Positions 1-64,000 are shown, counted from the first letter of the stretch. The stretch is 64,000 bases of DNA from the human T2T-CHM13v2.0 reference genome, Homo sapiens (GCF_009914755.1 NC_060937.1); one strand, 5' to 3'. Made by a program: numbers and translations. Notes: generated by a model from the letters alone, not told the origin.

Positions 1-448
1 GTTACAGTTCATCCACAATGAATCATATATAGAATTATGGAGTCCTTCTCAGGCCATACTTAGTTCACTTAACAATGCCTTCCCTTTGGTTATTTTCTCA
101 ATTTTGAGAGATTGGCCAAAACTTCAGTCACTGATGTCACTATTACCATTGCAAATGTACTTACTTGGTTTAGAAACCCACTGGGAAATAGACCAGTGAG
201 ATTTGAAAAGGTGGAACAAGGACTTGAGTAGAAGGTATCTTCTTATGCTGGAACATCCTGTTTACAGGAGAAAAACAAACCTGGTTTGTTCTAGGATTTA
301 TGTGTTTCCTTAAAGTCTTAGTTTGATTATGTTACATTTAGCAAGAGTGACTCCATTTTGGTTTGGTTTGGTCTGGTTTGGACCTATTGCATGAGTTTAG
401 TTCAAAACAATGACCTCCCATAATTTTGCTTAAAAAATTCCTCCTTTT

Positions 449-749
<301 letters not shown>

Positions 750-815
750 TCAGTCAAGTTCTCACTTAGTTGAGAGTGTGACCAAAATGTAGGGCCTTAT
801 CATCACTCTTAGTTA

Positions 816-1660
816 CCATTGTTTTGGGTTCCGGGTTTAGCACGTCATTCCCATTGTTTTGGGTTTCTGGTTTAGCACATCACTCCCATTGTTTTGGGTT
901 CCAGTTTTAGCACGTCACTCCCGTTGTTTTGGGTTCCAGTTTTAGCAAGTCACTCCCATTGTTTTGGGTTCCAGTTTTAGCACGTCACTCCCGTTGTTTT
1001 GGGTTCCAGTTTTAGCACGTCACTCCCATTGTTTTGGGTTTCTGGTTTAGCAGGTCACTCCCATTGTTTTCGGTTTCTGGGTTAGCAGGATGCTCCCATT
1101 GTTTTGGGTTTCTGGTTTAGCAGGTCACTCCCATTGTTTTGGGTTCCGGTTTCAGCACATCACTCCCATTGTTTTCATTTCCGGTTTTAGCACATCACTC
1201 CCATTGTTTTGGGTTCCAGTTTTAGCAAGTCACTCCCATTGTTTTGGGTTCTGATTTTAGTGCACATCACCCCCATTGTTTTGGGTTCCAGTTTTAGTAT
1301 ATCACTCTCATTGTTTTGGGTTTCTGGTTTAGCACGTCACTCCCATTGTTTTGGGTTTCTGGTTTTGCAGGTCACTCCCATTGTTTTGGGTTCTGGTTTA
1401 AGCACATCACTCCCATTGTTTTCATTTCCGCTTTTGGCACGTCACTCCCATTGTTTTGGGTTCCAGTTTTAGCAAGTCACTCCCATTGTTTTGGGTTTCT
1501 TGTTTAGCACGTCAATCCCATTGTTTTGGGTTCTGGTTTTAGTGCACGTCACTCCCATTGTTTTGGGTTCCCGTTTTAGTACATCACTCCCATTGTTTTG
1601 GGTTTCTGGTTTAGCATGTCACCCCCATTGTTTTGGGTTTCCGGTTTAGCATGTCACTCA
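816..1660. repeat. 35-bp minisatellite (VNTR), about 24 copies
   Basis: Unit cactcccattgttttgggtt(t/c)c(t/a)g(g/t)tttagcacgt repeated head-to-tail with no unique spacers. Confidence 0.97.
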
Positions 1661-2931
1661 TAGGTTATGGTGTCCTTACGGTTGCACTTTTTTTTTAATC
1701 TCTTGTCATTCCAGTTGAAGAGATACCATTTGATATTTTAGAGATGCCTGCATGCAAACTCTTAAAACATTTGAGTAAGTACAGTGCACCAGGGAGACTC
1801 TTATGACTGTTGGGATAACACCAAGAATTTGGTATATGCTCCTAACTCAGGGTCCCCATAAATCAAACCACCTAAAATCAAATAGATTAAAGAATGAATT
1901 AGATAAAGAGTTTACTTGCTTAACTAAGTGGGTTTTTTTGTTAATTCCCTACAACCAAATTTTTATAATACCCCATGTTTTCTCCACATGCTGTAAGTGT
2001 TAGCAGCTGCACAGATACTTAAGATAAGTGTCTCATGATAGTAGAGAAGTCTTGATCTGTGATCTTGGGAAAAGCTGTTCACATTAAGGATGCCATCTTC
2101 TTCTGGGGGGAACTGTCCTTGTTAGCTTTACCTTAAGGGTTCCAATGGGTATATGGTTCCAAGTGTGGAAGGACCTTTCTGAGTTGTGAGACTATGAACC
2201 CAAAGTTTAAGGTTTTAAAGTTTTGCTGTCATGTGGATGGCAAGGGCAGTCCTTCTCTGATGTTCTCAGAAGATCCAGTCATCAGATTCCAGATTTTGAA
2301 GGGGTTGACTGTCCTCAGTGAACCATAAAAGGCTTTCTTTACCTGGTGAAAATACACTTCAGGGTAATAATCTACTGTTTTAACATCAACTCTCTCGCAT
2401 GGAAGAGCTTTTATACAATCAGAAAACATGCACTGAAAATGACAACTGAATCAAATCCCTTTATAAAATGTTTAAATGGCCCATCAGGTAACCAAATGTA
2501 CCTGAAGTTTTGATTGTTTTCCTAGAAATATAGGTTTGACAAACTAAACATTGGTTATAAACTATTTTAGCAGTTTAGAAATCACCACAACAATATATTT
2601 AATTTGGATCATTTTCTCTTTCCATGATGAGTTATGGAATGCAGAACTTTTAATAACAAAAGTTTTAAGGACTTAAGAAGGATAAGGTGGCCATCCTGGT
2701 TCTTCATAAGTCTGTGCTTAATTAACATTAGACTTACATCCTCTTGAATACCAGCTGTTTCTCCAAATTACGTGCATGGCACTGGTAACTGATGAGTAGT
2801 TATAGGTGATTTGACTTAGACCATGGAGTTTATTTAAATTATATACCTAAACAATTTCAATATTGGTGATTTAGCATGCAAATGTGGCAAAATATTTCCT
2901 TGGTATACAATTTTTGTTTTACTTAGGTTAG

Positions 2932-3262
<331 letters not shown>

Positions 3263-3570
3263 AACTTTTGAGAATTCTTAACCTGTCCAATTCTTGGGGT
3301 ATCAGGGAACTTATGGGGAATTTTTACCCATTATATTAAAGTTATTAAAAATCTGTGTTCACGAGTGTTTTTCAGGATCCTTTTCATTCTTTCATGAATC
3401 TTCTAAGAGACACCATATTCTAGAATTTTGCATGCTTGTGAAGTTTTTAGAAACTGCATCACCATTAAGCAATTAACTGTGGAAATGACTTTAAATAGTT
3501 ATAGATAAAGACAATTGACAAGGAAATTTGGTTATTTCTGTGGTCTACAATAACTTAATAACCATAATTA

Positions 3571-3891
<321 letters not shown>

Positions 3892-4519
3892 TTAGAATGG
3901 ATTGATGACATACACCGAATATAACCTAAAGAAGGTTCAACATTATTTTGTATTTTGACAGTGCTAGCCATGTGACTTAACATGTTAAATAGTCCTGTTT
4001 ACCTCTCTTTTGGGTGCTTCAGGGGCCTCTGTAGTATCCCAAAGTTAGAGGTCAGAAAAGACAATTTTGAAGTTGCAATTTGATTTTGGGAAGCGTATTA
4101 AATATATTAAAGGTTTAAACACTTGATGTTATGAAATAGAATTCCACGTCAACGTAAGTCATTCATTTACCTAAAATCATGACTTAAAAAATTTTTAAAG
4201 GGCAAAAATCTTTACTCATTGATAGGGGGAAGACTTATCTCCACAAATAATCTGCCTCTTGTTTTTCCTTTTTTTTGGTAGTTTATTTACAAGGCAAACA
4301 AATTTTTCATTTTTTAATTTTATTTTATTATTATTATTATTATTATTATACTTTAAGTTTTAGGGTTTATGTGCACAATGTGCCAGTTAGTTACATATGT
4401 ATACATGTGTCAGTCTGGTGGGCTGCACCCATTAACTCGTCATTTAGCATTAGGTATATCTCCTAATGCTATTCCTCCCCCCCCCCACCCCACAACAGTC
4501 CCCAGAGTGTGATGTTCCC

Positions 4520-8357
<3,838 letters not shown>

Positions 8358-8420
8358 TATAATGTTAGCTGGTTATTTTGCTCGTTAATTGACGCAGTTT
8401 CTTCCTAGTCTTGATGTTCT

Positions 8421-9437
8421 TTACAATTTGGCATGTTTTTGCAGTGGCTGGTACCGATTGTGCCTTTCCATGTTTAGTGCTTCCTTCAGGAACTCTTTTA
8501 GGACAGGCCTGGTGGTGAAAAAATCGCTCAGCATTTGCTTGTCTGTAAAGTATTTTATTTCTCCTTCACTTATGAAGCTTAGTTTGGCTGGATATGAAAT
8601 TCTGGGTTGAAAATTCTTTTCTGTAAGTATGTTGAATATTGGCCCCCACTCTCTTCTTGCTTGCAGAGTTTCTGCCAAGAGATCAGCAGTTATTCTGATG
8701 GGCTTCCCTTTATGGGTAACCTGACCTTTCTCTCTGGTTGCCCTTAATATTTTTTCCTTCATTTCAACTTTGGTGAATCTCACAATTATGTGTCTTGGAG
8801 TTGCTGTTCTCGAGGAGTATCTTTGTGGTGTTCTCTGTATTTCCTGAATCTGAATGTTGGCTGGCTTTGCTGGATTGGGGAAGTTCTCCAGGATAATATC
8901 CTGCAGAGTGTTTTCCAACTCGGTTCCATTCTCCCCGTCACTTTCAGGTACACCAATCAGATGCAGATTTGGTCTTTTCACATAGTCCCATATTTCTTGG
9001 AGGCTTTGTTCATTTCTTCTTATTCTTTTTTTTCTAAACTTCCCTTCTTGTTTCATTTCATTCATTTCATCTTTCATCACTGATACACTTTCTTCCAGTT
9101 GATCTCATCATCTCCTGAGGCTTCTGCATTCTTCACATAGTTCTCGAGCCTTGGCTTTCAGCTCCATTAGCTCCTTTAAGCACTTCTCTATATTGGTTAT
9201 TCTAGTTATACATTCGTCTAAAGTTTTTTCAAAGTTTTCAACTTCTTTGCCTTTGGTTTGAATTTCCTCCTGTAGCTCGGAGTAGTTTGATCGTCCGAAG
9301 CCCTCTTCTCTCAACTCGTCAAAGTCATTCTCTGTCCAGCTTTGTTCCATTGCTGGTGAGGAACAGCGTTCCTTTGGCAGAGGAGAGGTGCTCTGCTTTT
9401 TAGAGTTTCCAGTTTTTCTGCTCTGTTTTTTCCCCAT
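8421..9437 (-). pseudogene. L1 ORF1p, full-length frame (339 codons incl. stop) with one internal TGA at 9108-9110
   Basis: ORFs 9108..9437 and 8421..9080 lie in the same frame and both match L1 ORF1p. Confidence 0.93.
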
Positions 9438-9684
9438 CTTTGTGGTTTTATCTACTTTTGGTCTTTGATGATGGTGATGTACAGATGGGTTTTTGGTGTG
9501 GATGTCCTTTCTGTTTGTTAGTTTTCCTTCTAACAGACATGACCCTCAGCTTCAGGTCTGTTGGAGTTTGCTAGAGACCCATTCCAGACCCTGTTTGCCT
9601 GGCTATCAGCAGTGTTGTCTGCAAAACCGTGGATTTTCGTGATCCGCGAATGCTGCTGTCTGATCGTTCCTCTGGAAGTTTTGT

Positions 9685-12612
9685 CCTCCTGTGAACAATA
9701 TCACAGGAGGTTATACACAATCTGCGATATTGTTTGTAGTATCCAGTGGGAAAGAGGATGCTATTACTCCCCATATCACAGGGGGTGTACACCCCCACTG
9801 TGATATATTCAATAACATCCAGAAGTAATATTACTGACAAAATTGCAGGGGGTGTAAACCCCACCTGTGATAACGTTCCTAATATCCCTGGGAAGAGAGG
9901 ATGATATTATTCCCAATATTGCAGGGAGTGTACACCCACCCTATGATATTGTTATTAATACCCAGGAGGGGAGACAATGGTATTACTCACAGTATCAAAG
10001 AGGTTGTACAGCCCCCCTGTGATAGTTTCTAATATCCAGGGGGTGTATACCACCCTTGTGATATTGTTTCTAATATGTAGGGGGAAGGACAATGATATTA
10101 CTGTCCGTATCACAGGGGGTGTACAACAAGCCCCCCGGGATGTCATTCCTAATATCCATGGGAAGAAAGAATATTATAATATCACAGAAGTTGTACACCC
10201 CCTCTGTGATATTGTTCCTAATATCAAAGACAGAAGGGTATGATGTTCTTCCCAAAATCACAGGAAGTGTATACACACCCTGTGCTATTTTTCCTAATAT
10301 CGAGAGTGAGAGACAATGATACTTCCAATATCATAAGGAGTGTACACTCTCCCCGTGATACCAGGTGGGGAAATGTTGATATTACTCCAAATGTCACAGT
10401 GGGTGTACACACGTTTTGCGATATTGTTCCTAATAGCAAGTGGGGAGGAGGATTGTATTACTCCCACCATATTACTCCCCACACCCCATTATACTGTTCT
10501 TAATATCCAGATTTGGAGAGGATGATATTACTCCCAAAATCTCAGGAGGTGTAGACCCCTTCTGTGATACTGTTTCTTATATCCAGGGGAAGACTAGATG
10601 ATAGTACTCCCAACAGTGCAGGGTGTTACACGCCACCCCCCATGATATTGTCTCTAATATCAAGTTGGGGAGAGGGTGATATTGCTCCAAATAGTGTAAA
10701 GGGTGCACACCAGCACTGTGATATTATTCCTAGTATCCAGAGAAGGAGAGAACGGTATTATTTTTAATATCACAGAGGCTGCACACCCCCCTTGTGATAC
10801 TGCTCCTAACATCCAAGGGGTAGAGGATGAAATTACTCCCAATATCACAGTGGGTATACACCCCCCGTGGTATTGTTCCTAATATCCAGGGGGTATAGGA
10901 TGATAGTACTATAAATATCGCAAGGGGTGTACACTCCTTCTGATATTGTTACTAATATCCGTGGGGGGAGTAGATGATATTACTTCCAATATCACAGGGC
11001 ATGTACACCCCCCTTGTGATATTGTTCCTAATATCCTGGGAGGAGACTACGATATTACTGGCAATATCGCAGGGTGTGTGCATTCCCGTGATATTGTTCC
11101 TAATGTCCAGCAAGGGAGAAAATATTACTCCCAATATGGCGGGGGTGTACACTTCCCGTGCGATATCGTTCCTAATATCCATGGGGGAAAAGGATGATAT
11201 TACTCTAAATGTCGCAGGAGGTGTAAACCGCCCCTGTGATATTGTTCTCAATATCCATGGGGGGAGAGAATGATATTACTCCCAATATCACAGGTGGTGT
11301 ACACCCCTCCTGTTATATTATTCCTAATATCCAGGTTGGGAGAGAATAATATTACAGGTAAAATAGCAGGGGGTGTACACTCCGCCTGTGATATTGTTCC
11401 TAATATCTCAGGGAAGAGTGGACAATATTACTCTCAATATCGCAGGATGTGTACACCCCCTTTGTGATATTGTTCCTAATATCCATAGGGGGAGAGGGTG
11501 ATACCACTCCCAATAATGCAGAAAAGGTACAGCCCCGCTGTGATATCATTCCTAATATCCAGAGGGGACAGGATGATATTACTCCCAATATCACAGAGGG
11601 CATACACTCCCTCCCCATGATATTGTTCATAATACCCAGGGGATAGAGGATGATATTACTCCCAATATCGCAGTGGGTGTACAACCACCCTGTGATATTG
11701 TTCCTAATATCCATGTGGAAAGGGTATAAAGTTACTCCCAATATCACAGGGGTTGTACAACCCCCTTGTGATATTGTTCCTTATATTCGGGGGAGAGACA
11801 ATGATATAGCTGTCCATATTGCAGGTGGTGTACAACCCCCTGGGAATTTGTTCCTAATATTCAGTGGGGAAGATGATATTAATTAAAATGTCACGGGGTG
11901 TATACAACCCCTTTGTGATATTATTCCTAATATCCAGGGAAAGAAGGAATATTATTCCCAATATCGCAGGGGATGTACACCCCTCTCTGATACTCTTTCT
12001 AATATCCCTGGGGGGAGTCTATAATATTACTGGCAATATCATAAGGAGTGTATACCCCCCGTTATATTGTTCCTTATGTCCAGCAAGGGAGAAAATATTA
12101 ATCCCAATATGGAACATGGTGTAGACACCCATGAGTTATTGTTCCTAATATCCAGGGAGGGAAAGGATGATATTACTCCCAATGTTGCAGTGGTGTATAA
12201 CCCCCCGTGATATTGTTCCTAATATCTAGGTGGGGAAAGTACAGTATTACTCCCAATATAGCAGGGGTTGTACACCACCTTTGTGATATTGTTGTACATA
12301 TCCATGGGGAAAGAAAATGATAGTACTCCCCAATATCACAGGTGGTGTACAACCCCTTGTGATACTGTTTCTAATATCCATGTTGGGGGAGGATATTACT
12401 CCCAATATTGCACGTGTTGCACAGACCCCCTTTGATATTGCTTGTACTATGCAGGGTGTCGGGGGAGAGGATGATATTGGGAGTAATATCACCCTCTCTC
12501 CCCGGATATTAAAAGCAACATTCAGGGTGGTCGACACTTCCTGCACTATTGAGTATAATATCCTCTCCCAACCTGGATATTAGGAACAATATCACAGGGG
12601 CATGTACACTCC
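9685..12612. repeat. SATR1/SATR2-type satellite array, diverged ~75-bp monomers
   Basis: Monomer gatattgttcctaatatccaggggggagaggatgatattactcccaatatcgcagggggtgtacacccccctgt repeated ~38-40 times; family name from recall. Confidence 0.85.
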
Positions 12613-14645
12613 CTTCCTTTCACCATATACAAAAATCAACTCAAGATGGATGAAGGACTTATGTAAGACCCAAAACTATATAAACCCTAGAAGAAAACTT
12701 AGGAAATATCATTCTGGACATAGGCGCAGGCAAATATTTCATGATGAAGATTCCAAAAGCAATTGCAACAAGAAGAATTGACGAGTGGGACCTAATGAAA
12801 CTAAAGAGCTTCAGCACAGCAAAAGAAACTATCAACAGAGAACACCCTACAGAACAGAAGAAAATATTTTCAAATTACATATCTGAAAAAGGTCTAATAC
12901 TTAGTATGTATAAAGAATCAATAAGCAAAAAGCAAACCCACTACAAATAGGCAAAGAACATGAGCCCCCACATTCACCATCCTCAAGTCCATGTGCAACT
13001 TCTTTCTGGATGCTGGACAAGGACTTGGGTACCAAGAGGGCACTGAACGGGTTAACACTTAAGCCGTCTGTAGATTCTTTTTTCAAAAGACAACGTATGT
13101 ATGGCAAACAACCATATGAAAAAATACTCAACATCACTAATCATCAGAAAATCAGAACCATGAGATACCATATCACACCGGTCAGAATGGCTATAATTAA
13201 AAAATCAAAACATAACAGACGGTGCCGAGTTTGTGGAAAAAAGGGAATGCTTATACACTGCTGGTGGTGATATAGAAAGGAGACAGGGAAATACTGGGTA
13301 GAAGAGAGTGGTTCCCTGGCAAAGCCCTGCCCACAAGCCTGGAAACCCATGGCCGTAAATGGGAACAGGCATTCCTGCTTTTGCACCCAAAAGTTGTCTT
13401 TCAGCTCACCATGCACCCCTTGTCCTGTACCCATATATGCCCCAGACCCCAGGCTCCAGAAGCAGACAAGCAGATGAGGAGATGAACAGAAGAGCAGAAT
13501 TGCAAAATGATGTGGCAGAAAGAAGAGAAGGAGCATCTGAATGCCAAGAGGAGTTTGGCTGGCAGTGGTTGGAGAGATCAGCCTCTGGATGGCAAAGCTC
13601 CTGGGGAAGATCATCTTCCCATTCCATCCCCTTTCCAGCTTCCCATCCATCCCATTGAGTGCCACCTCCACCACTCAATAAAACCCCCACATTCACCATC
13701 CTCAAGTCTGTGTGCAACTTAATTCTTTCTGGATGCTGGACAAGGAACTGGGTACCAAGAGGGCACTGAACAGGTTAACACTTAAGCCGTCTGTGGATGG
13801 CAAAGCTAAAAGAGTGCACTGTAACACATGCCCACTTGGGCTGTAGGAGTCGCAGGAACCCACCCCTAGACAGTACCATGGCCACTTGCCCTGCCTATTG
13901 CACCTGCCTGTCTGCATGCTTCCCTGCCCAGTAAGGGGTTTGACAGCACACACGGTGGCCAGACAAGCCACACCTCTGTTGCACATCCTGCCAAGGGGAG
14001 TCAGGGAAGTCTCCAGTTTCATCAGGAATGTAAATTTGTTCAGCCATTGTGGAAAGCAGTTTGGAGATTTCTGAAATAACTTAAAACAGAACTACCATTC
14101 AACCCAGCAATCCCATTATTGGGTATATACCCAAAGGAATATAAATCATTCTGTCATAGACATATGCACGCATATTTTCATTATAACACTATTCACAATA
14201 GCAAAGACACGGAATCAACTTAGATGCCTGTTAACAGAAGACTGGATTAAAAAAATGCAGCGTACATACACCATGGAATACTACACACCTATAAAATAGG
14301 ATGAAATAATGTCTTTTGCAGCAACATGAATGGAGCTGGATACCATTATTCTAAGTGAATTAATGCAGGAACAGAAAACCAAACAAACACTGCATGTTCT
14401 CACTTATAAGTGGGGGCTAAACATTGAGTCCACATGGACACAGAGAAGGGAACAATAGACACAAGGTCTACTGTGGCTGGATGGTGGGGGGAGAGTGAGG
14501 ATCAAAAAACTCCCTATTAGATACTACGTTCACTACCTGGATGACTACGTAATCTGTACACCAAATCCCATTGACACACATTTTACCCATATAATAAACC
14601 TGCACATGTACCCGCTGAACCTAAAATAAATGTTGGAAGGAAATA
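12613..14645 (+). mobile_element. Older L1 3' fragment (L1PA/L1PB-type ORF2 C-terminus + 3'UTR), interrupted by an LTR
   Basis: caccatatacaaaaatcaactcaagatgga..., gaactaccattcaacccagcaatcccatta..., aacctgcacatgtaccc...ctaaaataaa. Confidence 0.9.
13268..14021 (+). mobile_element. Solo LTR, MER50-like (ERV1)
   Basis: TG...CA termini (tgatatagaaaggagacagggaaatactggg ... ctccagtttca), internal AATAAA at ~13677; L1 sequence resumes after it. Confidence 0.75.
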
Positions 14646-15503
14646 AAGTTACAACCAACTCTTGTACTATTGTGAGGAAACAATCATATGTGTTGACAAA
14701 AAAATCAGCTACTAATAGATTTATAATAGTATATATGTAGCAGAAAAATATCAGATATAACTTATATACCCAAAAGTATGACTTAAAAACAGCATGACAA
14801 TCTTTATGATGGGATATTGTGCAACTACTAGAAGCACATTTTCAGAGATTATTTATTAACATACGATAATGACTACATTGAGTGGTTTTTAGAAGCATGA
14901 ATTGAAACCATGTATAAGCATGACTTTATTGAACTTATATATAACATTACACACACATTTACATAATTATAAAATAAGTATGCTCATGTTCATAATATGT
15001 ATTTATTTATATTCATATGTAAGGCCAATAGGAAGTAATCTCTGTATCTGAGTTATTATTTCATAAATAATTTATGCTTGTTCTGTGAAAATAAAAACAC
15101 TGCTATGGATCTTCCAAGTATCCTGAAAGGATACCGTTTATAATTAAACAATAACAATTTAAAAAATCAATTGTATTGAAAGATAATTTACATAAAATAA
15201 ATACTATTTTAAAGTGCACAGTTTGCTGAGTTTTGCCAGATGTAACCATCCAGGTGAATAAAATTGATTAAACTGATCTTTCAAATAATAAATTAACTTT
15301 GCAATCTTGCTAGAAATTTAATTTGTTCACAGTTTATTATCCATTCTATGTACTGCTACATTCAATTGGTTATTATGTTTTAAGGACTTTTGAGTCTATG
15401 TTTATGAGGGATAAACATCAAAGTTGTATAATGCCTTTGTCTCGATTTGGAATCGGCAATACTGGGTTCATAAAATAAGATAGGAAATGTCCCTTTAAAT
15501 TTT

Positions 15504-15810
<307 letters not shown>

Positions 15811-15854
15811 TTAAATTCTATTTCTTAAAAAGAGTCCGTTCAAGATTGATGTTA

Positions 15855-16200
15855 TAGATACCCCTCAACTTACAATTGTTTTATGTCTTAATGAACTCAT
15901 CCTAAATTGAAAATATTGTAAGTCTAAAACGCATTTAATATATTTAACCTACTGAATATCATGACTTAGCCTCGCCTACCTTAAACTTGCTCAGAACACT
16001 TACATTATCCTACGATTGGGCAAAATCATCTACCACAAGGCCCATTTTAAAATATTGAGTTTCTCATGAAATTTATTGAAAACTATACTGATAGTGAAAA
16101 ACTGGTCATATTGATGCTCATCGTTAACGTACACAGATGAAAGCACCATTATCAAGTAAGAAGAGCACAAGTCAAACCACTGTAAGTTGAGGACTCTCTG
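15855..16200. mobile_element. MER47A-like non-autonomous Tigger DNA transposon
   Basis: Imperfect terminal inverted repeats (agatacccctcaacttaca... / ...tgtaagttgaggactctctg) flanked by TA; interior matches recalled MER47A. Confidence 0.8.
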
Positions 16201-17466
16201 TACTTTCTTAAATGTTTGATAGAATTCACCTGAGAAAGCATGTAGCCTGTAATTATAGAAATCTTTTTAAATTAAAAAAATTCTTCAATACATAGAGAAG
16301 CTATTACTTTTTCTATTTCATTTTGCATTAGTTTTAAGAATTAGATTTACAAATAATTTCCCATGTTATTTTAATTGTCAAATGTATTGGTCTAAAGTTT
16401 TCATAATTATATTGATGTCTGTAGTTTCTGTAGTTACATCCTCTATTTAATTCCCATTATCTACATTATGTAGCTTCTCTAATTTTTTTCGAGATAAATC
16501 TTGCTAGCCATTGTTTATTAAAAAATTTTTTTTCAAAGAACCAATTTGTGGGTATATTAATTAGCTCTACCTTTTGTTATTTGCTATGTTGTTGGTTTAC
16601 ATTTTTATCTTTATCATCTTCCTTCTTCTTAATTTGGATATACTTTGCTTATTTTTTAGCCTCTTAAAAAAGAAACTAAAGGTCATTGAAGCCTTTTATT
16701 TTCAATATATTACATCTATAAATGTACCTTTAAGAAACGGTTTATCTGCATCCCACATTTTATTAAGTTTTTAAAAAATTTTCTTTCAGTTTAAACTATT
16801 TTTTTTTGTGTGTGAAACTTTTCTTGGCCAATGGGTTTTTCTGAAGTATTTTGTTTAATGTTCAAATGTTGGGGTGTTATTGTACATATCCTACTGTTGT
16901 CCATCTCTGGTTCATGATACAATGCATGTTCTCCATTGCACTTAGATAACATGCCTCCATGTCTCTGGAGAATTCCTCAGTCTTTCTAAAATGCTTTTGA
17001 TGAATACTGGCCGTTATTTTGTAGAATGTCCCGCCTCAATTTCAGTTAGTCTGATGTTTTCTCATGGTTAGGACTAAAGTTATACATTTTGTCTAAGAAT
17101 ACCATAGAATTGATGTTTTGTCCTACTCAGTGCATCATATAAGAAATTACATGAAGTTCATTTATCTTATTATTAGTAATGTTAACTTTGATCACTTGGC
17201 TAAGTTGACATCTCCACTTTGAAGTTACTATTCTATAATTATCTTGTGGGAAGATACTTTCATATTATGCAAATATGTTCTTTCCCAACATATATTCACC
17301 ACTAATCTTAGCATTCCTCCAAGGTTCTTTCTTGCAACAATTATTACTATGATATTTGCAAAGTGATGATTCTTATATTTTATGTCTCCTACATTTAATG
17401 AAATCTTACTGTAATAAAATACTACCCACTCTCAATCTTTGGTTTATTATTTATGTCAATATGGAT

Positions 17467-17759
17467 TTTTGTTTTGAGTTGGAGTCTTGTTTTGTCATCC
17501 AGGCTGGTGTGCAATGGTGCGATTTCCGCTCACTGCACTTCCACCTTCCGGGATTCAAGCCATTCTCCTGCCTCAGCCTCCGGAGTAGCTGGGACTACAG
17601 GCATGTGCCACCATGCCCGGCTAATTTTTGTATTTTTAGTAGAGGCAGGGATTCACCACATTGGTCAGGCTGGTCTTGAACTCCTGACCTCAAGTGATCT
17701 GCCCGCCTCTGCCTCCCAAAGGGCTGGGAATACAGGCATGAGCAACTGCACCTGGCCTG
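17467..17759 (-). mobile_element. AluS
   Basis: Reverse Alu dimer. Confidence 0.93.
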
Positions 17760-19081
17760 GATTAATTGAAAATTTTCTCCTGTAGATAGTAATATATTAT
17801 TATTGTTATCTATTTTATTGCCCCAATTTTCTCAAATTTGGCTATGGAAGTTTATTCAAAGTGGATCTGTTTCCCTTTCACATTTTCCCCATTTTGTGAG
17901 CATTTCCTTACTTCCTAACATGACAAAATATTTCAAACTAATCTTGTATTTTCCCTGCCCAATCCTGCTATCAAATATGTCCCCAAGGAGCCTTGGTTCC
18001 TTTAATTGGAGAATGGTGTTCTCATTGTTACTGGGATGATGTTGTTTCTAGGCCCTTTTGTTAGAGGAGCTAGAAAATATATGTATGTATACTCACACAT
18101 TTATACACATCTGTACTTATTTATACAATTATCCATCTGTACGTATACTAAAAACAATGATTTCATGAAACTTTTGATCCCAATCCAACACTAGATAAAG
18201 ACTATATAGGCCCATTTATTTGCAAATCAGCACATAAACATAGAAGAATTATTAACAATATAAGCTGTAGCTTATGCTAAATGTTGGTTGGAACAGACAA
18301 TAAGTTATGGAGAACTTCAGAGGACACTAAGGTTGGATGGGATTTTGGAAGTTGTACAGGTCAATGCCACTCCATCTATTGGCTGAGTTTCACTAGGTTA
18401 ATACATGAACAACAACAAAAATAACCTAGATCAGAAGTTAAAGATCATTTTATTGACTATCTGCCGTGTCTGTGCCATTGCAGTGTACTAGGTGCACTTA
18501 CGAGTCCTCTACTTACAAACTGCTTTTCACAAAATATGAAACTCCAGGAAAAGGTTCAGACATACAACGTTTGTTTTTAAAATCTTTCTACAGCCTTGTA
18601 TCCTTTTTCCTTTCCTTCCTTTTACCCTTTTTAAAATGTGTTATGAGTTTTATCTTAGACTAACATCATCTGTAATGTTGCTATACGCCAGTATTCAGTT
18701 GCTGTGTTTGATGAATCATAAAATGGTGTAAAACTTCAATTAGTGTACTTTTTAAATAAAGTATCTATGAATGCATCCAGCAAAATATTTATGATTTGAG
18801 TATTCACACAATATTACTTTTCTCTGGATCTAACAATAATGTGAAAACGCAAAATGAATATAAAATATTAGCTAATAATAGATTTCAAAGTATTGTACAA
18901 GTATGAAAAATATATGATATTGTTACTTTCATATATGTAAAACATTAATAATTTTTGTCAACATAAACATCATCTTTACACCTAAACTTGTATTAATTCA
19001 ATTAAGAGTTAATATAGTATCCTAAAGTCATCAAATATTCAAAAATAGGATGTATTCTGACTTGGAATATACATAAAATTA

Positions 19082-19450
<369 letters not shown>

Positions 19451-20080
19451 CTAATAATCCTGAGTTTGGTTTTCTTGGTTTTATTTTTTCATTTAGTTTT
19501 GTTCACTTTGACCAGTGGGCTGGTGTTTCTTAGGTGCACCAAGGTTTTCATTTTTCAGTTCAAGATTTTAAAACCTTAATGTGGTAATTTCTCTAATTTT
19601 TTTGACAGTTACGTCCCAGGTTGCAAGTTAAAATAAAATTCCCATTTTACTAAAGTCCTTGGTTTATTAATTATTTTATAATGACTTAATATATAATTTA
19701 ATAAGTAATGAGGGGTACTACATTTCAGAAATCAACACTGAAGAACTTATTCATGGAACCAAACACCACCTGTTTCTCAAACACCTATTGAAATAAAAAT
19801 ACATATAAATAATTTTTAAAAATAAACACTAAAAATAAAGTGAAAATGAAAAAATATATATCCAGGTTAAAAAAAAAACTACTTCAGTTAAACAATAAAT
19901 ACTTTTTGGGGGGACTCAACTCTACTGCAAAATTATTCGTTGTTTATTATAATCAACAATACAGGTAAAAGAATAAGTTTTTAAAAATGGAAAAATTGTA
20001 AAAAATAAAACGATATTAACAAATATTAGTATACTGGTGAAGGCCGGGCTCAGTGGCTGCTTTCCAAAGTGGTTACACCA

Positions 20081-23510
<3,430 letters not shown>

Positions 23511-23589
23511 TCTGTAATCTAGCATCCCATACTTCATATAATTGGGAAAAGCAGTAGTGGTTTTTTTTTAATTACTTAGTATTTCAACA

Positions 23590-24100
23590 AGAATCAACCA
23601 TCTCTCACCATTGCCAGGGCCCTGGTCAGAACCACTATCATCTCCCACCTGGAGGTTGCCACAGCATGGCCTCCCTGCTTCTACCCAAATCTTCCCACAA
23701 TCTTTCTCAACTCAGCTGCCATGGGATGCTTTTAAATCAGTAGACAGTTCGTGTCACCTCTCTGCTCAGAACCCTTCCTCATCTCCCATCTCAGACAGAA
23801 TAAAAACCAAAGCCCCAGCAATAGCCTCCCAGGGCTTACACAATCTGTACTGATCTGAGTCCAACAACTCCCTGGCCTCCTTCCCTACTTCTCTCCCTCT
23901 CTATACTCCACAGACCTCTTTCCTGAGCTTCAGACACACCACGGAGTTCCCTCTTAGCATCTTTATTCTGTTGTTTCTGCCTACAATGCTCTTCCCTCAG
24001 TACCTTGGCCAGATCCTTCCCCTCCTTCAAGTCTTTGCTCAATTTTCACTTAGGAGGCCAACCCTGACCACTCTATTTAATATTGCTATCTGTCCCTATT
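23590..24100 (+). mobile_element. L2 3' fragment
   Basis: Pyrimidine-rich motifs typical of L2 3' end (ccactatcatctcccacctgga, tcacctctctgctcagaacccttc, ccttcaagtctttgctcaa). Confidence 0.65.
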
Positions 24101-24120
24101 CCTGCCATGCTCACTCATTT

Positions 24121-24330
24121 CTTTTTTCTTTTTTTTTCTAAGATATAATCTCGCTGTGTCACTCAGACTGGGGTGCCATGGCACGATCACAACGCACTGA
24201 GACCTGGAGCTCTTAGGTCAAGAAATTGTCCTGCCTCAGGGCCAGACTTATCGTGAACTACTGGGCCAAAGCAACCATCCTGCCTCAACCTCCTAAATAG
24301 CTGGAATTATAGGTGTGGGCCACCAATTCT
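24121..24330 (-). mobile_element. Old, internally deleted Alu (AluJ-like)
   Basis: poly-T, right-arm start joined to a shortened second arm. Confidence 0.75.
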
Positions 24331-24337
24331 GGCTTCA

Positions 24338-24700
24338 TGTTCATTTCTTCTTGCCGCTGTTACAAACTACCCTACATTGAGTGGCTTAATACACCACAAA
24401 TCTACTAACTAAGAGGTCTGGGGGCCAGAAGTCCAAAATAGGTCTATTAAGGCTAAAGTCAAGGTGCCAGCAGGACTGCATCCCTTCTGGAGGTTCTGGA
24501 GAGAATATGTTCCCTTGCCTTTCCCAGTTGCTAAAGCCACTGCTATTCTTTGGCTCATGGCTCCTAACTGCATCTTCAAAGCCAGAAGCAAAGCATATTC
24601 GAATCTCCCTCTGTGACCTGTGCTTCCATCATCAAATCTCCTTCAATTCGGACTCTCTTACCTCCCTCTTTCACTTATAAAGACCTCTTGTGATTGCTGG
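24338..24700 (-). mobile_element. MLT1-type MaLR LTR fragment
   Basis: gagtggcttaa...ggccagaagtccaaaat...aaggtgccagcagg...cttgcctttcccag motifs of MLT1. Confidence 0.75.
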
Positions 24701-24706
24701 ACACAG

Positions 24707-25150
<444 letters not shown>

Positions 25151-25154
25151 ATAC

Positions 25155-26640
<1,486 letters not shown>

Positions 26641-26788
26641 AGAGGTGTTTGACCGTAACTACTATTCACGAAAAAGGTCTACTCATTAGAACTAAAAAAC
26701 ACAAAATTGTAAGTTCTACAAAAACAAATCAAGCTTATCTACCGCCCAGTCCTACTGAACTACAGAATGTGAGAACAGAAGGTCTGAC

Positions 26789-26907
26789 CATGGAGTCGAG
26801 AGCTGACAGGAATGTCACCACCATCCTGCTCTCCAAGGACTCCTCATCTTCAACAGACTCCTCATCTTCAATGGGCAGGGTGGAAACTGCAACTTGTGTC
26901 ATGATCC
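26789..26907 (-). pseudogene. GTF2I/GTF2IRD2-derived first coding exon, copy A (GTF2IP-type fragment)
   Basis: Minus strand from ATG 26902 reads [38 protein letters not shown] then GT donor; matches recalled TFII-I N-terminus [33 protein letters not shown]. Confidence 0.9.
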
Positions 26908-27122
26908 TTGCACAAGAAAAGTAGTAAGAAAATGAGTGGTAGAAATCCAGTGTCCTAAACTCACATCCGGAGCTGTGAGAGTTTTTTACTGGCTGGATAA
27001 TTCACAGTTTTCTTGAATCAGGGGAAAAATAAGACTCAGAAACTAGGAGTTTTGCCCAAAACTCTCATCAGATACAGAATCCATCCGCTAACTATCTAGT
27101 ATTATTTCCATAAGTTAGATCA

Positions 27123-27954
<832 letters not shown>

Positions 27955-28701
27955 AAGAAGTTCCTCTTCTTACTTAGAAAACAGATCACAGGGCATCAAG
28001 TAACACGTAAAATCCTTTATAATAAGCAGTATTATTTTTGGAAAACCTTTCCTAATATTTTGGTATCAGCAAAAAGCCTCAGATTAATTTCAAACACTAT
28101 AAAAATACAATACATAAACAGAAAATATTAACTGTCAGCAAGGCTATAGAGAAATTGGAAGCTGTATGCATTGCTTTTTGGAATGTAAAATGGTACAGCC
28201 CACTGTGGAAAATGGTTTAGCAGCTCCTTAAAAATATGAAGCATAGAATTATATGATCCATCAACACCCTTTAAGCGTATATACCCAAAAGAACTGAGAG
28301 CAGGGACTCAAACAGGTATTTGTACACCCGATTAACAGCAGCATTATTCACAGTGGCCAAAAGGTAGCCCAAACCTAATGCCCATCAGTAGGTGAATAGA
28401 TAAAGAAAATGTAATATATACATACACAGAGTATTATTCAGCCATAAAAAGAAAAATATCTGGCCAGATTCAGGGGCTTACACCTGTAATCCCAGTATTT
28501 TGGGAGGCCAAGGTGGGCAGGTCTCTTGAGCCCCATATTTTGAGACCAGACTGGACAACATGGCACTTTTGGTTAGAAGTGTTTGACCATAACTACTATT
28601 CCAGAAAAAGATCTACTCATTAGAACTACAAATCATAAAATTATAAGTTCTACAAAAACAAATCAACCTTATCTACCACCCAGTTCTACCCAATTATATC
28701 A

Positions 28702-28905
<204 letters not shown>

Positions 28906-29094
28906 CTAAACTCACATCCAGAGCTGTGAGAGTTTCTCCCCGGCTGCCAAATTGTTTTTTGGGTCAGAGAAAAAAATAAAACTTGGTAACCTGGTACTCG
29001 GCTTGCCCCAAACTCTCATCAGATAGAGAATCTATCCGCTAACTTTCTATCTAGTATTATTTCCATGAAGTTACATCAATATCACTCCCAAAAT

Positions 29095-31520
29095 AAATCC
29101 AGGTGGAAGACTAAATCCAAAGCTAGCAGAAGGAAAGAAATAATAAAGAGCATAATTAGAGCATAAATCAATCAAATAGAAGGTTGGAGAGCAGTAGAAT
29201 GAAAAAATGTAGATTCTTTGAAAGATCAAGCCTTTCACTATATTGACTGAGCAAAAGATGGAAGACTAATTATTAAAATAATAAATGAAAGCAGAGCCAT
29301 TACTACCAACTTTACAGAAATACAAAAGGATTATAGGAGTATACTGTGAACAACTGTCTAGCAACAAATTAGGTGCCCTGGATGAAATGGATGAATCGCT
29401 AGAAAGACACAAACTACCAAAGTGGCTCAAGAAGAAAGAGAAAATCTGAATAGACCTATAACCTAGGAGATTGAATTAGTAATCGAAAGCGATTAACAAA
29501 GAAACATTTATGACCAAATAGCTGCATTAACTGGTGAGTCAACCTAACATTTAAAGAAGAATTAATACCATTTCTTCTCACTCTTCTGACAAAATACATG
29601 AAGAAAGAATACTTGCTAATTCATTTTTTGATAACAGCATTATCCTTATACCAAAGACAAAGAGAGCACAAAAGAGAGAAATACAGCACTATATCCCTTA
29701 TGAATATATAAGCAAAAATCTCAGCAAAATACTAGCAATACTAGCAAAATACTAGCAGCAATACTGTATAATCAAAGGATTGTAAACTATCACCCTTTGA
29801 GATTTATCCCCAAAATGCAAAGGTGGTTCAACATATAAAAAATCAATCAGTGTAATATTCTGTAACAGTAAAATGAATAAGCACGTGATTATTTCAATTG
29901 ATGCAGATAAAACATTGATGAAATACAACACCCTTTTATAATAAAAATACTCAATAAACTAGGCATAGAAGGGATCTTCTGCAACATGACAATGGGATGT
30001 ACAAAAACCCAACAGTTAATATCATGATCAATGATGAAACGCTGAAAGCTGTTTTCCTAACATCTAGAAGAAAAGGATGGTGCACTTGCCACTTGTATTC
30101 AACGTAGCACTGGCAGTTCTAGCCAGAGCAATTAGGCAAGACAAAGAAATAAAAGGCATCTAAATTAGAAATAAAAAATAGGTGTGAAATTATATCTACA
30201 CATGATCTTATAGGTATAAAGCTCCAAACAAAACACAAAACCGATTATAACTAATAAAAGAGGCAGGATGCAAACAAACATAGGCAAATGAGCTATATTT
30301 CTATATAGTTGTAAAGAACTATGAAAACATTTTAAAAATTCCATTTATAATGACATCAAAGAATACATTATTCAGGCATAAATCTAACCATGGTGGTATA
30401 CACAAAACATTGCTGCAAAAAACTAAAGAGAGTGGAAATAAGCGGAAAGACATTCTGTGTTCACGGGTTGTAAGACAATATTGTTAAGATGACAATACCA
30501 TCTAAAGTAATCTACAGATTCAATGCAATACCATCAAAATCCCAAAGGCATTTTTGCAGAAACAAAGAAACTCATTCTAAAATCATACAAAAATTCAAAG
30601 GATCTGACAGACAAAACAGTCTTGAAAAAGAACATTGGAAAACTCACATTTTTCAGTTTCACAGCCTACTACAAATCTACAGTAATCAAGAGAGTGTGGT
30701 ACTGGAATAAGACCAATAGACTTTCAGACAAATACAATAGAACAGATTTGAGATCCTACAAGTTAGTCCTCACATATATGGTCAATGACTGTTCAACAAG
30801 GTGGCCAAGTCTAGTCAAGGGAGGAAAGAACAGTCTCTTCAACAGCTGGATGTCAGTGCACAAGAGAGAAGTTAGACCCCTACCTTGCAGTATATACAAA
30901 AATTAATTCTAAATTAATAAAAGACTTAAATGTAAGGACTAAAAATATGTAACTCTTAGAAGAAAACACACGGTAAACCTTTATGACCTTTGAGTTTTAA
31001 GTGTATTCTGAAATATGACAGAAAAGCACAGATAACAAAAGAAAATACACGAAAATTAGATTTAATCAAAATAAAAAAACCCTTTATGCATCAAAGGATA
31101 CTATCAAGGGAGTGAAAAGACAACCCATAATATGTGAGAAAATATGTATCTGATAAAATCAAAATGTGTATCTGATAAAAGCTTAATATCCCACAACTCA
31201 ACAACAGAATTTCTAAGATCCCAATTAAAAAAATAGGCAAAGGACTTGAACAGACATTTCTCCAAAGAAGATACACAAATGTCTAAGAAGGAAAAGAAAA
31301 GATGCTAAACACCATTATTCATTAATAAAATGCAAGGCAAAACCCAAATGAGAAGCCACTTTGCATCCACTAGTAAGGCTTTCATAACAACGACACAGAA
31401 AATCAATGTTGCGAAGGAGGTGGAGAAACTGGAGCCCTCATGAACTGGCTGCTAGGAATAGAAAATGATGCACTTGCTGTGGAAAACAGTTTGGTGGTTC
31501 CTCAAAGAATCACACAGAGA
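29095..31520 (+). mobile_element. Old L1M ORF2 fragment
   Basis: A-rich; remnant peptides KVIYRFNAIP, YYKSTVIKRVWYW; many stops. Confidence 0.88.
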
Positions 31521-31524
31521 AACA

Positions 31525-32610
31525 GGCGCCGCTGGCTTGCGGGTTCTCCTGGGCTGGCGCGGGAGGTCCCGGAATCGCAGGCGCGCATTCCTTCCCGCCT
31601 GAGGGCCCGCCTGGCCGTGACTCCTGCCCCTCTCCTCCTCCGAAGAGAGATCTGGGCCGCCCCAGGGGCCGTCTGCAGCCACCGGGGATGGGGCTGAGGG
31701 TCGGTTCCTGCCCCGGTGCAGCCGCCCCTGGGCAGACCGCCTGGCTTGGTCGCAGCCACGGCGACATCTAGCCCCAGTTCTGCGAGGCTGGGCGCGCCAG
31801 CCAGCTTGGGAGTCGCCCGGCGCCTGTAGCTGGGTGCCCAGGTGGTGGAGCATGCCCTGGGCCGCCTCTGGATCGCGGGTGCCCCTGGCCTGAGAGCCTG
31901 CCAGACCCTGCCCCGGCCCGGCTCCTCCTCTGTCAGAGCTCCAGATCTCTATCCAGGGGCCCTCTGCAGCCACCGGGGATGGGGCTGAGGGCTGGTTCCC
32001 GCCCCTGTGCAGCTGCTGCAGGACAGACCGCCTGGCTTGGCTACAGCCACAGGGACATTTGGCCCTGCTTCCGAGATGTGGGGAGTGTGGGCGAGCTCGG
32101 GAGTTGCCTGGAGGCTGCTGCCTGCACGCAGAAGGCGGCTGCAGCTCGGGTGCCCAGGCGGGCTGGAAGTGCATGGCCTGGTCGGCCTTGGGATCGCCAG
32201 CGCGCCCAGCCTGAGGGCCCCCAGGCCGTGCCTCCCAACCACTCCTCCACCTGAGGGAGATCGGAGCCGTTTGTATGGGCACTCGGCAGTCACCTCGTGT
32301 GGGGTTGAGCAGTGGGTTCTCAGTTCTCGCTCCTGTGCAGCTGCTGCCGCAGAGCAGAATGCCTGGCTTGGCTGCAGCCACTGGGACACGTGGCCCTGCT
32401 TCTGTGATGCTAGGAGCACGAGCGGGCTCGGGGGTTGCCAGGCAGCTGCTGCCTGCACACAGAGGGCGACGGCAGCTTGGGCGCCCAGATGGCGGAGCAT
32501 GGTTTGGATGGCCTCTGGAATGCATGCGCGCCAGGCCTGAGGGTCACCCTGGTGGGGCCACATACCCCGGTCTTCCTCTGCTGGAGCCTGGAGCAGCTGG
32601 AATGGCCACT
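31525..32610. repeat. GC/CpG-rich island made of ~3.5 diverged ~300-bp tandem units
   Basis: gtgcagc.gc...gcctggcttggc.gcagccac.g.gaca recurs at ~31717, ~32007, ~32335; abrupt GC shift versus flanks. Confidence 0.8.
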
Positions 32611-32874
32611 ATTCCGTCACAGGGGATAGAGTTAAGTTTTCTTATCCCACCCATGCACACAAAAAGGTGACGATTCTGTGAGGTAATAAACGTGTTAATT
32701 GACTACATTCATGCCACTCTACACCCACAAGTAAGGCTTTCATAACAATGACACAGAAAATAAATGTTGCTAAGGAGGTGGAGAAGTTGGAGCCCTCATG
32801 ATTTGGCTGCTAGGAATAGAAAATGATGCCCTTGCTACGGAAAACAATTTGGTTGTTCCTCACAGAATGAGCAT

Positions 32875-35440
<2,566 letters not shown>

Positions 35441-35444
35441 GGGA

Positions 35445-35737
35445 CCCCTGAACCTGACCCTGACCCCTGACCCTGATCTCTAACCCCTGACCCTGACCCC
35501 TAACCCCTGACCCTAACCCTAACCCTTAACCGTAACCCCTAAGCCTAACCCCTAACCACAACCCTCACCCTCACACTAATCCAACCCTAACCCCTTATCC
35601 CTAACCCCTAACCTCTCTTAACCTCTAACTCTAAACATTGACTCTTAACTCTTAACTCTGACCCCAACCCCTATCTCCAACCCCTAACCCTAAACTTAAC
35701 CCCTAACCCCTAACCCTAACACCAACCTTAACCCTAG
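35445..35737. repeat. Degenerate interstitial telomeric tract (CCCTAA)n with CCCTGA/CCCCTAA/CTCTTAA variants
   Basis: Directly visible hexamer repeats. Confidence 0.97.
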
Positions 35738-36476
35738 GTTCGTTACTACGTTTGTACTATGTCAATGTTGATTATTATGATCTCTGTCTTAGGACTGCAT
35801 GGCAGCAAGGGGATTGCGGATCTTATATTAATATTTTTGTATTGAGGCAGTGCATTAGCATTACAGGTGCTTGTTACATGAGCAATGGGAGTGTCATAAT
35901 TTGGGTGTCATGTCTGCATTAGGAATGCTGCATTTGTCTTCCGAGGCTGCGGTGTGGATCTCGCACTGTGGCCGCCTCGGCTTGGCTGGGGAGAACCTCG
36001 GTTGGCAGGATTCAGAGGGGCTTTTGGTTTCCCTTTTCCACACTGAGCCCTTCTAACTGGTCTCTGGCCCTGATTATTCAGGGCTGCAAAAGGGAAGGAT
36101 TTTATTCACCGTCTATGCGGTCCCAAGTTGTCCCAAAGCGAGGCAGTGCCCCAAAGGTCTGTGCTGAGGAGAACGCTGCTCTGCCTTAGCGGTGTCCCCC
36201 GGGTCTGTGCTGAGCAGAACGCAGCTCCGCCCTCGCGGTGCCCCCGGCCCGCCTGGGTCTGTGCTGAGGAGAACACTGCTCCGCCTTCGCTGTATCTCTG
36301 AAGTCTGTGCAGAGGAGAACTCAGCTCTGCCCTGGCGATGCTCTCCTTGGCTGTGCTGGGAAGAACGCAGCTCCGCCCTCGCAAAGGCGCTCAGCGCCGG
36401 CAAAAAGCGCAGAGAGGCCCACAGCGCCGGGGCAGGCGCAGAGAGGCCCACAGCGCCGGCGCAGGCGCAGAGAGGC
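35738..36476. repeat. TAR1 telomere-associated repeat including gtctgtgctgaggagaacgc units and ~3 29-bp units (TERRA-promoter-type repeats)
   Basis: cagcgccggcgcaggcgcagagaggc 29-mers at ~36390-36475; adjacency to CCCTAA tract as in subtelomeres. Confidence 0.9.
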
Positions 36477-37999
36477 AGAAGGCCCATGAGGGGAAGGTGA
36501 GACACCTGGGGCAAAGAAGAAAAAAAAAATGCGCCGCGAAGCAGTGTCTGGGTCATCCAGGGACGAAAGTTTTTTCCCATCAGACCTTGCGCTGGGCCCC
36601 AGGGACCCTGGGATCCCTGGTTCACGCCCGGGGTGTGCCTCAGGCGACTAGGGGTACCACAACTTGGACAGAAGGCCCATGAGTGGAAGTTGAAGTTTGT
36701 GGGAGGAGAGGTGAGGCAGCAGGGGCAGAAAAAATAAAAAAAGAGGACCGCGTCTCAGAGAAGCGGGGCCTGGGTCCCCCACGGATGAAAGTGCCTTCCC
36801 ATCAGGCCCTATGCTGGGCCTGGTGGACCCTGGCGACCCTGGTTCGAGCCCAGGGTGCGCCTCGGGACAGCTTGGGGTACCACAAAGCAAAGAAAAGGTC
36901 CATGAGGGGAAGGTGAGGCACCTGAGGCAGAGAAAAAAAAAAATGCTCAGCCGAGAAGCAGTGCCTGGGTCCCCCACGGATGAAAGTGCCATCCCATCAG
37001 CCCCTTCGCTGGGCCCTGGGGACCCTGGCATCCCTGGTGTGACCCTGGGGTACGCCTCGGGACAGTAAGGGTACCCCAAGGTGGGCAGAAAGCCCCTAAG
37101 GGGAAGGTGAGGCACCTAGGGCAGAGAAAAAAAAAACTTCACCACGGAGAAACACGGCCTGGGTGCCCCACAGACGAAAGTGTCTTCCCATCAGTCCCTG
37201 CACTGGGACCCAGGGACCCTGTTGTCCCTCGTTCGAGCTCAGGGTGTGCCTCGGCCGCTAAGTGCACACCAAGGGGGCTTTGGGGACACAAAACCCGTGA
37301 GGGGAAGGTGAGTTTTGAGGGAGGACAGGTGAGGCACCTGTCACAGAAAAAGAAAAAAAAGAAACCCGCACCGCGGAGAGGTGGGGCCTGGGTACCCCAC
37401 GGATGAAAGTGCCTTCCCATCAGCCCCTGCGCTGGGCCACGGGGAACCTAGAGTCCCTGGTTGGAGCTCAGGGAGAGTCTCGGGCCACTAGGGATACCCC
37501 AACACGGTGGAAAGCCCATGAGAGGAAGGTGAGCTGTGAGGGAGGAGAGGTGAGGCACTTGTGGCAGAAAAGAAAAAGAAACCGCGCCACGGAAAAGTGG
37601 GGCCTGGGTCTCCCATGGAAAAAATGTGCCTTCCCATCAGTCCCTGAGCTGGGCCACGTGGACCAGGCGACCCTGGTTCTAGGCCTGGGTGCACCTCGGG
37701 CCCGCTAGGTGTACCCCAAAACGGGCTGAAGGCCCATGAGGGGAAGGTGACGTTTGACGGAAGAGAGGTGAGGCACCTGCGGCAGAAAAAAAAAAACCGT
37801 GCGGAAGAGAAGCGGGGCCTGGGTCTCCCACGGACGAAAGTGCCTTCTCATCAGCCCCTGCGCTGGGCCCCCTGGACTCTGGCGACCCTAGTTCAAGGAC
37901 CAGAAGAGACTCTGGCATGCTAGGGTACCCTAAGGAAGCCAGAAAGCCCATGAGGGGAAGGCGAGATTTAAGGGAGGAGAGGTGAGTCACCTGTGGCAG

Positions 38000-38057
<58 letters not shown>

Positions 38058-39552
38058 CACCTCGGAGAAGCCGGGACTGGGTCCCCACTGATGAAAGTGC
38101 CTTCCCATCAGCCCCTGCGCTAGCCCCGAGAACCTGGCGACCCTGATTGGAGACCCGGGAGCGCCTCGGGCCTGCTCGTGGTACCCCAAAGCAGGCAGAA
38201 GGCCAGTGAGGGGAAGGTGAGGCACCAGGGGCGGAGAAAAAAAACCGCAGCTTTGAGAAGCGGGGCCTGGGTACCCACGGATGAAGGTACATTCCCATCA
38301 GCCCCTGCGCTAGGCCCCGGCGACCCTGGCATCCATGGTTCGAGTCCAGGGAGAGCCTTGGGCCGGAAGGGGTACCCCAAGTAGAGCAGAAAGCCCATGA
38401 TGGGAAGTTGACGTTTGAGGGAGGAGAGGTGAGGAACCTGTGGCAGAAAAAAAAAAAAGAAAACAAGCCGCGCCTAGGAGAAACTGGGCCTGGGTACCCC
38501 AAGGATGAAAATGCCTTCCCATCAGTCCCTGCGCTGGGCCCTGTGGACGCTGGAGACCCCAGTTCGAGCCCCGGGTGCGCCCCGGGCCTGCTAGGGGTAC
38601 CACAAGGGGGGCAGAAATCCCATGAGGGGCAGTTGAGGTTTGAGGAAGGAGAGGTGAGGCACCTGTGGCAGAAAAAAAAAAACTGCACCACGGAGAAGCG
38701 GAGCCTGGATCCCCAACGGACGAAAGTGTCTTCCCATCAGCCCTTGCGCTGGGCACAGGGGACCCTGGCATTCCTGGTACGAGACCAGGGTGCGATTCAG
38801 GCCGCTAGGGGTACCCCAAGACAGACAGAAGGCCCATGAGGGAAAGGTGAGACACCTGGGGCAGAGAACAAAATAAAAAACTGCGCCCACCAGAAGTGGG
38901 GCCTGGGTTCCCCATGGACGAACGTCCCTACCCATAAGCCCTACACTGGGCCCCGGAGACCCTAGCATCCCTGGCTCAAAACAAGGGTGCGCCTCGGGCC
39001 GGCTAGGGGTACCTCAAGGCGGGCAGAAAGCCCATGACGGGAAAGTGAGGCACATGTGGAAAAGAAAAGAAAAAAAAACGCCACAGAGAAGCAGAGCCTG
39101 GGTCCCTGAGGAAGAACGTGTCTTATCATCAGCCACTGCGCTTGACCCTGTGGAACCTGGCTTCCATGGTTCGAGCCCAGGGTGTGCCTTGGGCCGCTAG
39201 GAGTAACCCAAAGCTTGCAGAAGGCACAAGAGGGGAAGGTGAGGCACCTGGGGCAGAGAAAAAAAAAACACAGCCGCGGAGAAGCGGGGACTGGGTCCTC
39301 CAAACGGACGAAAGTGTCTTCCCATCAGGACTTGTGCTGGGCCTCAGGGACCCTGGAGTCCCTGGTTCGATCCCACAGTGCACCTCGGGCCGCTAGGTGT
39401 ACCCCAAGGCAGACAGAAGCCACATGAGAGGAAGGTAAGATTTGAGGAAGGAGAGGAAAGGCATCTATCGTAGCAAAAAAAAAAAAAAACGCGCAAAGGA
39501 GAAGCAGGGCATGGGTCCCCCACAAACGAAAGTGCCTTCCCATCAGGCCCTG
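36477..39552. repeat. Gamma satellite array (GSATII-like), ~15 GC-rich monomers of ~190-225 bp
   Basis: agaaggcccatgaggggaaggtgaggcacctg...A-tract...gaaagtgccttcccatcagcccc recurs ~15 times; family name from recall. Confidence 0.85.
38015..38053. repeat. (TA)n microsatellite inside one gamma-satellite monomer
   Basis: A-tract followed by ~19 TA units. Confidence 0.95.
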
Positions 39553-39927
39553 AGGGTTTGAAAAAGAATGAAGAGTGACTAATGTCTACAGGGTTTTTCT
39601 CTGGTCGGGGGTGATAAGACGTTCTACAGTGGATTGCGAATTAAAATTGAATGTGCACAACCACAGGTATACTAAAAGCCACTCAATTCATGACTTTTAA
39701 TGGGGGAATCTTATGTGGCGCACTCTCATGGAGACCACGGCAGACATAGTGAGAGAGAAAAAGGTGAGTAAATATCTGAAACGGAGGCAGAAACAGAGAG
39801 AATGAAAAGCCCTGTGAATGGAAGGGAGAGCGAAAAGGGAAAATGGTCCTATTTACAAATGACAGATGTGAAACTGGGGTTCACATCAACAGTGTCACTG
39901 CCAGGAAGGAGGGTGATGCTAGCCATG

Positions 39928-42762
39928 TCACCGGTAGTGTGTCCCGCAGGGATGCCGACCTGCTCGAGCGTCGTGCCAGCATGGGCTCTGGCAGCCACGT
40001 GGGCCAGCAGGAGAGTCCCGCTGCACAGCTGCGGGGTGAGGATAGACTGGGTGGTGATATCGGCCATGACAGGGGCCTCTTTTGCTGGCAAGAGTGTGAC
40101 AGTAGCAAGTAGATGGACAGGCCTGCGTGTGAGGACGGAATGCAGGAGGGGCTCTTGTGCGGCTGCGTGTGGGGCCCTCACGGGAACCATGGAGTAATGG
40201 CCAGGTAACTGCGTCATGTGGGCTAGTAGATTGGCCAGGGATTCGAACTGAAGGACAATAACGGGGAGTAGCTGTCAGGCCCTGGGAGTGTCTGAGTGTA
40301 AGTGGAGATGGGTTTGGGGTCACTGAGGGATGCGTGGGAGCCATCCCTGTATAGGTACAGGTCATAGGGAGATAGTCTCGTGTGGCCTGTGAGTGTCTAG
40401 GGTTGTCCTGGGTGCCTGGGGCTGACTGTGGCAGAAATCTGGGGAAGGCTGGAGAGAAGTTGGGAGACCCAGGAGAGTCCCTGAAGGCAGGGGGTGAAGA
40501 GGTGAAAGAAATGGTGGAGGGTTGCAGTAAGGTCCGTGAGTTTGTATGTGATTCCTGGGTGCGGGAAGCTGACTCCACGTGAAATCTGGAGATGGTTGGA
40601 GAGTAGCTGAGAGAGACAGAAGAGTCCCTGAGGGCTGGGGATGAGAACATGAGGGAGACTGGGGAGTAAGTCAGTGAAATTCGTGAGTTCGGTGGTGTAT
40701 CGTGGGTGCCTGGAACTGACTCCAGCTGGAATCTAGAGAAGTTTTGAGAGTAGCTGAAAGAGACACGAGAGTCCCTGTGGGCTGAGGGCAAAGACCTGAG
40801 AGAGACCAGGGAGGACCTCAGTGAAGTCTGTGAGTCCGTAGGTGATTCTGGAGTGTGGGAGGCTGACTCCCGCTGAAATCTGGGCGTGGTGGGAGAGTAG
40901 CTGGGACATACAGGAGAGTCCCAGGGGGCTGGGGGTGAAGACATGAGAGAGACTGGGAAGTAACTCAGTGAAACTGCTGAGTTTGTAGGTGATACCTGGG
41001 TGCCTGGAACTGACTCCCGCTGAAATCTGGGCATGGTTGGAGAATAGCTGGGACCCACAGGAGAGTCCCTGAGGGCTGGGGGTGAAGACATGAGAGAGAC
41101 CGGGGAGTAACTGCGTGAAACTGATGAGTTTGGTGGTGACTCCGGGGTGCCTGGAACTGACTCCAGCTGAAATGTGGGCATGGTTGGAGAGTAGCTGGGA
41201 CAGACAGGAGAGTCCCCGAGGGCTGGTGAAGACATGACAGAGACTGGAGAGTAATTGAGTGAAATTGGTGAGTTTGGTGGTGATTCCTGGGTGCCTGGAA
41301 CTGACTCCCGCTGAAGTGTGGGCGTGGTTGGAGAGTAGCTGGGACACACAGGAGAGTCCCTGAGGGTTGGAGATAAAGACCTGCTAGAGACTGAGGAGTA
41401 ACTGAGTGAAATTGGTGAGTTTGGTGGTGATTCCGGGGTGCCTGGAACCAACCCCAGCTGTAATGTGGGCGTGGTTGGAGAGTAGCTGGGACAGACGGGA
41501 GAGTCCCTGAGGGATGGTGAAGACATGAGGGAGACTGGGGAGTAACGCAGTGAAATTGGTGAGTTTGGTGGTGATTTCTGGGTGCCTGCAACGGACTCCA
41601 GCTGAAGTGTGGGCGTGTTTGGAGAGTAGCTGGGACAGACTGGAGGGTCCGTAAGGGCTGGGGGTGAAGACGTGAGAGAGACTGGCCAGGATCTCCCTGA
41701 GGTCTGTGAGTTTGTAGGTGTTTCTGGGAGGTGGGGTACAGACTCCCGCTGAAACCTGGGCGTGGTTGGAGAGGAGCTGGGACAGACAGGAGAGTCATGG
41801 GTGGCTGGGGGTGAGCTGCTGGATGATGGCAGTAAGAACATATGGTATATTATTGATGAATGACGTGACTGTGATGAATCTCCAGAGGAGGGCAAGGGAG
41901 AAGACAATGACATGAGTGACTGTCCTGCTTGGTTAGGAAAGGGAGACATAAAGCTGTGGAATTCTGTTGATGATGGATGTGAGAGTGGTGAAGCCCTGCG
42001 GGATGATGTAGAGTACTTCCACATCCCTGGTGAGGAGCTGCCCCTTGGGTCTGAGTTTCTGGGAGGGGAGAGGGAGAAGCTGGGTGAGGCAGGCATGAAT
42101 CTTGAGGAGTCAGGGCTGGGGGACCGCTCATATTCTCCCGAGACCTGTGAGTCTCTGGGGGACTCCTGGGTGCATGGGGCTGACTCCCGCAGGAACCTGG
42201 GGATGGCTGGAGAGTAACTGGGAGCCACAGGAGAGTCCCTGAGGCCTGGGGGTGAAGAGATGAAAGACACAGGGGTGGAGCACCGTGAGGCTCGTGAGTT
42301 TGTAGGTGATTCCTGGGTGTGGGGGGCTGACTCCAGCTGAAATCTGGGGTTGTTTGGAGAGTAGCTGGGAGACACAGGAGACCCCCCGAGAGCTGGGGGT
42401 GAGCTGCTGGGTGATGGCAGTAAGAACATGTGGTATACTATTGATGAACGTGGGGACTCTGAGGAAACCTCAGAGGAGGACACAGGAGAGCCCAATGGCT
42501 TCATTGATTGCCCATCACGGTGAGGACAGGGAAATGGGAGCTTGTGGGATTCTGGTGATGACAGAGGTGAGTGTGGTGAAGCCCTAGGGGATGGTGAATG
42601 GTAGCTCCGGATCTCTGGTGAGGAGCTTCCCCTTAAGACTGAGTTTCTGAGAGGGGAGAGGGAGAAGCTGGGTGAGGCTCGCATGGACCTTCGGGAGTCC
42701 GGGCTGGGGGACCGTTCATAAGAAGAGCCAGACAAGACCCTACTGTTCTTAGGTTCAGACAT
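39928..42762 (-). CDS. Putative 944-aa Ser/Pro/Thr-rich repeat protein encoded by the ACRO1 array (expression unproven)
   Basis: Single stop-free frame over 2835 bp; 48/49-aa repeats DSPVCPSYSPTTPTLQRESVPGTQESPPNSPISL; ATG with A at -3; upstream TATA and GC box. Confidence 0.45.
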   Translation of the reverse strand: MSEPKNSRVLSGSSYERSPSPDSRRSMRASPSFSLSPLRNSVLRGSSSPEIRSYHSPSPRASPHSPLSSPESHKLPFPCPHRDGQSMKPLGSPVSSSEVSSESPRSSIVYHMFLLPSPSSSPPALGGSPVSPSYSPNNPRFQLESAPHTQESPTNSRASRCSTPVSFISSPPGLRDSPVAPSYSPAIPRFLRESAPCTQESPRDSQVSGEYERSPSPDSSRFMPASPSFSLSPPRNSDPRGSSSPGMWKYSTSSRRASPLSHPSSTEFHSFMSPFPNQAGQSLMSLSSPLPSSGDSSQSRHSSIIYHMFLLPSSSSSPPATHDSPVCPSSSPTTPRFQRESVPHLPETPTNSQTSGRSWPVSLTSSPPALTDPPVCPSYSPNTPTLQLESVAGTQKSPPNSPISLRYSPVSLMSSPSLRDSPVCPSYSPTTPTLQLGLVPGTPESPPNSPISLSYSSVSSRSLSPTLRDSPVCPSYSPTTPTLQRESVPGTQESPPNSPISLNYSPVSVMSSPALGDSPVCPSYSPTMPTFQLESVPGTPESPPNSSVSRSYSPVSLMSSPPALRDSPVGPSYSPTMPRFQRESVPGTQVSPTNSAVSLSYFPVSLMSSPPAPWDSPVCPSYSPTTPRFQRESASHTPESPTDSQTSLRSSLVSLRSLPSAHRDSRVSFSYSQNFSRFQLESVPGTHDTPPNSRISLTYSPVSLMFSSPALRDSSVSLSYSPTISRFHVESASRTQESHTNSRTLLQPSTISFTSSPPAFRDSPGSPNFSPAFPRFLPQSAPGTQDNPRHSQATRDYLPMTCTYTGMAPTHPSVTPNPSPLTLRHSQGLTATPRYCPSVRIPGQSTSPHDAVTWPLLHGSREGPTRSRTRAPPAFRPHTQACPSTCYCHTLASKRGPCHGRYHHPVYPHPAAVQRDSPAGPRGCQSPCWHDARAGRHPCGTHYR

Positions 42763-42823
42763 GATTAGGAAACCTGCAGCTCCCAGGGGCCCCTACTAAT
42801 TTTCCAACTCGCAGAAGGAAGGA

Positions 42824-42941
42824 GTGTGTGTGCGTGTGTGTGAGTGTGTGCGTGTGTGTGTGTGTGTGTGTCTGTGTGTGTGCGGTGTGAGGTATGTGCC
42901 CCTTAAGAAAATGGAAATCAACCAACCAATGAGACAGACAC

Positions 42942-42973
<32 letters not shown>
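42824..42973. repeat. (TG)n and (GACA)n microsatellites between promoter-like motifs and ATG
   Basis: Directly visible; mirrored at ~50228-50378. Confidence 0.95.
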
Positions 42974-42974
<1 letters not shown>

Positions 42975-43094
42975 GATTCACTTGCCCAAGTGTTCTGTCC
43001 TGTCCTCTGAATCCGCCTCCAAGTCGCAAGACGCCGTGAGCTCCAAGTCCACGCAGAGTCCGCCAAAGGCTCCGGCCGCTGACCCGCTCCGCCA

Positions 43095-43167
43095 AGATCT
43101 GAGTGCAGGCCAGCCAGGGTGGGTTTAAATAGCCTCGGGCGCAACCTAGCAGCGGAAAGGGCGGAGC
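43095..43167 (-). promoter_or_regulatory. Putative Pol II core promoter of unit 1: GC box, TATTTAAA, initiator-like ACTCAG
   Basis: gggcgg at ~43159, tttaaata at 43124-43131, ctgagt at ~43099-43104 (~30 bp from the TATA start). Confidence 0.5.
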
Positions 43168-43639
43168 TTCACTCCTCCTTTCCGTCAGTCACCCCCAACT
43201 TTCCCAGGCTACACCTCGTAGGAAACTGTTCTCCTACTTTGATTTCATGCGCCAACTTTGGGACAATCTAAGAACTTCCAAGTTTTCTTGGCCAGATATA
43301 TTAGGAATTGTATGCACTGAAACACTGAAAACCAACTAGTGGTTCTGTGGTTCCCACGTTGTGGTTTTGACGCCAGCAGCATCCTTGCCACAATCAAACC
43401 CCGGAGATCCACAGATCTGTGTTGTAACAAGACCTCCCCCTGACCCTGATGCATGGCAGTTTAAGAAGTCTTTCCGTGTAAGCAAAAAGACTTTGAAGAA
43501 AAGGTGGAGATATGCGTTGTATAAACATTCTTTTGCTCTGGAACCACGTGGAGACTTGGGAGCCAGTTGGGTGGAGCATTCGTTGGATGAGGGTGCTCGG
43601 GTTCGGAATATCAAGGTGTGGCTCCAGATAATCCAATCA

Positions 43640-44200
43640 TCTAATTAAGATTCCAGTTGTGCTCATCTGTTTTAAAATTCCGTTTGGGTAAATTCTTTTA
43701 GTCAGACTGAGAATGGCAAAACCTCAACCCCAATTTCCAGGGAGGGTTGAGAGCCTCAGGTGGAGTTGATCACCAATAGCCTATGGTTTAACCCATCATG
43801 CCTATAGAATGAGGTCTCCATAAAAACCCAAAAGGAATGGGTTCAGAGAGCTTCTGGATAACACTTCCTGGAAGGTACTGCGCCCCTCCCCACATGCCGG
43901 GCCCCACATTTATTTCTGAACTTTTTGCAATGTCCGCTAAAATACAACGGCAAATGTAAGTGTTTCCCTGAGTGCTGTGAGCTCTTCCAGCAAATGAATG
44001 CAACTAAATCTGGGAGTGGTGGCAACCTGATTTATAGCCAGTTGCTGAGAAGCACAGGTAAAACAACGTAGGCCTTCCCGTTGTTATTAGTGTGGGAGGC
44101 CTGCCTGGCGGGACTCGGCCCTTTGGAATCTAATGCTATGTCCCGGTAGATAGCGTCGCCATTGAATTAGAAGACACACATATGTTGAGAATAATCTTTC
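43640..44200 (+). mobile_element. MER21-like LTR within ACRO composite
   Basis: tgatcaccaatagcc...catcatgcctatagaatgaggtctccataaaaacccaaaagg...ttcagagagcttctggata. Confidence 0.75.
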
Positions 44201-44344
44201 TGGTCATTTGCTGCATGTCTTATTTACAATATGTAATCAAATTCTTTATCCTGACCTTATGGCACCTGGGTTGAGAACCATGATTTGAACCAAACATTGG
44301 TCTGTCACTTTCTGAGTTTGAAACTTTATTTTCCCTTTAGCGTT

Positions 44345-44655
44345 TTGCTATTGCTTTTTCGTTTTCTTTTGTTTCGTTTCGTTTCTAAGTTCTGGGGTAT
44401 ATGTGCAGGATGGGCAGATTTGTTACTAAGGTAAACGTTTGCCATGGTGGTTTGCTGCACCTGTCAACCCATCACCTAGGTATTATGCCCAGCATGCAGT
44501 AGCTGTTTTCCTTAACGCTCCACCTCCCGAAAGGCCCCAGTGTGTGTTGTTCCCCTTCCTGTGTCCATGTGATCTCATTCTTCAGCTCCCATTATAAGTG
44601 AGAATGTGGCGTTTGGGTTTCTTTCCCTGGATTAGTTTGCTGAGGATAATGACCA
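44345..44655 (-). mobile_element. L1PA 3'UTR fragment
   Basis: T-rich tail then atgtgcaggatg...ggtttgctgcacc...ttagtttgctgaggataatg. Confidence 0.85.
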
Positions 44656-45396
44656 CACATCACCACTGTTTTTGTTTTGTAGTATAAAGAGTAGCATTTT
44701 ATTGAATAAGATTTGCTCACAGAAAAATAAACTTAAATCTACAATGAATGCCAGACTCTACAGCAGAAAGCAATTTTCTCACTTTTCCACACACAATGGT
44801 TCCTACTAAGTGAAAAAAAGCCATAAAATTTCATTCACAAATGTACTAATTTTTCTCAAAACATCTCACATAATCATGCAGTGTACTAAAGCCATTAGAT
44901 CAGTGCTTCAGTCAGGTTAAAGAAGTATCCCTCTAATAATTGACTTTTATAATGCTATCAATGTCCGCTCCCAATCAGTCTGCCATTGTTAATGGTGTAC
45001 AGCATTACTGTATACAATGGAATTGATGACACCCATATCCACGGACAAACCGTGACTTATGATGGTTTGATTCATGATTTTTCAACGTTATGATGGGTTT
45101 ATTGGAATATTAGATGCGTTTCTGAGTTACACCGGTTTATGAGTATGCGACCCTATACCCCAGAAACAGCTGTATAAGGAAAAACAGGTGTACCTAATAA
45201 AAATATGCTTAGTGACTTGCGATAAACCAATAGATGTTCACAACTGATGGAGAGCCGTGAAAGAGAGATAGCGGTAAATAGTTACAATAACACAATTTTC
45301 CTGCACCTGTCGAGGATTTCCCCCAAAAAACGCAGAATGTGGGATGCACCTAAGGCATATGAAAGAGAGAGGGCAGAAGGAGTAAGAGAGAAATAG

Positions 45397-45492
45397 GAGG
45401 AAGGAAGGAAGGAAGGAAAGAAGGAAGGTAGGAAGGAAGGAAGGAAGGAAAGAAGGAAGGAAGGAAGGAAGGAAAGAAGGACGAACGGAAGG
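45397..45492. repeat. (GGAA)n microsatellite
   Basis: Directly visible. Confidence 0.97.
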
Positions 45493-45718
45493 AGAAAACA
45501 CCCGGTGTTACTAAAACCCCCCAAAAATATGGTTTCCCCCTGTGGGTAAGCCTACAATGTGGATCAATCTTGAAAATATTGTGCTACGTGTTATGTCGGT
45601 CATAACAGCTCACCTATTGTGCAATTCCGTTTATAGGAAATGTCCACAATATGGAAATCTATGCATATGGGGTTGATCGCACTAGGTAGTTGCTACCTAG
45701 GGCTGAGGGTCAGGGAGA

Positions 45719-48700
45719 GGGTTTGAGACAGAATGAGGAGTGACTAATGTCTACAGGGTTTTTCTCTGGTCGGGGGTGATAAGACGTTCTACAATGGATT
45801 GTGAATTAAAATTGAATGTGCACAACCACAGGTATACTAAAAGCCACTCAATTCATGACTTTTAATGGGGGAATCTTATGTGGCGCACTCTCATGGAGAC
45901 CACGGCAGACATAGTGAGAGAGAAAAAGGTGAGTAAATATCTGAAACGGAGGCAGAAACAGAGAGAATGAAAAGCCCTGTGAATGGAAGGGAGAGCGAAA
46001 AGGGAAAATGGTCCTATTTACAAATGACAGATGTGAAACTGGGGTTCACATCAACAGTGTCACTGCCAGGAAGGAGGGTGATGCTAGCCATGTCACCGGT
46101 AGTGTGTCCCGCAGGGACGCCGACCTGCTGGAGCGTCGTGCCAGCATGGGCTCTGACAGCCACGTGGGCCAGCAGGAGGGTCCCGCTGCACAGCTGCGGG
46201 GTGAGGATAGACTGGGTGGTGATATCGGCCATGATAGGGGCCTTTTCTGCTGGCAAGAGTGTGACAGTAGCAAGTAGATGGACAGGCCTGCGTGTGAGGA
46301 CGGAATGCAGGAGGGGCTCTTGTGCGGCTGGGTGTGGGGCCCTCACGGGAACCGTGGAGTGATGGCCAGGTAACTGCGTCATGTGGGCTAGTAGACTGGC
46401 CAGGGCTTCGAACTGAAGGACAATAACGGGGAGTAGCTGTCAGGCCCTGGGAGTGTCTGAGTGTAAGTGGAGATGGGTTTGGGGTCACTGAGGGATGCGT
46501 GGGAGCCATCCCTGTATAGGTACAGGTCATAGGGAGATAGTCTCGTGTGGCCTGTGAGTGTCTAGGGTTGTCCTGGGTGCCTGGGGCTGACTGTGGCAGA
46601 AATCTGGGGAAGGCTGGAGAGAAGCTGGGAGACCCAGGAGAGTCCCTGAAGGCAGGGGGTGAAGAGGTGAAGGAAATGGTGGAGGGTGGCAGTAAGGTCC
46701 GTGAGTTTGTAGGTGATTCCTGGGTGCGGGAAGCTGACTCCACGTGAAATCTGGAGATGGTTGGAGAGTAGCTGAGAGAGACAGAAGAGTCCCTGAGGGC
46801 TGGGGGTGAGAACATGAGGGAGACTGGGGAGTCAGTCAGTGAAATTCGTGAGTTCGGTGGTGTATCGTGGGTGCCTGGAACTGACTCCAGCTGGAATCTA
46901 GAGAAGTTTTGAGAGTAGCTGAAAGAGACACAAGAGTCCCTGTGGGCTGAGGGCAAAGACCTGAGAGAGACCAGGGAGGACCTCAGTGAAGTCTGTGAGT
47001 CCGTAGGTGATTCTGGAGTGTGGGAGGCTGACTCCCGCTGAAATCTGGGCGTGGTGGGGGAGTAGCTGGGACAGACAGGAGAGTCCCAGGGTGCTGGGGG
47101 TGAAGACATGAGAGAGACTGGGGAGTAACTCAGTGAAACTGCTGAGTTTGTAGGTGATACCTGGGTGCCTGGAACTGACTCCCGCTGAAATCTGGGCATG
47201 GTTGGAGAGTAGCTGGGACACACAGGAGAGTCCCTGAGGGCTGGGGGTGAAGACATGAGATAGACCGGGGAGTAACTGAGTGAAACTGGTGAGTTTGGTG
47301 GTGATTCCGGGGTGCCTGGAACTCACTCCAGCTGAAATGTGGGCGAGGTTGGAGAGTAGCTGGGACAGACGGGAGAGTCCCTGAGGGATGGTGAAGACAT
47401 GAGAGAGACTGGGGAGTAACTGAGTGAAACTGGTGAGTTTGGTGGTGATTTCTGGGTGCCTTCAACGGACTCCCGCTGAAGTGTGGGCGTGCTTGGAGAG
47501 TAGCTGGGACAGACAGGCCAGTCCCTGAGGGCTGGTGAAGACATGAGAGAGACTGGAGAGTAATTGAGTGAAATTGGTGAGTTTGGTGGTGATTCCTGGG
47601 TGCCTGGAACTGACTCCCGCTGAAGTGTGGGCGTGGTTGGAGAGTAGCTGGGACACACAGGAGAGTCCCTGAGGGATGGTGAAGACATGAGAGAGACTGG
47701 GGAGTAACGCAGTGAAATTGGTGAGTTTGGTGGTGATTTCTGGGTGCCTGCAACGGACTCCCGCTGAAGTGTGGGCGTGTTTGGAGAGTAGCTGGGACAG
47801 ACAGGCGAGTCCCTGAGAGTTGGAGATAAAGACGTGCTAGAGACTGGGGAGTAACTCAGTGAAAGTGGTGGGCTTGGCGGTGATGCCTGGGTTCCTGGAA
47901 CTGTCCCGCGCTGAAATGTGGGCGTGGTTGGAGAGTAGCTGGGACAGACTGGAGGGTCCGTAAGGGCTGGGGGTGAAGACGTGAGAGAGACTGGCCAGGA
48001 TCTCCCTGAGGTCTGTGAGTTTGTAGGTGTTTCTGGGGTGTGGGGTACAGACTCCCGCTGAAATGTGGGCGTGGTTGGAGAGTAGCTGGGACAGACAGGA
48101 GAGTCATGGGTGGCTGGGGGTGAGCTGCTGGATGATGGCAGTAAGAACATATGGTATATTATTGATGAATGAGGTGACTGTGAAGAATCTCCAAAGGAGG
48201 ACACGGGAGAACACAATGACATGAGTGACTGTCCTGCTTGGTTAGGAAAGGGAAACGTAAAGCTGTGGAATTCTGTTGATGATGGATGTGAGAGTGGTGA
48301 AGCCATGCGGGATGATGTAGAGTACTTCCACATCCCTGGTGAGGAGCTGCCCCTTGGGTCTGAGTTTCTGGGAGGGGAGAGGGAGAAGCTGGGTGAGGCA
48401 GGCATGAATCTTGAGGAGTCAGGGCTGGGGGACCGCTCATATTCTCCCGAGACCTGTGAGTCTCTGGGGGACTCCTGGGTGCATGGGGCTGACTCCCGCA
48501 GGAACCTGGGGATGGCTGGAGAGTAACTGGGAGCCACAGGAGAGTCCCTGAGGCCTGGGGGTGAAGAGATGAAAGACACAGGGGTGGAGCACCGTGAGGC
48601 TCGTGAGTTTGTAGGTGATTCCTGGGTGTGGGGGGCTGACTCCAGCTGAAATCTGGGGTTGTTTGGAGAGTAGCTGGGAGACACAGGAGACCCCCCGAGA

Positions 48701-48998
48701 GCTGGGGGTGAGCTGCTGGGTGATGGCAGTAAGAACATGTGGTATATTATTGATGAACCTGGGGACTCTGAGGAATCCTCAGAGGAGGACACAGGAGAGC
48801 CCGATGGCTTCATTGATTGCCCATCACGGTGAGGACAGGGAAATGGGAGCTTGTGGGATTCTGGTGATGACAGAGGTGAGTGTGGTGAAGCCCTAGGGGA
48901 TGGTGAATGGTAGCTCCGGATCCCTGGTGAGGAGCTTCCCCTTAAGCCTGAGTTTCTGAGAGGGGAGAGGGAGAAGCTGGGTGAGGCTCGCATGGACC
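45719..48998 (-). repeat. ACRO1 composite unit 2 (partial; cut near the ORF 5' end)
   Basis: Colinear with 39553-42689 apart from monomer-number differences. Confidence 0.9.
46093..48993 (-). pseudogene. ACRO1 ORF copy 2: lacks first 26 codons and promoter, internal TGA at 47323-47325
   Basis: ORFs 47323..48993 and 46093..47256 are in frame and match the 944-aa ORF. Confidence 0.6.
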
Positions 48999-51900
48999 AG
49001 AAAGATTATTCTCAACATATGTGTGTCTTCTAATTCAATGGTGACGCTATCTATCGGGACATAGCATTAGATTCCAAAGGGCCGAGTCCCGCCAGAAAGG
49101 CCTCCCACACTAATAACAACGGGGAGCCCTACGTTGTTTTACCTGGGCTTCTCAGCAACTGGCTATAAATCAGGTTTCCACCACTCCCAGATTTAGTTGC
49201 ATTCATTTGCTGGAAGAGCTCACAGCACTCAGGGAAACACTTACATTTGCCGTTGTATTTTAGCGGACATTGCAAAAAGTTCAGAAATAAATGTGGGGCC
49301 CGGCATGTGGGGAGGGGCGTACTACCTTCCAGGATGTGTTATCCAGAAGCTCTCTGAACCCAGTCCTTTTGGGTTTTTATGGAGACCTCATTCTATAGGC
49401 ATGATGGGTTAAACCATAGGCTATTGGTGATCAGCTCCACCTGAGGCTCTCAACCCTCCCTGGTAATTGGGGTTGAGGCTTTGCCATTCTCAGTCTGACT
49501 AAAATAATTTACCCAAACGGAATTTTAAAACAGATGAGCACAACTGGAATCTTAATTAGATGATTGGATTATCTGGAGCCACAACTTGATATTCCGAACC
49601 CGAGCACCCTCATCCAACGAATGCTCCACCCAACTGGCTCCCAAGTCTCCACGTGTTTCCAGAGGAAAAGAATGCTTATACAACGCATATCTCCACCTTT
49701 TCTTCAAAGTCTTTTCGCTTACACGGAAAGACTTCTTAAACTGCCATGCATCAGGGTCAGGGGGAGGTCTTGTTACAACACAGATCTGTGGATCTCCGGG
49801 GTTTGATGGTGGCAAGGATGCTGCTGGTGTCAAAACCACAACGTGGGAACCACAGAACCACTAGTTGGTTCTCAGTGTTTCAGTGCATACAATTCCTAAT
49901 ATATCTGGCCAAGAAAACTTGGAAGTTCTTAGATTGTCCCAAAGTTGGCGCATGAAATCAAAGTAGGAGAACAGTTTCCTACGAGGTGTAGCCTGGGAAA
50001 GTTGGGGGTGACTGACGGAAAGGAGGAGTGAAGCTCCGCACTTTCCGTTGCTAGGCTGCGCCCGAGGCTATTTAAACCCACCCTGGCTGGCCTGTACTCA
50101 GATCTTCGCGGAGCGGATCAGCGGCCGGAGCCTTTGGCGGACTCTGCGTGGACTTGGAGCTCACGGCGTCTTGCGACTTGGAAGCGGATTCAGAGGACAG
50201 GACAGAACACTTGGGCAAGTGAATCTCTGTCTGTCTCTCTGTCTGTCTGTCTGTCTGTGTGTCTGTCTCATTGGTTGGTTGATTTCCATTTTCTTAAGGG
50301 GCACATACCTCACACCGCACACACACAGACACACACACACGCACACACACGCACACACTCACACACACGCACACACACTCCTTCCTTCTGCGAGTTAGAG
50401 AATTAGTAGGGGCCCCTGGGAGCTGCAGGTTTCCTAATCATGTCTGCACCTAAGAACAGTAGGGTGTTGTCTGGCTCTTCTTATGAACGGTCCCCCAGCC
50501 TGGACTCCCCAAGTTCCATGCGAGCCTCACCCAGCTTCTCCCTCTCCCCTCTCAGAAACTCAGGCTTAAGGGGAAGCTCCTCACCAGGGATCCGGAGCTA
50601 CCATTCACCATCCCCTAGGGCTTCACCACACTCACCTCTGTCATCACCAGAATCCCACAAGCTCCCATTTCCCTGTCCTCACCGTGATGGGCAATCAATG
50701 AAGCCATCGGGCTCTCCTGTGTCCTCCTCTGAGGATTCCTCAGAGTCCCCAGGTTCATCAATAATATACCACATGTTCTTACTGCCATCACCCAGCAGCT
50801 CACCCCCAGCTCTCGGGGGGTCTCCTGTGTCTCCCAGCTACTCTCCAAACAACCCCAGATTTCAGCTGGAGTCAGCCCCCCACACCCAGGAATCACCTAC
50901 AAACTCACGAGCCTCACGGTGCTCCACCCCTGTGTCTTTCATCTCTTCACCCCCAGGCCTCAGGGACTCTCCTGTGGCTCCCAGTTACTCTCCAGCCATC
51001 CCCAGGTTCCTGCGGGAGTCAGCCCCATGCACCCAGGAGTCCCCCAGAGACTCACAGGTCTCGGGAGAATATGAGCGGTCCCCCAGCCCTGACTCCTCAA
51101 GATTCATGCCTGCCTCACCCAGCTTCTCCCTCTCCCCTCCCAGAAACTCAGACCCAAGGGGCAGCTCCTCACCAGGGATGTGGAAGTACTCTACATCATC
51201 CCGCATGGCTTCACCACTCCCACATCCATCATCAACAGAATTCCACAGCTTTACGTTTCCCTTTCCTAACCAAGCAGGACAGTCACTCTTATCATTGGGT
51301 TCTCCCGTGTCCTCCTCTGGAGATTCTTCACAGTCACCTCATTCATCAATAATATACCATATGTTCTTACTGCCATCATCCAGCAGCTCACCCCCAGCCA
51401 CCCATGACTCTCCTGTCTGTCCTAGCTACTCTCCAACCACGCCCACATTTCAGCGGGAGTCTGTACCCCACACCCCAGAAACACCTACAAACTCACAGAC
51501 CTCAGGGAGATCCTGGACAGTCTCTCTCACGTCTTCACCCCCAGCCCTTACGGACCCTCCAGTCTGTCCCAGCTACTCTCCAACCACGCCCACATTTCAG
51601 TGCGGGACAGTTCCAGGAACCCAGGGATCACCGCCAAGCCCACCACTTTCACTGAGTTACTCCCCAGTCTCTAGCACGTCTTTATCTCCAACCCTCAGGG
51701 ACTCGCCTGTCTGTCCCAGCTACTCTCCAAGCACGCCCACACTTCAGCGGGAGTCCGTTGCAGGCACCCAGAAATCACCACCAAACTCACCAATTTCACT
51801 GCGTTACTCCCCAGTCTCTCTCATGTCTTCACCATCCCTCAGGGACTCTCCCATCTGTCCCAGCTACTCTCCAACCACGCCCACATTGCAGCTGGAGTCA

Positions 51901-53480
51901 GTTCCAGGTACCCCGGAATCACCACCACACTCACCAATTTCACTCAGTTACTCCTCAGTCTCTAGGACGTCTTTATCTCCAACCCTCAGGGACTCTCCTG
52001 TGTGTCCCAGCTACTCTCCAACCACGCCCACACTTCAGCGGGAGTCAGTTCCAGGCACCCAGGAATCACCACCAAACTCACCAATTTCACTCAATTACTC
52101 TCCAGTCTCTCTCATGTCTTCACCAGCCCTCAGGGACTGGCCTGTCTGTCCCAGCTACTCTCCAAGCACGCCCACACTTCAGCGGGAGTCCGTTGAAGGC
52201 ACCCAGAAATCACCACCAAACTCACCAGTTTCACTCAGTTACTCCCCAGTCTCTCTCATGTCTTCACCATCCCTCAGGGACTCTCCCGTCTGTCCCAGCT
52301 ACTCTCCAACCTCGCCCACATTTCAGCTGGAGTGAGTTCCAGGCACCCCGGAATCACCACCAAACTCACCAGTTTCACTCAGTTACTCCCCGGTCTATCT
52401 CATGTCTTCACCCCCAGCCCTCAGGGACTCTCCTGTGTGTCCCAGCTACTCTCCAACCATGCCCAGATTTCAGCGGGAGTCAGTTCCAGGCACCCAGGTA
52501 TCACCTACAAACTCAGCAGTTTCACTGAGTTACTCCCCAGTCTCTCTCATGTCTTCACCCCCAGCACCCTGGGACTCTCCTGTCTGTCCCAGCTACTCCC
52601 CCACCACGCCCAGATTTCAGCGGGAGTCAGCCTCCCACACTCCAGAATCACCTACGGACTCACAGACTTCACTGAGGTCCTCCCTGGTCTCTCTCAGGTC
52701 TTTGCCCTCAGCCCACAGGGACTCTTGTGTCTCTTTCAGCTACTCTCAAAACTTCTCTAGATTCCAGCTGGAGTCAGTTCCAGGCACCCACGATACACCA
52801 CCGAACTCACGAATTTCACTGACTTACTCCCCAGTCTCCCTCATGTTCTCACCCCCAGCCCTCAGGGACTCTTCTGTCTCTCTCAGCTACTCTCCACCCA
52901 TCTCCAGATTTCACCTGGAGTCAGCTTCCCGCACCCAGGAATCACCTACAAACTCACGGACCTTACTGCAACCCTCCACCATTTCTTTCACCTCTTCACC
53001 CCCTGCCTTCAGGGACTCTCCTGGGTCTCCCAGCTTCTCTCCAGCCTTCCCCAGATTTCTGCCACAGTCAGCCCCAGGCACCCAGGACAACCCTAGACAC
53101 TCACAGGCCACACGAGACTATCTCCCTATGACCTGTACCTATACAGGGATGGCTCCCACGCATCCCTCAGTGACCCCAAACCCATCTCCACTTACACTCA
53201 GACACTCCCAGGGCCTGACAGCTACTCCCCGTTATTGTCCTTCAGTTCGAAGCCCTGGCCAGTCTACTAGCCCACATGACGCAGTTACCTGGCCATCACT
53301 CCACGGTTCCCGTGAGGGCCCCACACCCAGCCGCACAAGAGCCGCTCCTGCATTCCGTCCTCACACGCAGGCCTGTCCATCTACTTGCTACTGTCACACT
53401 CTTGCCAGCAGAAGAGGCCCCTGTCATGGCCGATATCACCACCCAGTCTATCCTCACCCCACAGCTGTGCAGCGGGACCC
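48999..53480 (+). repeat. ACRO1 composite unit 3 (partial, inverted)
   Basis: 48999 onward is the reverse complement of unit 1 from ~44200 downward (MER21, promoter-like region, microsatellites, ACRO1 array). Confidence 0.93.
50030..50105 (+). promoter_or_regulatory. Putative core promoter of unit 3
   Basis: TATTTAAA at 50069-50076, actcag at ~50096-50101; GC box altered (ctccgcac versus ctccgccc in unit 1). Confidence 0.45.
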
Positions 53481-53517
53481 CAAGAATCATTACTTCTTAA
53501 AATACAATTCAAATTAG
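50440..53517 (+). pseudogene. ACRO1 ORF copy 3: 631-aa ORF to TGA at 52333-52335, frame continues to the breakpoint at 53480
   Basis: ORFs 50440..52335 and 52402..53517 in frame; last residues (KNHYFLKYNSN) come from unrelated flank. Confidence 0.6.
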
Positions 53518-53584
53518 CATGAAACATTTGCAGTTTAAGGAAAGGCTTATAGCATCAGAATCCTTAATCATAGATTTCATTATT

Positions 53585-53882
53585 TTGTGTTTTTTTTTTT
53601 TTGAGATAGGGTCTTTGTCTGTCATCCAGGCAGAAGTGCAGTGATAATAATTCACTGCAGCCCTGAACTCTGGGTACAAGCCATCCTTTTGCCTCAGTAT
53701 CCCAACTAGCTGGGTCTACAGGCATGAGCCACCATGCCCAGGTAATTAAAAAATTTTTTTTTTTTGTAGAGATGGGGGTCTCACTATGTTGCTCTGGCTG
53801 ATCTCAAATTCCTGGCCTCAAGTGATCTTTCTGCCACAGCTTTTTAAAGTGCTAGGATTACAGGCATGAGCCACCATGCCTA
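53585..53882 (-). mobile_element. AluJ-like
   Basis: Reverse diverged Alu dimer. Confidence 0.9.
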
Positions 53883-54230
53883 ATATAGAGTGTAATATCA
53901 CTTTCAAAGTCTTATTCCTAGACCCATTTATTGACTTTGGCCTAAATAACTCAATATGATATCTCTGAAACTTTTTTTGACATTCTGTGGGGAATGATAA
54001 TGAAGGAAGGGGGTTAGACACTTTTTACTAGGGGATAACTTTGTGCCATTTAAGGAGGAACACAAATGAATTATCAGAAAAATAAAAGTAAAATGAAGTA
54101 CAAAAATTCTGTGGCAAAGATGATGATAGTAAATAATATATTTTATGACTCATGGTAGCTTTAACTTTGTTCTTAAAATTCTGAGTAATTTAAGGGTTCA
54201 CATTTGAAGAATCTGCTGCATTACAGATAA

Positions 54231-54713
<483 letters not shown>

Positions 54714-55212
54714 TAGTGTTTCCTCTGCCTCTCTTGTAGCAATCTGCTTTGTAGAGTTCTAGAAAAAAATGGTATCTGTTTTTTCTTTTAAATATTTAAA
54801 TTTCCATTATTAGTATAACAAAATCTATCTTTCAGAGTAATGATTCTCATTATGGAGTCATTTGATGATTAAGACCAGTTGGCATAGGAAAAAATTGTGA
54901 TTTAGAAATTATGTGATAATTATGAATTGGTCTTAAGCTACAGTGTTCATTGATCACTTTTTAAAACTATGAATGGATTCTATTACTTTTTATATGACCA
55001 GATTACATTAATACAAATCAGACTTAATTCTGAATTCAGTTATTAGTTTTGATATTGCTGAAATATTTTAAACTTCATCCTCTTTTTTAACATATTCAAA
55101 AATACTCTTTGAATCACTGACTCAAAATGAAAGGCAACAAACATAATAATTAGGTTATAATTGTTTTAAAAGTGTATTCTTTTCCTCTGTTTTAGGAACA
55201 AGCACAATATAA

Positions 55213-55494
<282 letters not shown>

Positions 55495-56745
55495 TAGAAG
55501 GAAGTGAATGCTAATTTGACAATGTAATTTTGAAAAATAATGTTAGTAAATAATTTTACCTTTAAAATGTTAGTCAAAGATAGTTTTTTCTCTCCTCTCA
55601 TTTTTTTTTTGCTTCTGTATGGCTTCCTGAAAAGTCTCATGTAATTAACCTGATCTGTTAGTTTTTTTCACTAAGTATTTTTGAAGCTTTATAATTAATG
55701 AAGTGATCTTGTTATAAAATTACTTGTCAGAATTTCCCTAAATAGAAATATTAATGTGTTTAATTTACTTTTCAGTGGATCACAACCTAAATGCAAAGTG
55801 GTACTGCTACTCTGGGCACAATTGTTTTTGATTGTGATCTTTAGTATTATCACCAGTGGGTGCCTCAAGGAAGACTATTTGTGTAACATATTCAAGATGT
55901 TACAGAAAGGCACCCTTGTGAAATAGGGAATAATTATCACAGGAATTTAAAGAAGTGTAATTCACAAAGCGGTTAAAAAATAACACCTTGTTCAGCCTGA
56001 AGGAGTGTGTGGAAGGCAGAAAGAACATGCCCCCACATCCAGGGCCTTGGTCACAGTGTTGGGGGTTAATTGCCTTCAGAGATGCTTTAGTTCTTTTTGA
56101 TCACCAACCAGACATTCTAGTTCTCCCCTAGGAGTTGTTGCTCTGAATTATTCCTCAGTGCCAAATGTTTAATTGGTCCTAGACAATGGGTGAAATGTAC
56201 AAGAGTGAAATCTAAAACTGGTTTACTAAACACAAGTATTCCTAGATTTTTTTTCGTTCATTTTAGTTTTCTTAACCTACATTAAGGAGTACAACATGAT
56301 GTTTTGATATAATTATTTCTAGTGAAGTGGTTCTTATAATCAAGCAAATCAACAGATTCATTTTCCCACATTATTACCCTTTAAATACAAGTATTTCTAA
56401 TGGAATCTTCAGAATCTTACAAGTAGAGCCATTTTAGAAGGCAGGAAGTTTTACGTGTTGAGCCATACATCACTGATAGCCATTTCTCTTCCCTGTCTAC
56501 TTTGTTTGAACTGCTTGTTCAGTAGAAATCACCTTAGAAACAATGGTGCTTCTTTAGAACGATTTTAAAATTATAATTCCTTACAACAGGTATGCTCTTA
56601 CACATCTTCTGTGTGAAAACACTATTTAGTGGGTAATTTGGTTTACTCTCAGGGTAAGTTTTTAAAAACTGCAAGTCATTAAGAATCATTTAAGGAAAAA
56701 GGAAATATTAAGCATTTGTCTTTGCTATCTTTACAGATCGAATAA

Positions 56746-56949
<204 letters not shown>

Positions 56950-57308
56950 TGACTGATGTTAGTTATATGACCATTTCTCTTTAGGGTTTCATTTCTCTAG
57001 CGTAATTCTTGTTTATAATTTGGTGAAATACTGAGTTGTTCTGTTGACTTTTGCATGTGAAGTAAAGATCATAATTAGCTGTGTTAACACAGAAAGGAAA
57101 TGGGAACGTTACATTTTTTAATTCCCTGGAGCTCTCATTTTCAAGAGATATCCATTTGCTAACTTTATTCAATAAATGTGACTAAACTGACACGTTTGAA
57201 ATGTCTTTAAAAGCTGCATTTAAGTTAGGTTTTAGAAATTGCATGTTATTGCCTGATAACTGATGATATACTTTGAGATGCTTTGGCTTACTCTCTAATT
57301 GATTGTAG

Positions 57309-58438
<1,130 letters not shown>

Positions 58439-58469
58439 GGTTTGTGCTTTCCTTACATAAGAGTACATC

Positions 58470-59620
58470 TTCTGACTATAAAAATCCTGGAAGAAAACCT
58501 AGGAAATACTCTTCTGGATATCATATTTGTCAATTAATTTATGGCTAAGTCCTCAAAAGCAATTGCAAGAATAACAAAAATTGACAAGTGTGATCTAATT
58601 TAGCTAAATAGCTTCTGCACAGCATGAGAAACTATCACGGGATTAAACAGACAGCCTAAAAGAATGGAAGAAAATATTCACAAAGTATGGATATAGCAAA
58701 CCCCTATTATCCAGAATTCATAAGAGACCTAAATAAATCAACAAGCAAAAAATAAATAAGACCATTAAAAATGGGCAAAGGACATGAACAGACAGTTCTC
58801 AAAATAACACACGTAAGTGGCCAACAAACATTAACAAATGCTTACTATTGCTAATCATCAGAAAAATGCCAAACAAAACATCAATGAGATACCATTTCAC
58901 ACCAGTCACAATGACTTTTGTTAAAAACAAATAATAAATAAAAACTTAAAAAAGGATGTTGGGGAGGCTGTGGAGAAAAGGGAACACAACCCGTTTGTGG
59001 CAATGTAAATTAATTCAGCTACTATGGAGAGCAGTTTGGAAATTAAGAACTAAGAATGACTGTTGGATGCAGCAACCCCATTACTATACTAGGGGTATAC
59101 CGAAAGGACAATAAATCATTGTAACAAAAAGATGTATACACATGTATGTTCATTGCAGCACTAGTCACAATAGCAAAGACGTGGAGTCAATCCAGGTACA
59201 TCCAAGGTAGATTGAAAATCCAAGGTAGATTGGAAAATTCCATATGTACCATGGAATACTATGCAGCCATGAAAAGAACAAAATCACGTCATTTGCAGCA
59301 ACATGAATACAGCTGGAATCCACTCTCCTAAACAAACCAACGCAGAAACAGAAACCAAATATCTCACGTTTTCACTCATGTGGGAGCTACATATTGGGTG
59401 CACGTTGTCATAAAGGTGGGAATAATAGACACTGGGAAATAAGAACGGGGAGGGACAGAGTGGGCCAGGGTTGAAAAACTACTTCTTGGGTCCTATGCTC
59501 ACAACCTGTGTGATGGGTTTAATTGTACTGCAAACCTGGGTATCCCTCAATATGCCTTTGGAAGAAACTTACAGAGGTACCACGTTAATTTAGAATACAA
59601 ACTAGAAAAAAAAAGAAAAG
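58470..59620 (+). mobile_element. Older L1 3' fragment (L1PA/L1PB-type)
   Basis: MFIAALVTIAKTW remnant; 3'UTR and A-rich end. Confidence 0.88.
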
Positions 59621-59714
59621 TTTCCTATAAGTAGAGAACAGAAATTTCTTTTTAAGATAAAATTTATTGAAGTAAAAAATGGATTAAACTTTTATAAAGG
59701 GCAGAGTTTTCTAA

Positions 59715-60071
<357 letters not shown>

Positions 60072-62474
60072 ATTGTTTAACCTTTGTATTAATAAAACAC
60101 TACCTTTCTAAAATCATGTATATGCAATAGATCAATATTAACTGCATTTTTGTCAGATTACTCTAAACAGCATTACACATATACATCCTCTGTTATCTAA
60201 ACTTAAAATAAGTAGAAATTTTATTTTATTTATGTGATTATTTTTCTATTTAAGCAAACTTCAAGTTATGTCTAGTCACTAAAAATACTAAAGGCCACAT
60301 TTTGTAAGTGATACATGATTTTCATGATAATGTTTCTTGTTTAATTTAGACATTATTATTATTTTTACTTACTTTAGATGGGGCCGGACTGTGTAGAATA
60401 AATAATTAGAGAAACAAAGAGAAGTACGTTGACAAAATTTATTAATTAAATTTAGGTTTATTTTAGAAATAAAGTGTAAATAGCAAATGGCATTCCTTTT
60501 CATTCTTGGGTTAGTAGATACTACATCAATATTTTTTTTCTTACACACATCTAATGAAAGATGTGAAAACAAAAACTTTCACAGAGAAGACTGTACTTAT
60601 GCACCAAAAATTCATCATGTTCCAAAGCTTAAACAGTTCCCAAGAAGTCTGTGCATCTCTTTTTCACTGGCTCTACACTTTCTTAAGTTTTGCCATCCTC
60701 ATGGAACTGTCAGCCAGCACACTGAAACGATTCTCAGAAAACAAAAGCATCATCAAGTTCTCAGGGTTTTGGTAGAGATTGAAGGCCAACAGACCTAAGA
60801 CTCATTCAGAAATACTTAGCTGAGCAATAACCCTTCATAAGCAGTCACTTGACAGGTGACATTTTAAATCTCCTCTAATTTACCGTGTCATTGGCTTACA
60901 CTTGTTCTCAGGAAAAGTTCCAAATTTTTCACCATGAAATAAAAACACCCATGTCAATGTAATTCTTGTCAAGTTACTCAGCCTTGTTTCTCACCACTTA
61001 CTGCACTCTGCCCTTTGCTCTAGCACCAAACTGGATGGAGTGGAACTCTGCAGGGCTCTTCTTCACCTCAGGCTCTTTGCCTTTGCCTCTTTCCTCTATC
61101 TGGGTAGCTTTTCCTTGTCCTTCAGGTATCAACCTATGTTATCTCCTCCACCAGAAAGCCCATGATATTGACATAAAAGTGGGTAGATGTCCCTTCTCTG
61201 TGTTCCCGTAGTGCCCTGCTGTATACCTGTCATGGTATCTATGACTCTATATGGACATTGCCTGCCTGTCTGTTTTTTAGGTTAGAGTTTATGACTGTTG
61301 AGAGGTGGACCATGCCATCTTCATCTTGTAATTCCAGTGCTGGTTCTAGTACCTTAGCATGTGGCTGTTGATTACATGAATGAAGACTGAAAAAGCTCTG
61401 ATATTTAAACACAATTAGAATTAATGCCATGTGTAAATTATTAAATAGTAATTTTGTATTGTAAATGCACATACATATTTCTCATTCTTATTAACTCTGA
61501 TAAAGTTCTCAAGTCTTTAGTTTTTAAACTCACACTTAGTTAACTGAAGTGTTTTAGGTAAAGAACAAAATTCTTTATTTTTCTTTCCAGCTGTTGCTGT
61601 ATTGGACACTTGCTCCCATCTACTTTCTTCTCTAGAATCCACGGGTAAGCCACATCTAATGAAGAGAATATTTAACCATAAAGTCTTAAGGAAAAATTCT
61701 ATGTTGATTTAAAAGATTATAAAACTTTATTACTGGGCTATTTACACATTTTAATTGTTTCTCATAAAATATATAACATTCCAATATTTACTGAAGTAGG
61801 ATATTTTTGTATCATATGTATGATTATAATTTATAGGGTATTTTAAATGATGTTTTTTGGCCTCCTTAAGTTTTAAGTGGATCTTGCAAATGAAAACCAG
61901 TATTATTGAGTTTGACATACTCAAATTGCCCAAATGTCAGCTGTTTAAACAACCAAGTCATCATTGATACTTTAGTAAAGGTTAGTAAAGGTCATCGAAG
62001 GCTTATTTGCATTTTACAGTTTTTATTACTTAGGAGAGTTAAGGAGTACCTGCCAGGTTTGTCCATGCTAATGTTACAATTTTCTTTTTGTAGTTCAACC
62101 GTATTTTGTATGGAGATACTTTGAGGCTCTGTAAATATCTGGTTACTCCTCAGAACCCACTAGATTTAGCATTTCATGGATGACTTGTGTTTGAACAATT
62201 ATTACTATGATGGTTACCAGATGATTATTTTCTTATTCTCTTCTTTGTTCTACATGGAGAAATAAAACCAATAAATAGGGGAGAAGGAAAGCTCATGACT
62301 CTGATGCTCCAATTCCCCAAGATTAGGCCAGTAGTAGACATTCCAAGCTGACTTTATGTCTCTTTGATTTGTCTCCATTACTCTGTCGGCACTTTTTTAC
62401 TTTCTGGCAGAAGATGTTCTAAGCTCAGCTTGTATTTTCTCTGCGCCAGCTCTGGAATGAGTCATTTTTTTTAG

Positions 62475-62505
62475 AAGCAGAGGTGGAGCCACTGAGGAAG
62501 CACAG
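62475..62505 (+). other. Putative small exon
   Basis: ttttttttAG|AAGCAGAGG...CACAG|GTGAGC strong splice signals only. Confidence 0.35.
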
Positions 62506-63034
62506 GTGAGCCCTCCCCAGTATGTACTCACTGGTCCCCAACAGAAGAACCACTGCCACATCCACTGAGGTACCAAGAAACTAGCAAAGGGCCTTCTGGC
62601 TGTCTGGAGAGAGTCCTCATGTGGTCCCTGGCTGTCTCAGAGGTTCTGGATTAGTCTTCCTGTAGGCTCTGTGTTGTGTCTTTAGATCGGGGCTCTGTGG
62701 GAAGGGCCCTGAGAGACCCAACAGCACAGCGTGCCTTATCTGCCAAATGTCCCTCCCTTCCTCACACTCTGACACTCAGGAATAGGGTAGATGGTGTGTC
62801 CAGGCAGTGTCAGGCCACCTCACTTTCTCCTTTGAGATGGGCCCAGAGGGCCTTTGGGGTGAGTGTGGAGCTGGGAACCTGGAGCCTGAGGCCAGCTGTC
62901 TCTCCCTGTGTCTTGGAGGAAAGGCCATGTCCCAAAAAAAACCCCAGGGCCTGACCTCTGGGCACACATGCAGGGAGGGAGGGTCTATGAGCTGAGGGGG
63001 ACATTGTAATGAGACTTTGCACCCCGTTGCTCCG

Positions 63035-63655
63035 GGGCCTGGTCAGTGGACCATGGTCAGAGATGACCTGGTCATCAGGACCTAGTCATGTGGGACCTGA
63101 TCAGCAGGGGCCTGGTTAGTGGCAGCCTCCTCAGTAAAGGCCTCATCAGTGGGGACCTGGTGACCTAGTCATTGGAAGCCTGGTCAGTGGGGGGACCTAG
63201 TCAGTGGTGGCTTTATTAGTGGGGCCTGATCAGTTGGAACATAAACAATGAAAAACTGGTTGGTGGGGCATACACAATATATCACCGGCCTGGTCAGTGT
63301 GGGGCCTTAGTGGCTTGGAGCCTGGTCAGTGAAGGCCTGGTCAGAGGGGGCTCGGTCAGCTGGGTACTCGTTCATGGAGAATTGTTCAGTGGGGGGTCGG
63401 GTGAGCAGCAACCTGGTAAATTGTGGTCTTGTCAGTGGGAACCCGGTCTTGTCAATGGGGACCAGGTCAGTGGAAAATTGGTCAGTGGGGTCTGGCCCAT
63501 GAATCCTATTAAGTGTGGGCCTGGTTAGGAAGACATGGTCAGTGGGGACTTGATCAGTGGGACCTGGTCAATGGAGGAGTGGTCATTAGGGGCCTCATCA
63601 CTCATCACTGGGAACCTGGTCAGGGGCAGTTGGTCAGTACCTGGCCTGCTGGCCA
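63035..63655. repeat. Degenerate G-rich ~16-17-bp tandem repeat (gg(g/a)cctggtcagtgg)
   Basis: cctggtcagtgggg motif recurs dozens of times. Confidence 0.8.
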
Positions 63656-64000
63656 CTATGTGACCTCAGGCAGGGGGGTTGTCTGTGGAGCCTCCTTGCC
63701 TCCATCTGCAGGGAAAGTGAGTCGGGGCACCCTGGAGGGTGGCTGGAAAGAGAAGGTGAGAAGATGTGTTGAATCCAATACTGCTTGGCAGACCTACAAC
63801 TTTACAAATGACCTGTGTTCCACCTAGAGAGGGTGCCAGCCCTCTCAGCATTATGCAGTGCCCCTTTTCTGTCTGCATCCCCAGGACCACCATGGGTGGG
63901 GAGGGCAGAGATTGGGGAGCACCTATAGAGGCTCTAATGCTCTAAGGTGACAGTGATGAGGACCTGGATGCACCCATGAGTGGAGAAGCTAGGCCTGTCC

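What the first reader, a model, noticed from the sequence alone, without database searches (positions are those of the whole stretch)
39928..43167. ACRO1 'satellite' has the anatomy of a protein-coding gene: promoter motifs plus an intact 944-codon ORF
Seen: GC box, TATTTAAA and an initiator-like ACTCAG at canonical spacing, a leader with microsatellites, an ATG with A at -3, then 2835 bp without a stop through many diverged monomers whose lengths are 144 or 147 bp (multiples of 3), a non-repetitive C-terminal tail, and an ATTAAA on the same strand ~230 bp past the stop (~39696-39701). Known: ACRO1 is catalogued as a 147-bp satellite in ~6-kb units, amplified on acrocentric short arms. Inference: the composite may be a tandemly amplified (likely germline-restricted) gene family masked as satellite. 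Caveat: a C-rich strand is intrinsically stop-poor, and I cannot check whether this ORF has already been reported.
Basis: partly seen in the sequence, partly recalled or inferred. Interest (0 to 1): 0.8.

Follow-up and report, generated by a model that had tools for sequence, protein, structure and literature searches.

The report
ACRO1 satellite unit is a gene
The 'ACRO1 satellite' unit on human chromosome 13p carries an intact 944-codon reading frame with gene-like flanks, and the same frame is found in marmoset, colobus and rabbit, so the satellite looks like the repeated coding part of an old, amplified gene, though nothing yet shows that humans make the protein.

Summary
An ATG-to-TGA frame of 944 codons lies at 39928-42762 (-). 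Upstream are CCGCCC, TATTTAAA and ACTCAG, then a 342-nt leader without ATG. An ATTAAA follows 226 nt after the stop.

The frame is more than a stop-poor accident. Predicted proteins from marmoset, red colobus and rabbit (auto-named 'RPB1') match it. So do several unnamed records. The rabbit and the more distant unnamed proteins match only in this frame, and reversed or shuffled queries give nothing comparable. Several share the same start Met, the 49-residue repeats and a C-terminal tail with a nearly invariant ACPSTCYCHTLA block.

Each 147-bp monomer encodes seven degenerate heptads (SPxxPSY) that resemble the Pol II CTD, as Boots et al. 2020 noted for the consensus monomer. Pfam's CTD-repeat model does not match.

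A DUX4-type site lies about 500 bp upstream of the TATA box of both promoter-bearing copies. This fits published DUX4 and 4-cell-embryo ACRO1 expression.

Against present-day function: the three copies in the window differ neutrally (dN/dS 0.95-1.15). Two share a TGA nonsense codon. Other database copies are frameshifted. The tail is predicted disordered.

Verdict: a conserved, amplified single-exon gene catalogued as satellite. Translation in humans is unproven.

The parts
43629..43639 (+). DUX4-type homeodomain site TAATCCAATCA, about 500 bp upstream of the TATA box of copy A
   Evidence: the pattern TAAYYYAATCA occurs exactly twice in 64 kb, here and at the equivalent place upstream of copy C (49561-49571). 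Chance mean is 0.58, and 8 of 100 shuffles give 2 or more. The motif is recalled from the DUX4 literature, not taken from a call.
43099..43164 (-). Core promoter motifs: CCGCCC (43164-43159), TATTTAAA (43131-43124), ACTCAG (43104-43099)
   Evidence: TATTTAAA and ACTCAG recur with the same spacing in copy C (50069, 50096). The GC box does not. CpG observed/expected is 0.75 over 42990-43260.
42763..43104 (-). Presumed 5' leader, 342 nt, without ATG, holding (AGAC)n and (CA)n microsatellites
   Evidence: There is no ATG in copy A or copy C. Shuffle P(0) is 0.007-0.02. Two in-frame TAG codons lie 10-11 codons before the ATG.
39928..42762 (-). Intact ORF of 944 codons plus TGA. The product would be ~101 kDa, pI 9.4, Ser 23%, Pro 17%, with 86 S/T-P sites.
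41794..42762 (-). N-terminal 323 codons: two ~196-codon higher-order units, each ~98 weakly ACRO1-like codons plus two ACRO1 monomers
   Evidence: It aligns to marmoset P0002 with 225 of 322 identities and a single one-residue indel.
40330..41793 (-). Ten ACRO1 monomers of 147 or 144 bp (49 or 48 codons), each seven degenerate heptads SPxxPSY
   Evidence: Amino-acid identity at lag 7 is 0.23. Nucleotide identity at lag 21 is 0.46, against a maximum of 0.39 in 2000 shuffles.
39931..40329 (-). Non-repetitive C-terminal tail, predicted disordered
   Evidence: AlphaFold2 mean pLDDT 52.8, no secondary structure.
40087..40122 (-). Most conserved block of the tail, ACPSTCYCHTLA
   Evidence: 16 sequences: C94 and H101 are invariant; P95, T97, Y99, C100, T102, L103 and A104 are kept in at least 90%. 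The rabbit protein reads ACPSSCYCHSVA.
39696..39701 (-). ATTAAA, candidate poly(A) signal 226 nt after the stop
   Evidence: Homology between copies A and B runs on to 39552.
46093..48996 (-). Copy B: 5'-truncated at codon ~26 by an inverted-duplication junction, with one in-frame TGA at 47323-47325
49561..53517 (+). Copy C: DUX4-type site, TATA, leader and ORF from 50440. It has the same in-frame TGA at 52333-52335 and a different 3' end.

Best explanation
The ACRO composite unit is an intronless RNA polymerase II gene. The '147-bp ACRO1 satellite' is its internally repeated coding region.

Shown:
- The unit has a TATA box with an initiator-like motif, an ATG-free leader, a 944-codon ORF and an ATTAAA.
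- The same reading frame, with 49-residue repeats and a tail carrying a nearly invariant ACPSTCYCHTLA block, is present in marmoset and rabbit predicted proteins and in several unnamed database proteins. The N-terminal part with the same start Met is present in colobus too.
- It follows that the frame predates the primate-rabbit split and was kept open over that time.

Inferred:
- In catarrhine primates the whole unit of about 6 kb was amplified into arrays on acrocentric short arms, much as D4Z4 carries DUX4.
- The units are silent in somatic cells and are switched on at the 4-cell stage or by DUX4, through the DUX4-type site ~500 bp upstream of the TATA box.
- The mRNA would give a ~100 kDa basic, disordered Ser/Pro-rich protein of about 16 repeats, each seven CTD-like heptads, with 86 proline-directed phosphorylation sites.
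- The most likely action is as a phosphorylatable CTD-like scaffold or decoy for CTD-binding factors during embryonic genome activation, with the conserved tail block serving as a docking motif. This last step is speculation.
- Individual human copies are under almost no selection. The family is a mix of intact and broken copies.
For: Anatomy.

Conservation of the frame:
- Marmoset P0002 (832 aa, nr/UniRef name 'RPB1', Callithrix jacchus) starts at the same Met. It aligns over the first 323 residues with one 1-residue indel, and over 134 tail residues with none.
- Colobus P0008 is named 'RPB1-like' and starts at the same Met.
- Rabbit P0040 ('RPB1', Oryctolagus cuniculus) matches the human DNA in the ORF frame only: 4 of 4 HSPs, the best covering rabbit residues 9-532 at 35% identity, 147 bits, E 4e-41. 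The reversed query gives 18.9 bits and 20 shuffles give at most 28.9 bits.
- Unnamed P0044 has the N-terminal unit, one monomer and the tail, and ends at the same place. It matches only in frame: 5 of 5 HSPs, 118 bits against at most 21.9 for controls. All its indels are in frame.
- P0031 and P0087 each match in frame in 2 of 2 HSPs.
- Other intact start-to-stop forms with different monomer numbers exist: P0001 (652 aa) and P0089 (361 aa).

Neutral simulations on this DNA:
- 3.0% of substitutions in this frame make a stop.
- At 11% divergence, P(no stop) is 0.011 for the N-terminus plus tail and 0 of 4000 for the whole ORF.
- At 27% divergence, P(no stop) is 0.015 for the last monomer plus tail.

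Stop depletion within the array: P = 0.009.

Regulation: the DUX4-type motif occurs only upstream of the two promoters. Passages read say that DUX4 activates ACRO1 transcription (PMC8990217, introduction), that ACRO1 peaks at the 4-cell stage in poly(A)-selected single-cell data (PMC6545021), and that it is hypomethylated in spermatogonial stem cells and sperm and rises in early embryos (PMC5832720).
Against: - Between copies A, B and C, dN/dS is 0.95, 0.98 and 1.15.
- The ORF diverges 1.9-2.7% between copies, which is no less than its non-coding flanks at 1.3-2.0%.
- Among 12 monomers (66 pairs) the pooled dN/dS is 0.74, and differences by codon position are 724/922/960. Position 2 is not spared.
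- B and C share a TCA-to-TGA nonsense codon.
- P0003, P0004 and P0005 run into other frames, and many of the 83 library hits mix frames.
- All three frames of this strand are equally stop-prone, at 3.0, 3.45 and 2.9% of substitutions. Intactness of copy A relative to a 3%-distant ancestor is therefore unremarkable (P = 0.08).
- Amino-acid identity to marmoset (~70%) and colobus (83%) is no higher than I would expect for neutral DNA. That expectation uses recalled divergences.
- In P0051 the translated promoter region is as similar to the human sequence (58%) as the tail is (58%).
- Database proteins are ORFs that happened to be open, so ascertainment favours intact frames.
- There is no Pfam family, and the tail has no predicted fold.
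- RefSeq annotates no gene here (hub table).
- Boots et al. found no stable ACRO1 transcript in HeLa cells (PMC7714431, section 7).
- The transcription start site, polyadenylation and translation are all unverified.
Confidence: 0.6

Rival explanations
1. Relic gene. The unit descends from a real protein-coding gene, which may still work in rabbit or in New World monkeys. The amplified human copies are pseudogenes in slow decay. Whatever they do now is done by the RNA or the DNA: embryonic satellite transcripts, the Pol II-binding aptamers of Boots et al., or heterochromatin and nucleolar organisation.
For: Copies differ neutrally (dN/dS 0.95-1.15). The ORF is no more conserved than its flanks. 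B and C share a nonsense codon, and database copies are frameshifted. Copy A staying open at 3% divergence has P = 0.08 under neutrality. Boots et al. report ACRO1 RNA as a Pol II-binding aptamer that inhibits elongation in cis (PMC7714431, abstract and sections 7 and 12). RefSeq has no gene model here.
Against: In a family of many copies, selection on any single copy is expected to be very weak, so dN/dS near 1 between paralogues does not exclude a functional family. Intact start-to-stop frames of 944, 652 and 361 aa exist with different monomer numbers. The leader has no ATG in either promoter-bearing copy. Start Met, stop position and tail motif are all retained.
Confidence: 0.3
2. Never coding. 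The frame is a by-product of a C-rich, stop-poor satellite whose period (21 bp, then 147 bp) happens to be a multiple of three. Homogenisation from an open master copy keeps it open.
For: The consensus monomer is open in frames 0 and 2 and has one stop in frame 1. A 277-aa ORF exists in frame 1. Decayed copies that mix frames still give 400-550 aa ORFs. Gain or loss of whole monomers preserves the frame automatically.
Against: This cannot explain the non-repetitive N-terminus and tail being kept in the same frame, with only in-frame indels, in marmoset, rabbit and P0044. It cannot explain the nearly invariant tail block. It cannot explain why the rabbit protein matches in one frame only. Boots et al. 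found no non-primate homologue of the ACRO1 repeat (PMC7714431, section 7); I take theirs to have been a DNA-level search. A protein-level match that persists where DNA similarity is not found is what coding sequence gives.
Confidence: 0.05
3. Recent capture of Pol II CTD coding sequence. This is the suggestion of Boots et al. 2020: ACRO1 derives from POLR2A CTD mRNA and is a very recent, primate-only acquisition.
For: All 12 PDB matches of the ORF are RPB1 CTDs (best E 2.6e-5), aligned in heptad register over 184 residues. Seven-residue and 21-nt periodicity are clear.
Against: A rabbit homologue with the same 49-residue repeats and tail exists, so the gene is not primate-only. The rabbit protein has no PDB match at E <= 1. 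Pfam's CTD-repeat model PF05001 matches 0 of 5 ACRO-type proteins, while a true CTD fragment (P0081) scores 1e-43. The regular yeast CTD matches better than the mammalian one (E 2.6e-5 against 0.01-0.03), which points to resemblance to the ideal heptad rather than descent from the mammalian gene. No RPB1 appears among the 83 hits in the 1.8-billion-protein library.
Confidence: 0.05

Closest known systems
D4Z4 macrosatellite carrying the DUX4 ORF
   Same: A kilobase-scale repeat unit catalogued as satellite, in which each unit holds an intronless ORF. It is silenced in somatic cells and expressed at the human cleavage stage. ACRO1 transcripts are reported to be induced by DUX4 itself (PMC8990217, introduction; 10.64898/2025.12.22.696056, section 15).
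   Different: DUX4 is a folded double-homeodomain factor with a proven protein and a disease link. The ACRO ORF is a disordered Ser/Pro repeat protein with no protein evidence. Its coding region is itself a tandem array, which is why it is masked as a 147-bp satellite.
Other tandemly amplified coding arrays (TSPY/DYZ5, USP17L/RS447, CT47). Recalled, not checked in any call.
   Same: Multicopy gene arrays with germline or embryonic expression, many broken copies and weak selection on each copy.
   Different: Those encode recognisable domains and are annotated as genes. ACRO is annotated only as a repeat in human.
RNA polymerase II RPB1 C-terminal domain (YSPTSPS heptads; Pfam PF05001)
   Same: Heptad periodicity. 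SP falls in a fixed register in 29 of 38 SP dipeptides of the core monomers. PSYSPT-like heptads occur, and RPB1 CTDs are the only PDB matches. The similarity of the consensus monomer was already reported (PMC7714431).
   Different: It is not attached to a polymerase body. PF05001 does not match. Only about 3 of the 7 heptads in each monomer are CTD-like. The rabbit homologue is not detectably CTD-like. The 'RPB1' names in nr are automatic misnomers.
ACRO1 satellite / ACRO composite ('ACRE', ACRO_Comp) as described in print
   Same: This is the same sequence: 147-bp monomers in blocks inside a ~6-kb composite with L1PA10, MER21B and L1MB8 pieces, enriched on acrocentric short arms (PMC7714431 section 7; PMC12767296 section 5; 10.1101/2021.07.12.451456 section 6).
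   Different: Those papers treat it as a non-coding, primate-specific repeat. In the passages I read, none describes a whole-unit ORF, a promoter, or a non-primate homologue.

Membership tests
RPB1 C-terminal heptad repeat (Pfam PF05001) | Matches the curated YSPTSPS repeat model | tested here: not met
   0 of 5 ACRO-type proteins match: the window ORF, and P0040, P0002, P0044 and P0089. The positive control P0081, a true CTD fragment, scores 1e-43 with 18 stretches.
RPB1 C-terminal heptad repeat (Pfam PF05001) | Seven-residue periodicity with SP in a fixed register | tested here: met
   identity at lags 7, 14 and 21 is 0.23, 0.18 and 0.18, while most lags that are not multiples of 7 lie at 0.05-0.10 and none exceeds 0.16; 29 of 38 SP dipeptides are in register 0.
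RPB1 C-terminal heptad repeat (Pfam PF05001) | C-terminal extension of the polymerase large subunit | tested here: not met
   The ORF has its own ATG, preceded by in-frame stops. No RPB1 body domain is found.
Satellite DNA (ACRO1) | Head-to-tail tandem monomers of ~147 bp | tested here: met
   period 147, 8.7 copies, 79% matches, at 40536-41815.
Satellite DNA (ACRO1) | Non-coding, with no conserved reading frame | tested here: not met
   The frame is conserved to marmoset and rabbit.
Coding macrosatellite (D4Z4/DUX4 type) | Each unit carries a promoter, an intronless ORF and a poly(A) signal | tested here: met
   Copy A carries all of them. Copy C has the promoter and an ORF with one stop. Copy B lacks the promoter. 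Marmoset residues 1-608 align to one uninterrupted stretch of the human DNA, so no intron is needed.
Coding macrosatellite (D4Z4/DUX4 type) | Units arranged in tandem arrays | tested here: inconclusive
   In this window the three copies are not a regular head-to-tail array: A(-), B(-) and C(+), with B and C forming an inverted duplication. Tandem arrays are described in print (PMC12767296 section 5).
Coding macrosatellite (D4Z4/DUX4 type) | A protein product has been demonstrated | not testable with these tools
   No expression, ribosome-profiling or proteomic data are available here.
DUX4 target gene | A DUX4 binding motif near the promoter | tested here: met
   2 of 2 window matches lie ~500 bp upstream of the two TATA boxes. 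The motif itself is recalled.
DUX4 target gene | DUX4 occupancy and induction of a sense-strand transcript from this promoter | not testable with these tools
   Only family-level statements in print say that DUX4 activates ACRO1 (PMC8990217, introduction). Strand and start site were not seen.

The most novel reading that the evidence does not exclude
ACRO arrays are a DUX4-driven multicopy gene. Its product, a ~100 kDa disordered protein of ~110 CTD-like heptads with a conserved Cys/His tail motif, is made in a burst at human embryonic genome activation. There it acts as a mimic or sponge of the Pol II CTD for CTD kinases, phosphatases, prolyl isomerases or transcription condensates. If so, a 'satellite' of the nucleolar chromosome arms would be a dosage-variable regulator of the first wave of embryonic transcription, and a DUX4-induced protein in FSHD muscle and in cancers.
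Probability: 0.2. Interest if true: 0.88.

Novelty: new member of a known kind. Interest (0 to 1): 0.68.

Why it matters
ACRO is described as the repeat most specific to great-ape acrocentric short arms apart from rDNA (PMC12767296). ACRO1 is one of the satellites repeatedly reported as switched on by DUX4 and at the 4-cell stage. It has been analysed only as non-coding, primate-specific repeat RNA.

If the unit is a gene conserved since before the primate-rabbit split, three things follow:
- Repeat-masking has hidden a multicopy embryonic gene from annotation, Ribo-seq and proteomic searches.
- ACRO1 'satellite expression' in embryos, FSHD and tumours may in fact be mRNA expression.
- Copy number on acrocentric arms, which varies between people, would be gene dosage.

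The idea is directly testable with existing DUX4-induction and embryo data remapped to T2T assemblies.

It also corrects public records. The 'RNA polymerase II subunit RPB1(-like)' entries for marmoset, colobus and rabbit are this gene, not RPB1. The statement that ACRO1 has no non-primate homologue holds only at the DNA level.

Tried and rejected
- More human copies from contaminated public assemblies. The search for related loci on genome contigs found no relative among 107 pattern matches. An 18-nt monomer word gave only two single chance matches in bacterial genomes (L001, L002) and none in viral contigs. A genome-wide census of intact against broken units was therefore impossible.
- No DNA of the non-human homologues is held, so no codon-level dN/dS across species could be computed.
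- Pfam on the ORF, its tail and four homologues gave nothing above noise.
- Rfam on 36-56 kb gave no match.
- AlphaFold2 on the tail with a 16-sequence alignment gave mean pLDDT 52.8 and no secondary structure. There is no fold to search, so no fold search was run.
- Indel counting between copies is uninformative. There are 0 indels in ~2250 nt of ORF and 1 (in a microsatellite) in 1314 nt of flanks.
- I tried to locate the L1 and LTR parts of the composite by listing ORFs at 43200-45720. Nothing was recognisable, and I did not pursue it.
- I considered and rejected the idea that the cross-species matches are compositional. Reversed and shuffled queries reach at most 28.9 bits, against 147 and 118 for the real ones.
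- Literature searches for a prior report of an ACRO ORF or gene: 'ACRO1' + 'open reading frame', 'ACRO1' + 'DUX4', 'ACRO1' alone (59 papers hold the term, 40 were listed, and I read passages in 11), 'ACRO_COMP', 'RPB1-like' + 'primate' (0 papers), 'DUX4' + 'acrocentric' + 'CTD', and 'ACRO1' + 'protein-coding' + 'embryo'. The only related statement found is in Boots et al. 2020, on the translated consensus monomer. Subscription-journal papers such as Hendrickson et al. 2017, and all supplements, were not seen.


Full report
**1. The observation**

The frame is there as described. The ORF listing gives an ATG-to-TGA ORF of 944 aa at 39928..42762 on the minus strand.
- Over that span the ORF frame has no internal stop. 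The two other frames of the same strand have 10 and 17 stops, and the plus-strand frames have 90, 40 and 43.
- Upstream lie CCGCCC (43164-43159), TATTTAAA (43131-43124) and ACTCAG (43104-43099).
- The 342-nt stretch from ACTCAG to the ATG holds two microsatellites and no ATG. Shuffling gives P(0) = 0.007 for the whole leader and 0.02 for its 240 non-microsatellite bases. The same strand further upstream has about 6 ATG per 342 nt.
- The ATG has A at -3, and an ATTAAA lies 226 nt after the stop.
- The ten core monomers are 49 or 48 codons long.
- The first 323 residues are two ~196-residue higher-order units, only partly ACRO1-like.

**2. Copies in the window**

Self-comparison finds three copies.
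- Copy A is the finding.
- Copy B (46093-48996, minus strand) is cut at about codon 26 by the junction of an inverted duplication.
- Copy C (ORF from 50440, plus strand) has the same upstream region, TATA box, ACTCAG and ATG-free leader, but a different 3' end.
- B and C share a single in-frame TGA where A has TCA.
- Differences in length between copies are whole monomers, which keep the frame automatically.

**3. Selection among these copies**

I found none.
- Nei-Gojobori dN/dS is 0.95 for A/B (916 codons), 0.98 for A/C (920 codons) and 1.15 for B/C (943 codons).
- Nucleotide divergence in the ORF is 1.9-2.7%, no lower than in the non-coding flanks at 1.3-2.0%. Indels are too rare everywhere to be informative.
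- Among 12 monomers of copy A (66 pairs) the pooled dN/dS is 0.74, and differences by codon position are 724/922/960. This is not the pattern of a constrained protein.
- In simulation, 3.0% of substitutions in this frame create a stop, about the same as in the other two frames (3.45% and 2.9%). An ORF of this length survives 3% divergence with P = 0.08.
- Copy A being open, taken alone, is therefore weak evidence.
- Within the array there is some stop depletion. Permuting the 151 observed variants over 11 monomers predicts 5.0 stops in this frame, with P(0) = 0.009. Frame 2 behaves neutrally, with 4.3 expected and 3 seen.

**4. What the repeat encodes**

- The consensus monomer reads SPVCPSY SPTTPRF QLESVPG TQESPTN SPISLSY SPVSLMS SPPALRD, which is seven degenerate heptads.
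- Amino-acid identity peaks at lags 7, 14, 21 and 28. Nucleotide identity at lags 21, 42 and 63 is 0.46, 0.41 and 0.42, against a maximum of 0.39 in 2000 shuffles.
- All 12 PDB sequence matches are RPB1 C-terminal domains (best E 2.6e-5, with a large composition bias), aligned in heptad register.
- Boots et al. 2020 (PMC7714431; abstract and sections 7 and 12 read) had already reported that the translated consensus monomer is 23/49 identical to a CTD fragment. They suggested a recent, primate-only derivation from CTD mRNA.
- They did not describe a whole-unit ORF or a promoter. They stated that no non-primate homologue of the repeat was found.
- Pfam's CTD-repeat model does not match the ORF or four homologues, while a true CTD fragment scores 1e-43.

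**5. Relatives elsewhere: the decisive part**

The word-indexed protein search returned six proteins. The exhaustive search of 1.84 billion representatives returned 83 hits, all of them ACRO-type fragments of at most 607 aa. Names, where the tools gave them:
- P0002: 'DNA-directed RNA polymerase II subunit RPB1', Callithrix jacchus.
- P0008: 'RPB1-like', Piliocolobus tephrosceles.
- P0040: 'RPB1', Oryctolagus cuniculus.
- P0005: a Plasmodium ovale wallikeri 'hypothetical protein', which is a chimera with human-like ACRO sequence.

The marmoset protein starts at the same Met and has the same two N-terminal units and the same tail. Identity to the human ORF is 85/127, 72/98, 68/97 and 96/134 in successive unique parts. 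There is one 1-residue indel in the first 323 residues and none in the tail. About 65 residues of one monomer are read in another frame.

The rabbit protein has several recognisable monomers of about 49 residues and a tail carrying ACPSSCYCHSVA. By tblastn it matches the human DNA only in the ORF frame. All 4 HSPs are in frame, and the best covers rabbit residues 9-532 at 35% identity, 147 bits, E 4e-41. The reversed query gives 18.9 bits and 20 shuffles give at most 28.9 bits.

Unnamed P0044 (355 aa) reads through the leader region. From the homologous Met it has one N-terminal unit, one monomer and the tail, and it ends where the human ORF ends. It is 35-40% identical, with only in-frame indels. 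All 5 HSPs are in frame, at 118 bits against at most 21.9 for controls.

Intact start-to-stop forms of 652 aa (P0001) and 361 aa (P0089) also exist.

In a 16-sequence alignment of tails, C94 and H101 are invariant. P95, T97, Y99, C100, T102, L103 and A104 are kept in at least 90% of sequences. This is the block ACPSTCYCHTLA at 40087-40122.

Neutral simulation gives P(no stop) = 0.011 for the N-terminus plus tail at 11% divergence, 0 of 4000 for the whole ORF, and 0.015 for the last monomer plus tail at 27%. The divergences assumed for human-marmoset (~11%) and for the distant forms are recalled or guessed, not measured. Frameshifts would add to this.

I conclude that this frame has been kept as coding sequence since before the primate-rabbit split. 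That refutes the 'never coding' reading and the 'primate-only CTD capture' reading.

**6. Evidence on the other side**

- Database proteins are by construction open frames, so they over-represent intact copies.
- Many hits are decayed copies that wander between frames and are still 400-550 aa long (P0006, P0026, P0065, and others).
- P0003, P0004 and P0005 run into other frames.
- Amino-acid identity to marmoset (~70%) and colobus (83% over 253 residues) is no higher than I would expect for neutral DNA.
- In P0051 the translated promoter region is as similar to the human sequence as the tail is (58% each).
- The protein therefore evolves about as fast as neutral sequence. What is conserved is openness, frame, repeat pattern, start, stop and one short block.
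- The tail has no predicted fold (mean pLDDT 52.8).

**7. Regulation**

The pattern TAAYYYAATCA (a DUX4 site, recalled) occurs twice in 64 kb. Each occurrence lies ~500 bp upstream of the TATA box of a promoter-bearing copy (chance mean 0.58, and 8 of 100 shuffles give 2 or more). Passages I read state the following:
- DUX4 activates transcription from ACRO1 (PMC8990217, introduction; 10.64898/2025.12.22.696056, section 15).
- ACRO1 peaks at the 4-cell stage in poly(A)-selected single-cell data (PMC6545021, abstract and section 6).
- ACRO1 is hypomethylated in spermatogonial stem cells and sperm, low in germ and somatic cells, and up in early embryos (PMC5832720, section 11).
- No stable ACRO1 transcript was detected in HeLa cells (PMC7714431, section 7).

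None of these passages gives strand or start site.

The T2T and ape-acrocentric papers treat ACRO as a 6-kb composite repeat (ACRO1 + L1PA10 + MER21B + L1MB8). In the passages I read they mention no ORF.

**8. Verdict**

The unit is best read as an intronless gene whose repeated coding region is catalogued as the ACRO1 satellite. The whole unit was amplified in the manner of a macrosatellite such as D4Z4/DUX4.
- Shown: the anatomy, the conservation of the frame, the CTD-like heptad design, and the motif upstream.
- Inferred: the promoter's use, DUX4 dependence of this promoter, translation, and any function of the ~101 kDa, pI 9.4 protein with 86 S/T-P sites.
- I put 0.6 on a gene family that is still coding, 0.3 on a relic whose human copies act only as RNA or DNA, and 0.05 each on the two readings disfavoured in section 5 (never coding; recent CTD capture).

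Noticed in passing
46178-48996 and 50515-53480: Copies B and C form an inverted duplication whose arms are ~91-95% identical by BLAST. A ~1.5-kb spacer between them holds C's promoter and first 25 codons. The shared TGA shows that the nonsense mutation predates the duplication.
   Followed up: partly
36767-39436: GC-rich tandem repeats of 194-225 bp with poly-A stretches lie directly downstream of copy A's 3' end. Their family is not identified.
   Followed up: no
31452-32525 (-): The RefSeq 'protein_coding' model LOC124907096 lies inside a 357-aa ORF that is Arg/Pro/Gly-rich, has internal repeats and matches no Pfam family. It looks like a repeat-derived ORF rather than a conserved gene.
   Followed up: partly
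5549-9077 (-): Fragments of L1 ORF1 (RBD, dsRBD and trimerisation domains) and of L1 ORF2 (endonuclease, reverse transcriptase).
   Followed up: yes
40965-41798 (-): A second ORF of 277 aa in frame 1 of the same monomers (LQPRPHFS... reading). It shows how stop-poor this strand is. Frameshifted database copies (P0004, P0005) continue in this frame.
   Followed up: partly
P0005 (protein library): A 'hypothetical protein / PIR superfamily' entry of Plasmodium ovale wallikeri is a chimera. About 300 residues are human-type ACRO ORF and the rest is parasite-like, which suggests host DNA in that assembly.
   Followed up: no
P0002, P0008, P0040 (protein library): Public entries named 'DNA-directed RNA polymerase II subunit RPB1(-like)' for marmoset, red colobus and rabbit are ACRO-type ORFs. 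They are not RPB1: PF05001 does not match P0002 or P0040 (P0008 was not scanned), and the rabbit protein has no PDB RPB1 match.
   Followed up: yes
P0051 (protein library), matched to window 42988-43131: In this diverged copy the frame runs from the tail through an Alu-like stretch into sequence homologous to the promoter and leader. In its source, therefore, units follow each other head to tail with a short spacer.
   Followed up: no
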